IMG/VR virus record: IMGVR_UViG_3300038465_000091
Coordinates: 159,507-223,506 of that record
DNA length: 64,000 bases
Direction: 5' to 3' (one strand)
In this document: positions 1 to 64,000 of the stretch, in pieces
Layout: every line of letters starts with the position of its first letter
Position numbering within the stretch: the first letter of the stretch is position 1
Position numbers and translations under genes: made by a program
Notes under the pieces: generated by a model
What the model was told of the DNA's origin: nothing
Seen by the model: the letters and a program-made list of their open reading frames with translations, nothing else
Database searches by the model: none

Positions 1-1
1 G

Positions 2-1036
2 TTCACAACCGCAAAACAGGCGGCTGATTACGCGATCCATCTTTACACCGATCCAAAGGTTGCTTACGCGAACTATGGTCAGCCGAGCACAGTCAACCGC
101 GTCTCTCTCGCCATCCAGTTGATGGCCGCTAACGGCGTGCAGACCTTCGGCGTCATCCAAGTCCCAGTGGTCCCGGGCACCAATCAGGGAACCTCGCAAG
201 ACTTCATGAACGCAATCCAAACTCTCACCATAGCCCTGCCCGGTTACACTACAAAGGCAAACATCATTTGCCCTCTGAGCACCGATCCTACAGTGCACCA
301 GTTCTTGAGCCGTCAGTTGACGACTCAGGCGAACGTTCGTCAGAAGGGCGAGGCTATCGGCTTCGTCGGCTACGATCAGTTCCAGACACCCGCCACGATG
401 CGTGCAAACGCTCGTGGTTTGGCAAACAAGCGCATGATTGCAATCGGTGCCCCAGTCGCAGGTATCCTCATCACTGACCCGAACACGGGTGTGGCGGTGG
501 AATACGCGGTAAGCGGCGAATTCATGGCAGCCGCCATGATGGGCTTGAACGCAAACCCCTCGAACGACGTGGCTCAGTCTCTCACGTTCCAGAACTTGGT
601 GGGCTTCAGCCGCTTGCTTGTGACCTACGACGACCCGACAATGGACTCGATGGCTGCGGATGGTCTGACCGACCTGTTGAACAACAACGGCGCTCTGCTC
701 ATCCGCCACTACAAGACCACTGACCCATCGAACCCGCTCACCAGCGAGCCGACAGTTACCACGATTACGGATTACGTTTCGCAGATATTCCGTACAGACC
801 TCAACCAATTCATCGGTCGCAAGCTGCTCGACTCGCTTGTTACCGACATTCAGGTGGTCTGCAACGCCCGCCTGTCGTCCTTGGTGAACCAGCAGATCAT
901 CAGCGGTTATCAGAACTTGTCGGTTGTGCAAGACTCGACCGATCCGACACAGGCCGACGTTACCGTCACCTTCAAGCCGATGTTCTGCTTGTTGTATGTA
1001 CAGGTCACATTCATCGTCCAGACGCAATTGAGCTAA
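2..1036 (+). CDS. Contractile tail sheath protein, C-terminal part (5' truncated)
   Basis: Frame is open from the window start. Sheath C-terminal signature: IRHYKTTD...TITDYV...LNQFIGRK...LSSLVNQQIISGY...DPTQADVTVTFKPMF.L.YVQVTF. Tube gene lies 2.2 kb downstream. Confidence 0.85.
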   Translation, partial: FTTAKQAADYAIHLYTDPKVAYANYGQPSTVNRVSLAIQLMAANGVQTFGVIQVPVVPGTNQGTSQDFMNAIQTLTIALPGYTTKANIICPLSTDPTVHQFLSRQLTTQANVRQKGEAIGFVGYDQFQTPATMRANARGLANKRMIAIGAPVAGILITDPNTGVAVEYAVSGEFMAAAMMGLNANPSNDVAQSLTFQNLVGFSRLLVTYDDPTMDSMAADGLTDLLNNNGALLIRHYKTTDPSNPLTSEPTVTTITDYVSQIFRTDLNQFIGRKLLDSLVTDIQVVCNARLSSLVNQQIISGYQNLSVVQDSTDPTQADVTVTFKPMFCLLYVQVTFIVQTQLS

Positions 1037-1052
1037 ACCGAGGGGTTAAGGA

Positions 1053-1487
1053 ATGCTGATAACACCACAGGTAACGCAGGCGAACGGGATCATTAAGTTG
1101 AAGCTTGTTGCCACGTTCGTCGGTGACCTGACTGATGCGAGCGACAAGGCGAATATCGCGGCTTTTGGCGATCCGCAAGTCAACATGGCGGGGTCGTTTC
1201 AAGACCCGCTCAATCCTGCCTTCACGTTTTTGTTTCCCGCCACTGATGTAATAGTGGGAATCACGACGCAGATGAGCACGAAGACGACACGTTTCATGCT
1301 GGCTTTGCCGAATGGACAGAATCCAAACCAGCCCGCCCCGATTCAGGGTGAGTTGGATTGCATCACGACGAACCCGAGTGAGGCGTGCGAGGCGTATTAC
1401 ACGGTCATGTGCCAGCGCATCACACAATCAATGTTGATCCTCCGACAGAAAATGTTGGTGCCACAGCTTCAAAACCAGACGATTTAA
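1053..1487 (+). CDS. Hypothetical virion-module protein (144 aa)
   Basis: ORF with AAGGA RBS directly after the sheath gene; no recognised motif. Confidence 0.7.
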   Translation: MLITPQVTQANGIIKLKLVATFVGDLTDASDKANIAAFGDPQVNMAGSFQDPLNPAFTFLFPATDVIVGITTQMSTKTTRFMLALPNGQNPNQPAPIQGELDCITTNPSEACEAYYTVMCQRITQSMLILRQKMLVPQLQNQTI

Positions 1488-1495
1488 GAGGAACG

Positions 1496-2947
1496 ATGAG
1501 CAAGTTGATGGAGCAACGCAAAGCGGCACGAACAAAGAAGTCAACGGTTCTTTTGTCCATCGATACGGCTAAGGATGCAGTCAATATCGGTAAGTCGCTG
1601 TTGAACGCAACCCAAGCTGAGGGTCAAAATGATCCGCAACTGGAACAAGCTGTAAGGCACTTGGAAGGGCTGTTAGCTAGTCAGCCAGATCAAATGCAGT
1701 CAGAAGGGGCAGTGAACGTCGAAGATTATTTCGACGATACTATTTTGCCTGAAGTAGCACGTCAAGCCAAAAACGAGGTAGATATGATCGCACAAAAACG
1801 CAGGGAAGCACGTCCCGCACAAGGAACTCAGCAACAGCCAGCTTTGGCATCGGATGAGAAATCCGCAGCCACGGGCACCGATGCTTTCGTGACCGACCGC
1901 GACGAATCGGGTAACCCCAAGACCCCCGAAAAGGCCGAAGTTCCCCGTCTCGCAGCCAAGAAGAAAGAAGCACAGCCCGAAGCTGTGCCCCCAGTCCCTC
2001 CCGTCGCAGCCCCAGCCGTTGGTGGGGGTGGTGGTTCGCTCGACGCCCTCTTCGCCAAGCTGCCGTCTGACTTCCTCGCCGATCTGGTGAAGAAGCTGAC
2101 CAGCCTCGAAGGTTTTGAACAGGACAAGGACGTACAGGCAGCCGTTGAGAATTTGGCTGGAAAACTCCAGCAACGTCCTGTTGAAGCGGCTCCCGTTCCC
2201 GGTGCTCCTGCCGCTGCTCCGACCGCCTCCGTAAAGAAGGGCGGCGACTTTGGCGGTAAGCAAGCTCCTCCGTTCGGTAAGAAAGACGATGACAAAAAGG
2301 ACGACAAGAAAGCATCCGTTGCCCGTCTTGGTTTGAATTTTGTCGCAGCCGAAAAGGTTGCCGTAGCCCCTCCGGGTCGCGAAGATCAGGTGAAGGCACT
2401 CAAGAAAGAAGACGTAGATAACCCCTACGCCGTGGCATGGGCCAGCTACAACAAAGGCGACAAGCAGGGCGCTCTTCGGGCCGCTCATGCGGTGATCGCG
2501 AAGTTCGCTGCCGCTGGTTTCTTCACGTGGGATCAGGCAACTGGCGACGTAACTGAGTCTGGCGGACGCACTCCAGAAGTTCAAGAAGCACACAGCAAGA
2601 TTGATGAAGCTCCCGCCCATCTGGAACGTCCTGATACGACGCTCCCGATCAAATTAGCAGGCGAGATGACGGCTCAAAAAGCTGTAAAGGAGGCGGAAAG
2701 GCTAGGCAACGAGCTTAAAAAGACCTACCTTGACGCCAAATCAATCTGTACGGTGAACGATAGCCGTCCAGTACGTGAGTTTGTAGAGAGTATCTTCCGT
2801 GCGGGCGACATGGCTGATGAGGCGGTTAAGACCCTCAACAAGCAAGTCATGCAGGAAGAATCCGAAGAAGCGGCTGCAAAAGTCCGTGAGAAGAGCAATA
2901 AGAAGTCCGCTCTCAACGATTTAACGTTGGCAGCTTCGGCTGAGTAA
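1496..2947 (+). CDS. Putative internal head protein with K-x-A motifs
   Basis: GAGGA RBS then ATG at 1496. Charged/Ala-Pro-rich; contains EKSAA, KKKEAQ, KKAS, EKVAV, DKQG, KKSA and the motifs DAFVTDRDESGNPK and APPGREDQVKALKK..VDNPYAVAW. Confidence 0.65.
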   Translation: MSKLMEQRKAARTKKSTVLLSIDTAKDAVNIGKSLLNATQAEGQNDPQLEQAVRHLEGLLASQPDQMQSEGAVNVEDYFDDTILPEVARQAKNEVDMIAQKRREARPAQGTQQQPALASDEKSAATGTDAFVTDRDESGNPKTPEKAEVPRLAAKKKEAQPEAVPPVPPVAAPAVGGGGGSLDALFAKLPSDFLADLVKKLTSLEGFEQDKDVQAAVENLAGKLQQRPVEAAPVPGAPAAAPTASVKKGGDFGGKQAPPFGKKDDDKKDDKKASVARLGLNFVAAEKVAVAPPGREDQVKALKKEDVDNPYAVAWASYNKGDKQGALRAAHAVIAKFAAAGFFTWDQATGDVTESGGRTPEVQEAHSKIDEAPAHLERPDTTLPIKLAGEMTAQKAVKEAERLGNELKKTYLDAKSICTVNDSRPVREFVESIFRAGDMADEAVKTLNKQVMQEESEEAAAKVREKSNKKSALNDLTLAASAE

Positions 2948-2950
2948 AGA

Positions 2951-3171
2951 TTGCGAGCATCCAGAAATCCCCCAAACCGGGCAACCGCAGAGGGGTCAGT
3001 ACGGGATGAGCGGCAAATTGAATAGCCGCTTGTAAGCACCGAGGTGAATGCTCGGCTCGCAAAGATTCGGGGAACGAAAAACGCCGGGTCATCGTGTGGT
3101 GAATTTCACTGCCTTAGGTCCGTTAAGGTTACGAGCGATGAATTGGAACGAAGGTAGTAACGTTCCCCGAG
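2951..3171 (+). ncRNA. Putative structured ncRNA with two multibranch domains
   Basis: Nested complementary stems: 2951-2958/3055-3062, 2958-2962/3004-3008, CGG-GCAA-CCG (GNRA loop), 3009-3014/3025-3030, 3066-3076/3161-3171, 3089-3094/3136-3141. Confidence 0.55.
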
Positions 3172-3239
3172 TAGTAATTTCAGTTTTCTGGATTTCGCAA
3201 CTGTAGTGTAGAAACCCCTTTTATAGGTGGGAGGCAAAC

Positions 3240-3905
3240 ATGTCCGAAGGTGGATACGTATATCGACAGGGTACATCACCCAACACTGAGACTGTAATCT
3301 CGTCTCGGTTCAAAATCTTTACAGATGCCGTTGATGTCGGCAAGTTCGTAAAGCTGGGCGTAACCTCGTCCTTCACTTACTCAGAATCGAAGACTGTCGA
3401 TGCGGTTCGCGGCCTCGGCTACGGCGATCAGGTTGCGGAACTCGTTCCCGGCGTGACTCAGCCGCTCAGCATTTCGATCACCCGTACTTGTCTGTATCTG
3501 GCGAACCTCATGCAGGTTGTCGGCTACAAGGCAGGCGTGAGCGGTGCAGTCCGCTCTCTCAAGCACCACCGCTGGCCGTTCGACATCAAGCAGGAGATTG
3601 TATTCTCCCAGCTTGCTACCGAAGACCCGAACGTTGGTCAGGCAACTCTGGCTGACATCCCGAATGAAGGTGGTCTGAACAACCTTGGCAACCCCGGGCT
3701 GCTCGCAATCGCGACAGTGTACGAGGGCTGCTGGATGGAGTCTTACAACACGGCGTTCACGGTTGACACCGCCGCCGTCACCGAAGATTGCACCATCACT
3801 GTCACCGACATTTTCGATGTCGCTGGCTCTGTCTACGGCGAGTTCCTTGACGCAGGTCTCAACACTGGGGATGCCACTGGACGTTCACTCCTCTACAGCA
3901 CCTAA
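3240..3905 (+). CDS. Tail tube protein
   Basis: GGGAGG RBS; near the sheath gene; tube-like pattern LGVTSSFTYSESK..AVRGLG..ELVPG..ISITRT.LY..YEGCWMESY. Confidence 0.75.
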   Translation: MSEGGYVYRQGTSPNTETVISSRFKIFTDAVDVGKFVKLGVTSSFTYSESKTVDAVRGLGYGDQVAELVPGVTQPLSISITRTCLYLANLMQVVGYKAGVSGAVRSLKHHRWPFDIKQEIVFSQLATEDPNVGQATLADIPNEGGLNNLGNPGLLAIATVYEGCWMESYNTAFTVDTAAVTEDCTITVTDIFDVAGSVYGEFLDAGLNTGDATGRSLLYST

Positions 3906-3917
3906 CGAAACTAGGCT

Positions 3918-3950
3918 GAGGCGGGTACTGGTTATCCGCCTCTTCCTCTT
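3918..3950 (+). terminator. Probable intrinsic terminator after the tail tube gene
   Basis: GAGGCGGGTA-ctggt-TATCCGCCTC followed by TTCCTCTT. Confidence 0.5.
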
Positions 3951-3961
3951 GAGGACCGTGA

Positions 3962-5653
3962 ATGACGCCTAGAAACCCACTCCTACAAAAAAGAGCACTC
4001 GACGAAACCATGGTCATGTGGAACGACCCTGATTACGCCGAAAATCAACACCACTCCGATCCCAGCTACACCACTCAAAACGGCAAGGATTACGCGGGAC
4101 GCGGCACCACTGAGAATGAAGAGGGTGCGCTTAAAGATGGCATCCCCGCAGGTCTCCTGTCGGTTGAACTCGGCAAAGAAGCCGCAGGCAGTACGGACCC
4201 CGTTGACTTGTTAAGGCGAGCGGCGGATACCCTGCAAGGATATTGCGCCGAGGTCAATGGCGACATGAACGATAGCTTGGCGACGGAGATAGAGGAGTAT
4301 CTCGCCCAACAGTCTCAACCCAAGCAAGCCGATACGGGCAACCCTCACGTCACTACGATGCCAAGTGCGCCAGCCCCAGTCGATCCCGATAACGCAACGT
4401 TCTTTAAGGAAAGTGAACCGAGTTCGCCGTTCACTGACGCTGAAGAAAAAATTAACGCCGCAGCCGCAGGTAGTGGTTTCCACTATGTGGGTCGCGTTAC
4501 AGACGGGACTACACTGTGGTACAGGGGGAAAGACGAACGTTTGTCGTTTGACCCTAAGACTGGAAACGTCACGCACCTGAGGGACGGGAAAGTTGTATCG
4601 GAATGCCCCATTAACCAACTCGGACGTATTAAGTCTGCCGCCGATAGCTTTCATGCGGCCCTGAAGAAGGGACTTAAGCAGGGCGCAATCCGCCCATCTC
4701 CCCACACTGTGTTTGAAAACAAAGTTGACAATGCCACGGGGAAACAGCCCATCGCACCCACGGAACCTTCCGATGATGAGGTGATGAAAGCTCAAAAAAC
4801 CCTCGAAAACGCTGGGGTTGGCGATCAAATTGGTGTCAACGCTTCGAAGACCGTCGAGGTTAAGGAGCTTGGAACCAAGATGAGCGGCTTCACTGGCGGC
4901 GGGCCGTTTAGCTGCATGGATTGCGTGCATCGTACTCCGCACTCTAAGAACGCCAAGGGCGAAGAAGTTGATTCGTGCAAGCATCCCGATGTGATGGCCG
5001 ATCCCGAGCTTGCAGATCGCAAACTCCCTGACGGAACTATCGAAGTTGACGCTGATGATTGCTGCCGTTTTGTAAGGCCGACGAAGAAAGAATCCGAGAA
5101 GGAAGCGGCGGTCACCAAGACCTACGGCACTGGCACACCTCCGGGCGGAACGCCCAATGATCCGAGTATCGACGATGAAGACGCGGACGAAGGGAAGACC
5201 TCTAGCCAAAAGCGAGCGGATGTTGATATTCACGAAACGCCGAAGTTCCTCCCGCCTCGCGATGACATTCGTCGGCACCTCGACAAGGATGTGCAGGATG
5301 AAATCACCGATGAGGTGATGGAAGGCGTGAAAGACGCATCGGAAGAGGGCGAATACTACTTGGATAAAGTTCGTGACATGAAGAACGAGGCCAAGGAAGC
5401 GTTCATGCAGGATGGTTCCATGCAACAAGAGGCTCAGGATGCGGGTATGAGCATGGAAGACCTGTGGAAAGAAATCGGTGGGGAGTTCACCGAGAACTAC
5501 TATATTTCGGCCTACTCCAAGCAGGGGTCGATTGCGGTTGAAGAGGGGTTTAAGTGCCCTAACTGCAAGAGCCTGAAGGGGAAACCAGTCGAAGATGGTT
5601 TGGACGACACGGTAAGCTTGCGAGAGTGTTTAACTTGCGGGAGCTTTTACTAA
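3962..5653 (+). CDS. Mosaic putative internal head protein (K-x-A delimited modules, Zn ribbons)
   Basis: 563 aa with QKRA, GKEAA, PKQAD, FKES, IKSAA, EKEAA, QKRAD, VKDAS, SKQGS separating unrelated segments; CxxC motifs (CMDC; CPNC...CLTC). Confidence 0.6.
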   Translation: MTPRNPLLQKRALDETMVMWNDPDYAENQHHSDPSYTTQNGKDYAGRGTTENEEGALKDGIPAGLLSVELGKEAAGSTDPVDLLRRAADTLQGYCAEVNGDMNDSLATEIEEYLAQQSQPKQADTGNPHVTTMPSAPAPVDPDNATFFKESEPSSPFTDAEEKINAAAAGSGFHYVGRVTDGTTLWYRGKDERLSFDPKTGNVTHLRDGKVVSECPINQLGRIKSAADSFHAALKKGLKQGAIRPSPHTVFENKVDNATGKQPIAPTEPSDDEVMKAQKTLENAGVGDQIGVNASKTVEVKELGTKMSGFTGGGPFSCMDCVHRTPHSKNAKGEEVDSCKHPDVMADPELADRKLPDGTIEVDADDCCRFVRPTKKESEKEAAVTKTYGTGTPPGGTPNDPSIDDEDADEGKTSSQKRADVDIHETPKFLPPRDDIRRHLDKDVQDEITDEVMEGVKDASEEGEYYLDKVRDMKNEAKEAFMQDGSMQQEAQDAGMSMEDLWKEIGGEFTENYYISAYSKQGSIAVEEGFKCPNCKSLKGKPVEDGLDDTVSLRECLTCGSFY

Positions 5654-5681
5654 CTACAGCCCTCTTTAGATAGGGAACCCT

Positions 5682-6584
5682 ATGCCTTTTACGAAGATAG
5701 CTAACGCTGCGTTACAAGAACCAGTCATCGCACCCGAGGACTGGATCAAGCTGCATGGAAAGCACGTGTTCGGGCAGAAGTCCGCCTCGGGCTCCGCAGC
5801 CGCCGCTACCTTCAGGAAGTCCGCTGACACCTCGAAATACCTCTTGTCCCACTGCACCATTATGGCAAGTGTGATGGTCGAGGCCGACCCTTACGATTAC
5901 CTAATCAAGCCAGAATGCAGTCACCTCGTCAACAACAACGATGACGCATGGACGAACGAAGTTCTGAAGCTCAGCCACAGCAGCTTTGTTGGTGCTTTCA
6001 ACTTCGTGGAACATTTCCAGAATTCCAAGTATGCGAAGGGTCACATTCTCGACGCCATTCTTCGCAAGATCAAGTTGAACGGCGATGGCTCTGTGTGGGT
6101 CTATTTCTGCGATATCCTTGTCGCCACGGACCTCGGACACGAGAAGCTGATTGACGACATCCGCAGCGAAAAGGTCAAGTACCTGAGTATGGGCTGCGTG
6201 ACCGACCTCGTAATTTGCAGCTATTGCGGTGCTCGCGTCACCGATCAAAATACCTACTGCAACCATCTGTCGTATCAAAAGGGCATGTTCCTGACCGACG
6301 ACGATGGCATTGCACGTCGTGTCGCCGAGCTTTGTGGGCACAAGACAATGGAAAACGGCGGCGTGAAGTTTGTGGAAGCTTCGTGGGTTGCTACACCAGC
6401 ATTCCCCGGGGCTGCAAAACGTAACACGGTCTCCGAAGAGTGGGAAGGACCCCGCACCAAGTACACCAAATCGTCCACCGCTGGGAAGATGGCAAAAATT
6501 GCCAGTGTGAATGATGAATTCGAAACCCTTAATCTAGGTGATGCGTTAATGAACGCGAATTTGCACGGAAGGTTGACTCGGTAA
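5682..6584 (+). CDS. Prohead (capsid maturation) protease with Zn-binding insert
   Basis: VNNNDDAW...FNFVEH...KGHILDA...YLSMGC...CSYC...CNH...FVEASWVATPAFPGA fits the HK97/herpes-type Ser-His protease pattern; sits directly upstream of scaffold, decoration and capsid genes. Confidence 0.75.
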   Translation: MPFTKIANAALQEPVIAPEDWIKLHGKHVFGQKSASGSAAAATFRKSADTSKYLLSHCTIMASVMVEADPYDYLIKPECSHLVNNNDDAWTNEVLKLSHSSFVGAFNFVEHFQNSKYAKGHILDAILRKIKLNGDGSVWVYFCDILVATDLGHEKLIDDIRSEKVKYLSMGCVTDLVICSYCGARVTDQNTYCNHLSYQKGMFLTDDDGIARRVAELCGHKTMENGGVKFVEASWVATPAFPGAAKRNTVSEEWEGPRTKYTKSSTAGKMAKIASVNDEFETLNLGDALMNANLHGRLTR

Positions 6585-9043
6585 TGGCCGATCAGAAGAC
6601 AACGCACTACAATGGCTACACTCTGAGTTACGCCAGTCAGCATGAGTCAGTGATTATTAAGTTGGACGGCAAGAAAGTTAAAACAGCACCAAACCTAGAA
6701 AAGGCGAAGGCGTGGGTGAATCAAGCGCCGGGAAGCTTTAGTAAGGGCGAGAAAAAGGCTGGTACGCTAATGGCAAAAGAAATAGTTCATTGCACAAAGT
6801 GCGGCAACATGATCGAGTCGCTCAAGCCTGAAAAATGTGAGCATTGTGGTGGCAAAGCAAAAGTTAAGAAGGGCTCTATGAAATCAAAACTAGCAGCAGC
6901 AAAAGCGGCACTTGACCGCAAGCAGGCCGATTTGGACGCTATTGACGACCAGATCATGGGTCTGGACTCTGGTATCCCAATGGATGCCCCATCTACCCCC
7001 GAATTTGACCTCCTCACTGCGAAGCGCGAAGAGCTTGAAGAAGAGATTCGCACGATGCGCGAAGGCGTTCAGTTTATCTCCGAGTGGGAAAAATTGAAGG
7101 GCGGACAGTGGTCGGAAGGTATCAAATCCCAGTTGGACGGCCTCGACTCAGAAATCGCCAATATAGCTGGCAGCGAGGGTGCCGTTGAGTCGGGTATGGA
7201 TATGGGAGCCCCGATGGGCGATCCCCTAGCCGCCCCGCCAGTTCCCGAAGCCCCAGTAGCACCAATGGGAGACGTGGCCCCTGAAGCCGCCCCAGCACCA
7301 GAAGTGGCACCCGATGCCGCCGCACCAGAAACACCCGCACCTGCCTTGGAACCTCCGATGGCGAGCGCAAAATCCGCAGTAAATAAGAAAAATAACTATC
7401 AAACCTCTCAAAAGAGGGGCAATATTGCCTCTCCCCAGATGAAAAAGGAAGGCTCCAACATGGCAAATCCTACAGCTACCAAGCCCTCGAACTTGAAAGA
7501 GAAGCTTGCTGAACTGAAAACGAAGCGCGAGACGATCAAGAGGGAAGCACAGGTTCGCACCGCTGCGGCGTATACAATCGCCAACACGATGCTGCCGGGT
7601 GCCCCCGTCGAAAAGCGTCAGGCATTCGCCTCTTCGCTACTCCAAGGTAACGACACCAAAGCCCTCGTTGCTGCCCTCCGTCAAACCGCGATCAACGCCC
7701 ACTACTCCAAGGTCGCCGAACAATTCAAGGAAGTCCACAAAGTCGAACTCAATGATCTCCTCGAAGACCCGTCCGTTCTGAAGTCCGAGCGTTCGGCTGT
7801 CGAAAAGGAAATCAAGGGTGACGCGAAGTCGGCTACCTCGAAGAAGGCCGATGACCGCAAGGACGCAGGTCCGCAGACCGAGACGTACAACGACGGTCGT
7901 GGTTGCGGCGGCGGGACTCACTCTGAGCCGAAGGAAATGGAAGCCTCGAAAGCTGGCGACCGTCCCGACGCTGGCGAGAAGCCCGGTCAGACCGTGAACC
8001 TCAGCGACGGCAAATCTGCCGCCGCAAAGAAGTCAACATGCAAGGACGGCGAGAAATGCGCGGGTTGCGAGAACTGCAAGTCCGCCGCCAAGAAAGCCGC
8101 CGAGAAGAAATGCGACAAGTGCAAGGGTGAATGTAAGTGCGCTTCCAAGGTCGTTGCCAAGGCAAAGAAGGCCGACGAGCCGCCGATGGACGCCCCCGCA
8201 CCAGATGCAGGCGCACCGCCGATGGAAGACGAAATGGGCGATGCAGGTGCTCCGTTGGATGAAGTTCCTCCGATGGACGGTATGGAAGGTGAAGCTCCAG
8301 TCGATGACGCTGGCGCGATCCTTACCGACGAGAAGAAGATGGTCGTTCAGGAGGAAATCGACACCGTTAAGGATGCCGTTCAAGCTCTTGAGCAGGAACT
8401 TCTTGAAGAGAACGAAGAAGAGATTCCGCTTGCTCTTGAAGAAGGCGAACCCTCCGAAGAAGAGCTTGACCTTTCGTCCGTGTTCGATCAGGGCGAGATG
8501 GAAGACAAAGCCGCTTCGCTTGCCAACGAAGGTGAAGATCACACCGCTGGCGACGACGGCGATGGTAACTTCTTCGCCCCAACATCTGCCGCAGGCATGG
8601 AATCAGTGCTTGACGACAGCGGTATGCAGGTAGCCAGTATCGAGAGCTATTTCGATATGCAGGGCTCCGATGCCGACCCACTGTACAGCTTGATCGCATC
8701 TGAAACCAAGGAAGCAGCATCCGTCGCTGGTTTTGACGTGCTTGAGTCCTTCACTGGTGAAGTGGCGAACAAGATGAAGCAGGACACCACTGGCGAAGCC
8801 CGCGACAACGAAGGCGACCACGACGAAGACCTCTTCGTCGAAGCAATGAAGGACATCAAGCCTGAGGAACAGGGTGCAAAGCGTACCCCGCAGGATGCAC
8901 GTCCCGAGTTGCAGGCTCCGAAGTCCGCAGCCGCAAAGACCGCAGCCAAGGCTCCCACAGGCAGCATCAAGCGTGTCCGCCCTGTCGTAGCCTCACCGAA
9001 AGCCGTTGACATCGCTACCGCGTTGTTCGGCTCCGAAGAGTAA
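6584..9043 (+). CDS. Capsid scaffolding / prohead core protein
   Basis: Coupled to the protease gene (TAATG); very acidic, coiled-coil and low complexity; canonical position between protease and capsid. Confidence 0.65.
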   Translation: MADQKTTHYNGYTLSYASQHESVIIKLDGKKVKTAPNLEKAKAWVNQAPGSFSKGEKKAGTLMAKEIVHCTKCGNMIESLKPEKCEHCGGKAKVKKGSMKSKLAAAKAALDRKQADLDAIDDQIMGLDSGIPMDAPSTPEFDLLTAKREELEEEIRTMREGVQFISEWEKLKGGQWSEGIKSQLDGLDSEIANIAGSEGAVESGMDMGAPMGDPLAAPPVPEAPVAPMGDVAPEAAPAPEVAPDAAAPETPAPALEPPMASAKSAVNKKNNYQTSQKRGNIASPQMKKEGSNMANPTATKPSNLKEKLAELKTKRETIKREAQVRTAAAYTIANTMLPGAPVEKRQAFASSLLQGNDTKALVAALRQTAINAHYSKVAEQFKEVHKVELNDLLEDPSVLKSERSAVEKEIKGDAKSATSKKADDRKDAGPQTETYNDGRGCGGGTHSEPKEMEASKAGDRPDAGEKPGQTVNLSDGKSAAAKKSTCKDGEKCAGCENCKSAAKKAAEKKCDKCKGECKCASKVVAKAKKADEPPMDAPAPDAGAPPMEDEMGDAGAPLDEVPPMDGMEGEAPVDDAGAILTDEKKMVVQEEIDTVKDAVQALEQELLEENEEEIPLALEEGEPSEEELDLSSVFDQGEMEDKAASLANEGEDHTAGDDGDGNFFAPTSAAGMESVLDDSGMQVASIESYFDMQGSDADPLYSLIASETKEAASVAGFDVLESFTGEVANKMKQDTTGEARDNEGDHDEDLFVEAMKDIKPEEQGAKRTPQDARPELQAPKSAAAKTAAKAPTGSIKRVRPVVASPKAVDIATALFGSEE

Positions 9044-9069
9044 TCACGAGCTAAACCGTAACACCCAAC

Positions 9070-9101
9070 AGGGGTCGCCAAAAGCGGCCCCTTCATTTTT
9101 T
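9070..9101 (+). terminator. Intrinsic terminator after the scaffold gene
   Basis: AGGGGTCGC-caaaa-GCGGCCCCT followed by TCATTTTTT. Confidence 0.6.
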
Positions 9102-9254
9102 GGGGGCGTAGATGGTACCCAGATAGCCGAGCAAAACCCATTTCATTTTCTTCTCGTCGTATTCGTCGGATCGGAGTTCCATCTTCGGACAAATCAAACC
9201 TATCGTGTGTGCAACCTTCATCTGCCCGCAATTGGCGCACCGTGGTTCAGTCAT
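9093..9254 (-). CDS. Small Cys/His protein (53 aa), leaderless, absent from the ORF track
   Basis: MTEPRCANCGQMKVAHTIGLICPKMELRSDEYDEKKMKWVLLGYLGTIYAPKK*. ATG lies exactly 6 nt after TATAAT (9266-9261), as at other promoters here. Confidence 0.6.
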   Translation of the reverse strand: MTEPRCANCGQMKVAHTIGLICPKMELRSDEYDEKKMKWVLLGYLGTIYAPKK

Positions 9255-9289
9255 CTTCCCATTATATCACTACTACCCGAATCTTTTAT

Positions 9290-9814
9290 ATGACGCCTCC
9301 AGCCAAAATTCTAGCAGTGCAACTCTCTACTCCTGAGCTTAACGTACAGCCTACGGGCGGGGTGGAGCAAATTGGATACAGATGCATTTTGGCCGTTGGT
9401 TCCATTTTAGCTAAGGTCCAAACCACGGTCCTGTTTGGCAGTGATCTGTTTGGCATCGGACGGATGAGCAATTTCTCTGAGGAAACCATATTCCCACGTT
9501 TTGTGAATTCATTCAAGGACAAACCTTGGAAATGGGCGCAGTTGAATGCGATTCCCAACCCCCCTATTCCGTATCCCCAATATCTAGCCGCCCCGCAGCC
9601 TCCAGTAGCGACTGGAATCTGCACGGTGCTGAACGCGGGTTGGGATGCCATGTACGGATACTGGGTTGAATTCAAGGGGAATTACTTCCTGCATTTCCCG
9701 CTGTTCAAGGACTGGGCGAACATCGTCATTCGCGACGGCCCAGACTATAAGGGGTTCCAACGCTCTGCGTATTCGGGCTCGGGGTCGGGTTCATCAGGCA
9801 ATCGCAATTGCTAA
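9290..9814 (+). CDS. Hypothetical protein
   Basis: ORF starting MTPPAKILAVQ; fills the gap; no recognised motif. Confidence 0.6.
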   Translation: MTPPAKILAVQLSTPELNVQPTGGVEQIGYRCILAVGSILAKVQTTVLFGSDLFGIGRMSNFSEETIFPRFVNSFKDKPWKWAQLNAIPNPPIPYPQYLAAPQPPVATGICTVLNAGWDAMYGYWVEFKGNYFLHFPLFKDWANIVIRDGPDYKGFQRSAYSGSGSGSSGNRNC

Positions 9815-10242
9815 ATCGGCGGTTCCATGTTGACCACTGCGTTGAGTAGGTCCTGAGATATTACGGTGTCTTTCTTTCGTTTCTTTTTAGGTACGAATGG
9901 CGTGTAGGGGACCCACAGACTACCAATTTTGACCTGCCATTGCCCATCCACTTGACGACGCTCTTGTCGAGGTTCCGCCCATTTTCGCTTGATCCAATTG
10001 CAGTTGGCGCACAGAAGTTGGTACTTTTTTGTAAACTCGGGGTCTGAAAGCATTTTGTGGTATTTCCATCCCCCCATCCTTCGGGGCAGCGGGTCACCAT
10101 CGCTTTGAATTATCTGTAGACAACGAATATCGGTACAACCCCGGCTTTTGTTCTCATTGATCCATTGACAATCGGGGGACTGACACTGCCCGCCTAAGCG
10201 TCGTATCGCCTCTTCTCTATTCCCCGCACAACGGTATTCCAT
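9811..10242 (-). CDS. HNH-type endonuclease, possibly degenerate
   Basis: LGGQCQSPDC...DIRCLQI...YQLLCANCNWIK. The usual 'IDH' His appears replaced (LQIIQ). Start at 10242, 6 nt after TATCAT. Confidence 0.65.
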   Translation of the reverse strand: MEYRCAGNREEAIRRLGGQCQSPDCQWINENKSRGCTDIRCLQIIQSDGDPLPRRMGGWKYHKMLSDPEFTKKYQLLCANCNWIKRKWAEPRQERRQVDGQWQVKIGSLWVPYTPFVPKKKRKKDTVISQDLLNAVVNMEPPI

Positions 10243-10396
10243 AAAGCCATGATACCACAAAAATCGCTAATGAACGAGTTTTCTTGATACCAAACCCTTA
10301 TTACGAACGCACTTTTCTATAGTCCTTCGCCCCCAAAAGGCCGGATTGGAATTGGGCAATCTGTTTCAAATTTGCTTCACAATTCTGGAGAACTAA

Positions 10397-10966
10397 ATGA
10401 GCGTAAAGCTTCATTATCTGGGTCAGAACGATTCCGTTAACTGCACCCCAGCTTTGTTCCTCACTGGCGATCCGGGAACTGACCAACAGACGTTAGCTGC
10501 TGGCGGGTATGTGGGCGGTGTGATTGTTGCCATCACTGGCGCGAGCACAAACGCAGCGTATCCAGTCCAGTCGGCGAACCAACCTGCTTTCGGCCTCATC
10601 GGTAATATCGTTCCGTGCGACACGGACGCTACGACCTATGGCTCGACGAATGGCGGCGTTCCCTTCGCGACACTACTCAATAACGGCGGCGAATTCGCTG
10701 GCGCTATTGGTCCTTCCGGTTCCAAGAAAGCCCCCGTTGTCCGTGCCATGTGGCAGGGAATGGTGGGTAACTCGGACGGGAAGTGCTACGACACGGCGGC
10801 AACATTCGTCCTCGGTGCATACCTGTACTGCGGCGGCTCAGCCCACACGAACGTCGGACAGTACACCGATGCGGCACACAGCAATGCGTCCGCGATCAAA
10901 GTCGGCATCTGCACCCACGTTCCCACCACGACCGAAGCTTGGCTCGGCGTAGCGTCGTTACTGTAA
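10397..10966 (+). CDS. Head decoration / capsid cement protein
   Basis: GGAG RBS; 189-aa Gly/Ala-rich beta protein immediately upstream of the major capsid gene; GSKKAPV...Y..GAYLY...VGIC..P pattern. Confidence 0.65.
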   Translation: MSVKLHYLGQNDSVNCTPALFLTGDPGTDQQTLAAGGYVGGVIVAITGASTNAAYPVQSANQPAFGLIGNIVPCDTDATTYGSTNGGVPFATLLNNGGEFAGAIGPSGSKKAPVVRAMWQGMVGNSDGKCYDTAATFVLGAYLYCGGSAHTNVGQYTDAAHSNASAIKVGICTHVPTTTEAWLGVASLL

Positions 10967-10982
10967 AGGAGAATGAACTAAC

Positions 10983-11942
10983 ATGGCAAATCTTTCTCGT
11001 ACACAACAGCAGACGGCTATGCTTGGACAGTTGCTCAAGACCGCAGGTGGTCGTCAAAAATTAGCGGCGTCGTTGGGACCGTCCCTCCGTCGTCGTCGTG
11101 ACTATATGAGCATTGCTCGTAAGGCTCTTATGGTCGAAACTCTTCCCGATGGCGCACTCCCCATCTACGACAAGGAATTCGATGTTAGCGCGATGACTGT
11201 GGGCTCGACCCCCGGCTCGTCTTTCGTTGAAGCCTTTGTGGTCGGTGAAGAAGGCGGCGACATTGTGCGTGTGACCAAGCCAAAGCGTGTCACGGTTCCG
11301 ACGTTTGAAATCGTGTCCAACCCCATGATCCCGATCACCCAGATCAAGGAACGTCGTTTCGATCTCGTTGCTCGCTCACTCAACCTCGCAAAGGCTGAAG
11401 TAGGCGCGGCAGAAGATGGTTACGTGTTCAATCTGTTTGACGGTGTTGCGGCGGGCGCAGTCGGCCATGCACCAAACGATCCGGTTTACAACCCCGACAT
11501 TCCAATCAACGCCCCCATCGACATCAACTCGCTGGCGGATGGATTTGGTCAGGTTGCACGCCACGATCTGTCGGTTGCTTTCATCTTCTTCAATCCTCGC
11601 GATTACACGGATTTGTTGAAGTGGACGCAGCAAAACATCGACCGTGAAACACAGCGCAAGCTGTTGAAGACGGGCGTCATGGGCTATCTCTGGGGCGCAA
11701 CGCTCCTCCAGTCTCGTAAGGTCGGCTACGGCTGCATCTATATTCTGGCGGACGCTGAGTTCCTCGGCGTAATCCCAGAACGTATTCCGTTGACCGTGAT
11801 GAGTGCCGACCGTCCTGATTTGAGGCAAATCGGATTCTCGATATTTGAGAATTTGGGCTTCCTCGTCTTCAATCCTTCAGGCGTTCAGCGGTTGACCGTT
11901 AACGGTCGCTTCAACGCGGCTGCCAACTTCGGCGAGAACTAA
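10983..11942 (+). CDS. Major capsid protein (HK97 fold)
   Basis: AAGGAG RBS; RRDYMSIARKALMVETLPDGALPIYDKE...RVTVPTFEIVSNP.I...KERRFD...AAEDG...GYLWGA...GFSIFENLG; followed by a strong terminator. Confidence 0.88.
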   Translation: MANLSRTQQQTAMLGQLLKTAGGRQKLAASLGPSLRRRRDYMSIARKALMVETLPDGALPIYDKEFDVSAMTVGSTPGSSFVEAFVVGEEGGDIVRVTKPKRVTVPTFEIVSNPMIPITQIKERRFDLVARSLNLAKAEVGAAEDGYVFNLFDGVAAGAVGHAPNDPVYNPDIPINAPIDINSLADGFGQVARHDLSVAFIFFNPRDYTDLLKWTQQNIDRETQRKLLKTGVMGYLWGATLLQSRKVGYGCIYILADAEFLGVIPERIPLTVMSADRPDLRQIGFSIFENLGFLVFNPSGVQRLTVNGRFNAAANFGEN

Positions 11943-11967
11943 CCTTCTCGTTGTTTTGGTACAACTT

Positions 11968-12001
11968 AGGGGCACGGGAAACCGTGCCCCTTTTTCTTTT
12001 T
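11968..12001 (+). terminator. Intrinsic terminator after the capsid gene
   Basis: AGGGGCACGG-GAAA-CCGTGCCCCT plus T-tract. Confidence 0.9.
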
Positions 12002-12049
12002 CCCCAATATCCTTCTCTCTTTTGGGTATTAAACAGCTAGGGGTAAAGA

Positions 12050-12520
12050 ATGCAAAAAATTTATGTAGCCAAGTCCCCGATCAATTTTGTTCAATTTAGC
12101 TTCCGAGTTAACGCGGGGGATATTCTCGTTCACGATACCGTCAATCAAAAGCTGACCGTGTTTCGCAATGGACAGATCGTCAAGACCCTGAAGCAATCTT
12201 CGCTAGGCATGAGTGCTCTCCTCAAGGACCATGCCGAGGAGGTGGTCACTAAGCCGACGCCCCAACCGATTGATCCCGCAGAGTGCCAGCGAATGCTGAA
12301 GCTCTCGTTGCCAAAACTCAAGCCTGACCTACCAAAAACTCCATCAACACCGCAAAAACCGACACAGGAAGAGATTAAACAGAAGCGGAAGAAAGCCCAA
12401 CCGACTGAAGTCTCTACCGATGACCCCGTGTTCCGCGAGCGGATGGGTCTCAAAGACGGTGAGGACCTCGAAGACCCGAAGGTGCGTAAGCGTCTCGGCC
12501 TCAAAGATAAGACGTTCTAA
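12050..12520 (+). CDS. Hypothetical protein
   Basis: 156-aa ORF with a C-terminal tandem motif DPVFRERMGLKD / DPKVRKRLGLKD. Confidence 0.7.
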   Translation: MQKIYVAKSPINFVQFSFRVNAGDILVHDTVNQKLTVFRNGQIVKTLKQSSLGMSALLKDHAEEVVTKPTPQPIDPAECQRMLKLSLPKLKPDLPKTPSTPQKPTQEEIKQKRKKAQPTEVSTDDPVFRERMGLKDGEDLEDPKVRKRLGLKDKTF

Positions 12521-12694
12521 ATGCCAAACCGTAATAAGCCTACCAGCCTACAGACTGAGCCCGCATACCCAGACCATGAAACAGTGTGCTTCTGTATGGG
12601 TGCCCCCGATTTAACCTGTCATTCCGCATCAAGTCGTTGCCTCATTGAGGAGCCGCACCTGATCGTGGGATGTGGAGAATTTGACCATGAATGA
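12521..12694 (+). CDS. Small Cys/His-rich hypothetical protein (57 aa)
   Basis: ATG directly after the previous stop; MPNRNKPT...CFC...CH...C...H...CGEFDHE*. Confidence 0.35.
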   Translation: MPNRNKPTSLQTEPAYPDHETVCFCMGAPDLTCHSASSRCLIEEPHLIVGCGEFDHE

Positions 12695-12732
12695 AGTTAT
12701 TCATCTACCTAACCATTAGGTGGGGGCGTCTT

Positions 12733-13629
12733 GTGATTGTCTACCGCATAACCAACAAAATAAACGGCAAGGTTTATATCGGCAAGACCGTTAAGCCGCT
12801 TACCAGACGTTGGCAACACCACAAAAGAGATGCTCGTGGTGAGAGTCAAGTGTACTTTCATCGCGCTATCCGCAAACACGGTCCGGAATCTTTTATAGTT
12901 GAGCCTGTCTATGTAGCCAAAACTGAGAAAGAGTTGGCTGCGATGGAGACGTTCTTCATTGTCCTGCATCAGTCTTACAAACCAGAAAATGGCTACAACG
13001 GAACTCTTGGTGGGGATGGTATCGGACTTCTCACGGACGAAACCCGTCAACGGATGCGTGATGCTAAAACTCCAGAAATTAGGCGTCGTATGAGTGAGCG
13101 GATGATGGGTGTTCCTCTCTCCATAGAGCATTGTAGGCGCATCGGGGATTCGAAACGTGGTGAAAAAAACCCGCATTGGGGCAAACCACGTAGTGAAGAA
13201 ACCCGTCGCAGGATTGGGAAGGCTCAATTAGGAAAGAAACTATCCCCCGAGCACCGCGAAAAAATAGGTAAAGCGCACCAAGGAAAGGCACTGTCAGAAG
13301 AACATCGTCTTGCCTTGAGTGAGGCCCATAAAGGGTTGGTGTTCTCCGATGAACACCGCAAAAATCTTAGTCAAGCTCTCTCGGGGGAGCGAAACGTTGG
13401 GTACGGCACGAAGTGGGTATCCAAAGATTCCGAAACAATCAGGATTCCTTCCCATCTTCTCGATTCTTATGTAGAACAGGGCTGGACGGCGGGAAGGGCG
13501 TCTTTGTTGGGCAAGAAACCACCTAAAGAACGGATTGAGAAGGTGTTGGCGTACTGGACTCCCGAACGTCGAGCACAGCGGTCGGAGGACTATACTATGC
13601 GACGGGAGAATCAAACACAATGTTCGTAA
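12733..13629 (+). CDS. GIY-YIG homing endonuclease with NUMOD3 repeats
   Basis: IVYRITNKINGKVYIGKT...GYNGTLGG plus repeated S.EHR.KI/LS.A.KG units. Confidence 0.9.
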   Translation: MIVYRITNKINGKVYIGKTVKPLTRRWQHHKRDARGESQVYFHRAIRKHGPESFIVEPVYVAKTEKELAAMETFFIVLHQSYKPENGYNGTLGGDGIGLLTDETRQRMRDAKTPEIRRRMSERMMGVPLSIEHCRRIGDSKRGEKNPHWGKPRSEETRRRIGKAQLGKKLSPEHREKIGKAHQGKALSEEHRLALSEAHKGLVFSDEHRKNLSQALSGERNVGYGTKWVSKDSETIRIPSHLLDSYVEQGWTAGRASLLGKKPPKERIEKVLAYWTPERRAQRSEDYTMRRENQTQCS

Positions 13630-14639
13630 CGATTCCCCTGTCAAAACTGCAACAAAAGTTCGGGGTAAAAACAGCCATCAGTCTTCCCGACTTGGTGCGT
13701 CAAACCAACAGTTTTTCTAAACGCTATAGGCCCGGGTGTACCCCGACTCTCCTTGATTCAAACCCCAAAGCCTTGTTTCTTCACTACAACGTGAAGTGCA
13801 ACAAAGAAGATTCCGACCCGGCGGGACACGATGTGCGTGTTCAATTTGACACGACAAAGGTGCAGGAATCTAGCCAAGCGAAAGACCTCGACGTGCAAAT
13901 TAGCTGCTCCTGCCCTGCGTTTTTGTATTGGGGTGCCCAGTGGAACCTCCACCAGCGAGATGGGCTGCTAGGGACGCCCAGACCGCAGCTACAGGCACCT
14001 ACAGAGCGGCTTGACCTGCGGGGCAACTTCGTTATCTGCAAACACGTCCATTCGGTGTTCGAGCGCATCCTGCCGAGCGTGCAGCACAACATCGTGAAGA
14101 TATTGCGTGAGCGGACGATGCAAGAGAAGAAGGACGAACTGGACAAGACGCCCGAGCGCCTCCAAGAGAAACAGGAGGAGATGAAGAAAAAGAAGGAACT
14201 GGAGAAGATCAGGAAGGTTAAGGACAAGGAGGTTCAGGACAAGCTGTACGAAGCCCTCCGCGAGCAAGAGGAAGCCCGCCTGATGCATGAAGAGGACTTG
14301 GAGGATCAGGTAGAGCCCGTGGTCGAGCGCGACAAGCCAGCGACCGCGCCTGCCGAGGAAAAGCCGAAGCCTGCTCCAGTGCCCGCACCAGCACCAAAGC
14401 CTGCCCCGAATGGAGAAGAAGAGGCGATTCAGAACCTTTATCAGAACGAGCAGGAGAGTATTGAAGAGAAGCACCGTAAGGGCGAGCCTCATTTGCATCA
14501 AGGGCTGCCATACGAAGAAACAGAGGCAAAACCCGTGAAGGAAAAGAAGTCACCTGAGTACATGGAAAAACTTCGAAAGGTCTGGAAGTACGTTAAGGAC
14601 CGCGCAAAAGAACTGGCTCTAAGCGAAGAGGGAAAGTAA
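13620..14639 (+). CDS. SWIM-type Zn-finger protein
   Basis: VQISCSCPAFLYWG...ICKHV (CxC...CxH) followed by a charged coiled-coil tail. Confidence 0.7.
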   Translation: MFVTIPLSKLQQKFGVKTAISLPDLVRQTNSFSKRYRPGCTPTLLDSNPKALFLHYNVKCNKEDSDPAGHDVRVQFDTTKVQESSQAKDLDVQISCSCPAFLYWGAQWNLHQRDGLLGTPRPQLQAPTERLDLRGNFVICKHVHSVFERILPSVQHNIVKILRERTMQEKKDELDKTPERLQEKQEEMKKKKELEKIRKVKDKEVQDKLYEALREQEEARLMHEEDLEDQVEPVVERDKPATAPAEEKPKPAPVPAPAPKPAPNGEEEAIQNLYQNEQESIEEKHRKGEPHLHQGLPYEETEAKPVKEKKSPEYMEKLRKVWKYVKDRAKELALSEEGK

Positions 14640-14779
14640 TGTCTACGCCTTGGACTCGCGGCGATGTGCTCGATCTGCACATCTTCATCCTGCTGTTGAT
14701 CTGGTTCACACTGGACCGAAGCAACATCTATTTCACAGATGTGATCGCATTTGCAAAGAGGCTGTTCAAGAGGAAGTAA
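14639..14779 (+). CDS. Small membrane protein (46 aa)
   Basis: TAATG-coupled on both sides; MSTPWTRGDVLDLHIFILLLIWFTLDRSNIYFTDVIAFAKRLFKRK. Confidence 0.55.
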   Translation: MSTPWTRGDVLDLHIFILLLIWFTLDRSNIYFTDVIAFAKRLFKRK

Positions 14780-15579
14780 TGCAAATCGTAACGGCATTCA
14801 CGAATGGGGCGTACCCGAACAGAGTTCAGCTTGTGGTATCGCCGCCGTTTGTCGGCCCGTTTACACAGCCCGGACCTCTTGGTGCGTTCAACCCCGTTCG
14901 TGATCTGAGCATTTACGCGGATGGGGCGCTTCAGACCATCTCATCCTTCAGTTTCGATACGAATAACAGTCGGTACCTGATCTACTTGATTCAAGCTATC
15001 GATCCTCAGAGTTTTGTTCAGGTCGTCCACCACGTGCCTAATCCCCCCTTCATGGACTTGGTAGCTGGCAGTATCCCCGACTCCTTTGTGCTACTAGAAG
15101 ACGGCTCCATACTTCTTCTTGAGGATGGCGGGGTGGTTGAACTGGAATCGTCGGTCAGCGAATTGCCCAACGTGCCCGGATTTGCGCTGGTTGCTACCTT
15201 CATTCCAGCGGGAGACATCGTATCACCTGAAATGGCATTGACCCCCGTCCCGTCAACTGCCATCTTCGCTGGCGGTACAATAACGCCAAACGTCATTGAC
15301 CTGTTGTGGCTGACGGCGGGTGTGGCACAAGTCATTATAACGGGCACTAATGGGCTCGATACGGGGTTCTTGGGACCTTCGGGCGTCTATTTTTTAGACC
15401 TCACGGGCTCTGGCTCTGGGTGGGGTGTAAGTTGGGGGAATTTTTGGGGAGGGGGAACGCAAGGACCGGGTACCATCATTCTGACGATGACGGGGTACGA
15501 TGCCGTGGGAAACCCGATTTTGGTGGGCTCGCCGCCAATCCTTTTGACGGTTACCGCAACTATAACCATAACCACGTAG
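14779..15579 (+). CDS. Putative virion structural protein
   Basis: Beta-rich; LLEDGSILLLEDG and WGVSWGNFWG motifs. Confidence 0.55.
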   Translation: MQIVTAFTNGAYPNRVQLVVSPPFVGPFTQPGPLGAFNPVRDLSIYADGALQTISSFSFDTNNSRYLIYLIQAIDPQSFVQVVHHVPNPPFMDLVAGSIPDSFVLLEDGSILLLEDGGVVELESSVSELPNVPGFALVATFIPAGDIVSPEMALTPVPSTAIFAGGTITPNVIDLLWLTAGVAQVIITGTNGLDTGFLGPSGVYFLDLTGSGSGWGVSWGNFWGGGTQGPGTIILTMTGYDAVGNPILVGSPPILLTVTATITITT

Positions 15580-15673
15580 AGGGACTACAAATCCGTTATA
15601 TAGGTGCCGATTAGAGCGGTTGGGAGAAAACAGATGGCTAACGAATTTTACACCTACCTGTGGGAGCATCATA

Positions 15674-18600
15674 ATGCCTAATGGAAAAATCAGTCAGCTT
15701 GCCTCAGGCATCCCCGCCCAAGGTGGAGACCTGCTCCTCATAACACGCATTGGCTCGCCCAATCAAAGCCTTTCCGTGTCGGCGGCGAGTGTCGCGGCTC
15801 TGGGCGGTGGATCGTTCACCAATCTTGCGACTGGCACCAACACCGCAGCCACATTTACGATAGGCAACGGAGCATCACTCACGTTTTCGGGTATCACATC
15901 CCCAGTCATTACGCAATTAGCTACGGCGTCAGCTTACGCCATCCTCGGTGCATCAGCAGTCACGAACTCGGACGGTGCAAGCACCATAATCAGCGGCGGG
16001 AACATCGGCTCCTTCCCGACCAACACAATCACGCCGGGAAGCCCGCCATGGACTCTTTCGGGTGCAGCAGTGATTACGGCAGTTGCTCAAAACCAGACAG
16101 ACTTGGCTACAGCAATCGCAACTTACCAAGCGATGGGGCCGGGAACCGCCCTTGGTGTGGCTCTCGACGGCCTAACCCTCACCCCCGGCGTTTACAGCGG
16201 CGGCACTTTCACCATCAGCGGCGGAACACTAACTCTCAACGGCGCGGGCGTTTACGTTTTCCTCGCCTCAACTACGATTGGCTTGACGAGTGCTTCAACA
16301 ATCATTCTGGCAGGTGGTGCAACAGCCGCGAACGTTGTTTTCGTTTGTGGCAGTTCATTCACCGCAGCCGCCAACGCTGGCACCGTGTTCAACGGCAACA
16401 TTCTCGCACATACCTCCATTACAGTTGATGGCGGTATTTACAACGGTCGGTTACTTGCCAATATCGGAGCAGTCACCATTTCTACCGCTACCACCATCGC
16501 TACACCAGTGGGCTCTTCTCTTGGCATAATCAATGCGAATGAAATTTTCGGCGTGGTTGTTAGCGGGATAGCCCCAACCGCAGGACAAGTTCTCACAGCA
16601 ACAAGTGCCACAACAGCGAATTGGCAAACTCCCAGCGGGGGCGGCGGTTCGGGAACAGTGACCTCAGGCACCGTGGGACAAATCGCTATTTATGCAGCCA
16701 GCGGCACTACGGTTAGCGGCTTTTCCAATGGCGTGTTTTACCCCGAGACGTATGGCGCGGTTGGCAACGGTATCCACGATGACACTACAGCCATCCAAGC
16801 AGCAATCACAGCCGCTTCAGCGAGCGGTGGAACAGTTCAGTTTGGTGTCAAGACCTACCTTATCACTGCTACGCTTGTAATCACCTCCTCTAATGTCGGC
16901 ATGGCGGGATTGACCGCAGGTACTCCCGTTGGGGGAGGCGCTAGTGGAACCATAATCACTTGCAACAGCGCAACTGTCGATATGGTAAATGTCGGCAACG
17001 GCGGCACACAGGTTCACAGCAATCTTCTAAAAGACTTCTGCCTTGCACGATCCGTCACTCCCACCACTGGAAACGGACTCATACTGAACAGCGTGATCGA
17101 TGCCAAGCTGGAAAACCTCTGGGTCTTCGACAGCATCTTCTGCTTCTATCACCAGAATGCCCAGCTTTGCACGTACACTAATTGCTTAGCTGAATGGACG
17201 GCCCTCAGCAACGGCATCACGGGATACGGCTTTAAGATGGTGGGAACAAACACTACGGGGTTCTTCTCTACGCGAATGACGGACTGTATTGCCATCAACA
17301 AAGCGTCCTCAGGAACTTTCCATGGAATGCACGTAAGCACTTCGGGGGCTGGAGTATCCGATCTTTTCACCGAGGGTTTCGAGACGGCCTCATGCACGTA
17401 TGGAGTGTACATCGACGGAGCTTCATCTAACTTCAACGAAGATATTCATTTCTTAAGAACCATCCACGACGCTTCAACTGTGAGTGCTTTTTATATCACA
17501 GGTTTGAACGGGCACGACGCTTACGTAGAAATAAACGGCGGGTACACAGCTAATCTTGGGTCGGCACCCGCTATCGACATCGAGAACAGTTCTGGAGTTG
17601 TAGTTAACAATGTCAATTTCATCGGGCTCAACGCCGGTACTGGTCCGTGCGTCCTAATAAATGGTTCTAGCTCAAAAGGTAATATCGTTCAGTCGAACGT
17701 GATGTACTGTAGCTCTACGTCGCAGACCGTGATTAGCCTTACGGGGAGTGCCGCGAATAACAACGTCAGCAGCAACATCATAGTTGGAGCCGTGCACAGC
17801 TTCGCCGTTGGTATCGGTCTGGCTTCGTCGTCATACAACACGGTTGACGGAAACACGTTGTCAGGTACGGGCACAGTAGGAATTTCATTGGACACTGGCA
17901 GTGGGCACAACGGTGGAGTCAACGTAGTCGATCCCACATCTATCACAACCCCTCTATTGGATCATGGCACGGGGAATTTCGTTACGATCACTGGAGGCGG
18001 CGGTTCGGGAACGGTCACTCACACGGGTTCGTTGACTTCAAATGCCATCATTCTTGGCAATGGCTCTGCGGATATTAAACCGGGGGTAGTTCTTCCCGGC
18101 AGCGTGACGGTCTATTATGACGGTACGGGAAATTTCAGCGTGCCGGGAGGTGGAGGGGGAAGTCCGGGCTCCCTATTTGCTAAAACGTGGTTTACAACGG
18201 GGCTGGCGGGGCAGAGAGCAATAAATACTGTCTATCAGAACACCACGGGGCAACCCATCATAGTGTTTGGGTGGATGGTGGGAAATAACAACGATCTTCA
18301 AGCCGTGACCGATGCATCTCCCACCCCGTCTACAGTAGTGTTAGACCAGTATGCCCAGTCGGGATTTGGCACCAATTTCTTTTTCATGGTGTCTAACAAC
18401 GATTACTACGAACTCATCTGCGTTGGTGGTACTTCTGTAGCTTGGGTAGAGTTGGAGATTATCACAGGGAGCGTTACATTTTCAGGAGAATTGTCGGGCA
18501 GTCGTTCGCTAAGTACGGTTTACCAAAACACCAGCGGCGGAGCAATGCTGGTGCTGGTCGATCTTTCAAGCGTCGGTGGTGGTACAACCATCCAAGGTAT

Positions 18601-19102
18601 AAGTGACGCTGGCGCTTCCCCCACAAACGTTGTTTGGCAGTCCGATGGGGTCTCCACGGGAAGCCAGACGATCTGGATGATGATTCCGAACAATCATTAC
18701 TACGAAGTGACTTGCTCGGGGGCGTCTGTTGGACATTGGAATGAGTATTCTCTGCCATTCAATGCTTCCAAGTCCATTGATTATTCGATTGCTCCAGTGC
18801 TGAGAAGTCTTCAAGCCATCGCGGGTTCCGCCCCATCAACCACAGGCGTTCAGATAGCGAGTGTGGGCAAAGATATGTTTGTATCGGTGTCATCCCTGCC
18901 TTCAACGACGGGAAATTTGATTATAAACTCCAGTTATTGTTCCCCTCCGGGAACTACTCCGTATGATACCACCACTATGTCGAACACCAATTCGCAACGT
19001 AGTGCGGGGGCACTGTTTGTATCACTTGGGGAATTCTATACCGCTCGACAAAACAGTGGTTCGCCCACGTTGGCTCACTGGTGGGAATATACACTCGGGT
19101 AA
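15674..19102 (+). CDS. Fibre/spike protein: DUF3494 ice-binding-like domain, pectate-lyase-like beta-helix and C-terminal NTVYQNT repeats
   Basis: YAILGASAVTN...LTPGVY...GGATAANVVFVCGSS...GNILAHTSIT...GRLLA (about 15914-16508); YGAVGNGIHDDTTAIQAAI beta-helix start; three C-terminal repeats. Confidence 0.8.
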   Translation: MPNGKISQLASGIPAQGGDLLLITRIGSPNQSLSVSAASVAALGGGSFTNLATGTNTAATFTIGNGASLTFSGITSPVITQLATASAYAILGASAVTNSDGASTIISGGNIGSFPTNTITPGSPPWTLSGAAVITAVAQNQTDLATAIATYQAMGPGTALGVALDGLTLTPGVYSGGTFTISGGTLTLNGAGVYVFLASTTIGLTSASTIILAGGATAANVVFVCGSSFTAAANAGTVFNGNILAHTSITVDGGIYNGRLLANIGAVTISTATTIATPVGSSLGIINANEIFGVVVSGIAPTAGQVLTATSATTANWQTPSGGGGSGTVTSGTVGQIAIYAASGTTVSGFSNGVFYPETYGAVGNGIHDDTTAIQAAITAASASGGTVQFGVKTYLITATLVITSSNVGMAGLTAGTPVGGGASGTIITCNSATVDMVNVGNGGTQVHSNLLKDFCLARSVTPTTGNGLILNSVIDAKLENLWVFDSIFCFYHQNAQLCTYTNCLAEWTALSNGITGYGFKMVGTNTTGFFSTRMTDCIAINKASSGTFHGMHVSTSGAGVSDLFTEGFETASCTYGVYIDGASSNFNEDIHFLRTIHDASTVSAFYITGLNGHDAYVEINGGYTANLGSAPAIDIENSSGVVVNNVNFIGLNAGTGPCVLINGSSSKGNIVQSNVMYCSSTSQTVISLTGSAANNNVSSNIIVGAVHSFAVGIGLASSSYNTVDGNTLSGTGTVGISLDTGSGHNGGVNVVDPTSITTPLLDHGTGNFVTITGGGGSGTVTHTGSLTSNAIILGNGSADIKPGVVLPGSVTVYYDGTGNFSVPGGGGGSPGSLFAKTWFTTGLAGQRAINTVYQNTTGQPIIVFGWMVGNNNDLQAVTDASPTPSTVVLDQYAQSGFGTNFFFMVSNNDYYELICVGGTSVAWVELEIITGSVTFSGELSGSRSLSTVYQNTSGGAMLVLVDLSSVGGGTTIQGISDAGASPTNVVWQSDGVSTGSQTIWMMIPNNHYYEVTCSGASVGHWNEYSLPFNASKSIDYSIAPVLRSLQAIAGSAPSTTGVQIASVGKDMFVSVSSLPSTTGNLIINSSYCSPPGTTPYDTTTMSNTNSQRSAGALFVSLGEFYTARQNSGSPTLAHWWEYTLG

Positions 19103-19126
19103 GACCGTTAAGTAGGAGAAAAACAA

Positions 19127-19789
19127 ATGTCCGTTTCGTTTGGTCCTAAAATCCCGCAACTTTTCGTCAGCGCAGCCCTCGGTGATAACTACTACACTGC
19201 GGGTGAGGCAATGCTTCGTAGTTTTCAAGCATTGATTCAGCCGAATGTCATCGGCGTCGGGCTGAACACACCGCCCGGCTCACCTGCCAACGGGGACTCC
19301 TACGTTGTTGGGACTGCTCCCACGGGTTTGTGGACAGGCCAAGCCAACAGTATCGCCTATTGGACTACGGATGATCCCACCAACATACCGGGCTACTGGA
19401 TGTTCTTTGTCCCTAAATCGGGATGGATTGTAGGGAGCGCAGGTCAAATCTATATCTTTGGCACATCGTGGGGGCTCATCTCCTCAGGAGTAGCGATCAA
19501 TAATCAGACAGTCAACTACGTCGCCGCCTTGTCCGACAACAACAACATGACGGACATGAACATGGCTACACCCGGCACGTTCACGGTTCCACCGAACTCC
19601 AGCGTGGCTTTTCCGATTGGCGCGGTTCTGACCGTGGTTCAAGCGGGGATAGGTCAAATCACGTTTGTACAGGGCGCTGGTGTGACCATTAACACCCCCG
19701 CATCGCTGGCAACCCGTACTCAGTTTTCAACAATTGCTGTGACTCAAACCGCCGCAAATGTTTGGCTGGCTAGTGGAGACCTCGCCTAA
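19127..19789 (+). CDS. DUF2793-like tail-associated protein
   Basis: NTPPGSPANGDSYVVGTAPTGLWTGQANSIAYW...W.F..PKSGW; C-terminal VPPNSSVAFPIG...W...GDLA fibre domain. Confidence 0.75.
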   Translation: MSVSFGPKIPQLFVSAALGDNYYTAGEAMLRSFQALIQPNVIGVGLNTPPGSPANGDSYVVGTAPTGLWTGQANSIAYWTTDDPTNIPGYWMFFVPKSGWIVGSAGQIYIFGTSWGLISSGVAINNQTVNYVAALSDNNNMTDMNMATPGTFTVPPNSSVAFPIGAVLTVVQAGIGQITFVQGAGVTINTPASLATRTQFSTIAVTQTAANVWLASGDLA

Positions 19790-20713
19790 ATGAATACGAC
19801 GTTCAAACTATTTCCACACCGCCACAAATGGTTCTCCAAGTATAATTACATTCCGAGTCCGGGAGGTCGTGTTCTTAACACGGTTTATCAGAACACAAAT
19901 GTGAAATCCCTCATCGTTATAGGAGCCGTTAGCGGAATCATGACTATCTTAAGTGATAGCTCTCCGACTCCAACCACTACAATTCTTCAAGGACATGGGT
20001 TTCTGAATCAATGGTTTCCCTTCACTGTCATCGTTCCTCCGGGTGACTACTATGAGATCGTGGGAACGCCTCCTAATTTGCAACTAGAAGCCGAGCTAAC
20101 GGTCAACGGCAGCCCTGTCGTGTTTTCAGGTGATCTCGGTCCAGCAGGCGCAAACACTCGCGCAATGAACACCGTTTATCAAAACACGGCAAGCAAGGCA
20201 AAACTGATCGTGGCGAACATCGGCTCTTCCACTAGCGGTACCATTGGCTTGATCTGTGACGCTTCACCGACTCCAACGACAATAATCGGCGATTCCGTCA
20301 TGTCCAACGGCAGCACATATCAGTTTCCGATGGTCATGATGGTGCCTCAAGGATACTATTACCAAGTAACGGGGTCAGCGACAGTTTCGAACTGGAATGA
20401 GTATACGCTTCCTTTTGGAGCAACGCAGTCGATTGATCTTGTCGGGAGCCGATCCTACGACACGCCCTACTCCGCAGGCGTGAAGGATATGTGGATCACC
20501 GCTTCAGGTAATGTGACGGGTGCGGGTCAAGTCTCTTCTTCTGGCGCTGGTCAACCGGATCCAGTCGGGCAAACCGCATGGTCAACTTGGCTGGGACTGG
20601 ATGCCATGTCTTGGGCACTCGTCCAGCCAAATGACGTGTATGTTCAGACAGCAGTTCAGACAGCAGGAGTGGACGGGACGTTAACACACTGGTTCGAGTA
20701 CGTTTTGGGTTAA
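19790..20713 (+). CDS. Fibre-tip-like protein, paralog of the C-terminus of 15674..19102
   Basis: R..NTVYQNT repeats, WNEYTLPF, and C-terminal TLTHWFEYVLG versus TLAHWWEYTLG. Confidence 0.7.
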   Translation: MNTTFKLFPHRHKWFSKYNYIPSPGGRVLNTVYQNTNVKSLIVIGAVSGIMTILSDSSPTPTTTILQGHGFLNQWFPFTVIVPPGDYYEIVGTPPNLQLEAELTVNGSPVVFSGDLGPAGANTRAMNTVYQNTASKAKLIVANIGSSTSGTIGLICDASPTPTTIIGDSVMSNGSTYQFPMVMMVPQGYYYQVTGSATVSNWNEYTLPFGATQSIDLVGSRSYDTPYSAGVKDMWITASGNVTGAGQVSSSGAGQPDPVGQTAWSTWLGLDAMSWALVQPNDVYVQTAVQTAGVDGTLTHWFEYVLG

Positions 20714-20800
20714 GAGAGCTTTATTTATCAGTAGTTTACTGGATTATTTGACTTTAGTATTCAAAGATAGGGGACGATTTCCCTCCATGGAGAATCAAAA

Positions 20801-21037
20801 ATGTCGAAAAAGATAGCAGCACAAGATGCCACAGCAATGAACAGCCTGTATGCTGGCGAACTCGGTCGCCTCGGCCTCAAGGTCGCACAGAAGGACGCAA
20901 AGGACTCAGCCGCAGGGCAGTCTCACGACCCTCAGGCTTTCGCCGACCACCAAAATTATATGGATATCCTCGAATCGGTTCTGAAGGAAGACGAAAAGAC
21001 GGACGGCGAAGCCGCTAACGACCCGATCACCGACTAA
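20801..21037 (+). CDS. Small putative head protein (78 aa)
   Basis: GGAG RBS, upstream late-type motif, SKKIAA and LKVAQ sites. Confidence 0.65.
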   Translation: MSKKIAAQDATAMNSLYAGELGRLGLKVAQKDAKDSAAGQSHDPQAFADHQNYMDILESVLKEDEKTDGEAANDPITD

Positions 21038-21046
21038 GGAGGAAAG

Positions 21047-24000
21047 ATGAAGCTGGACGCCACACAAGCGGCGGCTGCCAAGCTTTCCCACCTAATCGAG
21101 CCCGGGCGAACCGTCTATTCCACAGACGGCCACGCCTATAGGGTCTTGTCAAAGATCGCCGCTGGCGGCTCCTTGAGCTTCCGACTTGCGAACCTTCAGG
21201 GACAGCCGGTTCCAATCCCCGCAGACTTCTCCCCGATTGACGGGGCTCGGATGCGTTTCGCGTCCTTCCTGAAGTTCGCATTCAACAAAGACCTCACTGC
21301 GATTGTCAACTCACTGATTGAACAGGCGGGGCTCCCCACTGACCCAGCGATGAACTGGGCTGGGTGGTTTCAAAAGGTCTATGGCGAAATCCTAGCATCT
21401 GTTACCCCCAACTTTGATCTCCAAGACGAGATCATGTACAACACCGTCATTAAGCTCCTGATGATGCGTAAGGACAAGGACGGAAAAACACTTCTGGAAA
21501 ACGCTGCCGACAAAATTTCAGGTTTGTCCAGCGGCATTAACAAGATAAAGCGTCAACTTCGTGATCCGAACTTGACTCCAGACGAAAAGAAGACGCTAGA
21601 GAATCGACTCCACTGGCAGGAAAAAGTTAAGGCTGATCCTGTGGAGAAACAAGTCAGCAGCCTCCTGAAGAAAACTTTCGAGTATTACGCACGACATCAT
21701 GCTCGTGTGGATGCGAAAAATTACGCCTATTCGGTGCATACCCCCAGCCATCGCCTCGAAACGGAAAATATCGAAGACGTTGCTATCGAACAACCCACAC
21801 CATCTGGAGAGGGAACGTATAATATCCTTGATACCGAGGAACACGGCGTGGCTCCGGGCGTCGGACTGGGCGAGTCCGAACGCGACATCATGCAGTTCAT
21901 CGATCAATTCCAAGAGTGGGTGAGGGGCAAGGAGACCCCGAAATCCGCTCCTAACTATGCCGAATTGCTCAGGATTTACTGGGATCAGGCACAGCGAATT
22001 GACGATGTTAAGATCAGCGATCTGACTCAAGAGTGGATTCGCCGCACAGGTTTGAGCTTTGACTCCCTGAAGCAGTATCGGGATAAGCTCGGCATCCTGA
22101 TTCGAGATTTCGTCTACGAGAACAAAGTCCAACTGGGCAACTCCTACAAGTTCGTGGACTTGCTAAAGCACATGTTCCCGCCGCCAAAGCAAAAAGCACG
22201 TCCCGCCAAGGCTTCGTCCGACCACCATCACGACCGAACCGAATGCAGAAAGTGCGGCAATGTCCAGACTTGCCGTTGCCCTGCGACCAAGGTCACGTCC
22301 TATGTGGCTTCCTGCGACAACTGCAAGACGGCGGATGGTTTGGAAGCACGAGTGCTTGATCCGAACTGTCCTGAATACAAAAAATACGCCGATGATTTGA
22401 TCCGTCGCTTCGGTCAGACATCGCAGGTCTCCGAGATGCTGGGACAATTCGAAGATGAGCATTTCCCCACTTGTGTACACTGCCAGCAATACAATCAGGA
22501 TTGGCGGGCAGGTAAGGTATCAGCGGCAAAACCCAAGTGCCCCCATTGTGGCTCTGACGATTACGGCTTGATGCCCACGGACTTCGAGACCGCCAAGTGC
22601 AATGGTTGCGGCAAGAACTGGAATCATGGCATCGTCAAGGGTATCAATGATCCGAAGGAAGCTGCTCGCACGGCGGATGATGAAGGAGGGGGTAAAACGT
22701 GCGAAAATTGTGGGAGTTATTACGGTGGGTATACATGTCTTAATTGTGGGCGAAAAAAGAAGCTGGAAGAAGAGGTAGATCGTACCAGCAAGGAACTCAA
22801 GAAGTTCCCCAAGGGACCAACAGGCATGACGCCCGACGATGTGAAGGCTACTCCCGAATGGCAGGCGGCTAAACGTAATTACGGTCAAGCCTTCGCCAAG
22901 CTGCGAGAGTTCAATTCCAAAAAGTGTGCTGCCGATGATCCGACTCGTGACACCCTTGACGAGACGCTGAAGTATGACAACCCAGACAAGGACACCAAGG
23001 GGTTCCACGACCCCGCCGACCTCGGTCAATGCGCCTGTGAGTGGGATGAATGTCCGCTGGGTCACCAAGCGGGTGGGTGCCAGAATCCCGCAGCCCACAT
23101 GCTTGAAATCTATGGATACAAAACCCGCTACTGCCAGCCATGCACCGACGCAACTATCGAGTACATCCGATTGGAACAAGGCACTGGCGATCCCGATGAC
23201 ACGGTTAAGATTCTGTCCTCCGCACATACTGCTGGTGCCCCGTACTGCGACGGTTGTGATCGTCTGAAGGCAAACTGCATCTGCGAAGGCTGCGAGTGCC
23301 CAGAAAATAAAAACGCAGGCAAGTGGGGCGATAAAATCAAGAAGATGGAAGCTCGACGTGGCGAGTTCATCGAGAAAACTCTTAAGAATGCCGTAGGGCC
23401 AACGGAAGAGGATGATCTTGAGATGGCTAGGCGTGGTCCGATTCAATACGAGGAACTACCCGAAATGGAAACCCGAATTCGCCCACGAGAAGAACAGTCG
23501 AAATTTCCGACTCCTCGACCTACTACACGGCGTAAGGAGGGGATGCTCGGTCATGATTTTGTGGATGCCGATCAGCAAGCGATTCGCCCCGACATTACGC
23601 CGGGTGACACTGGGCGCTTACCTCATGGACGCACGCAGGGATCAGTTAAAGAATCTGCGGAACTTGCTGGTCGCGGCGGGGATAAAGATGACGTGCGCGG
23701 TGCGGGCGATCTGTGGCGTGAAGAGTTTTACCAAAGCGGCAATGCGCCCCCAAAGATTGCGACATCAGGTAAATGGAAAGTTCTTCTGCGGGATTCCAAG
23801 GGGAATCAGCGTGAGCAGGAGGTTTCAGGCGTAAATTACGGCTCTGCCGAACGTGCTGTGAGAAAATATATGAAGAATGGTGAAAGGGTTGTGTCGATGA
23901 CTATCGCAAGCAAGACGGCTGCCCCCGCTCCTGCGGCACCCGCACAGGCACAAGCACCAGCGCCCGCCCCAGCACCAGCAGCCACTCCCGCCCCTCCAGC

Positions 24001-26950
24001 GCAAGCGCCAAGCGCGAACACGGTAGTTGCCCCACCGCCCGGAACGCCGATTGCTCTTCCCTCGGGACAAGGAGAAGATACACCGGAAAAAAGAACAGTT
24101 CCGCCAGAAATCCCGAACAGGAAGTACCACATGACAAGTAAAAATTCCGCACTTAAAACCGAACAGAATACGCCAGAGATGGAAGCTCAGGTAGCTCAAC
24201 TGGCACAAACGAACCCGCTCACGGAGATTCACGAGAACTGCAACCCGTACTTCGAGCACGGGCAATGGTGGGTTGTCTGCGGGCCGTGCGGAGCCACTTG
24301 GTCGGTCGTTGATGTGGGTCAGTTCATCGGAGATGAGGGCGACATCGACCTTGAAGAGATTGATAACGGTGACGGTTCTTGTGCGGAGAATTTCCACGAG
24401 TCTGCCGATCACAGCAGCCCACGTCAGGGCTTCATCTATCAGGCGGAAATGTGGTGCCCGACTTGTGCGAAGGAGATCGCCGCCGACATTCAGAAGAACT
24501 ACCCTAAGCAGGTCCCCGCCGATCCAACGGATGAGTATTCTTATGATTCCGACAGCTACCCGAAGGGACCGTTCTTCGAGGAAGAATCAGACGCTCCTGA
24601 GCACTGCGCGGGCTGCCACATTTTCCTTGAGAACCCTCTGACCACGCATGGTCAGGAGTACATGCAGTCGATGGTTGACGAAGCTCTGGCGAAGGGACGC
24701 GGCGAAGAGCCGCACATCAAGGAATGGATGGACTTTTACGGCTATCATCCTGACACTGAGGGAGCCGAAGACGAACATGAGGCGTCCGCCGCTTCCGACA
24801 GAATCAATGCGATGCCGCAGCGTGGCAAGCCAAAGACTCCCGAAGAGTTGGGGCTGGTTGAGAAATCCGATACGGAACTCCGTCTTGAGGGGATTCCTCC
24901 GCGTCCTAAGAAAACCGCCGATGGCGCTTCGTTGCTTGAACCAGAAGTTAGCTTCGAAGATAAACCAGACCCCTTGCTCGACAACAGTAATAATTTGCAA
25001 AACTACAGCTATGCACCGCAGAAAGACACAACAGATAGTAGGGACACGGCCACGCTGGACGACAACATCGAAATTTTGAAACGTTACGGCTATGCCCTTT
25101 TCAGTGGTGGAAAATCGGGTGGGAAACAATTCTGGAAAAGTCCCATTGGAACTGTAGTTATCATGTCCACCAGCGGTGAGTGGATGTTTGGTGCGGACGG
25201 TACCAGAGGAACGACCAGCACGGATTTAGACAGTAAGCTTTTGAAATACCACCACAAAATGGTCCCAAAAGCGGGGGCGTCCAAAACCGCCGAAATTGAT
25301 ATGGGTCAGCTTGAGAGCGTGCAGGATCGAAAAGATCGCCTGAGCAAGCCCGACAAGAGTCCGATGTACGGCGTGACACTTCTTCGCGAACTTTCAGCCC
25401 CCGGCATTCCAAAGGGTGAAGTGATCGTGTTCGGTTATTACTACCCAGATGGGCAATGGGGCAAGCAGCAGCTTCAATGGTGGACAACGATGGCGAAGAC
25501 CGAGTATGATAGCACCGTCACTCAGGTCAAACGTCGCAGTCGCGGTACGAATCAGGAAAAGTCAACGGCCCTGTACGAGTCGTTGAAAGGACGTGGTACG
25601 GCGGTTGAGCCGGGTACGTCGTCTGACGCTATCATCGAGCAATTCAAGACGCAGAAGGAATCATCCATGGAAAACAAACAGGCTGCAATCGCACAACCCA
25701 CGTCTGGCGAGGACGAAGGCTATTACGTCAAGGTCACCTACACTAAGGGCGGTATTGATCTGAGCCCGACTGAGAATCTTCTAAGGGAAGTCGCCGAGGA
25801 GCAAATGCAGGATGAAAGCGGCAACTCGACTTATGAGTTCGCCCACAACATTGAGCTTGACGACATCTGGGAAATGATGGAGGATTTCTTCACCAATGGC
25901 TGGGAGAAAGTAAATCCCGAGGATATTGGTGCGCTAACTGACGGAGAAATCTTCTCCGATCCCAACGGCAACGTCTACTGGCATGAGCGGTATCAGATCG
26001 AAAGCATGACCGATGAACTGAAGGCAGGCAACACGGTGTTCATGCAGTACGGCGGCAATCTGTTCGATGAGGAAGATGAAGAAACGCCTGCTCCCGATCC
26101 GAACCAGATGAACCTCCCACTCCAGTCTTCCAAGAAGGAAGCCACGGGCGAGATGAGTCAGTCCGAGGCTGATGACCGTGAGGCATGGCCGATGCACCAC
26201 GCTATCGCTGACGCTCTGGGCGGCACGGTCAAGGCTTTTGACCAGTATCAAGGTCCGTACGTTCTTGTGGGCTCTGAGGCTCGCGGACAGGGCACCTATG
26301 CTCCCGCAATCCCGATGAAGGGTACCGTGCGCCTCTGGGTACAGGCGGACGAGGGTAGTGACGGGGCATTCCTGACCGTCTACAACGAAGACAACGATAA
26401 AGTTAGCGAGCCGTTCCATTGGGAAGACATGGAAGGCGCGGTCAATGCCGCCATGAGCGTAATGGGCGATGAGCCCGAGACAATCGAAGCCTCCACCAAG
26501 CAGGCGGAACTTGACATCCCCAAACCGGACAGTTGGGGGTGTACTTGTTCAGATAAAGGAGCACGCGGACAACACAAGTCCAATTGTCCTAAGGCTCCGA
26601 AGCAACGTGGCGAGTACCACGGCGCGAGTAAGCAAGCAGCGCCCGGCGACGGTGGACTACAACGCGACGTGCAGAACCAGTACGAGAACCACCCCCTGAT
26701 CGAAATGCTGTGGGGTTCCCTGAAACGTGACCCAGCGAACAAAGATCGCGTCCAGACGGCATGGGGCACCAAGACGAAGCAGGGTTTGGTGCTCAGTGTA
26801 GCTCGCGCCATGAAGGAAAGCCCCGTCTCGGGTAAAGAAAGCAGTCAGAAATGCAAATGCGGCAAACCGACAGCTAAAGGCGATCACCGCTGCGAGGACT
26901 GCCGCTCAAAACAGCATTCCGAGGCAGAAAAAGCGACTGGCGTAGAATAA
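21047..26950 (+). CDS. Giant mosaic polyprotein 1 (1967 aa), putative virion cargo
   Basis: AAGGAGG RBS; about 390-aa helical N-terminal domain followed by more than 20 short unrelated modules (many CxxC) separated by KTA/KEA/KQA/KES/HES/HEA. Confidence 0.75.
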   Translation: MKLDATQAAAAKLSHLIEPGRTVYSTDGHAYRVLSKIAAGGSLSFRLANLQGQPVPIPADFSPIDGARMRFASFLKFAFNKDLTAIVNSLIEQAGLPTDPAMNWAGWFQKVYGEILASVTPNFDLQDEIMYNTVIKLLMMRKDKDGKTLLENAADKISGLSSGINKIKRQLRDPNLTPDEKKTLENRLHWQEKVKADPVEKQVSSLLKKTFEYYARHHARVDAKNYAYSVHTPSHRLETENIEDVAIEQPTPSGEGTYNILDTEEHGVAPGVGLGESERDIMQFIDQFQEWVRGKETPKSAPNYAELLRIYWDQAQRIDDVKISDLTQEWIRRTGLSFDSLKQYRDKLGILIRDFVYENKVQLGNSYKFVDLLKHMFPPPKQKARPAKASSDHHHDRTECRKCGNVQTCRCPATKVTSYVASCDNCKTADGLEARVLDPNCPEYKKYADDLIRRFGQTSQVSEMLGQFEDEHFPTCVHCQQYNQDWRAGKVSAAKPKCPHCGSDDYGLMPTDFETAKCNGCGKNWNHGIVKGINDPKEAARTADDEGGGKTCENCGSYYGGYTCLNCGRKKKLEEEVDRTSKELKKFPKGPTGMTPDDVKATPEWQAAKRNYGQAFAKLREFNSKKCAADDPTRDTLDETLKYDNPDKDTKGFHDPADLGQCACEWDECPLGHQAGGCQNPAAHMLEIYGYKTRYCQPCTDATIEYIRLEQGTGDPDDTVKILSSAHTAGAPYCDGCDRLKANCICEGCECPENKNAGKWGDKIKKMEARRGEFIEKTLKNAVGPTEEDDLEMARRGPIQYEELPEMETRIRPREEQSKFPTPRPTTRRKEGMLGHDFVDADQQAIRPDITPGDTGRLPHGRTQGSVKESAELAGRGGDKDDVRGAGDLWREEFYQSGNAPPKIATSGKWKVLLRDSKGNQREQEVSGVNYGSAERAVRKYMKNGERVVSMTIASKTAAPAPAAPAQAQAPAPAPAPAATPAPPAQAPSANTVVAPPPGTPIALPSGQGEDTPEKRTVPPEIPNRKYHMTSKNSALKTEQNTPEMEAQVAQLAQTNPLTEIHENCNPYFEHGQWWVVCGPCGATWSVVDVGQFIGDEGDIDLEEIDNGDGSCAENFHESADHSSPRQGFIYQAEMWCPTCAKEIAADIQKNYPKQVPADPTDEYSYDSDSYPKGPFFEEESDAPEHCAGCHIFLENPLTTHGQEYMQSMVDEALAKGRGEEPHIKEWMDFYGYHPDTEGAEDEHEASAASDRINAMPQRGKPKTPEELGLVEKSDTELRLEGIPPRPKKTADGASLLEPEVSFEDKPDPLLDNSNNLQNYSYAPQKDTTDSRDTATLDDNIEILKRYGYALFSGGKSGGKQFWKSPIGTVVIMSTSGEWMFGADGTRGTTSTDLDSKLLKYHHKMVPKAGASKTAEIDMGQLESVQDRKDRLSKPDKSPMYGVTLLRELSAPGIPKGEVIVFGYYYPDGQWGKQQLQWWTTMAKTEYDSTVTQVKRRSRGTNQEKSTALYESLKGRGTAVEPGTSSDAIIEQFKTQKESSMENKQAAIAQPTSGEDEGYYVKVTYTKGGIDLSPTENLLREVAEEQMQDESGNSTYEFAHNIELDDIWEMMEDFFTNGWEKVNPEDIGALTDGEIFSDPNGNVYWHERYQIESMTDELKAGNTVFMQYGGNLFDEEDEETPAPDPNQMNLPLQSSKKEATGEMSQSEADDREAWPMHHAIADALGGTVKAFDQYQGPYVLVGSEARGQGTYAPAIPMKGTVRLWVQADEGSDGAFLTVYNEDNDKVSEPFHWEDMEGAVNAAMSVMGDEPETIEASTKQAELDIPKPDSWGCTCSDKGARGQHKSNCPKAPKQRGEYHGASKQAAPGDGGLQRDVQNQYENHPLIEMLWGSLKRDPANKDRVQTAWGTKTKQGLVLSVARAMKESPVSGKESSQKCKCGKPTAKGDHRCEDCRSKQHSEAEKATGVE

Positions 26951-26992
26951 CCAGTAAAATCCAACTTTTTGACTCATTAACAGGAGTACACC

Positions 26993-28147
26993 ATGGCAAA
27001 CAAAGTGAAGAAGGCAAATCGTGAGACCGTCCGTAAGGCTATCGTAGCCCGTCGCGAAGCTCGCAAGCAGGAAAAAGCCGCGAATTATGCAAAAATGCGC
27101 GAATGCGCGAAGTCTCCAGCGAAGTTCGCCAAGGCCCTTGACGAGCTTGTAGCGAAGACCGCACGTCAAGCCTACAGCATGGACGCCCTCCGCGAAAATC
27201 TCGGATTGGTGAAATTTGCCAAGGAAGTTCCCGCCAAGGTCCGCATCGCCGCCGCTAAGAATTACGGCAAGAAGTTTGTCCGTATCGCCGAAGAGCAGCC
27301 AGACATTCTGGCTGACGCCCTCCAGCAAGCCTACAAGGGCTTGGATGAGCAGGCAGCGGCCATGGAAATCGCCGCCGAAGCTCTGGGTATCGATCTGGGT
27401 GCCTCGCCTGCTGAGAAGGCATTCACCGACGAAGGCAAGCACGAACTTGAGCTTGGCGAAGACAAGGGCGAAGAGAAAGCGACAGAAGAAGGTCCTGATT
27501 TCGGAGCCGAAGAAGAGACCGAAGCGGAAGAAGGGGCCGATAAATTTGTATCGGATTCTGAAGCGGAGGCCGAACCTTTGCCCGAGGAAGATAAAGAAGC
27601 CAGTGGTTCCGACGCTTTTAGCACCGACCGCGACGAAGGTGGGTCGCCGAAAGCACCACAAAAGACTCAGAGCCCACAGGCTCAGGGCGAAGCGGCAAAG
27701 CAGTCGGCAGCGCAAGGCGCTGGCAAATTCGTAAAGGAAATCCCGCAGGCTCAGGGAAAGACAGCGGTCACCGAAGCAAAGCATTGTCCCGAGTGTAAAT
27801 ACCCGGGGAGAACGGTTGAACCTGAGACTGGCAAATGCCGTCATTGCAAAAAGAAAGTGATGGAGCCGTTCGACAAGAAGGCCGCAATGGGCAAGAAAGA
27901 TTTCATCGCCTTGGCGGATGCAATCAAGAACATGAGCGTTGGACCTGATGAGAAGCGAAATATCGCTGAAGGTCTGTGCGAGACGTTTCGCGCATCCAAC
28001 CCACGTTTCATGAAAGATCGTTTCATGGACTACGTTATGGGCCTCGGCGGTTCGAGTGGCGGTAAGGTGAAGCCGCAAGGAACGCCACGCCCGCGCAAGG
28101 GCGTCATTGATCCGTATGCTAGTGCTGGTGGGCATCCTTTGGAGTAA
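26993..28147 (+). CDS. Putative internal head protein
   Basis: AGGAG RBS; shares DAFSTDRDEGGSPK with ORF 1496; after KKAA carries the module MGKKDFIALADAIK...NPRFMKDRF. Confidence 0.65.
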   Translation: MANKVKKANRETVRKAIVARREARKQEKAANYAKMRECAKSPAKFAKALDELVAKTARQAYSMDALRENLGLVKFAKEVPAKVRIAAAKNYGKKFVRIAEEQPDILADALQQAYKGLDEQAAAMEIAAEALGIDLGASPAEKAFTDEGKHELELGEDKGEEKATEEGPDFGAEEETEAEEGADKFVSDSEAEAEPLPEEDKEASGSDAFSTDRDEGGSPKAPQKTQSPQAQGEAAKQSAAQGAGKFVKEIPQAQGKTAVTEAKHCPECKYPGRTVEPETGKCRHCKKKVMEPFDKKAAMGKKDFIALADAIKNMSVGPDEKRNIAEGLCETFRASNPRFMKDRFMDYVMGLGGSSGGKVKPQGTPRPRKGVIDPYASAGGHPLE

Positions 28148-28156
28148 TCATGTTTT

Positions 28157-28549
28157 ATGACCTCCAAGAAAAACGCTAAGTCGTCTCCCGCGCCATCTGA
28201 ACCGCTTCCCACCCCGACTAGTCCCGCACCTGTGGCGGTCGAAGAAAAGCTCGGGCTTCCGCACAGAATCATCAAGTTCATTGCCGCCGCATTCTCCGAA
28301 AAGGGGGAGCCTAGCAGCGCCCGCATTCTTAGTGGTTGGTTGAGTGTGTCCAGTATGGCGTTGATTTGGTTTATGGTGCGGCACATTTTCTACACCGATA
28401 ACCCAGAAAAGCTCATAACGTGGGTTGGCGGGATGCCAGCGATTATCTATGCTCTGGCGGCGTTTGCCATTAGCCCGTTTGGTCTGGCGAAGATCAGCAG
28501 TATTTGGAACAAAGATAAAGATAGGGACAAAGACGAGAGCAAAGGATGA
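28157..28549 (+). CDS. Two-TM membrane protein, holin candidate
   Basis: SSAR followed by two hydrophobic helices and a highly charged C-terminus (KDKDRDKDESKG). Confidence 0.5.
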   Translation: MTSKKNAKSSPAPSEPLPTPTSPAPVAVEEKLGLPHRIIKFIAAAFSEKGEPSSARILSGWLSVSSMALIWFMVRHIFYTDNPEKLITWVGGMPAIIYALAAFAISPFGLAKISSIWNKDKDRDKDESKG

Positions 28550-28642
28550 AGAAGTATTTCAAAAGCGTGATCGTCTGGTGCTGGGCGTGGTAGTAGTGGA
28601 CAGCAACCTGTTCGTCATCATGCGTTGGGTTAACCCGTAGTC

Positions 28643-29299
28643 TTAACGGCTTACCCACACCACTTCGGTATTGGTTTGAACCATTCCCTTATGCGTCACC
28701 AGCAGGCGGAAGGGTAACCACCTTGCTCCTCTGTTCTCGCACACAATTGCCTGTCCCTGACGCTCGCGGCACCAGCCGCCCAGATGTCTAAAATCCATGT
28801 GCTGGAATCCGTTGTACCACTTTCCAACCTTTTGATACGGAGGATCGACAAACCAAGTCGCTTTGCGGTTGGGAATGTCCGCATAGCTTTGCTGAAACAC
28901 CTGCCAGTGTCGCACCTTGTAGAGATTAGCGGCGATCCAAAGCTTCTGTTGATTCCAGCACACACGCTGGGTTGCTGTAAGCTTGGGTCGGGTTGAGGCT
29001 GGGTTGAGATGGTAGCCGATAAGGTATCGTTCCTCAGTCGATAAAGACTTGAACTCGGTGAGGGTCTGTTTGGGTTGAATGTCCGGAAGGCTGAGGATGT
29101 CCTTCTTCGACGCAGAGATCAAGTATTTCCATGTCGCTACGATCTTGGGATTGCAGTCGAAGAGCATCACGTTGCGTTCCCAATGATCGCCGTGTAAAGA
29201 GTAGCCCGCCGCCCCCGCAAATGGCTCGATGAGGGTGTCGAATTCTGGCGGTGCGTACAGTGGAGCCAACCTCTTTTTACTCCCGTAGTAAGAGAACAT
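28643..29299 (-). CDS. DNA adenine methyltransferase (Dam/D12-like)
   Basis: FSYYGSKKRLA, IEPFAGAAG (motif I) and FVDPPY (motif IV). Confidence 0.88.
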   Translation of the reverse strand: MFSYYGSKKRLAPLYAPPEFDTLIEPFAGAAGYSLHGDHWERNVMLFDCNPKIVATWKYLISASKKDILSLPDIQPKQTLTEFKSLSTEERYLIGYHLNPASTRPKLTATQRVCWNQQKLWIAANLYKVRHWQVFQQSYADIPNRKATWFVDPPYQKVGKWYNGFQHMDFRHLGGWCRERQGQAIVCENRGARWLPFRLLVTHKGMVQTNTEVVWVSR

Positions 29300-29303
29300 A
29301 GGA

Positions 29304-29861
29304 CTAATCGGGCTGTACTAGCCGCATCCCTTCTTCAACCATGTACCAGAACAACAGCTTGGAGTTGATGGTAAGGCGTCCCGCACCGCCAGCGCCGTAG
29401 CTTTGATAGCTGGTGCAAATCTCGGGAAGTTGGAACGGTGGGACGGGGAATGTCACACGGTATTCGTGTCCCCAGCGGTCCTCCCAGCAGCGAACGGAGG
29501 CGCTGTTTACGGGAGGTACGGGTAAGCCTGTCTTGTCAAAATATTCAGCGGCGAAATTGACTCCCGCTTTGTCGCCTAATTCAATAATCAGCGAGCCTTC
29601 CGCCAAGATGAAATCCAAAAACTCTTTGTTTGCGCCCTTCTTAAACAGGGCGACAAGTTTTTTGCCGACTACCGCACTGGTGACTTTAGGTGGTGGGGTG
29701 TATGTTGCGGCTTGTTCAGGTGTGGCGACAGACAAGAAGTTGCCCCGTATGGCTTTCTTGCCAATCTCGAACTCCACTACAACGTTGCCGTCCCGAAGCT
29801 TTTTAACAGGTCCCACTCCAAAGGCGGGGCTGTAGACCAAGGTATCGACCTGAAATGTCAT
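29304..29861 (-). CDS. Hypothetical protein (SH3/Tudor-like N-terminus), paralog of 30880..31584
   Basis: VYSPAFGVGPVKKL..G.VVVEF; RWGHEYRVTF...LFWYMVEEGM; leaderless TATAAT-N6-ATG. Confidence 0.7.
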   Translation of the reverse strand: MTFQVDTLVYSPAFGVGPVKKLRDGNVVVEFEIGKKAIRGNFLSVATPEQAATYTPPPKVTSAVVGKKLVALFKKGANKEFLDFILAEGSLIIELGDKAGVNFAAEYFDKTGLPVPPVNSASVRCWEDRWGHEYRVTFPVPPFQLPEICTSYQSYGAGGAGRLTINSKLLFWYMVEEGMRLVQPD

Positions 29862-29900
29862 ACCCCCATTATACCAGCCCGGGGACCAAAATGGCTAGTT

Positions 29901-30860
29901 TTACAGAAATTTGTTGTATCCACCCGTCAGGGTGTGGTCGCAGCGGTATTTCGCAATGACGTTGTATTCGGGCGTCAATTCGACCCCCAAAACCTCATCC
30001 CACCCCGCCATTAAGCAACCGATTATTTCGGACCCTGAGCCAGAGAAGGGGACGATGATCCTGCGGGTGCCCACGGACGCAGGCGGCAGTAGCAGCTTGG
30101 CGATGTAGGTGGTGAGTGAGACGGGCTTGAGCGTGGGGTGGTCATTGCGTGTGCCCTCGGGCATTCCCGCGTTACGCTCTGCGGGGTTGCTCTTGGCCGC
30201 ATAGAAGAATCTCGCTTGATCCCCGACCATGACCGCCGCCTCTTCATCCAGCAGCACATTTGTTGGGTAGCGGCCCGTGCGGGCGGGTGTCACCATATCG
30301 TTACGGATGAAGGTGCCGAGGCGAGATTGCCCCGCTTTCGTTTCGGGTAGCTCTTCGTCGCCGACCCGCGAGCCCTCAATGTTCAGTGCCCCCGAGCCGT
30401 GTTCGAGGATAGTGTCTACGTACTTTCCCTCGAAGGATTTCTTGAAGCAGACGATGGGTTCCCAGCCGGGTTTGAGCATACTCGGCCTGTAGCCTGTCCA
30501 CGTGGCGGCATTGGCCGCGTCCCCCCTCTTGCCGATCATCTTCCCGAGATCAGGGGCCTTGGGGAACCCTGTGCCGTACAGCCATGTCATCGTGTCCCAG
30601 ACCTCGAAGCCAGCGTCTTCCATGCCGACTGCCAGCCTGTGCCATGTGCGCGTGCCGCCGAATACCAAGGCGAGTGCTCCGGGCTTGAGGACGGGCAACA
30701 GAGACGCCCCCCATGCCTCGAATTGAGCATTGGTGTCCCATTTCTTGCCCATAAAGCCTAGATCGTAGGGGAAGTCGGAAAAGAGAGCGTGGAACTGAGG
30801 TCCCGAGTAGGACTTAGCCCACTCGACCACATCAGAAGTTACGAGTTTGTAGGTTGCCAT
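29901..30860 (-). CDS. DNA N4-C/N6-A methyltransferase (beta class)
   Basis: SDFPY.LGFMGKKWD (motif IV variant), WLYGTGFPK, HPTLKP, VPFSGSGSE (motif I). Confidence 0.88.
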   Translation of the reverse strand: MATYKLVTSDVVEWAKSYSGPQFHALFSDFPYDLGFMGKKWDTNAQFEAWGASLLPVLKPGALALVFGGTRTWHRLAVGMEDAGFEVWDTMTWLYGTGFPKAPDLGKMIGKRGDAANAATWTGYRPSMLKPGWEPIVCFKKSFEGKYVDTILEHGSGALNIEGSRVGDEELPETKAGQSRLGTFIRNDMVTPARTGRYPTNVLLDEEAAVMVGDQARFFYAAKSNPAERNAGMPEGTRNDHPTLKPVSLTTYIAKLLLPPASVGTRRIIVPFSGSGSEIIGCLMAGWDEVLGVELTPEYNVIAKYRCDHTLTGGYNKFL

Positions 30861-30879
30861 CCCTACTTAATACGGCATT

Positions 30880-31584
30880 TCAGGCGTTTTCGACGGGGAT
30901 ATCGGCGAGAGGAATGCCAGCGGCTCCCGTGTCGAAGAACTTCTTCTGGGCGTCGTCGGGCATGAATTCGCGGATGCGAGTAGCGTCCTGCTTGCCATTA
31001 AACGAGAATCCGTGCTCCATGAGATACCAGAACAATCCCCCTGTCCCGCCTTCGCCCGCTCCACCACGAATAAATCCGGGTTTGTTTTCTTTCCCCTTGA
31101 GAGTAGAGGGTATCGTATCCGTGGGCTCAAACTTGATCTCAGCCTGTAACCCCCACTTGCCCATAGCGGGCACTAAGTGGATGTGCGGATCGCCCGTGTA
31201 GTTGACGCCTGTCAGACTGTGCAGGTCGTTAACGACGTTGTTTTCTATCCGTTCGGGCATTTGAAGATTAAAGGTTACCCCTCGGGTTAAGTGTCCGAGA
31301 AACCATGCCGTGACGCCAGCGGCGTCGTAGGTAACATTGCTTCGCTCAAGATATGATGGGATGGATGGGGCTCTGGGGGCGGGGATGGGTCTGAGATCAG
31401 TGGTTTTAACAGAGAAGGAATCCCACTCGGGATCAGCGCCTTCTCGAAGAACCTGTGAGAGGCTTCCAGTCTGGCCGACGATGGTCACGACGCTCCCTTT
31501 GTAGATTGCTTTTTCGGGATCAGCTACAGTTTCGGCAACTTTGAGTAGATCGCCATAAACATCGCCCGTACCGCTTATACTCAT
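30880..31584 (-). CDS. Hypothetical protein, paralog of 29304..29861
   Basis: KWGLQAEIKF...LFWYLMEHGFSF; GAGGTG RBS and TATAAT at 31606-31601. Confidence 0.7.
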   Translation of the reverse strand: MSISGTGDVYGDLLKVAETVADPEKAIYKGSVVTIVGQTGSLSQVLREGADPEWDSFSVKTTDLRPIPAPRAPSIPSYLERSNVTYDAAGVTAWFLGHLTRGVTFNLQMPERIENNVVNDLHSLTGVNYTGDPHIHLVPAMGKWGLQAEIKFEPTDTIPSTLKGKENKPGFIRGGAGEGGTGGLFWYLMEHGFSFNGKQDATRIREFMPDDAQKKFFDTGAAGIPLADIPVENA

Positions 31585-31647
31585 TTCTCACCTCATCCCT
31601 ATTATACCAATTCAAAAGTTCTTTTGGGTAGGAACTCGCAAATATTT

Positions 31648-31696
31648 ATAAACCATTGAAAACAAACGAAATAAACCATTGAAAACAAACGAAATA
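31648..31696 (+). repeat. 23-bp tandem duplication ATAAACCATTGAAAACAAACGAA
   Basis: Exact copies at 31648-31670 and 31671-31693. Confidence 0.95.
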
Positions 31697-31746
31697 TAGT
31701 CAAAAATTCCTATCGATTCTGACCCATTTTTGGGTATAATAGACCC
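31678..31746 (+). promoter_or_regulatory. Early promoter cassette, copy 1 (leaderless)
   Basis: ATTGAAAACAAA.AAATATAGT...ATTCCTATCG...TTTTGGG-TATAAT-N6-ATG. Confidence 0.8.
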
Positions 31747-32412
31747 ATGAGCAAGCATGGTTGGGAACGTGGGGAGATTAAGCTGCCGAGCACGGAAGCC
31801 GTTGCCTTTCGTCACGATCTGGTCAACACCCACAATCAGATTCAAGCCCGCCTGTTCGAACGCGCCCAAATCATCTACACCCAACTCAAAGCCGCTGGTA
31901 AGGGCAAGCGGAACTTCGATTTCTACGAGGAATTCACTAAGATCATGCAGGGCGGCGTTTGGCACATCAGCGCCATCGACACGGACGGTTACGACGAACT
32001 GAGCAGCGCCCTGTTCCCCTACGACGCGAAGATCGGTCGCGAACAGCGCAAGCCAAGCGTCCCGAAGAAGAAAGATTTCAAGCAGGCGAAGCTGAGCGCG
32101 AAAGGTCTGCCTGTCGGCGGCGAAGCTGGAATTGAATTCAAGGGCAGTACCGTCCTCTGGGTGGTAGCCGAGAATAACCACAGCGTTGAACGCGCACATG
32201 ACCATGCGATGGGTAAGGCGTTTTTCCGTCGTTTGGCACAGGTAAAGTGGACGAACCGTAGCGGCGGCGAGATTGTCGGCAACGACGAATACAACCGCGA
32301 CAACGAGTCGTCGGGCAGCGGCGGAAACTACGTGACCATGCGGTTCGGTGCGGCTGAGACACAATTCAAAAAATCGTTTGGGCGTAAATTTTGGTCGGAG
32401 CGAATAAACTAA
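31747..32412 (+). CDS. Hypothetical early protein
   Basis: 221-aa ORF; W.V.ENNHSVE.AH...W...SGG...GNDEYN motif. Confidence 0.8.
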   Translation: MSKHGWERGEIKLPSTEAVAFRHDLVNTHNQIQARLFERAQIIYTQLKAAGKGKRNFDFYEEFTKIMQGGVWHISAIDTDGYDELSSALFPYDAKIGREQRKPSVPKKKDFKQAKLSAKGLPVGGEAGIEFKGSTVLWVVAENNHSVERAHDHAMGKAFFRRLAQVKWTNRSGGEIVGNDEYNRDNESSGSGGNYVTMRFGAAETQFKKSFGRKFWSERIN

Positions 32413-32579
32413 TGAGATATCAAGTGCATGTCGTGTACCCTGATCGTACCATGGTGCTGCCGCAAGAATTTGTCAGCTTTGCTGCCGCCGCAACCTCCGC
32501 AGGTCCATTGGCGAAGAACCTACAGGGCAAGGCCGCGATCCGAATCGAGCCGATGCTTGACGCCAAGGCGGGACGCTAA
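32412..32579 (+). CDS. Small hypothetical protein
   Basis: TAATG-coupled; starts MRYQVHVVYPD. Confidence 0.6.
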   Translation: MRYQVHVVYPDRTMVLPQEFVSFAAAATSAGPLAKNLQGKAAIRIEPMLDAKAGR

Positions 32580-32836
32580 TGGAACAAGTCATCATCGAAC
32601 ATCGGTTAGGCAAGTGGACCATAACGGTGCACGAAAGCTACAACTCCGTGCCTGCGAAGACGATCACGTTCGCCAACTCCGACCGTGGCTTCCCGAGCAA
32701 GGGGCACGCCATCGGTTACATCAAACGTGTCGCCAACCACACGCCTGACCGCTCCAGCGAGTTCCATATCTACCCCTACACCAACCACGAGAACAAGATT
32801 CGTTGGGACGTGATGATCTGCGACTCTGGCAACTAA
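32579..32836 (+). CDS. Hypothetical protein (85 aa)
   Basis: TAATG-coupled ORF. Confidence 0.7.
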   Translation: MEQVIIEHRLGKWTITVHESYNSVPAKTITFANSDRGFPSKGHAIGYIKRVANHTPDRSSEFHIYPYTNHENKIRWDVMICDSGN

Positions 32837-32914
32837 TTGAAAACAAACCAAATATAGTCCAAAATATTTCAAAATTCCTATCGGTTCCCGTCCAGTTTTG
32901 GGTATAATAGGGAC
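32836..32914 (+). promoter_or_regulatory. Early promoter cassette, copy 2 (leaderless)
   Basis: ATTGAAAACAAACCAAATATAGT...ATTCCTATCG...TTTTGGG-TATAAT(32903-32908)-AGGGAC-ATG. Confidence 0.8.
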
Positions 32915-33172
32915 ATGAACGCTTACAAAACAACGTCCTTACGCGGAGCATCGAGCGTCTCGCAAGACGGTGCTGGTAAACGTCTCACTTCTCAGGATGG
33001 CACCCGTTGGGCGATCAGCCGCAACCAAAAACGTGCCCTTGCCAACCACAAATTCGACGTTGTTGAATGCTGGACATTGAAACAGCGCGTAAATGGCAAG
33101 GTCGAAACTGTCGCTATTCAGCGATGCGAATCGGATGCCCGAGTTTTCTGCGGGTTGTCGGAAGGCAAATAA
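32915..33172 (+). CDS. Hypothetical early protein
   Basis: ATG 6 nt after TATAAT. Confidence 0.7.
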   Translation: MNAYKTTSLRGASSVSQDGAGKRLTSQDGTRWAISRNQKRALANHKFDVVECWTLKQRVNGKVETVAIQRCESDARVFCGLSEGK

Positions 33173-33282
33173 TGGTGCAATGTCCAAGTTGCGGAGCGTG
33201 GGCTGGTCGTTACGAAGGCTTCGCGATTCTCCGTAGATGGTTCAAATGTTTATCCTGTTTCAATATTTGGAGCGTGGGATAA
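33172..33282 (+). CDS. Tiny Zn-ribbon protein (36 aa)
   Basis: MVQCPSCG...FKCLSCFNIW; TAATG-coupled on both sides. Confidence 0.6.
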   Translation: MVQCPSCGAWAGRYEGFAILRRWFKCLSCFNIWSVG

Positions 33283-33839
33283 TGGAAAAGCTTCGGACGG
33301 TCAAAAACGATGTTACGACCACGCTGTGGTGCGGCCCAGCCGCGATCAGCGCCGTGACGGGGGAGTCCGTCAGTAAGATCATGAATATCATGCGGCAGCT
33401 ATCGGGTCGCCAGACCATCAAGAGCGTACCTTACTGGCTCCTACAGCGCACTCTGGCAACTCTGGGGTGGGAAGCTGTCACCCTCCACAAATTCGACCGC
33501 AGGAAGGTCGAGCCGAAGGTTGAACGGCTCAGCGCCAGCATCACAGTCACGTCAGGGATCGGTTCGGAGTGGGTTGAGGCGAAGCAGCGCCCCACGCTGG
33601 CACGCTACTGCCGCGAGCATCGTCAGGACTTCCAAGAGCACGCTTGCATCGTTGGCATTACGGGGCACTACGTCGCCGTCTACGGGCGGCGGTTCTGCGA
33701 CAGCCACACCAGCGAGCCCGTGTTCCTCCGCAAGTCTCCGCACCGCCGCACGCGGGTGGAGCAGGTGTTTCAAATCCGAAAGATCGGCGGGCCGAATTGG
33801 GTACCATGGAGCGGGTTGGTACCGAAGAGGAGTTTATGA
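33282..33839 (+). CDS. Papain/C39-like cysteine-peptidase-fold protein
   Basis: WCGPAAISAVTG...ITGHYVAV...FCD (Cys-His-Asp). Confidence 0.55.
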   Translation: MEKLRTVKNDVTTTLWCGPAAISAVTGESVSKIMNIMRQLSGRQTIKSVPYWLLQRTLATLGWEAVTLHKFDRRKVEPKVERLSASITVTSGIGSEWVEAKQRPTLARYCREHRQDFQEHACIVGITGHYVAVYGRRFCDSHTSEPVFLRKSPHRRTRVEQVFQIRKIGGPNWVPWSGLVPKRSL

Positions 33840-34057
33840 CAACATTCGACATCATTTGGGCACCGGAGGGGCGCTGCATCGCTACCGTTCAAGCCAACAC
33901 CATCGCCCGAGCGAAGCGCATGGCTCCGAAACCATATCGCCAGTATCTCGGCGAGCTTTACGTGCTCGAAGTTCAGTACACGCATTGCAACGGGAAAGAA
34001 ACGAAGTGCTCAGTCTTGCCGGATTGTATTCGGCACGACGGTGGATGCACTAAGTAA
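33836..34057 (+). CDS. Hypothetical protein
   Basis: GAGGAG RBS; starts MTTFDIIWAPEG. Confidence 0.65.
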   Translation: MTTFDIIWAPEGRCIATVQANTIARAKRMAPKPYRQYLGELYVLEVQYTHCNGKETKCSVLPDCIRHDGGCTK

Positions 34058-34077
34058 CTTAAAACGGGGTGTGCAAC

Positions 34078-34233
34078 ATGATGACCATCGCAGAGAAGAT
34101 TCTACTGGCGGCCAAAATCGCCGAAGCCGTCCAGAGCAAGTACAGCCTCACCACGGGGTCGCAGTTCACCGAGGAGAGCGTTGACACCATGGAACTCACC
34201 TTGACCATCGTTCAAGCGATGGACGGCATCTAA
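34078..34233 (+). CDS. Small hypothetical protein (51 aa)
   Basis: MMTIAEKILLAAKIAEAVQSKY...; not in the ORF track. Confidence 0.55.
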   Translation: MMTIAEKILLAAKIAEAVQSKYSLTTGSQFTEESVDTMELTLTIVQAMDGI

Positions 34234-34238
34234 CGCCC

Positions 34239-34321
34239 GCGAGGAGGACTCGCACCAACGGGACGCGGTAAGCCGTCCTTCCACCCGTAGCGGGGGAGCG
34301 AAAGCTGAGAACCCGCTACGG
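34239..34321 (+). ncRNA. Structured RNA element with a kink-turn
   Basis: Three hairpins. The last has a 10-bp stem (34285-34294/34312-34321), three G-A pairs, a UGA bulge and a GC/GC stem capped by GAAA. Confidence 0.55.
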
Positions 34322-34327
34322 TATATT

Positions 34328-34396
34328 ATTGAAAACAAAGCAAATATAGTGCCCAAATCCTAGCGATTTGAACATCTTTTGGGGTATAATAGGGAC
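34328..34396 (+). promoter_or_regulatory. Early promoter cassette, copy 3 (leaderless)
   Basis: ATTGAAAACAAAGCAAATATAGT...ATCCTAGCG...TTTTGGGG-TATAAT(34385-34390)-AGGGAC-ATG. Confidence 0.8.
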
Positions 34397-34975
34397 ATGA
34401 GCGAACGAGAGTACATAAAGTACCCAAACGAAGTCGTGATGGACACCCCTATTGGTCAAGCGAAGCTGGCGATCACCGACGCCAACCACATCCACATTTC
34501 AGCCGACATTGTGACGATCAGGGGCAAGGAAGTTCGCTGCTCCCTGCATGTCAACGACTATGGGTGCGGCGTCGGATTCGAACCGAGCCGTGAACAGTCC
34601 TGCCCTTCGTCCTCCTACAATTCTCTGTACGCGACCAAGGTGGGTTCGATGGGCAATTCCGCGACCTCCGCGCAGCGTGCGGCGATCATCACCGCGTGGG
34701 TGCCCGCCGTCAATGCTTTCATGGCCGCTCACCCCGAACTTCGCACCGATGCCTCGGAAGCCGACAAAAATAACTCCGCGTTGTGCATCGAGCACGATAT
34801 TGAGAAGCTCGAAAAGCAGATCGCCGAGAAGCGCGAGGAACTCCGCAAAGTGCATATCTCTGGGCGGCAGGCGAGCGGGGTCGTACAGTTTCCGTGCTGC
34901 AAGGCTTACGGTGTGGTCAACAAGAATCACGTCTGCCCCGAGCGGATGACCTTCGACAACGAGGTCATCAGCTAA
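34397..34975 (+). CDS. Hypothetical early protein
   Basis: Starts MSEREYIKY; C-terminal coiled coil and Cys cluster. Confidence 0.7.
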   Translation: MSEREYIKYPNEVVMDTPIGQAKLAITDANHIHISADIVTIRGKEVRCSLHVNDYGCGVGFEPSREQSCPSSSYNSLYATKVGSMGNSATSAQRAAIITAWVPAVNAFMAAHPELRTDASEADKNNSALCIEHDIEKLEKQIAEKREELRKVHISGRQASGVVQFPCCKAYGVVNKNHVCPERMTFDNEVIS

Positions 34976-35069
34976 TGAGCCGACGCACAGACAGAATGTG
35001 GAAAGCCGCCGCCCGCGTGACGGCGCTCCCGATCAAAGAGGAGCCCAAGATGGCAAAGGAGGCAACAAA

Positions 35070-35771
35070 ATGAAGAGAGTTCTAATCGTACTTCTGATGG
35101 GTCTGGTGCTGGTAGCGGTAGCGATGGCTGCCCAGACTCCAACTGTCGAAATCACCAAGCATGACATCAAAACAGCAAAGCCGATGTCCGAGTACATGCA
35201 GCAGGTTGGATTGCTGTATCTTGAGACGGCGGAAAATCTGGAAAAACTTGACGAGTCTGGGCAACCGCCCGACTACTGGCGTAAGGAAATGGATGGTTTA
35301 GAGAATCGCATTCAGATAACTCTGAACAAACCGCCTCGTCCCGCTGGTGACGCTCTATACTATGAGTTGCTTCGTTCGGCACGTTATGCTCGTGAGGCGT
35401 TGATTCAGGCAGACAAAAGTCAAAGCAAACTCTGGGTTCAGGCTTGGGCTGCGTGCGATGCATATGGTACGACTTCTGCCACAGAAGGTACTTTTATTAA
35501 AGCACAAGCTGACGATTGTGACGCGAAAATTAAGGCAGCGACGGCTCAAAATGAAGTCACAGCCGAGACACAGCAACAACCAGCCGCTGACCCGGCCAAG
35601 ATGCAAGCCCTCGCCGACAAGTTCAACGCCAAGGTCAAGAACACTTGGCTTATGGTCAGTGACGGCACAAACATTGGTGGCTCTAAAGACGCTTTACGGC
35701 AAGCAGGATTCACTGCCGTCGTCTTTAGCGGCGGCAAAATTGTAGATTTGGTTACGGGCACCGAAAACTAA
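35070..35771 (+). CDS. Secreted/periplasmic protein
   Basis: AAGGAGG RBS; Sec signal MKRVLIVLLMGLVLVAVAMA|AQ. Confidence 0.75.
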   Translation: MKRVLIVLLMGLVLVAVAMAAQTPTVEITKHDIKTAKPMSEYMQQVGLLYLETAENLEKLDESGQPPDYWRKEMDGLENRIQITLNKPPRPAGDALYYELLRSARYAREALIQADKSQSKLWVQAWAACDAYGTTSATEGTFIKAQADDCDAKIKAATAQNEVTAETQQQPAADPAKMQALADKFNAKVKNTWLMVSDGTNIGGSKDALRQAGFTAVVFSGGKIVDLVTGTEN

Positions 35772-35935
35772 TGAACCGCGAGAACCAGTCCGACGACATC
35801 CTGTTCGACCTGAAATTAAAGGGCGTGGTTGTCGATCCTCCGTTCCTCGGGGTAGACGTGGGATTCACTGAACTGGTGGAATTCGAGGACGGGGAAACCC
35901 GCGAAGTCAGCGTTCATCTTTTGGAGGCCCTGTAA
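35771..35935 (+). CDS. Small hypothetical protein (54 aa)
   Basis: MNRENQSDDILFDLKLKGVVVD...; overlaps the previous stop. Confidence 0.5.
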   Translation: MNRENQSDDILFDLKLKGVVVDPPFLGVDVGFTELVEFEDGETREVSVHLLEAL

Positions 35936-36601
35936 ATGCCTCTCACCACCTACTCCTGCTCGAAGTGCATGACTCCGTTCAAAGAGAATCCCGAGGTCGT
36001 CATGGATGGCGGCAACGGTCTGTGGTGCCCTCGCTGCTCGTACCAAGCCTCGGTTCGCAGCCTCAGGAACGAACTGCCGAAGGAATTCTTCATTGAGCAC
36101 ATGGCGGTGAACCCGCCGCGATGGGCTAGTGTCGGTAAGGAAAAGCCGTCTCCCGCCGCCGTCCTACTGGACGTGTGGGTGGTTCGCAAGCACAGCCGCA
36201 TCACCGATGATGTGGGCTACAGACAGTGGCCCGGACCCCAGAAGGATGTTCACTGCTGGTGGGAGTTGGAGAATGGCAAAGCTGTGGGCTGGAACGAATC
36301 ACCCTCGAAGGGCTGGAGCTTCCCCGTCATCACCCTGCACAATCTCAAGATTTGGAACATCCGTGGCGACTGCTCGGATTTCGACGGTCGGTTCTACGTG
36401 TGTGCGGAGACCAAGAAGCGGGCGGTCGAGTTGCTGGCGCAAGCAGGTCGCCGCTTCACCAGCCTGAATGAGTTCACGAAGTACGCCTCGCCCGCTTGGG
36501 GCATTGCGATGCGGAACCAGAAGCGCGAAGAGGGCGTATGGTTCACGCCTGAGGGTCAGGACGACGTGATGGGCGGCTACCGCCCAAAGAGGTTGATTTA
36601 A
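35936..36601 (+). CDS. Mosaic hypothetical protein with an N-terminal Zn ribbon
   Basis: GGAGG RBS; CSKC...CPRC; WWELENGKAVGWNESP module. Confidence 0.7.
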   Translation: MPLTTYSCSKCMTPFKENPEVVMDGGNGLWCPRCSYQASVRSLRNELPKEFFIEHMAVNPPRWASVGKEKPSPAAVLLDVWVVRKHSRITDDVGYRQWPGPQKDVHCWWELENGKAVGWNESPSKGWSFPVITLHNLKIWNIRGDCSDFDGRFYVCAETKKRAVELLAQAGRRFTSLNEFTKYASPAWGIAMRNQKREEGVWFTPEGQDDVMGGYRPKRLI

Positions 36602-36810
36602 TGGCGGGCAACTCAGGCAAGATGACGAACGAGGCTCTCGCCGCACGCGGCCCACGCATGGTGCTGGCACGGGTAGGCGCGAACGGTCAAGCCTATCGCG
36701 GCTTGGTGATCTACCGCGAAGGGCAGTGCCCGATCAGGGTGCCTTACTCGATACTTGCAAAGTCGTACTCGCTGAGCTATCTTAAGAGAGTAGGAAAGGG
36801 AAATTTATGA
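36601..36810 (+). CDS. Hypothetical protein
   Basis: Coupled ORF. Confidence 0.55.
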   Translation: MAGNSGKMTNEALAARGPRMVLARVGANGQAYRGLVIYREGQCPIRVPYSILAKSYSLSYLKRVGKGNL

Positions 36811-37088
36811 TTAGTATGAAGCGACTGAACCTCAGAGATCGAGAGTGCCCGAAGTGCGGCGGCAAGATCGGCATGATCCGCCGTGGGGGTATGCCAAAAG
36901 ACGTTCTCTGTGAACTACCACTGTACGGCTGCGTGGGCAACACGCACGTGCAGGTGAGTGGCACCTACGGCTACAGCCCCAACGATTTTCCAAAGAAGGT
37001 GAAGCCGCCTACCGCCAAGGAAATCAACAAGTTCATCGGTAGCATTCGCCGCGAAGAAGTGGCCGAAGCCGAAGAAAAGAAAATTTAG
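36807..37088 (+). CDS. Hypothetical protein with CPKC motif
   Basis: ATGA-coupled ORF. Confidence 0.6.
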   Translation: MISMKRLNLRDRECPKCGGKIGMIRRGGMPKDVLCELPLYGCVGNTHVQVSGTYGYSPNDFPKKVKPPTAKEINKFIGSIRREEVAEAEEKKI

Positions 37089-37092
37089 TCCA

Positions 37093-37213
37093 TTCCTATC
37101 CTTTTCGGCTCCGAATCGGGTATAATGGGGTGTGACATCGTTTGCTGGTAGCGAGGAATAACCAGCACCGGGGCGGACGGTGTTCCAAGCCCGTCCGCCC
37201 TACTTCCTTCTTT
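37093..37213 (+). promoter_or_regulatory. Promoter plus structured leader with a terminator-like hairpin
   Basis: TTCCTATC...GGG-TATAAT(37121-37126); hairpins 37143-37149/37161-37167 and 37171-37180/37191-37200, then a pyrimidine tract. Confidence 0.6.
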
Positions 37214-37225
37214 CAGGAGCCCATC

Positions 37226-37378
37226 ATGTGCTATATCGGTGAGCACGTCCGTACCGTCGTAGTTGACCCTCTTCAAGCCCCCGCCCCACTTCCCGGCCAA
37301 GAGCCCGAGATCGAGCCGTCATACGAGCCCGTGTTTGACGACCAGCCTGTGCTGGTGCCTGTTTACGTTAAACGGTAA
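37226..37378 (+). CDS. Small Pro/Glu-rich peptide (50 aa)
   Basis: AGGAG RBS; MCYIGEHVRTVVVDPLQAPAPLPGQEPEIEP... Confidence 0.65.
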   Translation: MCYIGEHVRTVVVDPLQAPAPLPGQEPEIEPSYEPVFDDQPVLVPVYVKR

Positions 37379-38139
37379 TGTTAGCCCCCGACTACATCTC
37401 GCCGTTCACGGCTTACCGCACGTGGCATTGGGAAATCCCAACAGGCATAACATCGCTGAATAGTGTCTCGTGGACACCACGGGAAGCTCACGTCGCCGTG
37501 TGCAGAAACAACAGACCGCATATCGCCCCTGACCTCGGTTGCACGTGCGGCATCTATGCGGCGAAGCACTGGAAACACCTGATTGACATTGGCTACGGCG
37601 GCTACGGCATTCACGGGGAAGTCGCCCTGTGGGGGATAATTGAAGAGTGCCGTCTGGGATACCGTGCTCAGTACGCCTACCCAAAATTCTTCTGCGTCCC
37701 GCCAATGATGCTCACCATGGACATGAAGATTGCTGAAGCAGGTATGGAAGCTCTCATTGCCTATAACGTCGATATCTTCGTGCTGGCAAGCAGCAAGCCC
37801 CAGCCAAATGTTGAAAAAGTTCCGCTGTGGGTGAAAGATTTCGGCTACTCCGCTCAGGGGATTGACTTCGTTGGAAAATACATTCAGCGGCTTTACTTAT
37901 TCAAAGGTGACCGTGCGGACGAAAACCCAGAAGTTGGCGACCGCCTGTGCATCAAGGGCGTGGGCATCGCCGTCGTCAAATCAGTCGCCCAGAATGAAGT
38001 CACCATCACGCTGTTCAACCAGACAATCCACCGTATCCCACGTGAGAGAATCACTTGGAATTTCCAGAATAACCGTTGGGAGTCGGACACCACAGGATCG
38101 AGCGTGGCGCTCTCCCGTGCGGCTGCTCGCGGGTTCTAA
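37378..38139 (+). CDS. Conserved-looking hypothetical protein with CTCGIYA motif
   Basis: PDYISP..AYRTW...C...H.AP...CTCGIYA...GEVALWG...GYRAQYAYP. Confidence 0.75.
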   Translation: MLAPDYISPFTAYRTWHWEIPTGITSLNSVSWTPREAHVAVCRNNRPHIAPDLGCTCGIYAAKHWKHLIDIGYGGYGIHGEVALWGIIEECRLGYRAQYAYPKFFCVPPMMLTMDMKIAEAGMEALIAYNVDIFVLASSKPQPNVEKVPLWVKDFGYSAQGIDFVGKYIQRLYLFKGDRADENPEVGDRLCIKGVGIAVVKSVAQNEVTITLFNQTIHRIPRERITWNFQNNRWESDTTGSSVALSRAAARGF

Positions 38140-38145
38140 GCCCCT

Positions 38146-38886
38146 TTATCTGTTAGCGCGAGAAACGAAATATTGATCGAAATCGGGATGATCGATACGA
38201 ATTCTAAACTCACCTAGTATAGGAGAGTCGCAACGATATATGTTCCCGAGCTTCTGAACCTTCCGCTTTGAAAATCCCGTCCCGCTCGGGTTGGCCTTGT
38301 CAATCAGACTGTGGATGAACGCACCCAACGCCTTCTCCTCAGGGTCCTTGGATTCCAGCAGTTGCTTACTTGACCTACTCATTGCACGGCGGATGTCGGG
38401 GCGGTGGAGTTTGTGAATCTCGGCTACCCGCTGGAATGAACGAGTCTTGATGTACAGGTCGATGATCGTGCTCAGGGGCACGCTCTTGATACTGTGCTCA
38501 AGCTTTGCCTGCACTAACACATCCTTCATCTTCCCCTCGGTAAACTCCTCCCCATACAGGATGAACGCACACAGCACCTTGACCGCCATGCGGATACGGA
38601 ACGAGCACACCGTCTGCGTACTGCGGTGGATGATCGCCAGTGTGTTCTGGGTCTTGCTCAACAGGTAGTAGCTCAGCAGGAGTTCCTGATCCTCTTTCTT
38701 CAAGAGGCGCAAAATCTTCAAGAACATTGGGAAATTCTCCTGAATGTAGGTGAGGATTTTTTGGTCTTCTTTTTTCTTGGGATCGGACTCTGCACTGAGA
38801 AGGGTCTGCCCTTCGAGGGCTTCTTCATCGGTTAGGAGCATTGCTCGCGAGGCGCAAATCGAATCCATATAAGGAGTATTTTCCAT
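38146..38886 (-). CDS. Sigma-70 region-4-like double-HTH protein (putative transcription factor)
   Basis: LRLLKKEDQELLLSYY...KTQNTLA..H..TQTVCSFRI..AVKVL and IIDLY..TRSFQRVAE.....RPDIRRAM. Confidence 0.55.
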   Translation of the reverse strand: MENTPYMDSICASRAMLLTDEEALEGQTLLSAESDPKKKEDQKILTYIQENFPMFLKILRLLKKEDQELLLSYYLLSKTQNTLAIIHRSTQTVCSFRIRMAVKVLCAFILYGEEFTEGKMKDVLVQAKLEHSIKSVPLSTIIDLYIKTRSFQRVAEIHKLHRPDIRRAMSRSSKQLLESKDPEEKALGAFIHSLIDKANPSGTGFSKRKVQKLGNIYRCDSPILGEFRIRIDHPDFDQYFVSRANR

Positions 38887-38929
38887 GTGTTATAATACTA
38901 AACCCCGTGACATTTTTAGGGATTTTTCC

Positions 38930-38959
38930 AAAATAAAAACGGGCTCCGAAGAGCCCGTT
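38930..38959 (-). terminator. Intrinsic terminator of the minus-strand fibre operon
   Basis: Minus strand AACGGGCTC-TTCG-GAGCCCGTT-TTTATTTT. Confidence 0.85.
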
Positions 38960-39008
38960 ATGCCTGCGGTCGGACCAAAGAAGGAGCCGATTCCGTTACC
39001 GCGCAGGG

Positions 39009-40409
39009 TTAATCATGCCAAGCGGCGACGTGAACGTGACCTGTGTGAGGAATGGAATCATTGTTTGAAACCCAAACGTTCAAGCCTACGCCAGCAATCG
39101 TCTGAAAAGCGACGTAACTGACCCCGACGCTCGGGAACTGCGTGACGGTGGGTGTGCCGGGTGCCACTTCATCTCCAAGTACGGTGACTTGTACCGTGTA
39201 GTTGTTGTCCGCGAATGCCGAGGAAAACGTCATTGCGATGGGGCCTGTGACCCCACCCTGAGTAAAAGATGTGGCGGTGGAACGTACAGTCTTAAATTTA
39301 CTGCCGCCCGTCGCGGCGTCCACGTAGGCTGTAGTTGCGATCTGGGTGTTATTCGTGAGCGGGGCCGCCGTGGGAGCAGTCGGAGTACCACTGAGTGCGG
39401 GAGACGACAACAGAGCGTAACCCGACAAGGCTGCGACAGTGATGAAGCCCTGTGAAGTAGCAAATGTCTCCGCGTTAGATTGAGCCGTAGCCGCTGCGCC
39501 AAATGCGTCGTAGAACGCCGAGTAATCCCCCGTCAGAGGTATTACCGCCCCCACACGACCGTTGAAGGAGCTTACACCCCCGCCCCCGCCTGCGGGAGTC
39601 AACCAGCTTGCTTTTAGTGGCACGATGATGGTTGTTGCAGCCGTAATGGTTACCGCACCAGTCAAAGCGATGGCCTGACCATTCAAGGTGCCCCCGCCTA
39701 ACGTGACACTTGTGTGGGCTAGAATCGTGCCGACCATGTTGCTAGTTGCAACTGATGTGAAAGAGCTACCGACTAGCCAGATGACAGTCGTGTTAGAGGA
39801 TGTTGCGAAACCTGAGAAACTTACGGATTGACCAGAAGCCAAATTTACCGTGCTTACGGCTTTGAAGATGTATGTGCCGGGGGCTGTGAGTACGATACCC
39901 GTTGGCATCGTCATCGAGCTTGTGGATGAGTAATTACCGGGAGCATACGTATTGCCGCCGCCGATACCACCTATGCTCAGATTGGTGCCGAGCGGTGTGA
40001 AAGTAAGCCCGCTGTAGTACGTGTATGCTGCCTGAGCCGCCGTTTGAGCCGCCGATGCATCGGCGCTGTCCACTATTGCTGGGGGTGGATTGAAGCCCGT
40101 GATTGTGGCGGTGGGAAAGGAGCCGATGGTTCCGCTAGTGACGACGGACGATGACCCTGTGTTCGTGATTCCGCTACCGGCGAGGATGGCGTAATTTGCC
40201 GCCGACCCTAACTGGGAATTTGCGATTATCGTCGTGAGGACCTGTCCGGGAATGGGGGCAACACCATCGAATGCCACGCCGCCGTTTATCACGGCGTCAA
40301 GTGCTCCCCAGTTGAAGTTATACTCGCGGTGTTCCTGATCGTCGTACCGCGATAAGATCAAGCCGAGGACTGGCGTGATTGTGTTGCCAAGTTGGGAATT
40401 ATAGCTCAT
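39009..40409 (-). CDS. Fibre protein with a DUF3494 ice-binding-like domain
   Basis: LGSAANYAILAGSGITNTG...VIWLVGSS...GTILAHTSVT...LNGQAIA; VSSFNGRVGAV and SPALSGTPTAPTA...TQIATTAYV fibre motifs; ATGA overlap with the upstream gene. Confidence 0.8.
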   Translation of the reverse strand: MSYNSQLGNTITPVLGLILSRYDDQEHREYNFNWGALDAVINGGVAFDGVAPIPGQVLTTIIANSQLGSAANYAILAGSGITNTGSSSVVTSGTIGSFPTATITGFNPPPAIVDSADASAAQTAAQAAYTYYSGLTFTPLGTNLSIGGIGGGNTYAPGNYSSTSSMTMPTGIVLTAPGTYIFKAVSTVNLASGQSVSFSGFATSSNTTVIWLVGSSFTSVATSNMVGTILAHTSVTLGGGTLNGQAIALTGAVTITAATTIIVPLKASWLTPAGGGGGVSSFNGRVGAVIPLTGDYSAFYDAFGAAATAQSNAETFATSQGFITVAALSGYALLSSPALSGTPTAPTAAPLTNNTQIATTAYVDAATGGSKFKTVRSTATSFTQGGVTGPIAMTFSSAFADNNYTVQVTVLGDEVAPGTPTVTQFPSVGVSYVAFQTIAGVGLNVWVSNNDSIPHTGHVHVAAWHD

Positions 40410-41131
40410 AGATGCGTTTCCGTGTGCTTCCCTCTCGTGCAGCCACAACCTTTTGTGTGCCCGTTTCGCAGACTTGTACCTTCAGCGTTGAAGGTATTAC
40501 CACATCGACAACGACAGTGCCATGCCGCCTTTCCAGATTTTGTGTTGCTAACCCTGTCCATTACTGCGACACCGTTGATAATTACACCGAACATGTCTTT
40601 AGCGGGCTTAGGTTTAAGTTCTGGATGACTTCTAGATTGCTGGGCGATACACATATTGGCGATTGCTTCTGGGCCACGTTTGCGTCCAAGCCTAGCGTCT
40701 CTCAATTTTTTCCTACATTCTTCAGTATTAAGCGCAAATTTAATCTTAATAATGGTTTCAGGTGATACTTTACGCCCATGCTGTGCGACACTCATTTTAC
40801 GCCGACTCTCTTCAGTGTGAGGTCCAGTGAAACCTTCCCCACCTCGACAAATGTTGTAACCGTACTCGGGGTCTTGGGATTTGAGGAAGGCGATGAAGTC
40901 TCGTTCGTAAGCGTCAAGTTCTGGACGGGTCTGGATGTCCGACAGAAGAGCGTGGATGGTGAAGGCTTCAATGGGGCACTCTCTTAAAGCCTCGTACAGT
41001 CTAGACCGTTTCGATACTCCCTTTCTGGCGTGTCCAAATTTCTGCTGAAGATATTTCCTCAAGTTGTCACCCTTGTGCTGCCCCACGTAATATTTTCCTG
41101 TAGCATGGTTGACGATAAGGTAGATGTACAT
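40406..41131 (-). CDS. GIY-YIG homing endonuclease
   Basis: MYIYLIVN..TGKYYVGQ...GYNICRGG, NUMOD3 repeat, C-terminal W.CRCRCG...L..G.TKGCGC. Confidence 0.88.
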   Translation of the reverse strand: MYIYLIVNHATGKYYVGQHKGDNLRKYLQQKFGHARKGVSKRSRLYEALRECPIEAFTIHALLSDIQTRPELDAYERDFIAFLKSQDPEYGYNICRGGEGFTGPHTEESRRKMSVAQHGRKVSPETIIKIKFALNTEECRKKLRDARLGRKRGPEAIANMCIAQQSRSHPELKPKPAKDMFGVIINGVAVMDRVSNTKSGKAAWHCRCRCGNTFNAEGTSLRNGHTKGCGCTRGKHTETHL

Positions 41132-41181
41132 GAAACCCCTTAATGAGTTGATGTTCACTAAGGGGTTCAATAGTTGTTTTT

Positions 41182-43695
41182 TTAAGAATGGCTGATCGCT
41201 ACCGCAGCGATGAGGGTCTCATAGCCGAGTGGGTTCGCGAATGATGGTGTCCAAGAGCCGGGTGCTCCCTGAACGCCCCACTCCACAAGGTAGTGAGCTT
41301 CAGAGCCGACCAGCTTACCATTGCTGGCTCTGCTGTAGCCGCCGTTGGTGATGCTGCCGCTTCCGCCGGGAGCCGTGATGACGGTCGTAGCCGTGACGGT
41401 GACCGCTCCGTTACCACCACCCACGGCAAGTGCACGCCCATTGAGGGTGCCGCCGCCGAGAGTGATCGAGGTGTAAGCCAAGATGTCGCCGACCATGTTG
41501 CTGTTGGCAACTGAAGTGAAGGAGCTTCCAACCACCCAGACCACGTTCTGGGCCTGTGCGCCGTTAGCGAGGATGATGGACTGACCGCTCTCAAGCGTTA
41601 CAGTCGATGCCGCGACGAACACAAAGACCGCGTTCGAGTTGCCTTGAGCGTCGAGAGTGATGGAGGTCGGAATGTCCAACGCCCCACCTTTATAGACGCC
41701 AGCGTGGTACACACCTGCCCCACCACCACCGTTGTTGGTGCTGAGGTTGGCAAGACCCGACTGGGTTGCGGTCAGACCGCTGTAGTAGCCAAACGCCGCG
41801 TTACCCGCGAGTCGCGCTGCCGCCGCATCTGCGTTGTCCACGATTGCCGCTGGGGGATTGAAACCAGTGATGGTCATGGTCGGGGCCGAACCGATGTCGC
41901 CGCCCGTTATTGAAGTCGAGGACGAAGCGTTCGTGATCCCGCTGTATGCCAACAGAGCATAGTTAGCAGCCGAACCCAATTCAGCGTTGACAGAGGAACT
42001 GTAGGCTATCAGCGTAGAGTCCGTGCCGAGGCCGAGACCGTTGGCGTTCTTCTGGAGACCTACTACGATGACAAGATCGCCAGTTGGCGGCGAGCCGCTG
42101 CCGGACGTGACTATCGCGGCGGTAACAGCGGGATTAGCCGCCGTGATTGCCGTCTGCGAGAAACTGGCTGGAGAACCACCATCTTCGATTGCCACGCCCG
42201 TCATGCCCGTCCAATCAATCACTTGGAAGTTGATGCCGCCGTCGAATACTGGCTTGCCAGCCGCGAGGTCGAGCGGAGCCGTAATACCGTTCTGATATAC
42301 GGAGTTGAGGTTGACTGGGTAAGAGCCGCCGATTGCCGAGGCGCAGACCCAAACGTAGAGACTTGGGTAATAGCCGTCGATGTTCCAATCCGCTGCTGGC
42401 CATGGGAGGTTAGCAGCGGGAGGAATCGAATACCCGCTGTAGTCCGCGTCCGCGAGGTTGATGCTTGCCACGAGTACCCAGTTGTTTCCTGCGGAAACCG
42501 TTCCCCCACCCGGCGAAGTGACAGCCGTGGCGGTACTGATGCTGATTGCACCAGACGTTACCACGATGCCCGCGAGTGCGCGACCGTTGAGGACGCCGCC
42601 GCCGAGAGTGATGCTGGTGTTGGCGAGAATCGTACCGACCATTGTGCTTGTTGCAACGCTGGTAAAGGAGCTACCGACGATCCAGACTACGTTAGCCGCC
42701 TGCGCCCCGTTGATGAGGGTCACAGCCTGCCCGCTTGCTAGATTTACTGTTGACGCTGATTTGAAGATGAACAGAGCGCCCGAGTTGCCTTGAGCGTCAA
42801 GAACGATGCCCGTGCTCATTGCCATGCTGGAGGTAGCGGAGTAGTTGCCTGCTCGGTAGACGTTACCGCCTGCGATACCCGACGTACTCAGATCGACCAC
42901 GCCGCCGAGTGACGTAAAGGTCAATCCTGAGAAGTAGTTGTACGCCGCGAGAGCGTCAGTTTGAGCCTGCGCTGCGTCTGCGTTGTCAACCACTGCGGGA
43001 GGAACGAGAACCCACGCGCCCGGTGTGATGGTCGTGGTCGGGAATGAGCCGACGTTACCACCCGTGATGACGGACGAGCCCGAGTTCGTGATTCCAGCAG
43101 CCGCCAACAGTACGTAGTTCGCTGCCGACAGTAAGTGCTGGTTGACGACGGGAATCGGGGTGGTGGAGTTGTGGTCCGAGATTGTCGGAGCAGGCGGCAT
43201 GAAGTCGTTCAAGCCCTGAAGGTAACCGAAATTGGGGGACAAGCCGTGAAGCTGATCGAACGGGTCGAGACTCTTGAGGCCGAATGCGATGGCTACAAGT
43301 GTATCGCCAGCCAATGGGCTGACATAGACGTTATCGCCTTGGTCGTTTGCCCACATGTTCGAGACTTTTGAAGCGTACTGCAAAGGTGTGCCCCATCCAA
43401 CAACCAGTTGGACCTGACCAGCGGCAACTACCGCCATGCCATTGCGGTTGTTGAGGACGAGGGTCGTTGCGGAAGATTGGAGGCACAGGAACGTGCCATT
43501 GTTGCTCGCATTGGCGAAACCGCTGACGGTAAAAGCCTGACCTGCGTAGGCTCCGTTCGGCTGTGTTGCCGTGACTGCCCCACCAGTGATGGTTCCAGTG
43601 TAGGTTGTGCTGGCACTTGGCGACCCGGGAAACGGGTAAACTGCATTGCCGACCTGCGTCAATACGAAAACTGGACCGATTGTTGGTACGCCCAT
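41182..43695 (-). CDS. Virion appendage protein with two DUF3494 ice-binding-like domains
   Basis: Two copies of SAANY.LLA..GITN...LDAQGNS.A.F.F...NGAQA.NVVW.VGSS...G.ILA.TSITLGGG.LNGRALA (about 43137-42510 and 41983-41370). Confidence 0.85.
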   Translation of the reverse strand: MGVPTIGPVFVLTQVGNAVYPFPGSPSASTTYTGTITGGAVTATQPNGAYAGQAFTVSGFANASNNGTFLCLQSSATTLVLNNRNGMAVVAAGQVQLVVGWGTPLQYASKVSNMWANDQGDNVYVSPLAGDTLVAIAFGLKSLDPFDQLHGLSPNFGYLQGLNDFMPPAPTISDHNSTTPIPVVNQHLLSAANYVLLAAAGITNSGSSVITGGNVGSFPTTTITPGAWVLVPPAVVDNADAAQAQTDALAAYNYFSGLTFTSLGGVVDLSTSGIAGGNVYRAGNYSATSSMAMSTGIVLDAQGNSGALFIFKSASTVNLASGQAVTLINGAQAANVVWIVGSSFTSVATSTMVGTILANTSITLGGGVLNGRALAGIVVTSGAISISTATAVTSPGGGTVSAGNNWVLVASINLADADYSGYSIPPAANLPWPAADWNIDGYYPSLYVWVCASAIGGSYPVNLNSVYQNGITAPLDLAAGKPVFDGGINFQVIDWTGMTGVAIEDGGSPASFSQTAITAANPAVTAAIVTSGSGSPPTGDLVIVVGLQKNANGLGLGTDSTLIAYSSSVNAELGSAANYALLAYSGITNASSSTSITGGDIGSAPTMTITGFNPPAAIVDNADAAAARLAGNAAFGYYSGLTATQSGLANLSTNNGGGGAGVYHAGVYKGGALDIPTSITLDAQGNSNAVFVFVAASTVTLESGQSIILANGAQAQNVVWVVGSSFTSVANSNMVGDILAYTSITLGGGTLNGRALAVGGGNGAVTVTATTVITAPGGSGSITNGGYSRASNGKLVGSEAHYLVEWGVQGAPGSWTPSFANPLGYETLIAAVAISHS

Positions 43696-43814
43696 GGTAG
43701 TTGTCCTTGGAGGAAATATCCTCTACATAAGATGGATTCCGTAGCGAAAATATTTATTCGCGATTATTCCATCAATCATTTAATGACTTCAACAATCCCT
43801 AGTAGGGGACATCG

Positions 43815-44333
43815 ATGGCGTTGCTGAGGGGCTATTTATACGTGATCGCTGATAAAGGTCGGCAGTTTGCAAAAATAGGCATGTCACGGGATGTAATTTC
43901 CAGATTCAAGGGATTGCAGACCGCCTGTCCGCTTGATTTGGAGGTGGTGAGTGCCCATCCATGTACGTATGTCCGCTTTCGGGAATTCAAGGCTCATGAA
44001 CAGTTAAAGGATTTGCGCCTTAGAAATGAGTGGTTTAGTTGGGATGAGGTTAGGATAAATACGGCCATTGAGAAGGCTTTGGCGATTCCCGATGAGGTCA
44101 TAAAACCCAGTTTAGAAAAATTGTGGATGTCGAAACCAAACCCAGAACCAGAGGTTAAAGTTAGAGTCCATAGCTACCCTGTAAAACGGGTGGACACTGG
44201 GGAAGTATTTCCCACCGCTCAAGCGGCTGCCGAGGCGGTATTAGGTTCTAAGAGGCTCGCCAAGAAAATCAAGCAAGCGATCAGGGATGGGGCGAAATGC
44301 GGACCCACGTTCTGGGCAAGGGGAGATACATGA
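43815..44333 (+). CDS. GIY-YIG family protein (T5orf172/MUG113-like) with NUMOD1-like tail
   Basis: GYLYVI...AKIGMS...RFKGLQTACP..L...H..L..LRLRNEWF; DTGEVFPT...AAE. Confidence 0.8.
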   Translation: MALLRGYLYVIADKGRQFAKIGMSRDVISRFKGLQTACPLDLEVVSAHPCTYVRFREFKAHEQLKDLRLRNEWFSWDEVRINTAIEKALAIPDEVIKPSLEKLWMSKPNPEPEVKVRVHSYPVKRVDTGEVFPTAQAAAEAVLGSKRLAKKIKQAIRDGAKCGPTFWARGDT

Positions 44334-45040
44334 GCGTAGCACTTATCTTCATCTGCACGGGAGCCAACTATCACAAATACATCGAACCCGCAGTTGCCAG
44401 CGCGAAGAAGTATTTCCTGCCGCAGCAAACAGACATCCTGTTGTTTACGGATAGCGAGCGGCAGTACGACGTGGCGAAACAAGTCCAGTCGCCTCATCTC
44501 GGCTGGCCCAATGTCACGTGGCGCAGGTTTCATACGTTCTTGGGCGAGGAAGTTTGGCTGTCCGAGCATGACTTCCTTTGGTACATGGACGTTGACTCGG
44601 AGATCGTGGCCCCTGTGGGGGAGGAAATCTTTTCCGATGGCATCACCGCCACGGTACACACGTCGTTCATCCTGAGTAAAGGGACGTACTGCACTCCCGA
44701 GGAGAATCCGCGATCCGCCGCCTGCTTGAGCAAGAAAGACATCCGCAAGATGTACACGGGAATGTCCTACGGTGGAACATCTAAAGCTTTCCTCGCGTTG
44801 TGCCGCGAGTGCGCTACGATTGTGGACATCGACACCAAGAATAATTTTGTTCCCATTTGGCACGACGAAAGCGTGCTCAATAAATATCTGTACGACCACC
44901 AACCAGCCAAGGAGCTTGGAGAAGATTACAATGCTTGGAACAGGAAACCCAGCACCAAGGTGTTTCGCGTCCCCAAACCCGGTGCTCCGAATCGTCCTGC
45001 CGTCAACGGAGTTCAGCCGTCCGATCCGAGGAATGCATGA
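44330..45040 (+). CDS. GT6 family glycosyltransferase (ABO-like alpha-1,3-Gal/GalNAc transferase)
   Basis: ICTG.Y..Y......AKKYF...FTD...WP..T..RF...YMDVD...YGG...WHDESVLNKY. Confidence 0.85.
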   Translation: MSVALIFICTGANYHKYIEPAVASAKKYFLPQQTDILLFTDSERQYDVAKQVQSPHLGWPNVTWRRFHTFLGEEVWLSEHDFLWYMDVDSEIVAPVGEEIFSDGITATVHTSFILSKGTYCTPEENPRSAACLSKKDIRKMYTGMSYGGTSKAFLALCRECATIVDIDTKNNFVPIWHDESVLNKYLYDHQPAKELGEDYNAWNRKPSTKVFRVPKPGAPNRPAVNGVQPSDPRNA

Positions 45041-45744
45041 GGGTATTAGTAGCTATTCTCGCCTGCCACAGGTACGTCGCAATAAATGGTCGGGGTTGGG
45101 ATTGGACGAATAGGGATAAGCACCGCCTCATTCCCGTAGACGCGCAGATAGCCGCGTGTCGGGAGACTTGGGTCAAAGGTTTGGCGACGTACCCCAATGT
45201 CGATGTTAGATTCTTTTATGGACGCGGGGCGAACCGTCAGCCGCTAGCCGATGAGGTATTTTTGGATGTCGCGGACGATTACAAAAATCTACCATACAAA
45301 ACGAAAGGTATCTGTGGGTGGGCAAACGGGCATTACGATTTCACATTCAAAACGGACGACGACACCTTTGTTTGGACGAACAACCTCATGAATAGTGGGT
45401 TTGAAGGTTGCGATTACGTGGGCTCCGTCAACGACACCAGACCCCAAAGCCTCTATGCAACGGGGCTGGGGTATTGGTTGAGTGCAAGAGCAGTGAGATT
45501 GGTTGCTGGCGCAATCCCTAATACTGATTTAGAAGACCATTGGGTGGGGTCGGTGCTTCGTAAGTCGGGGATTGTTCCAAAACACGATAAGCGATACGTC
45601 AGTATAGGCAGCAAATTTGTGGGGGTAGATGCGATGCCTCGAAATTCCGAATTCATTGCCGTTCATCCGTGTAGTCCAGATATGATTCATACTTATGATT
45701 TCGAGGAATGTCCTCGGGGTCGTCCTTGGAGCCAAAATGATTAA
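45037..45744 (+). CDS. GT31-like galactosyltransferase
   Basis: RETW...LDVADDYKNLPYKT...FKTDDDTFV...DYVG...GLGYWLS...EDHWVG. Confidence 0.85.
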   Translation: MRVLVAILACHRYVAINGRGWDWTNRDKHRLIPVDAQIAACRETWVKGLATYPNVDVRFFYGRGANRQPLADEVFLDVADDYKNLPYKTKGICGWANGHYDFTFKTDDDTFVWTNNLMNSGFEGCDYVGSVNDTRPQSLYATGLGYWLSARAVRLVAGAIPNTDLEDHWVGSVLRKSGIVPKHDKRYVSIGSKFVGVDAMPRNSEFIAVHPCSPDMIHTYDFEECPRGRPWSQND

Positions 45745-46531
45745 CGTCACGCTAGATGGTGGGTTGGGTAATCAGCTTTTTCAATATGCCCTCGGTCGCA
45801 GATTCGCGGCCAATGGGCATGATGTTACGTTTGACAGAACACGTGTGGTCGATTATGATGGTGCCGCCCACCATAAAACTCGCGCTCAGTATGGTCTAGA
45901 CGGGTTTAATACTACAGTAAAGTTCGGTAGCCCCATAGGTCCGATCTTCAGCGACTACAATTTCCCGGGGGCTTTACCATTTCGACCTGAAGTCTTGAAT
46001 TTGCCCGCTCCCCACACCTTGAGGGGGCATTGGCAGAGTGAGCAATATTTTGCGAATGTGGGTGAGCTTCGTAAGGAATTGACACTCAAGGTCCAACCCA
46101 GTAGTGCCGTTCAAAGTGTCGCGGAACGAATTAAAGCTGGTAACAGCGTGTTCCTGCACGTTCGTCATGGTGATTATCTGATAAAGGAAAACGTGACGTA
46201 CCATGGTCTGATGACCCCCGAATACTACACTCGTGCATTGGGGTTCATCTCAGCCCGTGTAACTGATATCAAGCCCTTCATATTCTCGGACGACCCGGAG
46301 TGGTGCCGACAGAATTTGGCAGGGGAAGTTATAGCTGGGAATAATCAGTTTGAAGACCTGTGGTTGATGAGTTTGTGTCAACACGCCGTCATCGCCAACA
46401 GCACATTTAGCTGGTGGGGTGCGTGGCTAGGTGATACACAAGAGCGCATAGTGGTAGGACCCGCCCAATGGTTTTTGACACCCCATTTAGACGCACGTGA
46501 CATCATCCCGACACGTTGGGTAAAACTATGA
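45737..46531 (+). CDS. GT11 alpha-1,2-fucosyltransferase
   Basis: GGLGNQLFQYA, GHWQSEQYF, HVRHGDY, FSDD, DLWLMSLC.H.VIANSTFSWWGAWL. Confidence 0.92.
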   Translation: MINVTLDGGLGNQLFQYALGRRFAANGHDVTFDRTRVVDYDGAAHHKTRAQYGLDGFNTTVKFGSPIGPIFSDYNFPGALPFRPEVLNLPAPHTLRGHWQSEQYFANVGELRKELTLKVQPSSAVQSVAERIKAGNSVFLHVRHGDYLIKENVTYHGLMTPEYYTRALGFISARVTDIKPFIFSDDPEWCRQNLAGEVIAGNNQFEDLWLMSLCQHAVIANSTFSWWGAWLGDTQERIVVGPAQWFLTPHLDARDIIPTRWVKL

Positions 46532-47439
46532 TGACCGATCTTGTTATAGGGATTGCATCCGGCTATACATGGCATGAGCTTTATCCTTTCGTGGTCAGCC
46601 TACGGCGCTGCGGCTATGAAGGTCGTGCGGTACTCATTATTGGCGACGGACCACATGACGCGGGGCATCCCATTATCTATGAACGTGGTGAGGTGAAAGC
46701 CGACTTGTCCTCCAAGCTGGAGGATCACGGAATCGAGACCATCAACCTCGGAAACTTCCCCGAACATCCGATTCTTGCGAGGTTCCCCACGATTGCCGAC
46801 GCAATAGACAAGTCGAGCGGCTTGCGCTATGCGCTAAGTATGGACACGAAGGACATTGTGTTCCAATACGATCCCACGAAATGGTTGGAACGACATCTCG
46901 GCGACAAACAGATCGCGGTGCAGTCCGAGGAGACGACCTATGCTAAGAGTGAGGGAAACAAAAGAAACTGCATCCTCGCCTTCGGCGAGGAGACGTTCGA
47001 ACGAATGCGAGATGAGGATGTGCTGAATGCGGGGGTCATCTGCGGCACGCCGTCGTGGGTAAGCCGCCTGCACCGCGACATCTACAATCTCACGTTGACC
47101 GACATGCGGATGAAACGTGGCGAGAAAATAGGCTACGAACAGATGATCGCCGACCAGACGGCGCTGAACATTCTGCTTCGGCAGCCGCCCTATTCCGATG
47201 TAACCAAGATAGTTCACAACCACGAGGGTTTTGTTTACGAAGGTTGTCTCTACGGCAGTATTGCCCCCCACACATTGATGACCTCCGAACAAGTCGTCGA
47301 GCTTGCCAGTAGGACGAACTTGAGATGGGACGACGACATGACGATGACCACGAACGATGGCAGCCCGTATGCCGTTGTTCACCAGTATTTCGCCGTGTCT
47401 GAATGGATTCACGGCTTGCGGGGCAAGTTCGAGGGGTGA
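46528..47439 (+). CDS. GT-A fold glycosyltransferase-like protein
   Basis: PFVVSLR..GY.G...MDTKDIVFQYDP...LNAGVICG...DQTALN...VVHQY. Confidence 0.7.
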   Translation: MMTDLVIGIASGYTWHELYPFVVSLRRCGYEGRAVLIIGDGPHDAGHPIIYERGEVKADLSSKLEDHGIETINLGNFPEHPILARFPTIADAIDKSSGLRYALSMDTKDIVFQYDPTKWLERHLGDKQIAVQSEETTYAKSEGNKRNCILAFGEETFERMRDEDVLNAGVICGTPSWVSRLHRDIYNLTLTDMRMKRGEKIGYEQMIADQTALNILLRQPPYSDVTKIVHNHEGFVYEGCLYGSIAPHTLMTSEQVVELASRTNLRWDDDMTMTTNDGSPYAVVHQYFAVSEWIHGLRGKFEG

Positions 47440-47477
47440 GCAAACAAAGAACTTAAGGAACGGTACAGGGTAGAATA

Positions 47478-48737
47478 ATGGATTTGAATAACCCAGAAAT
47501 CAAACGCTGGACAGACAGTGGTACTGCATGTTGGGGCGTAACCGACGAATACAAGGGCGAACTGATCCTTGATTATGCGCGGCGTTTCAACCTGATGACT
47601 TTCGTCGAAACTGGAACATGGCACGGCGGCACCGTGGAGTATGTCAAGCAGCATTTCGACCAGATTCACTCCATAGAACTGTCCCCGGAGCTTGTCGAGA
47701 ATTGCAGAAAAAGATTTTCTGGTTCGCCCAACATCCACTTATATCAGGGTGACAGTGGTGAAAAGATCAAGGAGCTTTTTGGTGGTCTGAAAACTCCGAC
47801 GCTATTCTGGTTGGACGCACACCCGTCAGGCGGTGACACTGTTGGAACCTACAGTCCCTTGGAGAAGGAGCTTACGGCTATTTTTGAGAGCGGCGTCAAA
47901 GGCGTTATCCTGATTGACGACCTACAGGATTGCTGGGAACACAATTGGGCAGAAGTGGCGATGCGGACAGTCGCCAAATACAGCGGTTGGCGGCATGAAA
48001 TAACCCACGGCATCATGAGGATCGTATCCGTAGACGCCAGTGTCATCATCCCCCTGTACAACCTGCAAGACTTCGTGGGGCAAACCATCGAGTCCGCGCT
48101 CAATCAGACTCACCGATTTTTTGAAGTTATCGTCGTCAACGATGGGTCCACAGACGGGAGTCTCAATGTAGCGAAACGCTATGGAGATCGTATCATATTG
48201 ATAGATCAGCAGAACGCTGGATTGAATGCATCGCGTAACGCCGGAGCCAGAGTGTCAACGGGGACTTTCCTACTGCCGTTGGACGCCGACGACTGGATCG
48301 AGCCAACGTACCTTGAAAAGACTATCCCTTTAATGACTGAGGGCATTGGTGTAGTGTCTACCGATATGGACATATTTGGCGAGGTCAGTCGGGCGGACAT
48401 ATCTGGCGAGGTCAATCGGTTGCAGCCTATTGGTAGACCTACTCTCGAAATTCAAAAATGGGCGAACACGATGCCGTGCTGCTCCCTAATACGGCGCACA
48501 GCGTTTAACCAAGCTGGCGGCTATAGCGCCCGCCCAGACATTCAGGCTTACGGAGATTGGAATCTTTGGATTGACATTCTCAAACGCGGTTGGAAAGTCG
48601 CCTCACTAGCGGAACCCTTGTTTCACTATCGTGTGCGCCCGATATCAATGAGTTTAGAAGTATCATCAAAGCACGCTGAACTGGCGAAGGCTATTCGCCG
48701 TAATCACCCCGACCTGTTTAGGCTGGAGGAAAGATGA
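47478..48737 (+). CDS. SAM-methyltransferase-like and GT2 glycosyltransferase fusion
   Basis: FVETGTWHG...SIELS...GDS...FWLDAH...ILIDD, then SVIIPLYN...VVNDGSTD...LDADD. Confidence 0.85.
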   Translation: MDLNNPEIKRWTDSGTACWGVTDEYKGELILDYARRFNLMTFVETGTWHGGTVEYVKQHFDQIHSIELSPELVENCRKRFSGSPNIHLYQGDSGEKIKELFGGLKTPTLFWLDAHPSGGDTVGTYSPLEKELTAIFESGVKGVILIDDLQDCWEHNWAEVAMRTVAKYSGWRHEITHGIMRIVSVDASVIIPLYNLQDFVGQTIESALNQTHRFFEVIVVNDGSTDGSLNVAKRYGDRIILIDQQNAGLNASRNAGARVSTGTFLLPLDADDWIEPTYLEKTIPLMTEGIGVVSTDMDIFGEVSRADISGEVNRLQPIGRPTLEIQKWANTMPCCSLIRRTAFNQAGGYSARPDIQAYGDWNLWIDILKRGWKVASLAEPLFHYRVRPISMSLEVSSKHAELAKAIRRNHPDLFRLEER

Positions 48738-49732
48738 CCAAAATTCTCGTTACTGGCGGTGCTGGCTTTATCGCCAGCCATTTTATTGACCATGTTCTAC
48801 GTACCACGGACTGGCACATTACGGTGCTTGACAAGTTCACCTACGCCTCGAATGGTCTGACTCGGCTAAAAGAGATCGGTGCGTATGATAATCCACGGGT
48901 TAAAATCCACGTCCACGATTGTGCACGACCTTTCGGCTCCTGTTTGGAAAACGAGATCGGTCATATCGACTATCTATTGCACATGGCGGCAGGCACCCAC
49001 GTGGACAATTCCATAGCATGTCCGAGAGATTTCGTCGAAGCGAACATTTTCGGCACCTTCGAGATGCTGGAATACGCTCGCCGCATACCGGGGCTCAAGA
49101 AATTCGTCTACTTCTCCTCGGATGAAGTCTACGGCCCGGCAGCCGTTGGTCAGAAGTTTGAAGAGTGGGACAGATACAACTCTTGCAACCCGTATTCCGC
49201 TACCAAGGCTGGCGGCGAGGAGCTTTCTCTCGCATGGGCTAACACTTACGGGGTGCCCGTAGTCATCACCCACACTATGAATGTGATTGGTGAAAGACAG
49301 CACCCCGAAAAATTCGTGCCGAGGGTTGTTCGTAGCGTGCTTGCGGGCACTGAGATTCAGATACACACAGACCCCAAGACAGGTAAGCCCGGGAGCCGCC
49401 ACTACCTGCATTGCCGAGATGTTTCGGACGCCGTGATGTTCCTGTTGCCTCGCGCTGAAATTCGCCAGAAGTACAACATAGCAGGCGAAGTGGAGATTTC
49501 CAATCTTGAAGTCGCACAAGCGGTAGCCGAAGTTTTGGGTAAAGAACTCAAGTTCAAGCAAGTTAACCCAATCGACGTGAGACCGGGGTTTGATGTGCGC
49601 TATGGGCTTAGTGGCAAGAAGATGGCCGAGATGGGTTGGACGCCCGCTCACAGTTTTCGGGAGAACATCAAGTACCTCGTGGAGTGGATGGTCGCTCCCG
49701 AGAATTCTCACTGGCTGAAAGTCGGGGATTAA
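48734..49732 (+). CDS. rfbB: dTDP-glucose 4,6-dehydratase-like SDR enzyme
   Basis: VTGGAGFIASHF, LDKFTYA, HMAAGTHVDNSI, SSDEVYG, PYSATKA, QHPEKFVP. Confidence 0.8.
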   Translation: MTKILVTGGAGFIASHFIDHVLRTTDWHITVLDKFTYASNGLTRLKEIGAYDNPRVKIHVHDCARPFGSCLENEIGHIDYLLHMAAGTHVDNSIACPRDFVEANIFGTFEMLEYARRIPGLKKFVYFSSDEVYGPAAVGQKFEEWDRYNSCNPYSATKAGGEELSLAWANTYGVPVVITHTMNVIGERQHPEKFVPRVVRSVLAGTEIQIHTDPKTGKPGSRHYLHCRDVSDAVMFLLPRAEIRQKYNIAGEVEISNLEVAQAVAEVLGKELKFKQVNPIDVRPGFDVRYGLSGKKMAEMGWTPAHSFRENIKYLVEWMVAPENSHWLKVGD

Positions 49733-49733
49733 C

Positions 49734-50339
49734 ATGAACGAACTCTGCACACTCGGAGCGAAATACAGGACGGATAAACATAACGCCAAAAACTTCCCTG
49801 AAGAAGGCGATCTGACATCCGTCTACCACGGTCTTCTGAAGGACCGTAGGGATGATGTTCGGAAGGTTCTGGAGATCGGGATTGGGCACACCGTGGCGGG
49901 GCGAGAAGGTTGGATGGGAACTATAGACGATTACCACGCCGGGGCTAGCCTGTTCATGTGGGAAGAATATTTCTCCAATGCGGAGATTTTTGCGTTGGAT
50001 ATTGTCACTGAGGCGCTCATCAATCAAGGTCGCATCCGCTCTTTTTGGTGCGACCAGAGCAGTGAAGATTCCCTGCGAAGTATTATGCCCACGCTCGGAA
50101 CTGATTTCGATCTCATTATAGACGACGGTTCTCACCAAGTTGAGCATCAGATTTTGACAGCTAACACCTTCATGCCCCTACTGGGTCCGAGGGGAATCTA
50201 CGTCATCGAAGACATCCACCTGAAAGATAGGGAGATGATAAAGAACGGAATCAAGAATCCGTCCGAGTTTAGGGAAGTTATAGACACGGAAGGTCTCATC
50301 GGCGACCTAATGCTGATCTTTAAGAAGGAGAGTGTATGA
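49734..50339 (+). CDS. Sugar O-methyltransferase-like (class I SAM, MycE/TylE-like)
   Basis: TDK...VLEIGIG...ASL.MWEEYF.NAEIFALDI...CDQS...FDLIIDDGSH...YVIEDI. Confidence 0.8.
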   Translation: MNELCTLGAKYRTDKHNAKNFPEEGDLTSVYHGLLKDRRDDVRKVLEIGIGHTVAGREGWMGTIDDYHAGASLFMWEEYFSNAEIFALDIVTEALINQGRIRSFWCDQSSEDSLRSIMPTLGTDFDLIIDDGSHQVEHQILTANTFMPLLGPRGIYVIEDIHLKDREMIKNGIKNPSEFREVIDTEGLIGDLMLIFKKESV

Positions 50340-51316
50340 GCAACATAATGGTAACAGGCGCAGGCGGTTTCATCGGGCATCATCTGGTCAAGCGGCTGAA
50401 GGCAGAGGGACACTTCGTTCGCGGTATCGACATCAAGTACCCCGAGTTTGAAAAGACGGCGGCGGACGAGTTCTGGCTTAAGGATTTGCGTTGGGACTAT
50501 AACGCCATCCACGCTTTCAACGGTGAGCCATTCTGTGTTCGCGAGTTCGACGAGGTTTATCAGCTTGCGGCTGACATGGGCGGCATCGGGTACATCACGA
50601 AGTATCTCGCCGACATCGCTCGTAACAACATTCTGATTAACGTCAACATGTTGGAGGCGGCTCGGAGATTTGGCGTCAAGCACTACCTCTACACGTCCTC
50701 GGCCTGCGTGTACAATCAAGACAAGCAGCGAGATGCCAACGTAGTGCCCCTGAGGGAAGAGGATGCTTACCCCGCGCTACCCGAACGCGGCTACGGCTGG
50801 GAGAAATTGTTCGCTGAGCAAATGTGCGAATACTACCAGCACGATTACAACCTCGACATTCGCATGGTGAGATTCCATAACGTCTATGGTCCTCTCGGGA
50901 CATACGACGGCGGTAAAGAGAAGTCCCCCGCAGCCATCTGCCGCAAGGTTGCACTGGCACGGGATGGCGGGGAGATCGAAGTTTGGGGCGATGGGTTGGC
51001 GACCCGTAGCTACATGTACATTGATGACTGTGTGGAGGGACTGAGACGCCTTATGAACTCGGGTTATCAGAAGCCATTAAACCTCGGCACTGATGAGCTT
51101 GTCACGGTAGATGGTCTGGTGGACATTATCAGTGGTGTTGCTGGAAAGACCTTGACCAAGCGCCATGACCTCACCAAGCCGCAGGGTGTGCGCGGACGAA
51201 ACAGCGACAATAATCTGCTTCGCCAGATTCTCGGATGGGAACCGAAGACACTCCTCGCGGATGGATTACGGCCAACATACGAATGGATTAAGGATCAAGT
51301 ATGTCCGAAACTCTAA
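50336..51316 (+). CDS. GDP-mannose 3,5-epimerase-like SDR enzyme
   Basis: GAGGFIG, LAADMGGIGYI, SSACVY, YGWEKL, RFHNVYGP.GT..GGKEKSPAA.CRK, PQGVRGRNSDN are hallmark GME motifs. Confidence 0.85.
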   Translation: MSNIMVTGAGGFIGHHLVKRLKAEGHFVRGIDIKYPEFEKTAADEFWLKDLRWDYNAIHAFNGEPFCVREFDEVYQLAADMGGIGYITKYLADIARNNILINVNMLEAARRFGVKHYLYTSSACVYNQDKQRDANVVPLREEDAYPALPERGYGWEKLFAEQMCEYYQHDYNLDIRMVRFHNVYGPLGTYDGGKEKSPAAICRKVALARDGGEIEVWGDGLATRSYMYIDDCVEGLRRLMNSGYQKPLNLGTDELVTVDGLVDIISGVAGKTLTKRHDLTKPQGVRGRNSDNNLLRQILGWEPKTLLADGLRPTYEWIKDQVCPKL

Positions 51317-53028
51317 TAGCGATAATTACTTGCAAGAAGTACGCCTATCGAGTCCAGATGCAGTTGGACACGTGGGTTCCGCAAGCAATTGCCGCAGGAT
51401 TTGACGTTGAGGTTTTTGACGGCGAGAGGCTAGGTGTCCCCGACGACTACTTGTCCCTGCCGCTTAAGACTAAAGCCCTGTGCAAGTGGGCTGCTGACCG
51501 TGGGTACAAGCGTCTACTAAAGCTTGATGACGACGCCTACATTCGAGTTGCAAATTTTCATACTGTTTTTGATGACTATGCGGGAATTTTCATCTTGAAA
51601 AATGACTGTGGGCTGCGGAACAAGGACATTAAAGATTTCCCAAATGGTACGTGTCCCTTCCCATACGCCAGTGGCGGCGGATACTGGTTGTCCGAACGTT
51701 CCATGAAAATTTTGATAGACGCGCCTTTTTATAGTGATTGGGCCGAAGACAGATGGGTGGGTCAGACGTTGGGGCGGGCAGGAATTTTCGTGACCGTACT
51801 TCCAAACTACTACATGTTCATTCCTTGGGCAAACGCGGCTCACCCACTGGATTATAAAAATACGAAGGAATACACTCATATCCCCATACAGCAAGTGATT
51901 GCCTCGGAAGATTTGATTCTACTCACACAAATCACCAAAGCCGAGGAGTTCAAAGCCCTCCATGCGTGGCAACCTAAAGAACAAGTTGCGGCTGGCTCTC
52001 CCCCAACCCTAAATTCTACGGCATTGATCGTCATAGCCACGGGAGTTGTGTATCAGCACTATGCAAAAGAGCTTATCGCTTCAGCGAAACAGTTCTTTGT
52101 TCCCCATGATGTGTTTCTGTTTACGGATAGTCAAGAGCCTTTTGATGGTGTGAGTGTTCAACTTCACCACGCCCATCTCGGTTATCCTGGATCGACCCTG
52201 ATGAGATACCACGCTATCGTATCGCAGCGTGAAGCTCTCTCCAATTACGACTACATATTCTACGTGGACGCTGACATGAAGTTTCTTTCTACGGTCTCGG
52301 CGGGTGAGGTGTTTTCTGCTGGTATCACCGCGACCGAACACCCCGGATTTATCGGTGGTGGGGGATCGCCTGAGACTAGACCAAAATCTGCGGCTTACGT
52401 TCGAGAACTCAAAGTGTATTATTGTGGCGGATTTAACGGCGGTACTGCTAAGGCATTTTTAGCTATGGCTGAGGAGCTAAAGCGGGGAGTGGATACCGAC
52501 AAAGCCAACGGCATAACAGCGGTCTGGCATGACGAATCTCATCTCAATCGTTTTTTGTTTTATAATCCCCCATCGCGGGTTCTCTCCGTGGAATTTTGTT
52601 GGCCCTCTGTGGAATGGCGATTAACTTCGTACCTTAAAGAATGGCGAAAAGTACGAGGTGAAACGTATGGGCAGGAGCTTGTTCCTAAGTTGATGGCTAT
52701 CGACAAATCGTCAAGGACGGAATACTCAAGTATAAGTCCTCAACCCCCACCCCCGACCCCGCCACCTAATGTGATCGCGGCACGGTGTAACCGTCACAAT
52801 GTGTCGGCTTGCAGTGTATGTATAGCGCACGGTTGGCAATTTCGACAGCCTATCACCCCTGCGCCCACACCGATATCGCCACAAGCCACAACCCCGCCCG
52901 CTCCCCCTCCTCAACCGAATCCGCAAGTGCAGGCGGCAGCGGCGAAGGCTCTTACGGCAACTTTGAAACCAAGTCAAGGGGCTTTGTATCGTAACAGGAA
53001 TGCGGACAATCAGAGGAAGTTGAGATAA
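51301..53028 (+). CDS. GT31-like and GT6 bifunctional glycosyltransferase with Pro-rich tail
   Basis: N-terminus DDYLSLPLKT...KLDDD...GGGYWLS...EDRWVG; C-terminus IATG..Y...FTD...YVDAD...YYCGGFNGG...WHDESHLNRF. Confidence 0.85.
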   Translation: MSETLIAIITCKKYAYRVQMQLDTWVPQAIAAGFDVEVFDGERLGVPDDYLSLPLKTKALCKWAADRGYKRLLKLDDDAYIRVANFHTVFDDYAGIFILKNDCGLRNKDIKDFPNGTCPFPYASGGGYWLSERSMKILIDAPFYSDWAEDRWVGQTLGRAGIFVTVLPNYYMFIPWANAAHPLDYKNTKEYTHIPIQQVIASEDLILLTQITKAEEFKALHAWQPKEQVAAGSPPTLNSTALIVIATGVVYQHYAKELIASAKQFFVPHDVFLFTDSQEPFDGVSVQLHHAHLGYPGSTLMRYHAIVSQREALSNYDYIFYVDADMKFLSTVSAGEVFSAGITATEHPGFIGGGGSPETRPKSAAYVRELKVYYCGGFNGGTAKAFLAMAEELKRGVDTDKANGITAVWHDESHLNRFLFYNPPSRVLSVEFCWPSVEWRLTSYLKEWRKVRGETYGQELVPKLMAIDKSSRTEYSSISPQPPPPTPPPNVIAARCNRHNVSACSVCIAHGWQFRQPITPAPTPISPQATTPPAPPPQPNPQVQAAAAKALTATLKPSQGALYRNRNADNQRKLR

Positions 53029-53029
53029 A

Positions 53030-53150
53030 GGGCTGCGACTTAATGCCCGCCAGCCGCAGCCCATGCAAGGTTCCAAAACTGTCATGACAGTTCCAGAGAG
53101 CGGCCATGCCCGCAAACCCAGCAAGAGCCGGGTTATATGGACGGCGGGAA
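53030..53150 (-). ncRNA. Putative structured RNA between convergent genes
   Basis: Minus-strand stems close with G-U pairs (53134-53127/53122-53115; 53062-53052/53040-53030); palindrome at 53077-53092. Confidence 0.4.
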
Positions 53151-53154
53151 TTAC

Positions 53155-53457
53155 TTAAGATTTTGGTAGCTGGGAATTTTCTAGCTTGGCGATGCGATCC
53201 TCAAGCTCGTGGAACTTCATGCGTCCAAGGTTGAGAGACGACGACATGCCCCGTTGTGCGGACAGCAAGTCGGCTATGTGCTCGGTCACTGGACGGGATG
53301 CTACAATCGCTTCCCATGCACGGTCACGGTTAGCCCATGCCGCGTCAATGGAGTCGCCATCGCCGGGGTTCGCGTTGAACAGGACACGCAGGCAGCGTTC
53401 ACCAGCCTCGTCTAACAGCGCCATCGCTTGCTCGTAAGTTAACTTCGCCTCACTCAT
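53155..53457 (-). CDS. Hypothetical protein (100 aa)
   Basis: ORF downstream of and co-oriented with 53493..54398. Confidence 0.6.
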   Translation of the reverse strand: MSEAKLTYEQAMALLDEAGERCLRVLFNANPGDGDSIDAAWANRDRAWEAIVASRPVTEHIADLLSAQRGMSSSLNLGRMKFHELEDRIAKLENSQLPKS

Positions 53458-53492
53458 GGTTCTTTAATTTAATTACAATAAAGTTTCCCGAC

Positions 53493-54398
53493 TCAGCCAT
53501 TTTGACCGAATAAATAAACTTGAAGATTCGTAGTGCCGTCTCCACCTTTGACGCACACACGAACGTAGTTGAAGTATAGGCAGGATGGCGACCACATGAC
53601 CGATGTGGGAGAACCAGTGTACGACGCCCCACCCCCAAACAGTCCCGTGACCGTATCGTATGAAATCGCAGCCTCATTGTCCGTACCAGTCACAGCCGCC
53701 ACATTGAGATTGCCAGTAATGTTTGTCCCCCAACTTGGGGTGCCCGTCGTGTTGGCCGCTGGCGGCACGATCAGGTTGTTCTGCCATGCGTACAGCATGA
53801 ATGCCTGATTGACGCTGATCGGGCCTGTGGCGACGGCAAGGTTGCCGAATGTCTGACCTGAGTTAAATGGAGGATTCTGAAGGACATAGGGTCCGCTGTT
53901 GACGCTGACGTACACATTATAGGCTGTGGCGTATCCACCCGCGTCAGGACCGGGGGCCGCGACCGAAATAGTTTTACCTGCGGCGACAGCAAGCGTTGTC
54001 GCTGCGCTGGCTCCCGTTTCGCCCTGAAGATTGACGTAGGTCAGCTTCACCCCGTAAGTAGCTGCTGGATAGGTGAAAGCCTGATCGCCCCCGCCAGCGT
54101 TGGGAGACTGCCCGTGTCCCGCGCTCGTGGGGGTAAATGCGGTGAGAACTGGGGCCGAAGGAGCGGCAATCTGAGTGGCGGCGGTGAGGTTATCGGTTAA
54201 GACATTGGGGTCGTTTGAAACTTCAATCCAAATAGACGCTCCCGATGGAAGAGTTGCTGGTACGCCAGTCGAAGCGTTGCGAGCGGCAACCTGTATCGAT
54301 GAAGCCACAAAGTTCGAGACGTTCCGCCACGGGCTGTTGATTTGGGTCGTACCCGAGGGACAGATAATATTGAGGAGCGTATTGTTGATAGTCTGCAT
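53493..54398 (-). CDS. Putative virion structural protein with an Ig/FN3-like insert
   Basis: AAGGAG RBS; AAPSAPVL...YGVKLTYVN..GET..S...YNVYV inserted between IEVSND and YVRV. Confidence 0.7.
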   Translation of the reverse strand: MQTINNTLLNIICPSGTTQINSPWRNVSNFVASSIQVAARNASTGVPATLPSGASIWIEVSNDPNVLTDNLTAATQIAAPSAPVLTAFTPTSAGHGQSPNAGGGDQAFTYPAATYGVKLTYVNLQGETGASAATTLAVAAGKTISVAAPGPDAGGYATAYNVYVSVNSGPYVLQNPPFNSGQTFGNLAVATGPISVNQAFMLYAWQNNLIVPPAANTTGTPSWGTNITGNLNVAAVTGTDNEAAISYDTVTGLFGGGASYTGSPTSVMWSPSCLYFNYVRVCVKGGDGTTNLQVYLFGQNG

Positions 54399-54513
54399 GA
54401 GAACTCCTTGCTAATTAAAGCACCCGAAAGTCGATAACTCTGGTTAATACCCATCAGAAAGCCGTTTGTTTCCCGAAAATCAACTATCGGATGCTACTTC
54501 AGAGGGTAACAAC

Positions 54514-54831
54514 ATGGGCAAGCTTCGTGCGGCGACAACTTTCGGATTAGGGGCTCAAAAATCCGCTGATTCCAGCGTTTTCACGGTTAATCACTTCATT
54601 TCCAGCACCCCCGTACCCCCCGCCCTCAAGCAAAAGATCGCCAGCATGGGACTTGAACGGATAGCTGGCAATATATATGAATCACCGAGCACTCGGGATT
54701 TTTGGAAAGTAAAAGGAAACAGTATCATAAAGCTAGTTGGCGATGAGGTAGACAATGGAGAGTCAATCGCCGCCGCCCCTAAAAACGACCCTATGGGTTT
54801 TATGGGTGCTTTTGACGATATCGAGTTCTAA
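54514..54831 (+). CDS. Conserved-looking hypothetical protein
   Basis: QKSAD, QKIAS.GL.RIA.N.Y.SPST.DFWKV; upstream late-type motif. Confidence 0.7.
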   Translation: MGKLRAATTFGLGAQKSADSSVFTVNHFISSTPVPPALKQKIASMGLERIAGNIYESPSTRDFWKVKGNSIIKLVGDEVDNGESIAAAPKNDPMGFMGAFDDIEF

Positions 54832-54832
54832 C

Positions 54833-55453
54833 ATGCTGATTTACAAGCTCACAAATCGAATCAACGGTGGGGTCTACATCGGCAAATATGTCGGAGATGA
54901 GGCAGACGCTCGTTTTCAACAGCACGTTCGCGAAGCGAGACGGGGTGGGGATCGTTACCTATGCCGCACTATTCGCAAGTACGGCTCGGATGCCTTCAAG
55001 GTCGAAGTGATTTATCGTGCCAAGACCGCTGATGAACTCTCCAAGATGGAGACCTTTTTCATCGTTCTCCATCAAAGTCATAAAGTTGAGAACGGCTACA
55101 ACATGACGCTGGGCGGTGAGGGAACTGTGGGCCGGATTATTTCGGAAAGAACAAGACAGCTTTGGAGTGAGCAGCGTAAAGGAAGACCTGTCACAGCGCA
55201 ACAGTTGAAAAACCTAGCTCTTGGGCATCATCGACCGAAAAAAATAGTTGCGGTTAAACCCGCCGAAGAAGTGGAAGCCGCAATGAAAGCAGCGATGCGG
55301 GCTGCATGGACTCCCGAACGTAGGGCAGCACAAGCACAGCGGATAGCAAATCGGAATCGTCTTCGTGTTGGAAAACGTGGAGCATTATCTACGGAATGGA
55401 AGATGGCGATTTCAAATGCAAAGAAGGGGAAAGCAGCTTCGGCTGCGGCATAA
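54833..55453 (+). CDS. GIY-YIG homing endonuclease
   Basis: LIYKLTNRINGGVYIGK...METFFIVLHQS.KVENGYNMTLGG. Confidence 0.88.
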   Translation: MLIYKLTNRINGGVYIGKYVGDEADARFQQHVREARRGGDRYLCRTIRKYGSDAFKVEVIYRAKTADELSKMETFFIVLHQSHKVENGYNMTLGGEGTVGRIISERTRQLWSEQRKGRPVTAQQLKNLALGHHRPKKIVAVKPAEEVEAAMKAAMRAAWTPERRAAQAQRIANRNRLRVGKRGALSTEWKMAISNAKKGKAASAAA

Positions 55454-55457
55454 ACCT

Positions 55458-57545
55458 ATGGCAGACGAGAAGAAACCGTACAGCAGCATCGTTGACGCAT
55501 TCTTGGACGACCGCGAGCCCGAATGGAAGGACCTCGGCTTGAAGGACGCACAGGACTCAGGCGAGGAACAGTTGGATCGCTCTCACCAGTACGTCGATAA
55601 AGAGTTTGTGGACGAGATCGCGGAATCCGCCTCTCACCACACCCCTCTGTGGCCCGCTCGCACGGGCTCTGCCGAGAAGAATGCTCAGCGAGAACGTCTG
55701 GAGCGTGCCCGTGGCACCCACTTGGACCGCATGACAGCCAAGGATCAGCACTTTAGCGGCGTCGGTGGTTCGGATCAGAACTGGCGTGTACAGGCTACTC
55801 AGCACCCCGAAGATTACAGCACGAAGCTGGGCGACGACGATTCGCTGTTCGCGGAAGTTACGGAAACGTTGGAATCAGCAGCCTCATCGGGCAAGGTTGA
55901 GAAGAAGAACGTGTCGGACGCACAGGTTCAGAACTACGTCCACGCCCTGCTCAATCAGGGCATGGCACCTTCGAAGATCGCCGCGAAGCTCAAGAAGCTG
56001 GCTGAGATTGAGTTATTCAATCACCAGATGGCGACTCAGTACCTACAAGAAAATGCGGGACTCGTTGGGATGGCGTTCCTAGAGCCCAATACCTACATGG
56101 ACAAAAACTCCCCGACTTATGAACGAGAGAAGCACGGCAGCGCAGGTGAGAACAAGGAATTTGATACAAGTACAGTCGAAGGTCTCAAGGCAGCGGAGAG
56201 CTATAAGTCGAGGCTAGAAAATAAATACGATAGCGTTATCACTAAGTCTATCGGTCTCGACCGCGTTCGAATTACTGGAGGTCCATCCAAACAAGCAAGT
56301 TCGAGCAACGATTGCGTTCGTCAGCACGAGCAGTGGAAGAATGCGGGCATCACACCACGGGCGGCATCTGTAAAGCAGATCAGCGCGTGTACCGGATGTC
56401 AGTATTTCTCGAAGAACGGTAGCTCCAAGACCTGTGGTCTCTACCACTTACCAGTGGTGGGCAACACGGCTGAGCTTTCACCCATCGTGAACAAGCTGAC
56501 CGCAGGCGTGCCGAACAAGCAGAAGCGGGCGGCTTTGGTCCAGATCGCCAATGGCAATGGCACCAAGGTTGGTTCCATGCCCATCGCTCCGAAGACAAGC
56601 GCATCTGTCTCTCGTCACCCGAGTCTTGGCAGCGTAGAAGCGCAGGCGAAGCGCGTGGGCCGCACAGTAACGGCGGACTTCGATTCTTCGCACGTTGCAG
56701 CGTTGCATGAGAAGGGTCATTCGCTAAAGGCTATCTTCCGTGCGGCTGATAAACAGTTCGGTGCGTTTGCAGCAGGCAAGGCGCTACGTGAGTTCGTTGG
56801 CAGCCTGAGACCAAACGTCAATGGGCAGATCGTTCTCGCGAAAGTTGATGCGGAATTCCTCGCCAAGGCTGGGATGCATAATCAGAATTTTGTGGCGGGT
56901 GCAAAGTGTGCATCCTGTGCGACACATTCGGCGGCGGTGCAGAAGCACAAGTCAGCGGCGAATGTCGATTACATCTCTCGGGTTCCGCACACGGGATTCC
57001 AAGAGAGTAACCCCGATCAGGTACGTCACGCACACCGTGCGAGCAAACCCGAGCTTGATGCCAGCGTCATCGAGCGGTATCATAAGAAGGGGCACCCGCT
57101 GGAAAAGATTTACAAGCAGGCAGCGTCCAAGTTCGGCACCGCCCAAGCAAGCAAAGCCGTGAAGGAATTCATCGCCAGTCTGAAGCGTAAGCCAATCAAG
57201 GTTGCGCTGAGTCAGATCGACTGCTCGTTCCTTAAGAACAAACTGGCCGATCACAATCCGATTATTGGGGCACATAAGTGCGGCTCTTGTACGTATCGCA
57301 AAGGAATGCACTGCGGTCTGACGGGTGGTACGCTCTTGAGCTTCCCCGGTATGGACAAAACGTCGTCCAATCACAAGATTGGGGAAGGTGCGCCAGAGGA
57401 TGGGCGTACCATTCTTGCGGAGTTTGACTTGATGTCGAATTCAGGGCGTCCGGGCGACACGAAGATGGCCGACATCGAAATGAACACGGACAGACCCGAT
57501 GATACTCATCTGGGGAGTCATTTTGAAATGGGAGACATAGAGTAA
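55458..57545 (+). CDS. Putative head protein with a duplicated Zn-binding domain and K-x-A sites
   Basis: Internal repeat HEKGHSLKAIF..A.KQFG...A..EFV.SL...GAKCASC versus HKKGHPLEKIY..A.SKFG...A..EFI.SL...GAHKCGSC. Confidence 0.7.
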   Translation: MADEKKPYSSIVDAFLDDREPEWKDLGLKDAQDSGEEQLDRSHQYVDKEFVDEIAESASHHTPLWPARTGSAEKNAQRERLERARGTHLDRMTAKDQHFSGVGGSDQNWRVQATQHPEDYSTKLGDDDSLFAEVTETLESAASSGKVEKKNVSDAQVQNYVHALLNQGMAPSKIAAKLKKLAEIELFNHQMATQYLQENAGLVGMAFLEPNTYMDKNSPTYEREKHGSAGENKEFDTSTVEGLKAAESYKSRLENKYDSVITKSIGLDRVRITGGPSKQASSSNDCVRQHEQWKNAGITPRAASVKQISACTGCQYFSKNGSSKTCGLYHLPVVGNTAELSPIVNKLTAGVPNKQKRAALVQIANGNGTKVGSMPIAPKTSASVSRHPSLGSVEAQAKRVGRTVTADFDSSHVAALHEKGHSLKAIFRAADKQFGAFAAGKALREFVGSLRPNVNGQIVLAKVDAEFLAKAGMHNQNFVAGAKCASCATHSAAVQKHKSAANVDYISRVPHTGFQESNPDQVRHAHRASKPELDASVIERYHKKGHPLEKIYKQAASKFGTAQASKAVKEFIASLKRKPIKVALSQIDCSFLKNKLADHNPIIGAHKCGSCTYRKGMHCGLTGGTLLSFPGMDKTSSNHKIGEGAPEDGRTILAEFDLMSNSGRPGDTKMADIEMNTDRPDDTHLGSHFEMGDIE

Positions 57546-58070
57546 ATGGCAACTCGATACAATTACGAAGTCGGCACGGACGGCAGTACCAAGGAAGATC
57601 GCATTCCGGGCAAGCGTGAGACTAGCTCCAAACTGAGTGAGATTCGGGCAAAGATCGAAGACCCGAATGTCAGTCAGGCTGAACTCAGCAAGCTCATCGC
57701 TCTTGAAATGGCGGCGATTCTGGATGGCATGAACGAGCATCTGGACAGCCCGAACTCATCTATCAAGGGCATGGAATCTAACTTCGCCATCAAGAGTCTC
57801 AGCGAACAACTGAAGGGTGTTCGCGAACTCGGTCGTCAGATCATTGAGATGGACAACCAAGCGAAGCGCGATTTCATCAACTTCGACGGCGAGAAATTCC
57901 AGTTCGTCGCAGGTCAGTGGATGCAGATGGGCGTTGCAGCCCTCCGTGCTATGGGCTGGGATGAGCACACGGTCACCCAGTACGTTAAGCAGTTCCGTAG
58001 CCAGATCGAATTGAACGAACTCCGCATTCGTCGTGAAGCGGAAAACGTCGGCACAAACAAACAGAAGTAA
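57546..58070 (+). CDS. Helical hypothetical protein
   Basis: 174-aa ORF coupled to the previous gene. Confidence 0.7.
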   Translation: MATRYNYEVGTDGSTKEDRIPGKRETSSKLSEIRAKIEDPNVSQAELSKLIALEMAAILDGMNEHLDSPNSSIKGMESNFAIKSLSEQLKGVRELGRQIIEMDNQAKRDFINFDGEKFQFVAGQWMQMGVAALRAMGWDEHTVTQYVKQFRSQIELNELRIRREAENVGTNKQK

Positions 58071-58085
58071 CGAAGGGGAACGAGC

Positions 58086-61000
58086 ATGGCTAATAGCGTT
58101 AGTGGCAACTCAATTGCAAGCAAGAGCTTTCAGAGTCTAGCTATCTCAGAAGCATTGCTGAGCAAGACTGTCGAAGCGATTAAAGCGGGCGAAAAGGAAG
58201 CGCGGTCCACCGGGGTCCCTCAATCCTTCGAGGCCATGTATCGCGGGTTCAGGCAGAATATTGCCATCGGTAAAATTGTAGTTGTTCCTCCCGCCGTCGC
58301 TGACAAAAAGGGGCAGGATTTCCCCACGGCGCTTCTTTACGGCTGCCTTGTTCGCACTTTCGGTGGAGAAGAGATGGGCGATCTCATTTCTCACAAGATT
58401 GGTGATAGCGAATGGGACGAATATTCACAAGCTTCGTACAGTTCCATTAAAGAAGAACTGTTCGGCACGGAGGATGGTAAGTTTGCTTGCCTTGTGCTAT
58501 TTATTCCCAATTGGGTCAACAAGCGTGAGTACGTCGGCTTCCAGTTTCCGAAAGACGACAACCAGCTTACGAACCTGACACGCCATTTGGTCTTCAGTTC
58601 GTACTTCGACCCCCGCCTGTCTTCGGCATTCGATGCTATGATGACTGACGTGGAGACCTCGAAGTTCGATGTCACAGACATCACGCCGAAGCTGAATTTC
58701 CCAGCCTTGGCTGAGAATCCGCTGAAGGAATACCCGTTGCTCACCAAGGAAGGTTCACAGAAAAAGCCCCGCCTCGGACTGACCATCAAAACCGCCGATG
58801 AAGTCACCAAGGCTGTCTTGGAACCGCAGGAGATGGATGTGTTCGAATCTCTGGACACGGCTCTTCGCAACAGCCTCCTGCCAAGCGATTCCAAGGGCGT
58901 TGAGGATGCTTCCGAGGGTAAGGCTCCGACAAAGGGTGAAATGGTTCCGCGTCTCTCATCTAAAGAGGCCGAGTACCAGCCAAAAACAGGTCAACCCTGC
59001 ACTTGCCGCCCGGGTGTCCAACGTGACAACTGCCCGCAATGTGAAGGCACGGGACAGCGTATTGACTTCGCCGCTATCCGAAAGCAGAATGGTCCCAAGA
59101 GTGGTTCCACCAAGGTTGCTCACGGCTACATCGCTTTCTACGGCAACAAGCGCGTAGAAGTTCAGGCTGACACTCTCTGGGGCGCAAAGCAAAAAGCCAT
59201 CGAGATGTTGAAAGTTCCGAAGTCTAAGCAAGGGTTGCTCGCCATAGAACTTGCCGAAAAAGACGGAGAACAGGTCACCACAACAATCACGTCGTCCGCC
59301 ACTGCGGTATTCGAGACCCCGATTACAAACGTTGGTCCGGGCACCGAAGCTCACGACGAAGCCAACCAACGCACCGAAGGCTACAAGGATGAGAAGGACA
59401 CGCCAAAGGCTGTCATCAATAGCGCACCGATTGGTATCGCTCTCGACGAGACTGGCGTACCACGCCGTGCCGAGGAAGAGCGTAAGGAAAAGTCCGCCGC
59501 TCGGAATTTTTACAAACCGCCTACCGACCCTCAGGCCGAGAACGTCAAGGTTGTGGAGAACCACAAATACACCCAGTTTAACGAAAAACCAGACGGAACC
59601 TCGTACTGGAAGAGCCCCATCGGAACTACCGCTGTCCTGTACCCGAACGGAAGCTGGATGCACACGGGCGGCAAGGGAGATGGACCCAACGCTCTTAGCG
59701 AGCTTCTCATCAGCTATCACCACGAGAGGGTTCCGAAGGTCGGGAAGACTGCCGCTTATGGCGACCGTCGCGACTATCCGAAGATCGACCTATTCGTTAA
59801 CGGTGAGTACGTCGCAAGCACGACATGGGCGAGCAACATCAAGGAAGCGATCCAAAAGTACGAGGAAAAGAACCCCGGCCCGTGGGCTGGTGAAGTCAAG
59901 GCTCAATACGACAAGCGGGCTTCCGATAAGCAGGCGAAGCGCGTCGAGGGTCTCACTTCGACGGGGGATGTCGAACGTCTCGCGGCACAAACTCAGGAAG
60001 ATGATCTGAGCGCATCTGCAAGTGCGGCATGGGATGCAGCCCGCAAGGGCGGTAAAGAGGCTAAAGAGGGTCTCGAAAAACACGCCGACAAGATGAAGGA
60101 GTACGCTTCCAGCTTGAGCCAAGACAATCAGGCTCATCACGCGGTAGCCGATCACAAGAAGGAGATTGCCGCAGGTAAGTACGGGCCGACTCCACTGTCA
60201 ATCTCATCCTCGGAAAAGGATAAGGCGACCGATCCCCAAGCTGTCCGCGACCACATCAAGAAGAACGTCAGTCAGGCTCGTCAGGGTCAGGACGCTTTGA
60301 AGGATCACCATGCGTCCTTCGACGCCGAAAAATGGGGCGGGCTGGGCAAGAAGCAAGCCTCCGCTCTGTGGGTAGGCTCTGCTAAGAAAATCGCCGCTGA
60401 ATTCGACGAATTCACTCATGGCTATATCGAGACCGCTTTGTGGTCTTCGAATGATGAGTCCGATCCTAGCGGCGGACAGCCGTTGGATGCAAACTACGAC
60501 ATTCGCGACCTATCTCCGTCTTGCTTGCAGGCGATGACCGAAGATTGCGCTAAGTTCCAAGCGGAGAACGCCGAGCTTTTGGCTGCGGCATCCGAACAGG
60601 ATGGTCAGGACGGATTCCGTCAGGGTCATGATTTCTGGCTCACCCGCTGCGGTCATGGTGCGGGCTACTGGGATGGTGATTACCCGACAACGGGTGATGG
60701 CTTGACCGAGGCGTCCGAGGCATGGGGCAACGTGGACATCTACGTTGGCGACGACGACATGATCTATCAGTACGGTTCCGAAACAGGCGTAAGTGAGAAG
60801 TTCCCATCACACCAAGGACCCATGGCTAGTTCCAAGAAGGCTTCCAAGAAGACCGCTTCGCAAAACGATGCGTCCTACATTGCCAGCTTGATCGGTGGTG
60901 GATTTGGCGGCGAAGATTACGACGCTCGCTCGCAGCACTCCAAGACGGCTGCACAGAAGCGTGAAGACGAGATGGCTCGCAAGTATTCCTCTCAGCGCAA

Positions 61001-63773
61001 GAAGTTCGCCGACGTTCCTCAAGACATCGACGATATTTGGTCCGAGACGATGGAAGACATGGGGCCAGCCCCCGAGATTAGACTCCCGGGCGAAAGTATG
61101 GACAATGAAAAGTCCACCACGGGGGAACACGAGATCGAAGCTCCTGAGATGAGCGCAGACTCAAGAAGTGACGTTCCCGAGCAGGTCAAGGGCGATCAGG
61201 AAGAGCCGACCGTAAAGGTTGAAGAGGCTCTTGAGAACGATACCACCAAGTCCGAAGAAGACGAGCCGAGCACGGGCGACGATGGGGCATCGGCGGACTC
61301 GAAAGAACCGAAGTCCGAAGGTGGGAAGTCCGAATGGTCGAAGAATCGCAGCAAGGGTAAGTCAGAAAAGAAAGACGAACCAAAGGAAGAGAAAGAGTCC
61401 AAGGAAGCTTCGAAGATGGCAGCCGCCAACTCCAGACCCCGCCAGCGTGTCCATTGCGACCGCTGCGAGATGCTGAGTATTAACGGCACCGCAACCCACG
61501 AAAGGGGTTGCCCCAACCAGAATTCTCGTTGGGATTCCACTCGACAGGACTGGGTAAAGCAACGTAGGTGCGCTGAATGCGGAATGGACGTTGACGCGGA
61601 CGATCCGTGTTGTTCTGCGGAGCCTTCATTCGATGAAGACGAGGGACGTTTCGCTGGACTCGACACCATCCTTGCCGATGGTAACGAGACGGCACTGGAC
61701 CAAATGGAAGAAGCTCAAGCAACGGCACCCGCAGTATTCTACGAGTGCGGTGCCTGTGGCGGCGTTCACCCATCTTTAGAGACTTCTGAGAAGCTCGGAC
61801 TCGGCTGGAATGGCGACTGTCGCGATGAGAATGGTCATTTCGAAGAGAGTGACGTTCCTTTCGGAGACAACACCCAGCTCATCTCTTTGGATGAACAGAT
61901 GGCTCCAGATTTCGACGACACGATTCTGGCGTCGGGAGAATCCAAGACGGCGGACGGTGAACAGTTCTGTACCGAATGTGGACGCCCGATATCCCTCGAT
62001 ATGGACAGTGAGGGTGTCTCGCACCACTTAACCGATCTCGGTGAGATCGATTTCAATGCGGACGCTGACCATGTGGCTTTGGCAGAACAATTTGATGGTG
62101 GGCTTGAACAGTTCATGGAGCCCGGACACGAAGAGTCTGAGAATCCGTTAGCTGAACTTGACCAACTCATGGAGCCCCAGCACAAGCGTCGTCGCTCGTC
62201 TGAGGAAAAGACGGCAGATTATGCCGAAGATGATTTCGCATCTTACTTCGGAGAAGCGGGGAAAATTCAAGCAAATTACGCGGAAGGTGATGAGTTTCGG
62301 CTGTCTGAAGATGCCCTTGAAAATTACGGGGAAGAATATCGAGATGGGGTTTTTACAGTTGATGCAGTGTACGACCATTATGTTCCTTCATCATCGATGG
62401 GAAATGATCGGACAGGATCGCCCGGTTTCGATGAAAGTGCAGGCACCGCTCTTTACGGGTCAGAGTTGAATTTCGACGTGTATGAGTGGGAAATGGAGCC
62501 CGCAAACGCTGGGCACGAAGCATCCATTAAGCAGGCAGATACCGCTGACAATCCAGCAAACGAAGCGGACGGCGAAGGTGCCATCGAGGTCAAGACGGCT
62601 GGTCGCTCCTCTACACCGAAGTACGTGATTCGTATTCCGGGCTCTACCGACGCTGCGTGGAACGTGACTGGTTACGGGCAACAGCGCGGTGCAGGTCAGC
62701 CAAATCAAGCGAACCTCGCACGGTACATGGAAGCTCTTCTGAAGAGCATGGAACCCGGTGGGCATAACGAGCATCTGGTGGGGCATTTCGATCCAACCGA
62801 AGCTGCGATTTACCCCAACAACGGCACCTACAAGGACCCATTGGCTACATGGTCAAAGGAAGATGAGATTTATCCCAGCGATGCCGACAACGACAAAGCT
62901 CTCAAAGAAATTGAGAGTTCTGATGTAAGCGGCGACTTCTCGGAAGCTAATTCTGAGGTTGAAAGCCCAGACACAGTTGACACGGACATCAAGCAGCCGA
63001 CTGAATCGGTAGGCGAAGCTGGTAAGCACGCGGCTGACATCTCGGGGGATATCTCTGAGGCTAAGTCGGAAGTTGATTACAACAAGGCGGACGTTGCGGA
63101 CGAGGCACAGGCGACGGATACAGTTAACCCAGACCATTTCGCCGCTGAGCAAGAGTATTGGGATAAAGAAGCGGCGGATGGGTACGAAGTCCCTTCACAA
63201 TACCGTAAGGATTCCGCTGAGGACGATGCGGAACCCGCTGATGAGGAACCAGACGAGCAGCCCGCTGAGGTTGAGGACTCCGATGAGGGACCTGCCGATG
63301 AGGACAAGCCAGCAGCTAAGCCCGCCGAAACTGAAGACGAGCCTGCTGTGAAGAAGCAGACTGATGAGTCAAAGGGCAAGAACAAGCCCGCCGAGACTCC
63401 GGCTGCGGACGCGAAAGCGCCTGCGGCAGCACCAGCCGCACCCGCAGCGGCTCCAGCAGCACCAGCAGCAGTGGCTCCAGCGGCAGTAGCCGCTCCAGCA
63501 GGTGCGGGTGGAAATGGAACCTCGGAAACTTCGGGCAACGAAACATCGACCGAAACTGGCGGCTCAAGTCCGGGCGGTGCATCAACCGGCGGCGTAGGTA
63601 GCGGCATGGGTGGTGCAGTGGTCGCGGAACTCGGCACCGATGCACTTAACGCACATCAAGCTGATGATAAAACAGCGTGTGCAGGTTACGGCGATGAGGA
63701 AGATGAAGAACGCCGCATCGACTCGGGACTCGGAGACCTTGGCGATTTAGTTGTGGAGAAGGAAATCGACTAA
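58086..63773 (+). CDS. Giant mosaic polyprotein 2 (1895 aa), putative virion cargo
   Basis: About 230-aa globular N-terminal domain followed by many modules split by KTA/KEA/KVA/KSA/KQA/KIA/KFA/KMA/KHA; acidic tail. Confidence 0.75.
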   Translation: MANSVSGNSIASKSFQSLAISEALLSKTVEAIKAGEKEARSTGVPQSFEAMYRGFRQNIAIGKIVVVPPAVADKKGQDFPTALLYGCLVRTFGGEEMGDLISHKIGDSEWDEYSQASYSSIKEELFGTEDGKFACLVLFIPNWVNKREYVGFQFPKDDNQLTNLTRHLVFSSYFDPRLSSAFDAMMTDVETSKFDVTDITPKLNFPALAENPLKEYPLLTKEGSQKKPRLGLTIKTADEVTKAVLEPQEMDVFESLDTALRNSLLPSDSKGVEDASEGKAPTKGEMVPRLSSKEAEYQPKTGQPCTCRPGVQRDNCPQCEGTGQRIDFAAIRKQNGPKSGSTKVAHGYIAFYGNKRVEVQADTLWGAKQKAIEMLKVPKSKQGLLAIELAEKDGEQVTTTITSSATAVFETPITNVGPGTEAHDEANQRTEGYKDEKDTPKAVINSAPIGIALDETGVPRRAEEERKEKSAARNFYKPPTDPQAENVKVVENHKYTQFNEKPDGTSYWKSPIGTTAVLYPNGSWMHTGGKGDGPNALSELLISYHHERVPKVGKTAAYGDRRDYPKIDLFVNGEYVASTTWASNIKEAIQKYEEKNPGPWAGEVKAQYDKRASDKQAKRVEGLTSTGDVERLAAQTQEDDLSASASAAWDAARKGGKEAKEGLEKHADKMKEYASSLSQDNQAHHAVADHKKEIAAGKYGPTPLSISSSEKDKATDPQAVRDHIKKNVSQARQGQDALKDHHASFDAEKWGGLGKKQASALWVGSAKKIAAEFDEFTHGYIETALWSSNDESDPSGGQPLDANYDIRDLSPSCLQAMTEDCAKFQAENAELLAAASEQDGQDGFRQGHDFWLTRCGHGAGYWDGDYPTTGDGLTEASEAWGNVDIYVGDDDMIYQYGSETGVSEKFPSHQGPMASSKKASKKTASQNDASYIASLIGGGFGGEDYDARSQHSKTAAQKREDEMARKYSSQRKKFADVPQDIDDIWSETMEDMGPAPEIRLPGESMDNEKSTTGEHEIEAPEMSADSRSDVPEQVKGDQEEPTVKVEEALENDTTKSEEDEPSTGDDGASADSKEPKSEGGKSEWSKNRSKGKSEKKDEPKEEKESKEASKMAAANSRPRQRVHCDRCEMLSINGTATHERGCPNQNSRWDSTRQDWVKQRRCAECGMDVDADDPCCSAEPSFDEDEGRFAGLDTILADGNETALDQMEEAQATAPAVFYECGACGGVHPSLETSEKLGLGWNGDCRDENGHFEESDVPFGDNTQLISLDEQMAPDFDDTILASGESKTADGEQFCTECGRPISLDMDSEGVSHHLTDLGEIDFNADADHVALAEQFDGGLEQFMEPGHEESENPLAELDQLMEPQHKRRRSSEEKTADYAEDDFASYFGEAGKIQANYAEGDEFRLSEDALENYGEEYRDGVFTVDAVYDHYVPSSSMGNDRTGSPGFDESAGTALYGSELNFDVYEWEMEPANAGHEASIKQADTADNPANEADGEGAIEVKTAGRSSTPKYVIRIPGSTDAAWNVTGYGQQRGAGQPNQANLARYMEALLKSMEPGGHNEHLVGHFDPTEAAIYPNNGTYKDPLATWSKEDEIYPSDADNDKALKEIESSDVSGDFSEANSEVESPDTVDTDIKQPTESVGEAGKHAADISGDISEAKSEVDYNKADVADEAQATDTVNPDHFAAEQEYWDKEAADGYEVPSQYRKDSAEDDAEPADEEPDEQPAEVEDSDEGPADEDKPAAKPAETEDEPAVKKQTDESKGKNKPAETPAADAKAPAAAPAAPAAAPAAPAAVAPAAVAAPAGAGGNGTSETSGNETSTETGGSSPGGASTGGVGSGMGGAVVAELGTDALNAHQADDKTACAGYGDEEDEERRIDSGLGDLGDLVVEKEID

Positions 63774-64000
63774 TGGGCGAGTTTTACACCTATGTATACG
63801 TGCGACAGGATGGAACGCCGTACTATGTTGGTAAGGGCGTTCGTCGTCGAGCATTCATCGGTTATGGTCGGAGAGCACATAGACCTAAAGACGATGCTCG
63901 CATTTTTATGCAGCATTGGCCCGATGAGGCAACCGCTTTCGAGATGGAAAAATACTACATCCGTTTGTTTGGCCGTAAAGACAATGGGACTGGAATTCTC
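63773..64000 (+). CDS. GIY-YIG homing endonuclease (3' truncated)
   Basis: MGEFYTYVYVRQDGTPYYVGKG..RRAF...AFEMEKYYIRLFGRKDNGTGIL. Confidence 0.85.
   Translation, partial: MGEFYTYVYVRQDGTPYYVGKGVRRRAFIGYGRRAHRPKDDARIFMQHWPDEATAFEMEKYYIRLFGRKDNGTGIL

What the first reader, a model, noticed from the sequence alone, without database searches (positions are those of the whole stretch)
39009..43695. DUF3494 behaves as a mobile module inserted four times in frame into fibre proteins
Seen: four copies in three genes. ORF 15674 has the intact linker GIAPTAGQVLTATSATTANWQTPSGGGG. In ORF 39009 the same linker is split by the domain: GVAPIPGQVLTT-[DUF3494]-KASWLTPAGGGGG. In ORF 41182 the copies interrupt PTISD-[ ]-GNNWVL and GLGTDS-[ ]-GYSR. 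The three minus-strand copies share near-identical stretches (VGSSFTSVA.S.MVG.ILA.TS.TLGGG.LNG; TITGFNPP.AIVD.ADA). Inference: repeated, selected decoration of virion appendages with ice-binding modules.
Basis: partly seen in the sequence, partly recalled or inferred. Interest (0 to 1): 0.72.

Follow-up and report, generated by a model that had tools for sequence, protein, structure and literature searches.

The report
Ice-binding-type domains nested in phage tail proteins
A giant phage from peat and permafrost carries six copies of the DUF3494 "ice-binding" fold spliced in frame into loops and linkers of its tail-appendage proteins. Relatives with empty sites show these are exchangeable add-on modules, but whether they bind ice or the host surface is untested.

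Summary
The window holds four PF11999 (DUF3494) domains in three genes. The whole 223.5-kb phage record holds six in five genes.

The insertion reading holds for every window copy:
- P0001: three orthologs have the intact GQVLT...W.TP.GGGG linker where P0001 carries a 205-aa domain.
- P0002: natural 312-377-aa homologs have both sites empty, with the flanks rejoined. Others fill only site 1, or hold a different small module there.
- P0003: the closest homologs have a different N-terminal module before the same linker.

The copies are old paralogs, not recent DNA copies: 40-78% aa identity, saturated synonymous sites, no repeats at the junctions. They are under purifying selection (dN/dS 0.13-0.35). 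Orthologous sites in sister phages hold non-orthologous cassettes (AU test p about 4e-6). "Mobile" therefore means recombinational domain shuffling, not a self-mobile element.

The fold is confirmed: AlphaFold2 pLDDT 93-98 exactly over the insert, and the top 31 PDB matches are all ice-binding protein crystal structures.

Ice binding itself is not shown. The phage lives in peat and permafrost, but filled and empty alleles occur in one permafrost run. The family also includes substrate binders. Three of the copies, queried by tblastn, matched none of 50,697 GenBank phage records.

The parts
39012..40409 (-). P0001: tail-fibre protein (the ORF runs on to the TTG at 40448; the likely start is the ATG at 40409). 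It has a conserved N-terminus, a split linker, and a C-terminal knob at aa 380-479.
   Evidence: PHROG tail-fibre families at aa 238-393. Orthologs P0005, P0009 and P0010 begin at the same MSYNSQLGNT / MAPYNPQLGNT motif. The AF2 C-terminal domain has pLDDT about 88 and weak Foldseek hits to R1 pyocin fibre and H-type lectins.
39615..40229 (-). DUF3494 copy E (P0001 aa 74-278), nested inside the GQVLT...W.TP.GGGG linker. It replaces about 10 loop residues present in the orthologs.
   Evidence: Pfam E=4e-25. AF2 pLDDT is 93-98 exactly over this span. The top 31 Foldseek PDB hits are all DUF3494 ice-binding protein crystal structures, TMt 0.66-0.78. Three orthologs have the site empty.
40230..40265 (-). 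Left half of the split linker motif (GVAPIPGQVLTT).
   Evidence: It is contiguous with the right half in P0005, P0009 and P0010.
39576..39614 (-). Right half of the split linker motif (KASWLTPAGGGGG).
40406..41170 (-). Free-standing GIY-YIG/NUMOD3 homing endonuclease gene (P0004) between P0002 and P0001.
   Evidence: PHROG homing endonuclease E=2e-24 and weak Pfam GIY-YIG/NUMOD3 hits. This slot is empty in sister phage G001. A 25%-identical GIY-YIG gene sits elsewhere in the locus in G001 and G002.
41182..43695 (-). P0002: phage all-beta scaffold protein (the core family is about 250-380 aa) carrying two nested DUF3494 modules.
   Evidence: Full-length orthologs at 74% and 60% identity in six IMG/VR contigs. 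The scaffold family has 36 cluster representatives. The AF2 model of insert-less homolog P0129 has pLDDT 82. BFVD matches include mycobacteriophage 'minor tail proteins'.
42490..43173 (-). Site-1 insert of P0002 (aa 175-402) = DUF3494 copy A, in an inter-domain stretch that is an insertion hot spot.
   Evidence: Pfam. Site 1 is empty in P0129, P0135 and others, and holds other modules in P0130, P0134 and P0138. The copy at this site is not orthologous between this phage, G001 and G002.
41341..42015 (-). Site-2 insert of P0002 (aa 561-785) = DUF3494 copy B, nested in a loop of the C-terminal beta-sandwich.
   Evidence: Pfam second stretch. Site 2 carries no DUF3494 in any scaffold homolog except the P0002 orthologs; it is empty in most, and a few hold other inserts of about 50-100 aa. 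In the P0129 model the site falls in loop 309-327. It is orthologous to G001 site 2, with dN/dS 0.13.
15620..19102 (+). P0003: tailspike-like protein (likely ATG at 15674). Order of parts: N-terminal region, DUF3494 copy F, intact linker, pectate-lyase-type beta-helix, two C-terminal repeat domains.
   Evidence: Homologs at 64-71% identity carry PF12708/PF13229 and no PF11999. The gene lies 3.7 kb downstream of the major head protein gene.
15941..16492 (+). DUF3494 copy F (P0003 aa 108-291), the most divergent copy. It is part of an N-terminal cassette, not an interruption.
   Evidence: Pfam E=6e-24. It is 40-45% identical to the other copies. Close homologs have a different N-terminal module before the same linker.
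16565..16648 (+). Intact copy of the fibre linker motif (GIAPTAGQVLTATSATTANWQTPSGGGG).
19127..19789 (+). DUF2793 tail-fibre-type protein (220 aa) without DUF3494. A 615-aa protein of sister phage G002 with a 67%-identical N-terminal part (aa 2-112) carries a DUF3494 plus a linker.
38146..38886 (-). Conserved downstream neighbour P0008, which anchors the synteny of the variable P0002/P0001 locus.
   Evidence: 92% identical in G001 and G002, and present after the insert-less P0129 and after P0010.

Best explanation
What it is (shown). The segments are genuine DUF3494 (PF11999) beta-solenoid domains. In a clade of jumbo phages from peat and permafrost they serve as interchangeable, in-frame add-on modules of tail-appendage proteins.

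Why the domain can be inserted (established knowledge plus inference). In the canonical DUF3494 fold the last coil ends next to the first, so the two chain ends lie together. The domain can therefore be nested in a surface loop or linker without breaking the carrier.

Where the copies sit (shown):
- One is inside the conserved GQVLT...W fibre linker of P0001.
- One is in a loop of the C-terminal beta-sandwich of P0002.
- One is in an inter-domain hot spot of P0002.
- One is part of a swapped N-terminal cassette of the tailspike-like P0003.

How they spread (inferred). The modules are gained, lost and replaced by recombination between phage genomes. This is classical tail-fibre mosaicism, possibly helped by the homing endonuclease genes that crowd these loci. 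It is not a self-mobile element and not a recent burst of duplication.

Selection (shown). The modules are kept under purifying selection.

Function (inferred). They are displayed as accessory binding modules on the virion, next to the fibre's own C-terminal receptor knob. I put about 0.45 on a repetitive host-surface or matrix substrate (polysaccharide, EPS), as for CBM decorations of other phages. I put about 0.35 on ice itself (ice adhesion or protection of the virion in freeze-thaw), and the rest on a purely structural role.
For: Domain identity:
- Pfam E-values 1e-24 to 1e-61.
- A profile of the six copies matches solved ice-binding proteins over their full length; the best is 6eio at E=7e-30.
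- AF2 pLDDT is 93-98 exactly over the P0001 insert, and the top 31 Foldseek PDB hits are all DUF3494 crystal structures.

Empty sites:
- P0005, P0009 and P0010 have the intact linker.
- P0129 (three independent contigs) and P0135 have both P0002 sites empty. P0128 and P0132 fill site 1 only. P0130, P0134 and P0138 hold another module at site 1.
- Close homologs of P0003 lack the domain.
- The reverse case also occurs: window gene 19127-19789 lacks the domain, while a G002 protein sharing its N-terminal part has it.

Shuffling rather than duplication:
- Copies are 40-78% identical at aa level and 48-72% at nt level.
- There are no junction repeats and no composition shift.
- AU tests reject one clade for the six own copies (p=2e-5), for the three site-1 occupants (p=4e-6), and for copy D with its positional ortholog (p=4e-6).
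- P0002 against G001: scaffold 82-94% identity, site-2 domain 84%, site-1 domain 52%. Site-1 dS is 1.40 against 0.72-0.82 for the scaffold and site 2.

Selection: dN/dS 0.13-0.35.

Virion context.

Habitat and presence in RNA libraries: peat and permafrost runs hold the locus, and perfect-match contigs occur in two metatranscriptome runs.

Distinct subfamily: in the 215-row FastTree all 91 rows from cellular genomes fall on one side of a branch (SH-like support 89), and the best cellular matches are 33-43% identical to the query copy.
Against: - No direct evidence that any of these proteins is in the virion.
- The P0002 scaffold has no Pfam or PHROG hit, and its PDB fold matches lie within the noise range.
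- The direction of change at P0002 site 1 (gain or loss) rests on a midpoint-rooted tree.
- The AU-test groups were named after the tree had been seen, although positional orthology was the prior expectation.
- Neither ligand hypothesis was tested. The site-2 copy evolves no faster than its scaffold, which argues against a hypervariable receptor-binding role.
- The metatranscriptome contigs may derive from DNA carried over into the RNA library (caveat printed).
Confidence: 0.8

Rival explanations
1. Ice-binding virion decoration. The displayed DUF3494 modules bind ice crystals. They would tether virions to ice surfaces or brine veins, or inhibit ice recrystallisation around the particle, as an adaptation to freeze-thaw in peat and permafrost.
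For: - Full family and fold membership. The nearest solved relatives are experimentally active ice-binding proteins such as EfcIBP 6eio (activity cited in PMC10992025).
- The phage and its relatives are held by peat and permafrost metagenome runs.
- At least six copies per genome would give multivalent display.
- tblastn with three of the copies found no match in 50,697 GenBank phage records.
Against: - Ice binding cannot be read from a DUF3494 sequence.
- Filled and empty P0001 alleles occur in one permafrost run, X6.
- Alternative non-DUF3494 modules occupy the same site in relatives.
Confidence: 0.35
2. Accessory host-surface or matrix adhesin. The flat solenoid face binds a repetitive polysaccharide (capsule, EPS, S-layer glycan) and increases adsorption. 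This would work like the carbohydrate-binding modules nested in tail proteins of lactococcal phages.
For: - The modules are nested in tail-appendage proteins beside a separate C-terminal knob.
- They share sites with other small modules.
- Cassette replacement at orthologous sites is typical of host-interaction modules.
- The literature describes DUF3494 as both ice-binding and substrate-binding or adhesive.
- CBM decoration of phage tail proteins is an established pattern (PMC6669499, PMC10688798).
Against: - No sugar-binding DUF3494 is cited here with a solved ligand complex.
- The site-2 copy shows no accelerated change.
- The host is unknown.
Confidence: 0.45
3. Recent intragenomic duplication, or a self-mobile element (intein-like or homing-type) that copies itself into fibre genes.
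For: Several copies lie in one genome, and GIY-YIG homing endonuclease genes sit next to two of the carrier genes.
Against: - nt identity is 48-72%, and identical codons occur at only about 40% of identical residues.
- The longest shared nucleotide run in the conserved motif is 18 nt.
- There are no repeats at the junctions.
- One clade for the six copies is rejected.
- The insert encodes only the solenoid; the endonuclease genes are free-standing and lie outside it.
Confidence: 0.03
4. The domain is ancestral in these proteins, and the 'empty' relatives are deletion derivatives. The history would be loss, not insertion.
For: Precise in-frame loss of a domain whose ends lie together is structurally easy. 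On the scaffold tree DUF3494 at site 1 needs only two changes.
Against: - The intact linker motif is the common form: three intact copies in this genome and one in every P0001 ortholog.
- Site 2 carries DUF3494 only in P0002 and its orthologs.
- The basal scaffold lineages are empty, although the tree is midpoint-rooted.
- Non-orthologous cassettes at a single site require gains or replacements in any case.
Confidence: 0.12
5. Assembly or gene-calling artefact: chimeric contigs joining bacterial DUF3494 genes to phage genes.
For: The source is metagenome-derived.
Against: - Six runs, from five samples and five studies, hold 0.91-1.00 of the sampled words of the locus.
- Contigs from four runs lie on the locus, nearly all without a single difference.
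- Orthologs with the same architecture occur in six other viral contigs.
- The reading frames are continuous and the best cellular matches are only 33-43% identical.
Confidence: 0.01

Closest known systems
DUF3494 / IBP-1 ice-binding proteins (PF11999; e.g. EfcIBP 6eio, IBPv 5uyt, FfIBP 4nu2, LeIBP 3uyu, TisAFP 3vn3)
   Same: Same family by sequence: over the Pfam gathering score, and a profile E-value of 7e-30 to 6eio. Same fold: TMt 0.66-0.78 to 31 crystal structures. The match covers the whole domain. IBPv also carries more than one domain per protein.
   Different: The known members are secreted or cell-anchored proteins of bacteria, archaea, fungi, algae and rotifers. Here the domain is nested inside phage tail-appendage proteins. 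It forms a subfamily that falls apart from all 91 sampled rows from cellular genomes in the FastTree, and the best cellular matches are 33-43% identical. Ice binding is not shown. No paper in the searchable library links DUF3494 to phage virion proteins.
Carbohydrate-binding modules nested in phage tail proteins ('evolved' Dit, Tal, neck passage structure of lactococcal and other siphophages; PMC6669499, PMC10688798)
   Same: An accessory binding module is inserted in frame into a structural tail protein. Insert-less 'classical' versions exist in related phages. Presence and absence vary between close relatives. The role is auxiliary, beside the main receptor-binding protein.
   Different: The inserted fold is a DUF3494 beta-solenoid, not a CBM beta-sandwich. 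The carriers show no homology to Dit or Tal. The phages are jumbo phages of an unknown host from peat. The ligand is unknown.
Mosaic tail-fibre genes exchanging modules at conserved linkers (established knowledge of P2/Mu/lambda/T-even fibre mosaicism; from my own knowledge, not tested here)
   Same: Conserved N-terminal anchors carry swapped distal parts (P0003 against P0165-P0170; the DUF2793 pair). Short shared linker motifs occur at the module borders.
   Different: In P0001 and at P0002 site 2 the module is not exchanged at a linker border. It is nested inside a motif or a folded domain.
Bacterial ice adhesins with an ice-binding domain on a long stalk (MpIBP; SfIBP_1, 6bg8)
   Same: A binding solenoid is displayed on an extended, multi-domain surface appendage. 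6bg8 is among the structural matches.
   Different: Those proteins are cellular RTX-type or tandem beta-sandwich adhesins. MpIBP's ice-binding domain is not DUF3494 (my own knowledge). Here the stalk is a virion fibre.

Membership tests
DUF3494 / PF11999 (IBP-1 fold) | Sequence match to the Pfam model above the gathering score, covering the whole domain | tested here: met
   All four window copies score 85-207 bits per protein against a 28.7-bit cut-off, covering profile positions 1-206 of 208. All six genome copies are over the cut-off.
DUF3494 / PF11999 (IBP-1 fold) | Discontinuous beta-solenoid braced by one long alpha-helix, with the last coil next to the first | tested here: met
   The AF2 model of P0001 has pLDDT 93-98 over aa 74-278, with one helix (model residues 118-133) followed by stacked strands. 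The top 31 Foldseek PDB hits are all DUF3494 crystal structures, TMt 0.66-0.78. The adjacency of the chain ends is taken from PMC11645318; it was not measured on the model.
DUF3494 / PF11999 (IBP-1 fold) | Ice-binding activity (thermal hysteresis, recrystallisation inhibition, ice affinity) | not testable with these tools
   This needs recombinant protein. The literature states that DUF3494 proteins also occur in habitats that never freeze and may bind other substrates.
DUF3494 / PF11999 (IBP-1 fold) | Ordered rows of outward-pointing Thr/Ser on the b face (the putative ice-binding site) | tested here: inconclusive
   Strand motifs such as TSITL, STVTL, SSFTSV and AVTVT align to the corresponding strands of 6eio. 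No model coordinates were available to assign residues to faces.
Phage tail fibre / tailspike proteins | Homology to known tail-fibre families or tailspike beta-helix domains | tested here: met
   P0001 hits four PHROG tail-fibre families, E 6e-9 to 1e-7. P0003 itself matched only PF11999, but its 64-71% identical homologs carry PF12708/PF13229. For P0002 there are only structural matches to 'minor tail proteins' in BFVD (E about 4e-4), so membership is weaker for that protein.
Phage tail fibre / tailspike proteins | Physical presence in the virion | not testable with these tools
   There is no isolate and no virion proteome.
CBM-decorated ('evolved') tail proteins | Accessory module nested in a structural tail protein, with insert-less versions in relatives | tested here: met
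CBM-decorated ('evolved') tail proteins | The carrier is Dit/Tal/NPS and the module is a carbohydrate-binding beta-sandwich | tested here: not met
   The module is a DUF3494 solenoid. The carriers have no Dit or Tal hit in Pfam or PHROGs. The resemblance is in how it works, not in membership.
Self-mobile insertion (intein, homing element, transposon) | Near-identical DNA copies, defined terminal repeats, or an encoded endonuclease or splicing domain within the insert | tested here: not met
   nt identity is 48-72%. No repeats at the junctions. The insert folds as the solenoid alone. The GIY-YIG genes are separate ORFs.

The most novel reading that the evidence does not exclude
Virions of a group of peat and permafrost phages display several functional ice-binding domains on their tail appendages. 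They would be the first viruses known to bind ice. Possible benefits are staying in liquid veins or on ice surfaces beside their hosts, or protecting the particle from ice recrystallisation during freeze-thaw and long-term frozen storage in permafrost.
Probability: 0.33. Interest if true: 0.85.

Novelty: new variant of a known kind. Interest (0 to 1): 0.62.

Why it matters
DUF3494 is the most widespread ice-binding fold in microbes, and its spread by horizontal transfer is a long-standing topic. Within the held paper library and the 50,697 GenBank phage records searched here, it has no link to viruses.

This locus shows a phage-borne subfamily, embedded in virion-type proteins and multiplied to six copies per genome. 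It offers a natural graded series of zero, one or two inserts in one scaffold, and filled and empty alleles of one fibre. That series is a ready-made experiment.

If the modules bind ice, this would be a new way for viruses to persist in frozen soils. It would also point to a possible vehicle for moving ice-binding genes between hosts.

If they bind polysaccharide, it broadens the known functions of the DUF3494 fold and the repertoire of phage adhesion modules.

Either way, the sites are natural, selection-tested positions for domain insertion in fibre proteins.

Tried and rejected
- Nucleotide search of the locus against GenBank phages gave only a 79-nt match to Ralstonia phage phiRSL1, which is not informative.
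- PHROGs gave nothing for P0002 or P0003. Pfam gave nothing for the P0002 scaffold homologs.
- Foldseek against PDB for the scaffold model gave no hit at E<=0.001. VIA-align wide gave a best Z of 7.9 (Tuc2009 RBP head, residues 270-377), which the tool itself rates as within the noise range, so I use it only as a hint. The ESM Atlas gave only an unnamed viral cluster.
- I looked for direct repeats or a composition shift at the P0001 insertion borders and found none.
- I looked for population variants lacking an insert by laying contigs of four runs on the locus. No joint skips an insert. The one 89-nt joint, in X6, lies in the C-terminal part of P0001 and has a short side.
- Recent duplication or gene conversion was rejected.
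- tblastn of copies B, F and E against 50,697 GenBank phage records gave no match. BLAST's low-complexity filter was on, which is a caveat.
- Literature searches for DUF3494 with phage, and for ice-binding with tail fibre, returned nothing on topic.
- PDB sequence search with the P0003 C-terminal 820 aa gave only two weak hits, to beta-helix adhesins.
- Habitats of individual IMG/VR contigs could not be decoded, so the habitat-association test could not go beyond the two run searches.

Full report
**Setting.** The window is the last 64 kb of a 223.5-kb IMG/VR virus record, which CheckV rates 71% complete, so this is a jumbo phage. The window encodes:
- a head maturation protease (5682-6584) and a major head protein (10983-11942);
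- two free-standing GIY-YIG homing endonuclease genes (12691-13629 and 40406-41170);
- several glycosyltransferases (44297-46531 and 51301-53028);
- the three genes of the finding.

No GenBank phage is similar at the DNA level.

**Observation.** Pfam finds PF11999 (Ice_binding, DUF3494) as follows:

| Protein | Window position | Copies | E-value |
|---|---|---|---|
| P0001 | 39009-40448, minus | one | 4e-25 |
| P0002 | 41182-43695, minus | two | 4e-61 |
| P0003 | 15620-19102, plus | one | 6e-24 |

A six-frame search of the whole record finds six copies over the curated cut-off. The two extra copies lie outside the window, in ORFs of 1067 and 2073 aa.

**The copies are old paralogs.** Pairwise identity among the six is 40-78% at the amino-acid level and 48-72% at the nucleotide level. 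Identical residues use identical codons only about 40% of the time. The 'near-identical' VGSSFT...LNG stretch is 78-88% identical in protein but 70-76% in DNA, with no shared run longer than 18 nt. It is therefore a conserved core motif of the fold, not recent copying.

**P0001 carries a true nested insertion.** The sister phage G001 (locus L018) has a P0002 ortholog at 74% identity. Its next gene, P0005 (321 aa), is the P0001 ortholog. It reads GVAPISGQVLTAEFVGSPPVLQASWQTPSGGGGG without interruption. Two further orthologs from the protein database, P0009 and P0010, also have the intact motif. They continue with the same VSSFNGRVGAV sequence that follows the insert in P0001.
- In P0001, 205 residues (aa 74-278, window 39615-40229) replace about ten loop residues.
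- The junctions show no direct repeats and no GC shift.
- The same genome has three intact copies of this linker motif (P0003 once, the 1067-aa protein twice) and only this one interrupted copy.
- AlphaFold2 on P0001 gives pLDDT 93-98 over exactly the inserted span, about 88 for the C-terminal knob, and under 50 for the fibre-like remainder.
- Foldseek places the insert with 31 DUF3494 ice-binding protein crystal structures (TMt 0.66-0.78). The knob matches weakly to R1 pyocin fibre and H-type lectins.

P0001 thus keeps its own distal knob, shared with the insert-less orthologs. The DUF3494 is an add-on.

**P0002 has two insertion sites in a conserved scaffold.** All six orthologs found in IMG/VR keep both domains at the same positions. 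A search of 1.84 billion cluster representatives with only the inter-domain scaffold (aa 395-570) found 36 relatives. Their alignment gives a graded natural series:

| Proteins | Site 1 | Site 2 |
|---|---|---|
| P0129 (377 aa, on three independent contigs), P0135 (312 aa) | empty | empty |
| P0128, P0132 (about 612 aa) | DUF3494 | empty |
| P0130, P0134, P0138 and others | one or two copies of a different small module | no DUF3494 |
| P0002 and its orthologs | DUF3494 | DUF3494 |

- In the empty forms the flanks rejoin as ...NPVISD|GSANVWTL... and ...LGTDATLTA|PGYQRLSSGKLVGSEAHY....
- The small alternative module is the NNG.F-type unit that also forms the N-terminus of P0002.
- Site 2 carries DUF3494 only in P0002 and its orthologs. 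In most other representatives it is empty, and a few hold other inserts of about 50-100 aa.
- An AlphaFold2 model of P0129 (pLDDT 82, all-beta) puts site 2 in a loop (residues 309-327) of the C-terminal beta-sandwich. It puts site 1 in a low-confidence inter-domain stretch.
- The scaffold has no Pfam or PHROG family and no convincing PDB match.
- In BFVD it matches many uncharacterised Caudovirales proteins and mycobacteriophage 'minor tail proteins'.

**P0003 carries the domain in a swapped cassette.** The domain precedes the intact linker. The closest homologs of the beta-helix part (64-71% identity; PF12708/PF13229) have no PF11999. They carry a different N-terminal module of about 100 aa before the same GQ.L...W...GGGGSGTV linker. 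The reverse polymorphism also exists. The window's DUF2793 protein (19127-19789) lacks the domain. A 615-aa protein of sister phage G002, 67% identical to it over the first 112 residues, carries DUF3494 plus a linker.

**The modules are shuffled, not simply inherited.** I built an IQ-TREE of 35 domain copies with cellular outgroups.
- The site-2 copies of this phage and G001 are sisters (support 100/98).
- The site-1 copies of this phage, G001 and G002 fall in three different clades.
- Copy D falls far from the copy at the same position in the colinear G002 ortholog.

AU tests reject monophyly of the site-1 copies (p=3.6e-6), of that D pair (p=3.9e-6), and of the six own copies (p=1.8e-5). A caveat is that the groups were named after the tree was seen.

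Identity profiles agree:

| Comparison | Region | Identity |
|---|---|---|
| P0002 vs G001 | scaffold | 82-94% |
| P0002 vs G001 | site-2 domain | 84% |
| P0002 vs G001 | site-1 domain | 52% |
| 2073-aa protein vs G002 ortholog | flanks | 71-73% |
| 2073-aa protein vs G002 ortholog | domain | 46% |

Synonymous divergence is also doubled at site 1 (dS 1.40, against 0.72 for the scaffold and 0.82 for site 2). This points to cassette replacement rather than fast protein evolution. dN/dS is 0.13-0.35 throughout, so the modules are under purifying selection. On a tree of the scaffold alone, DUF3494 at site 1 occurs in two separate clades, and the deepest lineages are empty; that tree is midpoint-rooted.

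**The locus is variable and crowded with endonuclease genes.** Gene order in five relatives:

| Source | Gene order |
|---|---|
| This phage | glycosyltransferase, P0002, HEG (P0004), P0001 with insert, P0008 |
| G001 | P0002 ortholog, P0005 (empty site), a different HEG, P0008 ortholog |
| G002 | P0002 ortholog, HEG, P0008 ortholog (no P0001 ortholog) |
| L124 | HEG, endonuclease VII, P0129 (no inserts), P0008-like |
| L126 | P0132 (site 1 filled only), P0010 (empty site), P0008-like |

P0004 is only about 25-30% identical to the GIY-YIG genes in G001 and G002, so the invasions look independent. Their presence fits endonuclease-promoted recombination, but that link is inference.

**Distribution.**
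- The best DUF3494 matches among GTDB species-representative genomes are 33-43% identical to the query copy. In a 215-row FastTree all 91 rows from cellular genomes fall on one side of a branch (SH-like support 89). Sampling was biased by the search patterns.
- Metagenome proteins 50-63% identical to copy E are numerous.
- A pattern scan finds 57 loci in about 50 IMG/VR contigs. These include a separate group of roughly 100-kb phages in which the domain gene lies three genes upstream of a tail-fibre gene.
- tblastn of copies B, F and E against 50,697 GenBank phage records finds nothing.
- The paper library holds no report linking DUF3494 to phage virion proteins.

**Habitat and presence in RNA libraries.** The locus is held almost completely by peat and permafrost metagenome runs, and partly by peat metatranscriptome runs. 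Contigs from two RNA runs lie on it without a single difference, mainly over P0002; DNA carry-over is not excluded. G001, which has the empty P0001 site, occurs in the same kinds of samples, including permafrost run X6, which also holds this phage. Presence or absence of the P0001 insert is therefore not explained by freezing against non-freezing habitat.

**Function.**

*Shown.* Family and fold membership, display in tail-appendage-type proteins, purifying selection, and modular turnover.

*Established knowledge.* In the canonical DUF3494 fold the final coil ends next to the initial coil (PMC11645318). This explains why the domain tolerates nesting in loops. Many DUF3494 proteins are active ice binders, for example EfcIBP (PMC10992025). 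The family also occurs in habitats that never freeze and is described as substrate-binding or adhesive (PMC7783341; PMC12337378).

*Inferred.* The modules are accessory binding devices on the virion.
- About 0.45 on a repetitive host-surface or matrix polymer. This would parallel the carbohydrate-binding modules nested in tail proteins of lactococcal phages (PMC6669499, PMC10688798).
- About 0.35 on ice.
- The remainder on a structural role.

The data do not separate these options. Cassette replacement and shared sites with other modules favour host interaction. Habitat, multivalency and close kinship with proven ice binders favour ice.

**Verdict.** The word 'mobile' should be read as recombinational domain shuffling. 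'Ice-binding' remains a hypothesis. This is a new variant of a known kind: module-decorated phage tail proteins on one side, and the DUF3494 family on the other. It comes with an unusually clean set of natural controls for experiment.

Noticed in passing
window 12691-13629 (+) and 40406-41170 (-); L018:9702-10310; L022:8568-9173; L124:973-1470: Free-standing GIY-YIG/NUMOD3 homing endonuclease genes sit beside two of the three window DUF3494 carrier genes. They occupy different slots of the same locus in sister phages and are only about 25-30% identical to one another, which suggests independent invasions. An endonuclease VII gene lies beside the insert-less P0129.
   Followed up: partly
window 38146-38886 (-): P0008 (246 aa, no Pfam or PHROG hit) is 92% identical in G001 and G002, although the adjacent P0002 orthologs are only 74% and 60% identical. 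It is either an unusually constrained gene or a recently exchanged one, and its function is unknown.
   Followed up: partly
window 17900-19102 (+) and 19790-20713 (+): The C-terminal part of P0003, about 300 aa, consists of two repeats of a domain beginning ..NTVYQNT.. and ending ..W.EY.LG. The 307-aa protein encoded two genes downstream consists of two copies of the same domain. This looks like a paralogous distal module.
   Followed up: no
window 21047-26950 (+): A 1967-aa ORF with no PHROG hit. It is rich in CxxC pairs and has acidic and Pro/Ala-rich low-complexity stretches. Function unknown.
   Followed up: no
window 44297-46531, 47478-48737, 51301-53028 (+): A cluster of glycosyltransferase-like genes (PHROG glycosyltransferase and GtrB-like families) lies directly next to the P0002/P0001 locus on the opposite strand. 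One of them is 94% identical in G001 but only 53% in G002.
   Followed up: partly
P0002 aa about 30-90 (window about 43426-43608, minus strand); genome record 97133-103354 (L122): A small module with the signature YTGT..GG....G..F...GF....NNG.F.C..S....L.L.N forms the N-terminus of P0002. It recurs at least three times around the DUF3494 of the 2073-aa protein. In other scaffold homologs (P0130, P0134, P0138) it is the alternative occupant of insertion site 1.
   Followed up: partly
genome record 53038-56241 (L121) and L038: In the 1067-aa protein and in the G002 615-aa protein, the DUF3494 is followed by the same stretch of about 70 aa (..PMT..GDMIYEG....LGP.RLPIGT.GQVLTVVAG.P.W..). The unit that moves can therefore be larger than the domain itself.
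   Followed up: no
window 42078-42578, run X6: In permafrost run X6 the contigs break and have loose ends around 42078-42578, and depth drops to zero at 42180-42343. This is consistent with co-occurring strain variants (G001 is in the same run) that diverge most near the site-1 cassette.
   Followed up: no

What the first reader, a model, noticed from the sequence alone, without database searches (positions are those of the whole stretch)
44330..53028. Phage-encoded histo-blood-group-like glycan assembly line
Seen: tightly coupled GT6, GT31, GT11, a GT-A protein, MTase-GT2, a 4,6-dehydratase, an O-methyltransferase, a GDP-Man 3,5-epimerase and a GT31-GT6 fusion. Established: beta-galactosylation, then GT11 alpha-1,2-fucosylation (H antigen), then GT6 alpha-1,3-Gal/GalNAc addition is the ABO logic, also used for the E. 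coli O86 B-like antigen. Inference: the phage builds methylated A/B-like glycans on its virion (Ser/Thr-rich fibres are adjacent) or on the host surface. No flippase or membrane anchors are visible, which favours cytoplasmic virion glycosylation.
Basis: partly seen in the sequence, partly recalled or inferred. Interest (0 to 1): 0.78.

Follow-up and report, generated by a model that had tools for sequence, protein, structure and literature searches.

The report
Phage glycan-building gene island
A large soil and permafrost phage carries nine tightly packed genes for building a complex methylated sugar chain that resembles a blood-group antigen, probably with L-galactose in place of fucose. Marine cyanophages carry the same core genes, and nobody yet knows what the sugar chain is attached to.

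Summary
Window 44330-53028 holds nine translationally coupled + strand genes:
- GT6
- GT31
- GT11
- a GT-A protein with a GT6-like fold
- a methyltransferase-GT2 fusion
- an RmlB-type 4,6-dehydratase
- a sugar-type methyltransferase
- a true GDP-mannose 3,5-epimerase (GME)
- a GT31-GT6 fusion

The window is the end of a 223.5-kb, about 71% complete IMG/VR jumbo-phage contig. The phage is related to Tunturiibacter (Acidobacteriota) phage Tunturi 5. Independent peat and permafrost metagenomes hold the island.

The ABO-like family logic is supported, and it is strengthened by linkage. GME-GT11(-GT6) sits side by side in many cultured cyanophages and in 4 of 5 other GME-carrying viral contigs, but in 0 of 80 bacterial GME loci. 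No GDP-fucose pathway is present, so the GT11 donor is probably GDP-L-galactose. The product would then be an L-Gal analogue of the H antigen, not the H antigen itself.

The acceptor is unresolved. The absence of a flippase does not discriminate, because soluble glycosyltransferases also build lipid-linked glycans. I favour glycosylation of the phage's own virion proteins (about 0.4) over remodelling of the host envelope (about 0.3).

Two features are new. The island is a hypervariable cassette at a fixed site beside fibre genes. A conserved Pro-rich, Cys-motif, basic C-terminal tail is shared by different glycosyltransferase architectures.

This kind of island is already annotated in cyanophages, so this is a new variant and not a new category.

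The parts
39009..40448 (-). Tail-fibre-like protein (479 aa) with an Ice_binding-like (DUF3494) beta-helix domain. Ser+Thr content 24%.
   Evidence: PF11999 89 bits; PHROG tail-fibre hits; Ser+Thr rank 3 of 148
40406..41170 (-). GIY-YIG/NUMOD3 homing endonuclease.
   Evidence: phrog_314 E 2e-24; weak PF01541 and PF07460 hits
41182..43695 (-). Fibre-like protein (837 aa) with two Ice_binding-like domains, transcribed divergently from the glycan cluster.
   Evidence: PF11999 207 bits in 2 stretches; homologue beside the island in L003; a metatranscriptome contig ends 8 nt upstream of its ATG
43815..44333 (+). T5orf172/MUG113 (GIY-YIG-like) gene. It is the first gene of the + strand run, and its stop overlaps the GT6 start.
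   Evidence: PF13455 49 bits, PF10544 31 bits; ATGA overlap
44330..45040 (+). GT6 glycosyltransferase of the minimal DXD type. DVD at 87-89, WHDES at 177-181. A Met sits at the donor-pocket position equivalent to human residue 268.
45037..45744 (+). GT31-like inverting glycosyltransferase (beta-1,3-Gal/GlcNAc-transferase family) with a DDD motif.
   Evidence: PF01762 40.2 bits against a cut-off of 23; motif; no PDB sequence match
45737..46531 (+). GT11 (alpha-1,2-fucosyltransferase family). Motif I reads HVRHGDY. Proposed to use GDP-L-galactose as donor.
   Evidence: PF01531 83 bits; phrog_2644 E 8e-44; motif; linkage to GME
46528..47439 (+). GT-A fold protein with no sequence family and a distant GT6/GT8-like retaining fold. 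It belongs to a rare phage family (8 clusters found).
47478..48737 (+). Two-domain enzyme. Residues 1-180 form a class I SAM methyltransferase (FkbM/CmcI-like). Residues 186-393 form a GT2 with a DAD motif.
48734..49732 (+). RmlB-type NDP-hexose 4,6-dehydratase with SDEVYG and YSATK motifs. Nucleotide specificity is unresolved.
   Evidence: TIGR01181 257 bits (below the cut-off of 365); PDB 2hun E 1e-55
49734..50339 (+). Small class I SAM methyltransferase (Methyltransf_24 type) with a fold like sugar O-methyltransferases.
   Evidence: phrog_21658 E 4e-12; ESM Atlas structure matches include MycE-type enzymes and phage GT fusions; homologues lie beside GT genes in mycobacteriophages
50336..51316 (+). 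GDP-mannose 3,5-epimerase. [quoted passage not shown]
   Evidence: PDB 2c59/8sg0 E about 1e-93; S122, C124, Y153, K157, N182, K196, R224 and VRGRNSDN all conserved (PMC8787198)
51301..53028 (+). GT31-GT6 fusion. The N-terminal GT31-like domain has DDD at 76. The GT6 domain (about residues 240-447) has DAD at 323, WHDES at 409, and Gly at the position equivalent to human 268.
52708..53025 (+). C-terminal tail of the fusion: Pro-rich linker, C-x7-C-x2-C-x2-H motif, second Pro-rich linker, basic end (KPSQGALYRN...RK). The same tail is attached to GT2 and GT2-GT2-GT31 enzymes in sister phages.
53493..54398 (-). Conserved all-beta protein of unknown function (301 aa, 20% Ser+Thr) that faces the 3' end of the island. 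Candidate acceptor or structural protein.
   Evidence: flanks the island in L002, L003, L012 and L114, but also occurs without GT genes in L116; no family or fold found
54755..55453 (+). GIY-YIG homing-endonuclease-like gene at the right border of the island.
   Evidence: weak PF01541 hit; 100% identical copies in L002 and L012

Best explanation
This is a self-contained, cytoplasmic glycan assembly line of a jumbo phage that probably infects Acidobacteriota.

Shown by sequence:
- There are seven glycosyltransferase catalytic domains: two GT6, two GT31-like, one GT11, one GT2 and one GT6-like GT-A.
- There are two SAM methyltransferase domains.
- There are two nucleotide-sugar enzymes, all soluble and translationally coupled.

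Inferred chemistry:
1. [quoted passage not shown]
2. A GT31 enzyme lays down a beta-linked Gal (or GlcNAc/GalNAc).
3. GT11 adds alpha-1,2-L-Gal, the 6-hydroxy analogue of fucose.
4. A DXD-type GT6 caps the same Gal with alpha-1,3-Gal or GalNAc. This gives an L-galactose analogue of the blood-group A/B determinant.
5. The two GT6 domains have different donor pockets (Met against Gly at the 268-equivalent position), which suggests two different caps.
6. The RmlB-type dehydratase supplies a 4-keto-6-deoxyhexose for a 6-deoxy sugar, completed by host enzymes.
7. GT2 and the GT-A protein add further residues, and the methyltransferases O-methylate them.

Inferred target (least certain): the phage's own virion proteins, namely the adjacent fibre proteins and/or the conserved 301-aa protein. 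Glycosylation would happen in the cytoplasm before assembly, as in mycobacteriophages, chloroviruses and mimivirus. The conserved Pro-rich, Cys-motif, basic tail of the last glycosyltransferase would act as a tether to the acceptor or the assembly. The island is a swappable cassette, so sister phages display different glycans.
For: Enzyme identities and motifs.

Tight coupling of the genes.

GME-GT11 linkage:
- 4 of 5 other GME-carrying IMG/VR loci have GT11 within 10 kb.
- In at least 10 of 18 cyanophage records checked, GT11 starts 120 nt or less downstream of GME.
- S-CAM9 gp071-070-069 is GME-GT11-GT6 with 4-nt overlaps.
- 0 of 80 bacterial GME loci have GT11, GT6 or GT31 within 10 kb.

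Donor supply:
- There is no Gmd, Fcl or NDP-sugar pyrophosphorylase, and only two SDR enzymes lie in the contig.
- The sister phage L002 keeps GT6 (94% identity) and GT31 (74%), but has a 40%-identical GT11 together with a true Gmd in place of GME. GT11 and its GDP-sugar enzyme appear to be swapped together.

For a non-exported (virion) target:
- No polytopic membrane ORF occurs anywhere in the 223 kb, nor within 10 kb of GME in four other viral loci.
- The island lies in the fibre/virion module. It sits between homologues of Tunturi 5 gp346 and gp348, downstream of the fibre genes.
- It is flanked by fibre genes in the window, L003 and L005.
- The tail module is shared by three GT architectures.
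- GT6 and GT11 are rare in the host phylum: 1 and 7 of 301 genomes. The glycan is therefore not a copy of a common host structure.
- MT201 homologues sit next to GT genes in mycobacteriophages.
- The only experimentally established role of multi-GT plus methyltransferase clusters without membrane parts in viruses is virion glycosylation (Freeman et al. 2023, cited as ref. 80 in PMC12582341; stated from my own knowledge).
- A peat metatranscriptome holds contigs of the fibre gene 5' end and of GT6.
Against: - There is no direct evidence on the acceptor.
- Bacterial O-antigen and LOS glycosyltransferases are also soluble, so lack of membrane parts does not exclude a lipid-linked host acceptor that host MsbA, Wzx or WaaL then export.
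- The contig is only about 71% complete, so the missing part could hold more genes.
- Outside the sister group, similar islands sit next to replication genes, a portal gene or a ClpB-like gene, not consistently next to fibres.
- The 301-aa neighbour also occurs without GT genes (L116).
- The docking test between the tail and that protein gave no answer.
- The MCP has no Ser/Thr-rich C-terminal extension.
- GT11 motif I has His where the second Arg is usual. The other GME-linked GT11s keep Arg-Arg, so no sequence signature for L-Gal use was found.
- Donor and acceptor specificities within GT6, GT11 and GT31 cannot be read reliably from sequence.
- RNA-library contigs could be DNA carry-over.
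Confidence: 0.4

Rival explanations
1. Host envelope remodelling. The same enzymes extend a host lipid-linked glycan (lipid A-core/LOS, an Und-PP-linked O-antigen or EPS unit, or an S-layer glycan) at the cytoplasmic face. Host MsbA/Lpt or Wzx/WaaL then exports the altered glycan. The changed cell surface would block superinfection or stop progeny from sticking to infected cells and debris. [quoted passage not shown]
For: - The family logic matches Und-PP-based synthesis of the E. coli O86 B-like antigen (general knowledge).
- Soluble glycosyltransferases plus nucleotide-sugar enzymes without a flippase is exactly the content of hypervariable LOS loci.
- Cyanophage papers assign the homologues to host surface modification (PMC9602691, PMC12801897).
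- The basic C-terminal tail could be a peripheral membrane anchor, as in the bacterial GT6 BHB domains (PMC3516806).
- The phage GME is closest to GMEs of Acidobacteriota, at 65-68% identity.
- The island lies next to receptor-binding fibre genes, a usual place for surface-conversion morons.
Against: - There is no initiating phosphoglycosyltransferase, flippase, polymerase or ligase in 223 kb.
- The tail has long Pro-rich linkers and a Cys/His motif but no hydrophobic or amphipathic stretch.
- GT6 and GT11 are almost absent from the host phylum.
- Bacterial GME loci lack these GTs, so no host pathway is evident for the phage to plug into.
- Established surface conversion uses membrane proteins of temperate phages. 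No case of a multi-step soluble pathway acting on host LPS during infection has been demonstrated (my knowledge).
Confidence: 0.3
2. Loose collection of auxiliary metabolic genes. The genes do not form one pathway. Each enzyme boosts or diverts host nucleotide-sugar and polysaccharide metabolism, or acts on a different acceptor, and the clustering only reflects a recombination hot spot bracketed by homing endonucleases.
For: - The island is a mosaic. The X7 variant keeps 45530-49299 at 99.4% identity but has a replaced left part.
- Three homing-endonuclease-like genes bracket it.
- Gene content differs greatly among sister phages.
Against: - Start and stop codons overlap by 4 nt along the whole run.
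- The GT6-GT31-GT11 order recurs.
- GME-GT11-GT6 adjacency recurs in unrelated phages.
- GT11 and its GDP-sugar enzyme are co-swapped.
- Glycosyltransferase domains are fused to each other and to a methyltransferase.
Confidence: 0.12
3. DNA hypermodification. The glycan is built on a modified base of the phage genome to block restriction, as in the T-even phages.
For: - Phage glycosyltransferases classically act on hydroxymethylated bases.
- One cyanophage paper raises this possibility for its GTs (PMC12801897).
- A DarB-like antirestriction gene lies 5 kb downstream.
Against: - No thymidylate-synthase-like hydroxymethylase is in the held 223 kb, although the contig is only 71% complete.
- GT6, GT11 and GT31 are known only with sugar acceptors.
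- A seven-domain pathway with methylated sugars far exceeds any known DNA glycan.
- Metagenome assemblers and short reads handle this DNA normally, which is a weak argument.
Confidence: 0.04

Closest known systems
Cyanomyophage 'LPS / cell wall synthesis and modification' islands (S-CAM9 gp071-gp069; P-SSM2 PSSM2_260-271; S-SCSM1 ORF121-135)
   Same: - GME (44-50% identity), GT11 (about 34%) and DXD-type GT6 (about 30-38%) sit side by side, often with 4-nt overlaps.
- A methyltransferase, GT2 enzymes and an SDR enzyme accompany them.
- There are no membrane components.
- The islands lie in a hypervariable genome region and have no experimentally known acceptor (PMC9602691, PMC12801897).
   Different: - The phage lineage differs (MCP related to Tunturi 5 and phage G), as do the host phylum and the habitat (peat and permafrost).
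- GT31 enzymes are present here and were not found in the two cyanophage loci checked.
- This island has a GT31-GT6 fusion, a conserved C-terminal tail, an RmlB-type dehydratase and neighbouring fibre genes.
- S-CAM9 carries its own NDP-sugar pyrophosphorylase, which this contig lacks.
E. coli O86 O-antigen (B-like antigen) genes WbnH/I/J/K and Bacteroides ovatus BoGT6a
   Same: The order of linkages is the same: beta-1,3-Gal, then alpha-1,2-Fuc by a GT11, then alpha-1,3-Gal/GalNAc by a GT6 that needs the 2'-substituted Gal. The GT6 catalytic Glu and acceptor His/Thr/Trp are conserved (PMC3516806).
   Different: - The bacterial GT6 enzymes have NXN and a C-terminal membrane-binding BHB domain. 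The phage enzymes have DXD and no BHB.
- The bacterial clusters include WecA initiation, Wzx, Wzy and GDP-fucose genes. None of these is present here.
- The likely donor here is GDP-L-Gal.
Mycobacteriophage virion glycosylation (Che8, Corndog, Myrna; Freeman et al. 2023, cited in PMC12582341)
   Same: Phage-encoded soluble glycosyltransferases and O-methyltransferases act in the cytoplasm. MT201-type methyltransferases lie next to GT genes in mycobacteriophages.
   Different: - The GT families differ, and no sequence relationship was found among the GTs.
- The acceptor sites there are C-terminal tails of capsid and tail-tube proteins. No such tail is seen on this MCP.
- Glycosylation is untested here.
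Chlorovirus PBCV-1 and Mimivirus glycan machinery
   Same: The pathway is virus-encoded and independent of host membranes. It has multi-domain GT and GT-methyltransferase fusions, makes its own nucleotide sugars, and builds methylated rare sugars. Gene content varies from strain to strain.
   Different: These are eukaryotic giant viruses with different enzyme families. The resemblance is one of logic only.

Membership tests
CAZy GT6 (PF03414), DXD 'phage/Parachlamydia' clade | Family profile match above the curated cut-off | tested here: met
   79.2 and 90.6 bits against a cut-off of 25. NF041524 gave 131 and 133 bits, below its subfamily cut-off of 250.
CAZy GT6 (PF03414), DXD 'phage/Parachlamydia' clade | DXD metal motif (not NXN), catalytic Glu in WHDES, minimal domain without BHB | tested here: met
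   DVD 87-89 and DAD 323-325; WHDES at 177 and 409; aligned to BoGT6a N95-A-N97 and E192 (PMC3516806).
CAZy GT6 (PF03414), DXD 'phage/Parachlamydia' clade | Alpha-1,3 transfer of Gal/GalNAc to a 2'-fucosylated (or 2'-L-galactosylated) beta-Gal | not testable with these tools
   Only indirect evidence: the equivalents of His122, Thr134 and Trp189 are conserved.
CAZy GT11 (PF01531) alpha-1,2-fucosyltransferases | Family profile match | tested here: met
   83.3 bits against a cut-off of 23.9; phrog_2644 E 8e-44.
CAZy GT11 (PF01531) alpha-1,2-fucosyltransferases | Motif I HxRRxD (GDP-sugar binding) | tested here: inconclusive
   The motif is HVRHGDY, with the second Arg replaced by His. Relatives in L002-L006 and S-CAM9 keep Arg-Arg.
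CAZy GT11 (PF01531) alpha-1,2-fucosyltransferases | GDP-L-fucose as donor | not testable with these tools
   Context argues for GDP-L-Gal: GME is present and Gmd/Fcl are absent.
CAZy GT31 (PF01762) | Family profile match and DDD/DXD motif | tested here: met
   The stand-alone gene scores 40.2 bits. The fusion N-domain scores 23.6 bits against a cut-off of 23, which is borderline. DDD is present in both. No solved relative was found by sequence.
GDP-mannose 3,5-epimerase (GM35E) | Ser/Tyr/Lys triad plus Cys-Lys acid/base pair, acidifying Arg, Asn203 and Arg243 equivalents | tested here: met
   S122, Y153, K157, C124, K196, N182, R224 and VRGRNSDN aligned to At GME 2c59, E 1.9e-93 (residues as defined in PMC8787198).
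dTDP-glucose 4,6-dehydratase (RmlB, TIGR01181) | Equivalog score cut-off | tested here: not met
   256.9 bits against a cut-off of 365.1. It is filed only as an RmlB-type NDP-hexose 4,6-dehydratase.
dTDP-glucose 4,6-dehydratase (RmlB, TIGR01181) | Dehydratase Asp-Glu pair ([ST]DEVYG) and YxxxK | tested here: met
   SDEVYG at 129 and YSATK at 154. Best solved relatives are all dTDP-glucose 4,6-dehydratases.
Wzx/Wzy-type O-antigen or capsule cluster | Initiating phosphoglycosyltransferase, flippase, polymerase (polytopic membrane proteins) | tested here: not met
   No ORF in the 223.5-kb contig has more than 4 hydrophobic segments, and the cluster has none. The contig is about 71% complete.
Cyanophage GME-GT11-GT6 cassette | Adjacent GME, GT11 and DXD-GT6 genes in a phage genome | tested here: met
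   All three lie within 8.7 kb here. The same trio is contiguous in S-CAM9. The GME-GT11 gap is 120 nt or less in at least 10 cyanophage records.
Phage virion glycosylation system (mycobacteriophage type) | Glycans covalently attached to capsid or tail proteins | not testable with these tools
   This needs virions. The complex prediction of the tail with the 301-aa neighbour gave no answer.
T-even-type DNA glycosylation | Hydroxymethylase (thymidylate-synthase homologue) that makes the acceptor base | tested here: not met
   PF00303 finds nothing in the contig. The contig is incomplete.

The most novel reading that the evidence does not exclude
GME-GT11-GT6 is a phage-specific pathway, found from marine cyanophages to permafrost jumbo phages. 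It makes an L-galactose version of the blood-group A/B trisaccharide. Here the pathway is extended by GT31, GT2 and methyltransferases, and the glycan is put on the phage's own fibre or surface proteins by enzymes tethered through a conserved docking tail. Sister phages would then wear different, swappable glycan coats. This would be the first virion glycosylation system outside actinobacteriophages and the first GT11 L-galactosyltransferase. In a cold-soil phage whose fibres carry ice-binding-like domains, the coat might also protect against freezing.
Probability: 0.2. Interest if true: 0.8.

Novelty: new variant of a known kind. Interest (0 to 1): 0.55.

Why it matters
Phage genomes from oceans and soils carry many 'LPS' or 'glycosyltransferase' auxiliary genes whose acceptor has never been shown.

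This island adds three things. It shows that a core trio (GME, GT11, DXD-GT6) travels together in unrelated phages but not in bacteria. It gives a concrete and cheap biochemical prediction: an L-galactose H/A/B analogue and a GT11 that uses GDP-L-Gal. It points to mis-annotation, because most cyanophage GMEs are labelled UDP-glucose 4-epimerase.

The hypervariable cassette, fixed between fibre genes, and the shared docking tail offer handles for finding the acceptor. If the acceptor is the virion, phage glycan coats would be far more widespread than the single actinobacteriophage example. That would have consequences for adsorption, stability and immune recognition of phages.

Tried and rejected
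1. Near and distant DNA searches of the island against GenBank phages found nothing.
2. A sequence signature for L-Gal-using GT11 was sought. The His in motif I is peculiar to this gene, and other GME-linked GT11s keep Arg-Arg, so no claim is made.
3. Fold of the 301-aa neighbour:
   - The AlphaFold model was too poor to use (pLDDT 39).
   - A profile of 23 family members found nothing in PDB or Pfam.
   - PHROGs found nothing.
4. The complex prediction of the tail with the 301-aa protein gave no answer.
5. A strict link between the 301-aa protein and GT islands was tested. The link holds in five lineages, but L116 has the protein without GT genes, so it is not obligatory.
6. The tail was searched for elsewhere in the phage. 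The only match was a chance hit in a tape-measure-like protein.
7. Promoter and terminator scans over the island did no better than shuffled sequence. Two upstream motif classes were found in the genome, but neither lies upstream of the cluster, so its timing class is unknown.
8. A search for an MCP C-terminal Ser/Thr tail, as in glycosylated mycobacteriophages, found none.
9. Host origin of the whole cluster was tested. Bacterial GME loci lack the GTs, and GT6 and GT11 are rare in Acidobacteriota. Only GME looks host-derived.
10. Tunturi 5 gp300/gp301 'galactosyl transferases' are not close relatives of any cluster protein.

Full report
**What the window is.** The 64-kb window is the last part of a single 223,506-bp contig. 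The contig is an IMG/VR viral record, linear, with a CheckV completeness of about 71%.
- Its major head protein (window 10983-11942) is 71% identical to that of Tunturiibacter phage Tunturi 5, a 309-kb jumbo myovirus of Acidobacteriota from Arctic tundra. It is more distantly related to Bacillus phage G (PMC11924767).
- Near-identical copies of the region lie in contigs of peat, permafrost and soil metagenomes from at least six studies (share of words 0.80-0.97). A permafrost run holds pieces with no differences at all.
- The sequence is therefore a real, widespread phage and not an assembly chimera.

**The observation.** The + strand from 43815 to 53028 carries ten ATG-started genes. Their junctions are 4-, 4-, 8-, 4-, 4-, 4- and 16-nt overlaps and gaps of 38 and 1 nt.
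- *GT6 (44330-45040).* It matches PF03414 (79 bits) and the solved Bacteroides ovatus enzyme (E 6e-33). In that alignment the bacterial N-A-N motif is D-V-D here. The catalytic Glu of WHDES and the acceptor-binding His, Thr and Trp are kept. By the clade scheme of PMC3516806 this is the minimal, DXD, metal-dependent 'cyanophage/Parachlamydia' type. The one tested member of that type needs a 2'-fucosylated acceptor.
- *GT31 (45037-45744).* It scores 40 bits on PF01762 and has a DDD motif.
- *GT11 (45737-46531).* It scores 83 bits on PF01531. Its motif I reads HVRHGDY.
- *46528-47439.* It has no sequence family. It belongs to a rare family, with only 8 clusters found among 5.8 billion proteins. 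Its model (pLDDT 77) is a GT-A fold, and the nearest solved structures are the GT6 enzymes (E 1e-9, TM about 0.5).
- *47478-48737.* This is a class I methyltransferase domain fused to a GT2.
- *48734-49732.* This is an RmlB-type 4,6-dehydratase with the Asp-Glu pair and YxxxK. It falls below the equivalog cut-off.
- *49734-50339.* This is a small Methyltransf_24-type enzyme whose fold resembles sugar O-methyltransferases.
- *50336-51316.* This is a true GDP-mannose 3,5-epimerase: E about 1e-93 to the plant enzymes, with every residue that PMC8787198 lists as defining the family.
- *51301-53028.* This is a GT31-like domain fused to a second DXD-type GT6.
- None of these proteins has a transmembrane segment.

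**Context.**
- Compared with Tunturi 5, the stretch from about 39 to 55 kb is an insertion. It lies between the homologues of gp346 (exonuclease, window 38146-38886) and gp348-350 (window 55365-63773, the last one DarB-like), at the end of the fibre/virion module.
- Besides the glycan genes, the insertion holds two fibre-like genes on the - strand with Ice_binding-like (DUF3494) beta-helix domains, three GIY-YIG-type homing-endonuclease-like genes, and a conserved 301-aa all-beta protein on the - strand.
- Sister phages in IMG/VR (L002/L016, L003, L012), and a more distant one (L114), have an island at the same site but with very different content.
  - L002 keeps GT6 (94%) and GT31 (74%). It has a 40%-identical GT11, then thiamine-enzyme-like genes, an SDR, an RmlC-like epimerase, a DegT aminotransferase, a true Gmd, a GT10 and a GT2-GT2-GT31 fusion.
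  - L012 has DegT, a methyltransferase, GT31-like enzymes and GT2 enzymes.
- A soil metagenome holds a mosaic variant that is 99.4% identical over 45530-49299 but replaced to the left of that.
- The island is thus a hypervariable cassette at a fixed locus.

**The core chemistry.**
- The whole contig has only these two SDR enzymes. It has no NDP-sugar pyrophosphorylase and no Gmd or Fcl.
- GT11 is the only family in the island that uses a GDP-sugar, and the only GDP-sugar enzyme is GME. GME makes GDP-L-galactose, the 6-hydroxy analogue of GDP-L-fucose.
- Linkage supports this pairing strongly.
  - Four of five other GME-carrying viral loci have GT11 within 10 kb.
  - 37 GenBank phage records, all marine cyanophages, carry a true GME (44-50% identity). 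In at least 10 of the 18 records I could check, GT11 begins within 120 nt downstream.
  - In S-CAM9, gp071, gp070 and gp069 are GME (SSAC, YGWEK and GGKEK all present), GT11 and GT6, with 4-nt overlaps.
  - P-SSM2 has GT11, a methyltransferase, GT6 and an SDR in one run.
  - By contrast, none of 80 bacterial GME loci has GT11, GT6 or GT31 within 10 kb. GT11 and GT6 occur in only 7 and 1 of 301 Acidobacteriota genomes.
- In L002 the diverged GT11 comes with Gmd instead of GME, as if glycosyltransferase and donor pathway were exchanged together.
- I therefore read the trio as follows. GT31 makes a beta-Gal (or similar). GT11 adds alpha-1,2-L-Gal. GT6 adds alpha-1,3-Gal/GalNAc.
- The two GT6 domains differ at the positions that separate human A and B transferases: Thr/Met in the stand-alone enzyme and Cys/Gly in the fusion. 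This suggests two different caps, but it is inference only.
- I looked for a motif that would mark L-Gal-using GT11s and found none.

**The acceptor.** This is the weak point of every reading.
- No polytopic membrane protein is encoded in the 223 kb, nor near GME in four other viral loci. This fits a cytoplasmic protein target. It fits a host lipid-linked acceptor equally well, because O-antigen and LOS glycosyltransferases are themselves soluble and rely on housekeeping exporters.
- In favour of the phage's own proteins:
  - The island lies in the fibre/virion module, with fibre genes alongside it in three lineages.
  - These GT families are rare in the host phylum.
  - The only demonstrated role of such membrane-free GT-plus-methyltransferase clusters in viruses is virion glycosylation (mycobacteriophages, chloroviruses, mimivirus; my knowledge, with Freeman 2023 cited in PMC12582341).
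  - Relatives of the small methyltransferase lie beside GT genes in mycobacteriophages.
- A new feature may bear on the question. The fusion ends in a tail made of a Pro-rich linker, a C-x7-C-x2-C-x2-H motif, a second Pro-rich linker and a basic end.
  - The same tail, at 57-68% identity, is attached to a GT2-GT2-GT31 enzyme in L002, to the GT31-GT6 fusion in the middle of the L003 island, and, without the Cys motif, to a GT2 in L012.
  - Only four protein clusters with this tail exist in the 5.8-billion-protein collection, and all are glycosyltransferases.
  - It looks like a docking module. It could tether the enzyme to a phage protein or, less convincingly given the lack of any hydrophobic stretch, to the membrane.
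- My attempts to find the partner failed.
  - The complex prediction gave no answer.
  - The 301-aa neighbour could not be modelled or assigned.
  - That protein also occurs without GT genes in one lineage.
- A peat metatranscriptome holds a contig that ends 8 nt upstream of the 837-aa fibre gene's ATG, and a short contig inside GT6. This is compatible with expression in situ but proves neither transcription nor timing.
- DNA as acceptor is unlikely. No hydroxymethylase is present, and these GT families are known only with sugar acceptors.

**Comparison and novelty.**
[quoted passage not shown] GME, alpha-1,2-fucosyltransferase and other GTs have been annotated there and are assumed, without experiment, to alter the host surface (PMC9602691, PMC12801897). 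The GT6 of P-SSM2 has long been noted (PMC3516806).
- The kind is therefore known. What is new here:
  - a different phage lineage, host phylum and habitat;
  - the added GT31 enzymes, which complete the A/B-like logic;
  - the GT31-GT6 fusion and the shared tail;
  - the cassette behaviour at a fixed site next to fibres;
  - the explicit L-galactose hypothesis with its linkage statistics.
- I rate it a new variant of a known kind, of moderate interest. The acceptor question remains open, but simple experiments can now address it.

Noticed in passing
window 39009-40448 (-) and 41182-43695 (-); L003:305-2143 (-): Phage fibre-like proteins carry Ice_binding-like (DUF3494, PF11999) beta-helix domains, two of them in the 837-aa protein. 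The phage is found in peat and permafrost metagenomes. Whether the domain binds ice, glycans or a receptor is unknown.
   Followed up: partly
window 52708-53025: A conserved C-terminal tail (Pro-rich linker, C-x7-C-x2-C-x2-H motif, Pro-rich linker, basic KPSQGALYRN...RK end) is shared by three different glycosyltransferase architectures in sister phages. Only four protein clusters with this tail were found in 5.8 billion.
   Followed up: partly
GenBank cyanophage records (e.g. L112 = S-CAM9 146555-149204): 37 cyanophage records encode a true GDP-mannose 3,5-epimerase. Almost all are annotated as 'UDP-glucose 4-epimerase' or 'nucleotide-sugar epimerase'. GT11 lies immediately downstream in at least 10 of 18 records checked, and GT6 follows in S-CAM9.
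   Followed up: yes
window 40406-41170 (-), 43815-44333 (+), 54755-55453 (+): Three GIY-YIG/T5orf172 homing-endonuclease-like genes bracket the island. The 54755-55453 gene is 100% identical at the protein level in L002 and L012, although its neighbours are only 66-83% identical. This suggests recent spread.
   Followed up: partly
window 43427-45530 against 45530-49299: A soil metagenome contig (run X7) is 99.4% identical over GT11 through the dehydratase. Its fibre 5' end, endonuclease, GT6 and GT31 are replaced or strongly diverged. This shows fine-scale mosaic exchange inside the island.
   Followed up: partly
window 42909-43703 and 44641-44892: A peat metatranscriptome (run X15) holds a 795-nt contig that ends 8 nt upstream of the 837-aa fibre gene's ATG, and a 252-nt contig inside GT6. 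This may be in-situ transcription with a very short leader, but DNA carry-over is not excluded.
   Followed up: partly
window 58086-63773 (+): A 1895-aa protein is homologous to Tunturi 5 gp350, annotated there as a DarB-like antirestriction protein. It has no Pfam match here. It is conserved with its two upstream genes in all sister phages.
   Followed up: no
whole contig; e.g. window 32915 and 37142; window 38886 (-): Two recurring upstream motifs occur: TTTTGGGTATAAT(A/G)GGG before small genes, and (C)AGTATTA 6-22 nt before the starts of other genes. These may be two promoter classes. Neither lies upstream of the glycan cluster.
   Followed up: partly
window 38938-38959: A strong 9-bp GC-rich hairpin with T runs lies just downstream of the 479-aa fibre gene and is a likely terminator of the - strand fibre unit.
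   Followed up: no
L003:9400-10001: In the sister contig L003 the small methyltransferase (92-96% identical) is split over two frames. This is a frameshift or a sequencing error. An extra FkbM-type methyltransferase gene sits between it and the dehydratase.
   Followed up: no
L003:2912-3619: The stand-alone GT6 of sister phage L003 has D-V-C instead of DXD at the metal site, so it may be inactive or altered.
   Followed up: no
L110 (genome G012, contig C142): This is the single GT6 hit among 301 Acidobacteriota genomes. It is 31-38% identical to the phage GT6 domains and has a DAD motif. It was not checked whether it lies in a prophage or in a mis-binned phage contig.
   Followed up: no

What the first reader, a model, noticed from the sequence alone, without database searches (positions are those of the whole stretch)
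50336..51316. GDP-mannose 3,5-epimerase instead of Gmd/Fcl: GT11 may transfer L-galactose
Seen: a GME-type enzyme but no gmd or fcl in the cluster. Established: GME makes GDP-L-galactose (and L-gulose); L-Gal is 6-hydroxy-L-fucose and is accepted by several fucosyltransferases. Inference: an L-Gal analogue of the H/A/B antigen that might resist fucosidases.
Basis: partly seen in the sequence, partly recalled or inferred. Interest (0 to 1): 0.6.

Follow-up and report, generated by a model that had tools for sequence, protein, structure and literature searches.

The report
Phage L-galactose donor gene beside fucosyltransferase-type enzyme
A giant phage from peat soils carries a true GDP-mannose 3,5-epimerase inside a tightly packed sugar-transferase operon with no fucose-pathway genes, so its "fucosyltransferase" probably caps a glycan with L-galactose, although this is not proven; sister phages carry a fucose-type pathway at exactly the same spot.

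Summary
ORF 50336-51316 (+, 326 aa) is a GDP-mannose 3,5-epimerase (GM35E/GME). It scores 318 bits against the plant enzymes, with the next enzyme class at 107, and every GM35E-defining residue is conserved. No Gmd, Fcl or sugar nucleotidyltransferase was found in the cluster or in the 223-kb record.

The record is a tailed jumbo phage (about 71% complete). The island recurs nearly unchanged in peat, permafrost and soil metagenomes.

The gene lies in a ten-gene co-directional operon: GT6, GT31-like, GT11, a phage-specific GT-A-like protein, MT/GT2, an RmlB-like 4,6-dehydratase, a sugar O-methyltransferase, GME and a GT31/GT6 fusion.

The interpretation (GT11 transfers L-Gal) is partly supported:
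- All six GME-bearing relatives also carry GT11 and GT6 and lack Gmd/Fcl.
- Two sister phages keep the same flanks but replace the 7.1-kb GT11-to-GME cassette with a GT11 plus Gmd-based one.
- GME-GT11-GT6 is a translationally coupled cassette in the complete cyanophages S-PRM1 and S-CAM9, which have no Gmd or Fcl.
- Published assays show that two GT11 enzymes accept GDP-L-Gal.

Against it: GT11 lineages do not sort by donor module, bacterial GME genes are not linked to GT11, the host is unknown and could supply GDP-fucose, and other transferases sit closer to GME. Fucosidase resistance is untested speculation.

The parts
50336..51316 (+). GDP-mannose 3,5-epimerase (GM35E/GME), 326 aa. This is the finding itself.
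   Evidence: PDB 8sg0/2c59, E about 1e-93, 318 bits. Invariant S122, C124, Y153, K157, N182, K196, R224 and R288 correspond to AtGME S143, C145, Y174, K178, N203, K217, R243 and R306 (PMC8787198). 92% identical in sister phage G157.
45695..46531 (+). GT11 (alpha-1,2-fucosyltransferase family), the candidate L-galactosyltransferase. The real start is probably the ATG at 45737.
   Evidence: PF01531 2.4e-23, 83 bits. HVRHGDY and NSTFSWWGAWL motifs. No solved relative. Nearest relative is the GT11 of sister phage G155, 50% identity.
44297..45040 (+). GT6 (blood-group A/B transferase family) with a DVD metal-binding motif.
   Evidence: PF03414 3e-22 and NF041524 131 bits. Best PDB match is BoGT6a 4ayj/4cj8, 7e-33. 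YMDVDSE aligns where BoGT6a has NAN. 94% identical in G154.
45037..45744 (+). GT31-like (Galactosyl_T) transferase, the presumed maker of the beta-Gal acceptor.
   Evidence: PF01762 4e-10. 75% and 74% identical in G154 and G155.
46528..47439 (+). Phage-specific protein of unknown family, probably a GT-A-like sugar transferase.
   Evidence: No Pfam or NCBIfam hit. Atlas look-alikes are Uroviricota-only clusters, one with 10% Nucleotid_trans and some fused to GT29/GT7 domains. Homologues in L014 (47%) and L005 (35%).
47478..48737 (+). Two-domain protein: a weak class-I methyltransferase-like N-domain plus a GT2 domain.
   Evidence: PF00535 2e-32 at residues 188-344. N-terminal 185 aa give weak Methyltransf_25/11/24 hits.
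48734..49732 (+). RmlB-type NDP-hexose 4,6-dehydratase (not a Gmd).
   Evidence: TIGR01181 257 bits (cut-off 365); gmd model 39 bits. PDB 2hun 1e-55. SDEVYG and YSATK motifs. About 50% identical to cyanophage genes.
49734..50339 (+). Small SAM-dependent sugar O-methyltransferase (TylE/MycE-like).
   Evidence: PDB 8ia9 1.5e-15 and 3ssm 9e-14. Weak Methyltransf_24 hit. 92% identical in G157. One run carries a 1-nt insertion after 50025.
51301..53028 (+). GT31-like plus GT6 fusion with a proline-rich C-terminal tail. Its start overlaps the GME stop by 16 nt.
   Evidence: PF01762 at residues 47-162 and PF03414 at 300-446. Sequence. A GT31-like gene also follows GME directly in L005 and L016.
45685..52778 (+). 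Exchangeable cassette. This segment has no DNA similarity to sister phage G154, which is otherwise collinear at 77-85% nt on both sides and carries GT11, SDR, RmlC, a PLP enzyme, Gmd, a GT10-like gene and a GT31/GT6 fusion here.
   Evidence: blastn of window against L272/L267/L273/L261. Gene content.
43815..44333 (+). MUG113/T5orf172 (GIY-YIG-related) endonuclease-like gene at the island's 5' edge.
   Evidence: PF13455 9e-13 and PF10544 3e-7.

Best explanation
The gene is an auxiliary GDP-mannose 3,5-epimerase of a tailed jumbo phage from peat and permafrost soils. The host is unknown; the closest cellular homologues are in Acidobacteriota. The phage has no nucleotidyltransferase of its own, so the enzyme should draw on the host's GDP-D-mannose and convert it to GDP-beta-L-galactose, with some GDP-L-gulose.

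The gene is part of a translationally coupled ten-gene operon of soluble transferases. The most likely flow is:
1. A GT31-like enzyme lays down a beta-linked galactose.
2. The inverting GT11 enzyme caps it alpha-1,2 with whichever L-galacto-configured GDP-sugar is on hand, here L-Gal.
3. A GT6 enzyme adds an alpha-1,3 hexose.
4. Methyltransferases, GT2 and a 6-deoxyhexose branch (from the RmlB-like enzyme) decorate the product further.

GT11 and the donor-making genes sit together in a roughly 7-kb cassette. Sister phages have exchanged it for one with GT11 and a Gmd-based GDP-deoxy-L-hexose pathway, so the family appears to vary the capping L-sugar by swapping modules.

What is shown: enzyme family and catalytic residues, gene order, absence of Gmd/Fcl, cassette exchange, and recurrence in other phages. 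What is inferred: the GDP-L-Gal product, GT11 as its user, the order of transfers, and the acceptor (host envelope glycan or virion protein).
For: **GME identity**
- 318 bits to solved plant GM35E against 107 bits for the next class.
- All residues that the GM35E review lists as defining are invariant in 19 phage and bacterial homologues (PMC8787198). These include the Lys base and Arg acidifier that separate GM35E from Fcl/GMER.

**Phage identity and dependence on the host**
- Portal, DNA polymerase, baseplate wedge and endolysin PHROG hits.
- No ManC/RmlA-type gene.
- No Gmd or Fcl.

**Operon structure**
- Ten co-directional genes from 43815 to 53028, with overlaps of 4-50 nt or gaps of at most 38 nt.

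**Link between GME and GT11**
- All six GME-bearing family islands (window, L014, L004/L019, L016, L017, L005+L260) carry GT11 and GT6 and no Gmd/Fcl. In L016 the GT11 overlaps the GME start.
- All eight family islands with GT11 carry a phage GDP-L-sugar module: six GME and two Gmd-type. A more distant complete 463-kb relative (59% in the giant protein), G156, has neither GT11 nor GME.
- Against G154 the cassette boundaries fall at 45684 and 52779, enclosing both GT11 and GME.
- Outside the family, 33 of 80 viral GT11 loci have GME within 10 kb. Eleven non-redundant GT11s lie within 150 nt of GME. Four lie within 150 nt of Fcl, the known donor synthase, which serves as a positive control for reading adjacency this way.
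- L030 has GME-GT11a and Fcl-GT11b side by side.
- The complete cultured cyanophages S-PRM1 (gp092-gp093-gp094) and S-CAM9 carry GME-GT11-GT6 with 4-nt overlaps and no Gmd/Fcl in the genome.

**Biochemistry**
- Several other fucosyltransferases accept GDP-L-Gal (PMC8787198).
Against: - No assay exists, and donor preference cannot be read from sequence. GT11 has no solved relative.
- The host is unknown and may supply GDP-L-fucose. In the class holding the closest cellular GME, 80 of 151 genomes have Gmd, and 8 of the 9 GT11-bearing genomes do.
- Inside the phage family, GT11 lineages are interleaved between GME-type and Gmd-type islands. The window's GT11 is sister to that of Gmd-type G155 (97/84), so there is no L-Gal-specific GT11 clade.
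- Between the window and G157 the GME block is 79-87% identical in DNA, but GT11 is only 42% identical in protein.
- In 80 bacterial GME loci GT11 is essentially absent (2 weak hits), and 53 of 80 viral GME loci have no GT11 within reach. GME products therefore clearly feed other transferases elsewhere.
- In the window the gene abutting GME is the GT31/GT6 fusion, not GT11, which lies 3.8 kb upstream.
- The record is only about 71% complete.
Confidence: 0.5

Rival explanations
1. GME is a real GDP-mannose 3,5-epimerase, but its product goes to a different transferase of the island. Candidates are the GT31-like domain encoded immediately downstream, the phage-specific GT-A-like protein at 46528-47439, or GT2. 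Alternatively the product used is L-gulose or an O-methylated form. GT11 then does its usual job with host-made GDP-L-fucose.
For: - A GT31-like gene directly follows GME in the window, L005 and L016, and lies 1.2 kb away in L017.
- GT11 lineages do not track the donor module.
- Gmd is common in the candidate host class, and 8 of 9 GT11-bearing genomes there have it.
- Most viral (53 of 80) and nearly all bacterial (78 of 80) GME loci lack a nearby GT11, so other GT families must use GDP-L-Gal/L-Gul.
Against: - GT31 and GT2 enzymes are known as UDP-sugar users (established family knowledge), whereas GT11 is a GDP-L-sugar user that demonstrably takes GDP-L-Gal (PMC11987014).
- Every family island with GT11 carries its own GDP-L-sugar module, which would be unnecessary if host GDP-Fuc sufficed.
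- GME and GT11 overlap, or are separated by no more than about 15 nt, in several unrelated phage lineages.
Confidence: 0.3
2. The GME-like enzyme does not act on GDP-mannose. Instead it works with the RmlB-like dehydratase two genes upstream as a 3,5-epimerase (or epimerase/reductase) on an NDP-4-keto-6-deoxyhexose, producing a 6-deoxy-L-hexose that the neighbouring methyltransferase then O-methylates. A variant of this idea is that it substitutes for Fcl on host Gmd product.
For: - The RmlB-like, MT and GME genes are contiguous, and the trio is conserved at 92-93% protein identity in G157.
- Some cyanophage loci carry GME plus Gmd without Fcl next to GT11 (L048, L061, L078, L089).
- GME and Fcl share the Cys acid and the epimerisation chemistry on a 4-keto intermediate (PMC8787198).
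Against: - The protein has the GM35E-specific Lys base and Arg acidifier, not the His/Lys pair of Fcl, and scores 318 bits to GM35E against about 95 to Fcl.
- A net reduction would need exchangeable NAD(P)H, whereas GM35E keeps NAD+ tightly bound (PMC8787198).
- In four of the six GME-bearing family islands, GME occurs without the RmlB-like gene.
- S-PRM1 and S-CAM9 have GME but no Gmd.
Confidence: 0.08
3. The GME gene is a passenger of a mosaic, endonuclease-flanked island with no specific partner. Its association with GT11 only reflects the clustering of all sugar genes in phage hypervariable islands.
For: - GIY-YIG/T5orf172-type genes lie around the island.
- The island is strongly mosaic.
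- The label clustering on the GT11 tree can arise from shared ancestry alone.
Against: - The gene is intact, and its catalytic residues are invariant across phages that are 44-92% identical.
- The sequence is identical in several independent metagenomes.
- GT11 is directly adjacent, often with a 4-nt overlap, in at least three separate GT11 lineages and in both gene orders.
- GT11 is 17 times more frequent near viral than near bacterial GME (27 of 80 versus 2 of 80, Fisher p = 1.6e-7).
Confidence: 0.07

Closest known systems
GDP-mannose 3,5-epimerase (GM35E/GME): Arabidopsis enzyme (PDB 2C59 and related) and the bacterial MfGM35E of Methylacidiphilum fumariolicum
   Same: Full-length similarity (318 bits). 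Extended SDR with GAGGFIG. Ser/Tyr/Lys triad, Cys-Lys acid/base pair, acidifying Arg, diphosphate Arg and orange-wall Asn are all conserved (PMC8787198, PMC6678494).
   Different: It is encoded by a phage. It lacks the roughly 30-residue N-terminal and roughly 35-residue C-terminal extensions of the plant enzyme (326 versus 377 aa). It sits in a transferase operon, not an ascorbate pathway. Its activity is untested.
Cyanophage GME genes (annotated as GME in S-SCSM1, PMC9602691; generically as 'nucleotide-sugar epimerase' in S-PRM1 gp092, S-CAM9 and others)
   Same: Phage auxiliary GME, 44-53% identical. Often found with GT11 and GT6.
   Different: Different phage lineage (T4-like marine cyanophages versus a soil jumbo phage). 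There the cassette is compact (GME-GT11-GT6). S-SCSM1 also carries Gmd and Fcl. No paper found in my searches links the phage GME to the GT11 donor.
E. coli O86 blood-group-B-like O-antigen pathway (WbnH, WbnJ, WbnK as the GT11 alpha-1,2-FucT, WbnI as the GT6; PMC4506291) and Bacteroides ovatus BoGT6a
   Same: The combination of a beta-Gal transferase, a GT11 alpha-1,2 L-sugar transferase and a GT6 alpha-1,3 transferase. The window's GT6 is closest to BoGT6a, which needs a 2'-fucosylated Gal acceptor (PMC3961637).
   Different: The donor module is GME, not Gmd/Fcl/ManC/ManB. No Wzx, Wzy or initiating transferase, and no polytopic membrane protein in the 223 kb held. The GT6 keeps DXD whereas BoGT6a has NXN. 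The island is phage-borne.
E. coli O55 WbgN (GT11 alpha-1,2-colitosyltransferase) with the Gmd-based GDP-colitose pathway
   Same: A GT11 enzyme served by a non-fucose GDP-L-sugar module. WbgN also accepts GDP-L-Gal in vitro (PMC11987014). The sister phages' Gmd-SDR-RmlC-PLP module resembles such a deoxy-L-hexose pathway.
   Different: In the window the module is GME, a single-enzyme route from GDP-mannose. No natural GT11 that uses L-Gal as its physiological donor has been described, as far as my searches show.

Membership tests
GDP-mannose 3,5-epimerase (GM35E, EC 5.1.3.18) | Extended SDR fold with an N-terminal glycine-rich NAD-binding motif | tested here: met
   GAGGFIG at residues 8-14. 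Pfam Epimerase 1.7e-44.
GDP-mannose 3,5-epimerase (GM35E, EC 5.1.3.18) | Catalytic triad Ser143 / Tyr174 / Lys178 (At numbering) for C4 oxidation and reduction | tested here: met
   S122, Y153 and K157 align to these residues and are invariant in 19 homologues (PMC8787198).
GDP-mannose 3,5-epimerase (GM35E, EC 5.1.3.18) | Cys145-Lys217 acid/base pair (Lys, not the His of Fcl/GMER) | tested here: met
   C124 in SSAC and K196 in GGKEK; both invariant.
GDP-mannose 3,5-epimerase (GM35E, EC 5.1.3.18) | Arg306 acidifying the Cys (Lys in GMER); Arg243 on the diphosphate; Asn203 | tested here: met
   R288 (GVRGRNSDN), R224 and N182 are invariant.
GDP-mannose 3,5-epimerase (GM35E, EC 5.1.3.18) | Closer to characterised GM35E than to any other NDP-sugar SDR | tested here: met
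   318 bits to GM35E; 107 to UXS, 105 to GalE, 95 to Fcl. NCBIfam Fcl model 129 bits against a cut-off of 500.
GDP-mannose 3,5-epimerase (GM35E, EC 5.1.3.18) | [quoted passage not shown] | not testable with these tools
   Needs an enzyme assay.
GDP-L-fucose pathway (Gmd + Fcl) | A Gmd (TIGR01472) and an Fcl (NF047922) over the curated cut-offs | tested here: not met
   Best scores in the 223-kb record are 36.6 bits (cut-off 415) and 124 bits (cut-off 500), the latter on the GME ORF itself.
GT11 alpha-1,2-L-fucosyltransferase family (for ORF 45695-46531) | Pfam Glyco_transf_11 over the gathering score, plus the conserved HxRRGDY-type and SxFSWWxAxL-type motifs | tested here: met
   83.3 bits against a cut-off of 23.9. 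HVRHGDY (second Arg replaced by His) and NSTFSWWGAWL.
GT11 alpha-1,2-L-fucosyltransferase family (for ORF 45695-46531) | Donor is GDP-beta-L-fucose | not testable with these tools
   No solved relative for pocket analysis. [quoted passage not shown]
Wzx/Wzy-type O-antigen cluster making a blood-group-like unit (E. coli O86 type) | GT11 plus GT6 plus a beta-Gal transferase in one cluster | tested here: met
   GT6 at 44297, GT31-like at 45037, GT11 at 45695, GT31/GT6 fusion at 51301.
Wzx/Wzy-type O-antigen cluster making a blood-group-like unit (E. coli O86 type) | Own flippase, polymerase or initiating phosphoglycosyltransferase (polytopic membrane proteins) | tested here: not met
   A hydropathy scan of all 206 ORFs of the record found no protein with more than 4 hydrophobic segments, and none in the island. 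This is a crude test on an incomplete genome.

The most novel reading that the evidence does not exclude
Phage glycan islands may work as plug-and-play cassettes. A donor-tolerant GT11 caps the same GT31-made acceptor with whichever GDP-L-sugar the co-resident module produces, and GT6 then completes an A/B-like trisaccharide. Via GME the sugar is L-galactose. Via the sister phages' Gmd-SDR-RmlC-PLP module it is a 6-deoxy, or possibly 3,6-dideoxy or amino, L-hexose. Natural L-galactose versions of the H/A/B-type epitope would then be made by phages in both peat soils and the ocean, through the GME-GT11-GT6 cassette of S-PRM1, S-CAM9 and many uncultured contigs. Module exchange would act as serotype switching of the infected cell's surface or of the virion.
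Probability: 0.35. Interest if true: 0.7.

Novelty: new variant of a known kind. Interest (0 to 1): 0.55.

Why it matters
GME itself is a known enzyme, and phage copies have been annotated before. No GT11 whose physiological donor is GDP-L-galactose has been described, and nobody seems to have pointed out that phages repeatedly couple GME to GT11 and GT6 without any fucose pathway.

If the reading is right, three things follow:
- It adds a natural L-galactosyl counterpart of the H/A/B-type glycan.
- It shows how phages diversify a capping sugar by swapping a donor-making cassette under conserved transferases.
- It supplies ready-made enzyme pairs (GME plus an L-Gal-using GT11 and a matching GT6) for making L-galactosides, which the GM35E literature explicitly asks for (PMC8787198).

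It is directly testable in cultured cyanophages that carry the compact cassette. If the reading is wrong, the locus is still a clean example of a phage auxiliary GDP-L-sugar gene in a mosaic glycan island.

Tried and rejected
- **Large window proteins.** PHROG and Pfam scans of the nine largest proteins gave almost nothing beyond Ice_binding-like and tail-fibre hits. Phage identity had to come from the rest of the record.
- **Promoters and terminators.** The scan of 43000-55000 found no more sites than shuffled sequence, so the operon is inferred from gene packing only.
- **GT11 donor pocket.** No PDB relative exists at E <= 1, so I attempted no structural argument on the C6 position.
- **L-Gal-specific GT11 clade.** Across all viral GT11s the Gmd/Fcl and GME contexts fall in separate clades, but these follow phage lineages. 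Inside the window's own family the idea fails, so I rejected it as evidence.
- **GME-GT11 linkage in bacteria.** Not found: 2 weak HMM hits in 80 loci. At genome level in the Terriglobales-containing class, GME is only weakly enriched among GT11 genomes (4 of 9 versus 23 of 142, p = 0.055), while Gmd is present in 8 of 9.
- **RmlB-like plus GME as one 6-deoxy-L-hexose pathway.** Considered and ranked low; see the second rival.
- **Host assignment.** Only the weak hint that the closest cellular GME homologues (64-68% identity among the top matches) are from Acidobacteriota MAGs, together with the peat/permafrost habitat. I could not run a CRISPR or tRNA-based test.
- **Expression.** No RNA run holds the stretch, so nothing can be said.
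- **Searches not used.** I did not run the exhaustive protein search, structure prediction or complex prediction, because the family assignment did not need them.
Full report
**1. What is at the coordinates**

Pfam sees only the generic NAD-dependent epimerase/dehydratase fold. The best NCBIfam model is Fcl at 129 bits, far below its cut-off of 500.

A search of all solved structures is decisive. Plant GDP-mannose 3,5-epimerases match at E = 5e-94 to 1e-92 (314-318 bits) over residues 4-322. The next enzyme classes reach about 107 bits (UDP-GlcA decarboxylase), 105 (GalE) and 95 (Fcl).

The GM35E review (PMC8787198) lists the residues that define the enzyme and separate it from GalE and from Fcl/GMER:
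- Ser143/Tyr174/Lys178, the catalytic triad.
- Cys145-Lys217, the acid/base pair (His replaces Lys in GMER).
- Arg306, which acidifies the Cys (Lys in GMER).
- Arg243 and Asn203.

All align to identical residues here (S122, Y153, K157, C124, K196, R288, R224, N182). All are invariant in an alignment of 19 phage and bacterial homologues that are 45-85% identical to the window protein. The gene is therefore a GM35E by every test sequence allows. Only the assay is missing.

**2. The surroundings**

The window is the last 64 kb of a 223,506-bp IMG/VR virus record that CheckV rates about 71% complete. The record encodes a portal protein, a DNA polymerase, helicases, ribonucleotide reductase, an endolysin and a baseplate wedge protein. 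Gene packing is dense and prokaryote-like. It is a tailed jumbo phage.

GME is the ninth of ten co-directional genes from 43815 to 53028, with overlaps of 4-50 nt or gaps of at most 38 nt:

| Coordinates | Product |
|---|---|
| 43815-44333 | T5orf172/MUG113 endonuclease-like gene |
| 44297-45040 | GT6; closest to Bacteroides ovatus BoGT6a but with a DVD motif |
| 45037-45744 | GT31-like Galactosyl_T protein |
| 45695-46531 | GT11, with HVRHGDY and FSWWGAWL motifs |
| 46528-47439 | Phage-specific, probably GT-A-like protein |
| 47478-48737 | Methyltransferase-like domain plus GT2 |
| 48734-49732 | RmlB-type NDP-hexose 4,6-dehydratase (SDEVYG, YSATK) |
| 49734-50339 | TylE/MycE-like sugar O-methyltransferase |
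| 50336-51316 | GME |
| 51301-53028 | GT31-like/GT6 fusion with a proline-rich tail |

The whole record lacks Gmd, Fcl and any ManC/RmlA-type nucleotidyltransferase. It also lacks any polytopic membrane protein that could be a flippase, polymerase or initiating transferase. The phage must therefore use host GDP-mannose and NDP-glucose. Its transferases are soluble.

The island is real. It is present almost word for word in peat, permafrost and soil metagenomes of at least six studies. One independent contig spans 45601-51500, and three further runs tile it with identical contigs.

**3. How common is the gene?**

GME homologues are abundant:
- More than 8,000 proteins in the word search.
- At least 592 stretches that encode a relative in the species-representative prokaryote genome set. 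The best matches are Acidobacteriota at 64-68% identity.
- At least 584 viral contigs.
- Many cultured T4-like cyanophages at 47-50% identity. One of them, S-SCSM1, has been published with the GME annotation (PMC9602691).

A phage GME as such is therefore not new.

**4.

*(a) Within the phage family.* Relatives found through GME all carry GT11 and GT6 in the same co-directional island and have no Gmd/Fcl. This holds although the rest of the island differs: some have UDP-glucose dehydrogenase, others heptose genes or other methyltransferases. In L016 the GT11 overlaps the GME start.

*(b) Sister phages.* Relatives found through the 1895-aa protein downstream include two sister phages, G154 and G155. 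They are collinear with the window at 77-85% nt on both sides of the island. They share GT6 (94% and 53% aa identity) and GT31 (75% and 74%). Between window positions 45685 and 52778 they carry a different cassette:
- GT11 (41% and 49% identity).
- A true Gmd (519 bits).
- An SDR.
- An RmlC-type 3,5-epimerase.
- A DegT/RfbH-like PLP enzyme.
- A methyltransferase or a GT10-like gene.
- A GT31/GT6 fusion (G154).

They have no GME. GT11 and the GDP-L-sugar module thus lie together in an exchangeable cassette. All eight family islands with GT11 have a phage-encoded GDP-L-sugar module. A more distant complete 463-kb relative has neither GT11 nor GME.

*(c) Outside the family.* Of the 80 viral loci most similar in GT11, 33 have GME within 10 kb. 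Eleven non-redundant GT11 genes lie within 150 nt of GME. Four lie within 150 nt of Fcl, which serves as an internal positive control for reading adjacency as donor supply. Some contigs carry both pairs side by side: L030 has GME-GT11a and Fcl-GT11b, and L070/L090 are similar.

The compact GME-GT11-GT6 cassette, with 4-nt overlaps, is present in the complete genomes of the cultured cyanophages S-PRM1 (gp092-gp094) and S-CAM9. Neither has Gmd or Fcl anywhere.

[quoted passage not shown] The authors conclude that substrate availability dictates the product (PMC11987014). Fucosyltransferases of other families also take GDP-L-Gal (PMC8787198).

**5. What speaks against it**

- In 80 bacterial GME loci, GT11 is practically absent: two weak HMM hits, against 27 of 80 viral GME loci (Fisher p = 1.6e-7). 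Even among viral GME loci, two thirds have no GT11 nearby. GDP-L-Gal/L-Gul clearly feeds other transferases in many systems.
- In the class that holds the closest cellular GME, Gmd is found in 80 of 151 genomes and in 8 of the 9 that have GT11. GME is only weakly enriched among the GT11 genomes (4 of 9; p = 0.055). A host could well supply GDP-fucose.
- On a careful tree the family's GT11s do not sort by module. The window's GT11 is sister to that of Gmd-type G155 (97/84). The GT11 of Gmd-type G154 is sister to those of GME-type L014 and L260 (100/99).
- The GME block is shared with G157 at 79-87% nt while GT11 is only 42% identical in protein. This fits a donor-tolerant GT11. It fits equally well a GT11 that ignores the phage module.
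- The gene that abuts GME in the window, in L005 and in L016 is GT31-like, not GT11.

**6. Verdict on mechanism**

I rate the GM35E assignment at about 0.9. I rate the proposition that GT11 is the physiological user of phage-made GDP-L-Gal at about 0.5. I rate the full GT31, then GT11, then GT6 'L-Gal analogue of an A/B-type trisaccharide' at about 0.3-0.35.

The acceptor is open: a host lipid-linked or envelope glycan, or virion proteins. The lack of membrane components and the position between tail-fibre-like genes and a giant structural-looking protein keep virion glycosylation in play.

The RmlB-like dehydratase and the O-methyltransferase most likely serve a separate 6-deoxyhexose and methylation branch. 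GME occurs without the dehydratase in four of the six GME-bearing islands.

Fucosidase resistance and vertebrate antigen mimicry are not supported by anything here. The habitat is peat and permafrost soil.

**7. Novelty**

Three things are known already: GME, phage copies of it, and the in-vitro tolerance of GT11 for L-Gal. My searches found no paper describing the following:
- The recurrent GME-GT11-GT6 coupling in phages that lack a fucose pathway.
- The exchange of a GME-type cassette for a Gmd-type one under conserved GT6/GT31 flanks.

I therefore file the finding as a new variant of a known kind, with moderate interest. It is readily testable in S-PRM1 or S-CAM9.

- Read laying was given 5,901 bases.
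- No alternative genetic code was used.

Noticed in passing
window 15674-19102 (+), 39009-40409 (-), 41182-43695 (-): Three large proteins carry Ice_binding-like domains (PF11999; up to 4e-61, two copies in the 837-aa protein). One also hits tail-fibre PHROGs. These are probably beta-solenoid fibre or receptor-binding proteins. An ice-binding-like fold in a peat/permafrost phage is curious.
   Followed up: no
window 40406-41131 (-), 43815-44333 (+), 54755-55453 (+): GIY-YIG/NUMOD3 and T5orf172/MUG113 endonuclease-like ORFs bracket the glycan island. This fits its mosaic, exchangeable nature.
   Followed up: partly
window 44297-45040 (+): The GT6 keeps a DXD motif (YMDVDSE) where the Bacteroides-type bacterial GT6 enzymes have NXN. 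A 2014 paper knew of only two bacterial GT6 enzymes with DXD (PMC3961637). The prediction is a metal-dependent enzyme.
   Followed up: partly
window 50025 (inside the methyltransferase gene 49734-50339): The 13.2-kb contig of soil run X2 has one extra A after 50025, which would frameshift the O-methyltransferase in that population. At depth 11 it could also be an assembly error. The other three runs match the window.
   Followed up: no
L272 (G154:C1:60000-79999) and L273 (G155:C1:98000-117999): Sister phages carry Gmd, an SDR, an RmlC-type epimerase and a DegT/RfbH-like PLP enzyme (plus a GT10-like gene in G154) after the same GT6-GT31-GT11 start. This looks like a GDP-linked 6-deoxy, 3,6-dideoxy or amino L-hexose pathway whose product I could not name.
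   Followed up: partly
P0011 island: L005 and L260 (ENA k141_415010, 82,963 bp); also on an 894,233-bp JGI contig (sample 3300035696): An 83%-identical GME sits in an island that also has GHMP kinase, SIS/HAD, transaldolase (a heptose pathway), UDP-Glc dehydrogenase and GFO genes, followed by a 1794-aa protein like the window's 1895-aa one. The same island is reported on an 894-kb contig. That could be a very large phage, a prophage in a chromosome or a misassembly; its DNA could not be fetched.
   Followed up: no
window 46528-47439 (+): This 303-aa protein has no Pfam family. It belongs to clusters seen almost only in Uroviricota, some members being fused to GT29 or GT7 domains, with a faint Nucleotid_trans link. 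It is probably an undescribed phage glycosyltransferase family.
   Followed up: partly
window 51301-53028 (+), C-terminal ~110 residues: The GT31/GT6 fusion ends in a proline/threonine/alanine-rich low-complexity tail (PPPPTPPPN..., PAPPPQPNPQ). This is unusual for a cytoplasmic transferase. It may be a linker or tether.
   Followed up: no
window 50525-51115: Contig depth rises several-fold here in all four metagenomes, with many partly matching contigs. The conserved core of GME genes of other organisms maps onto it, showing how common GME is in peat communities.
   Followed up: no
G156 (IMGVR_UViG_3300033405_000001, 463,033 bp; locus L266): A relative rated 100% complete at 463 kb shares the giant protein (59% identity) but has neither GT11 nor GME. 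The family seems to span very different genome sizes.
   Followed up: no
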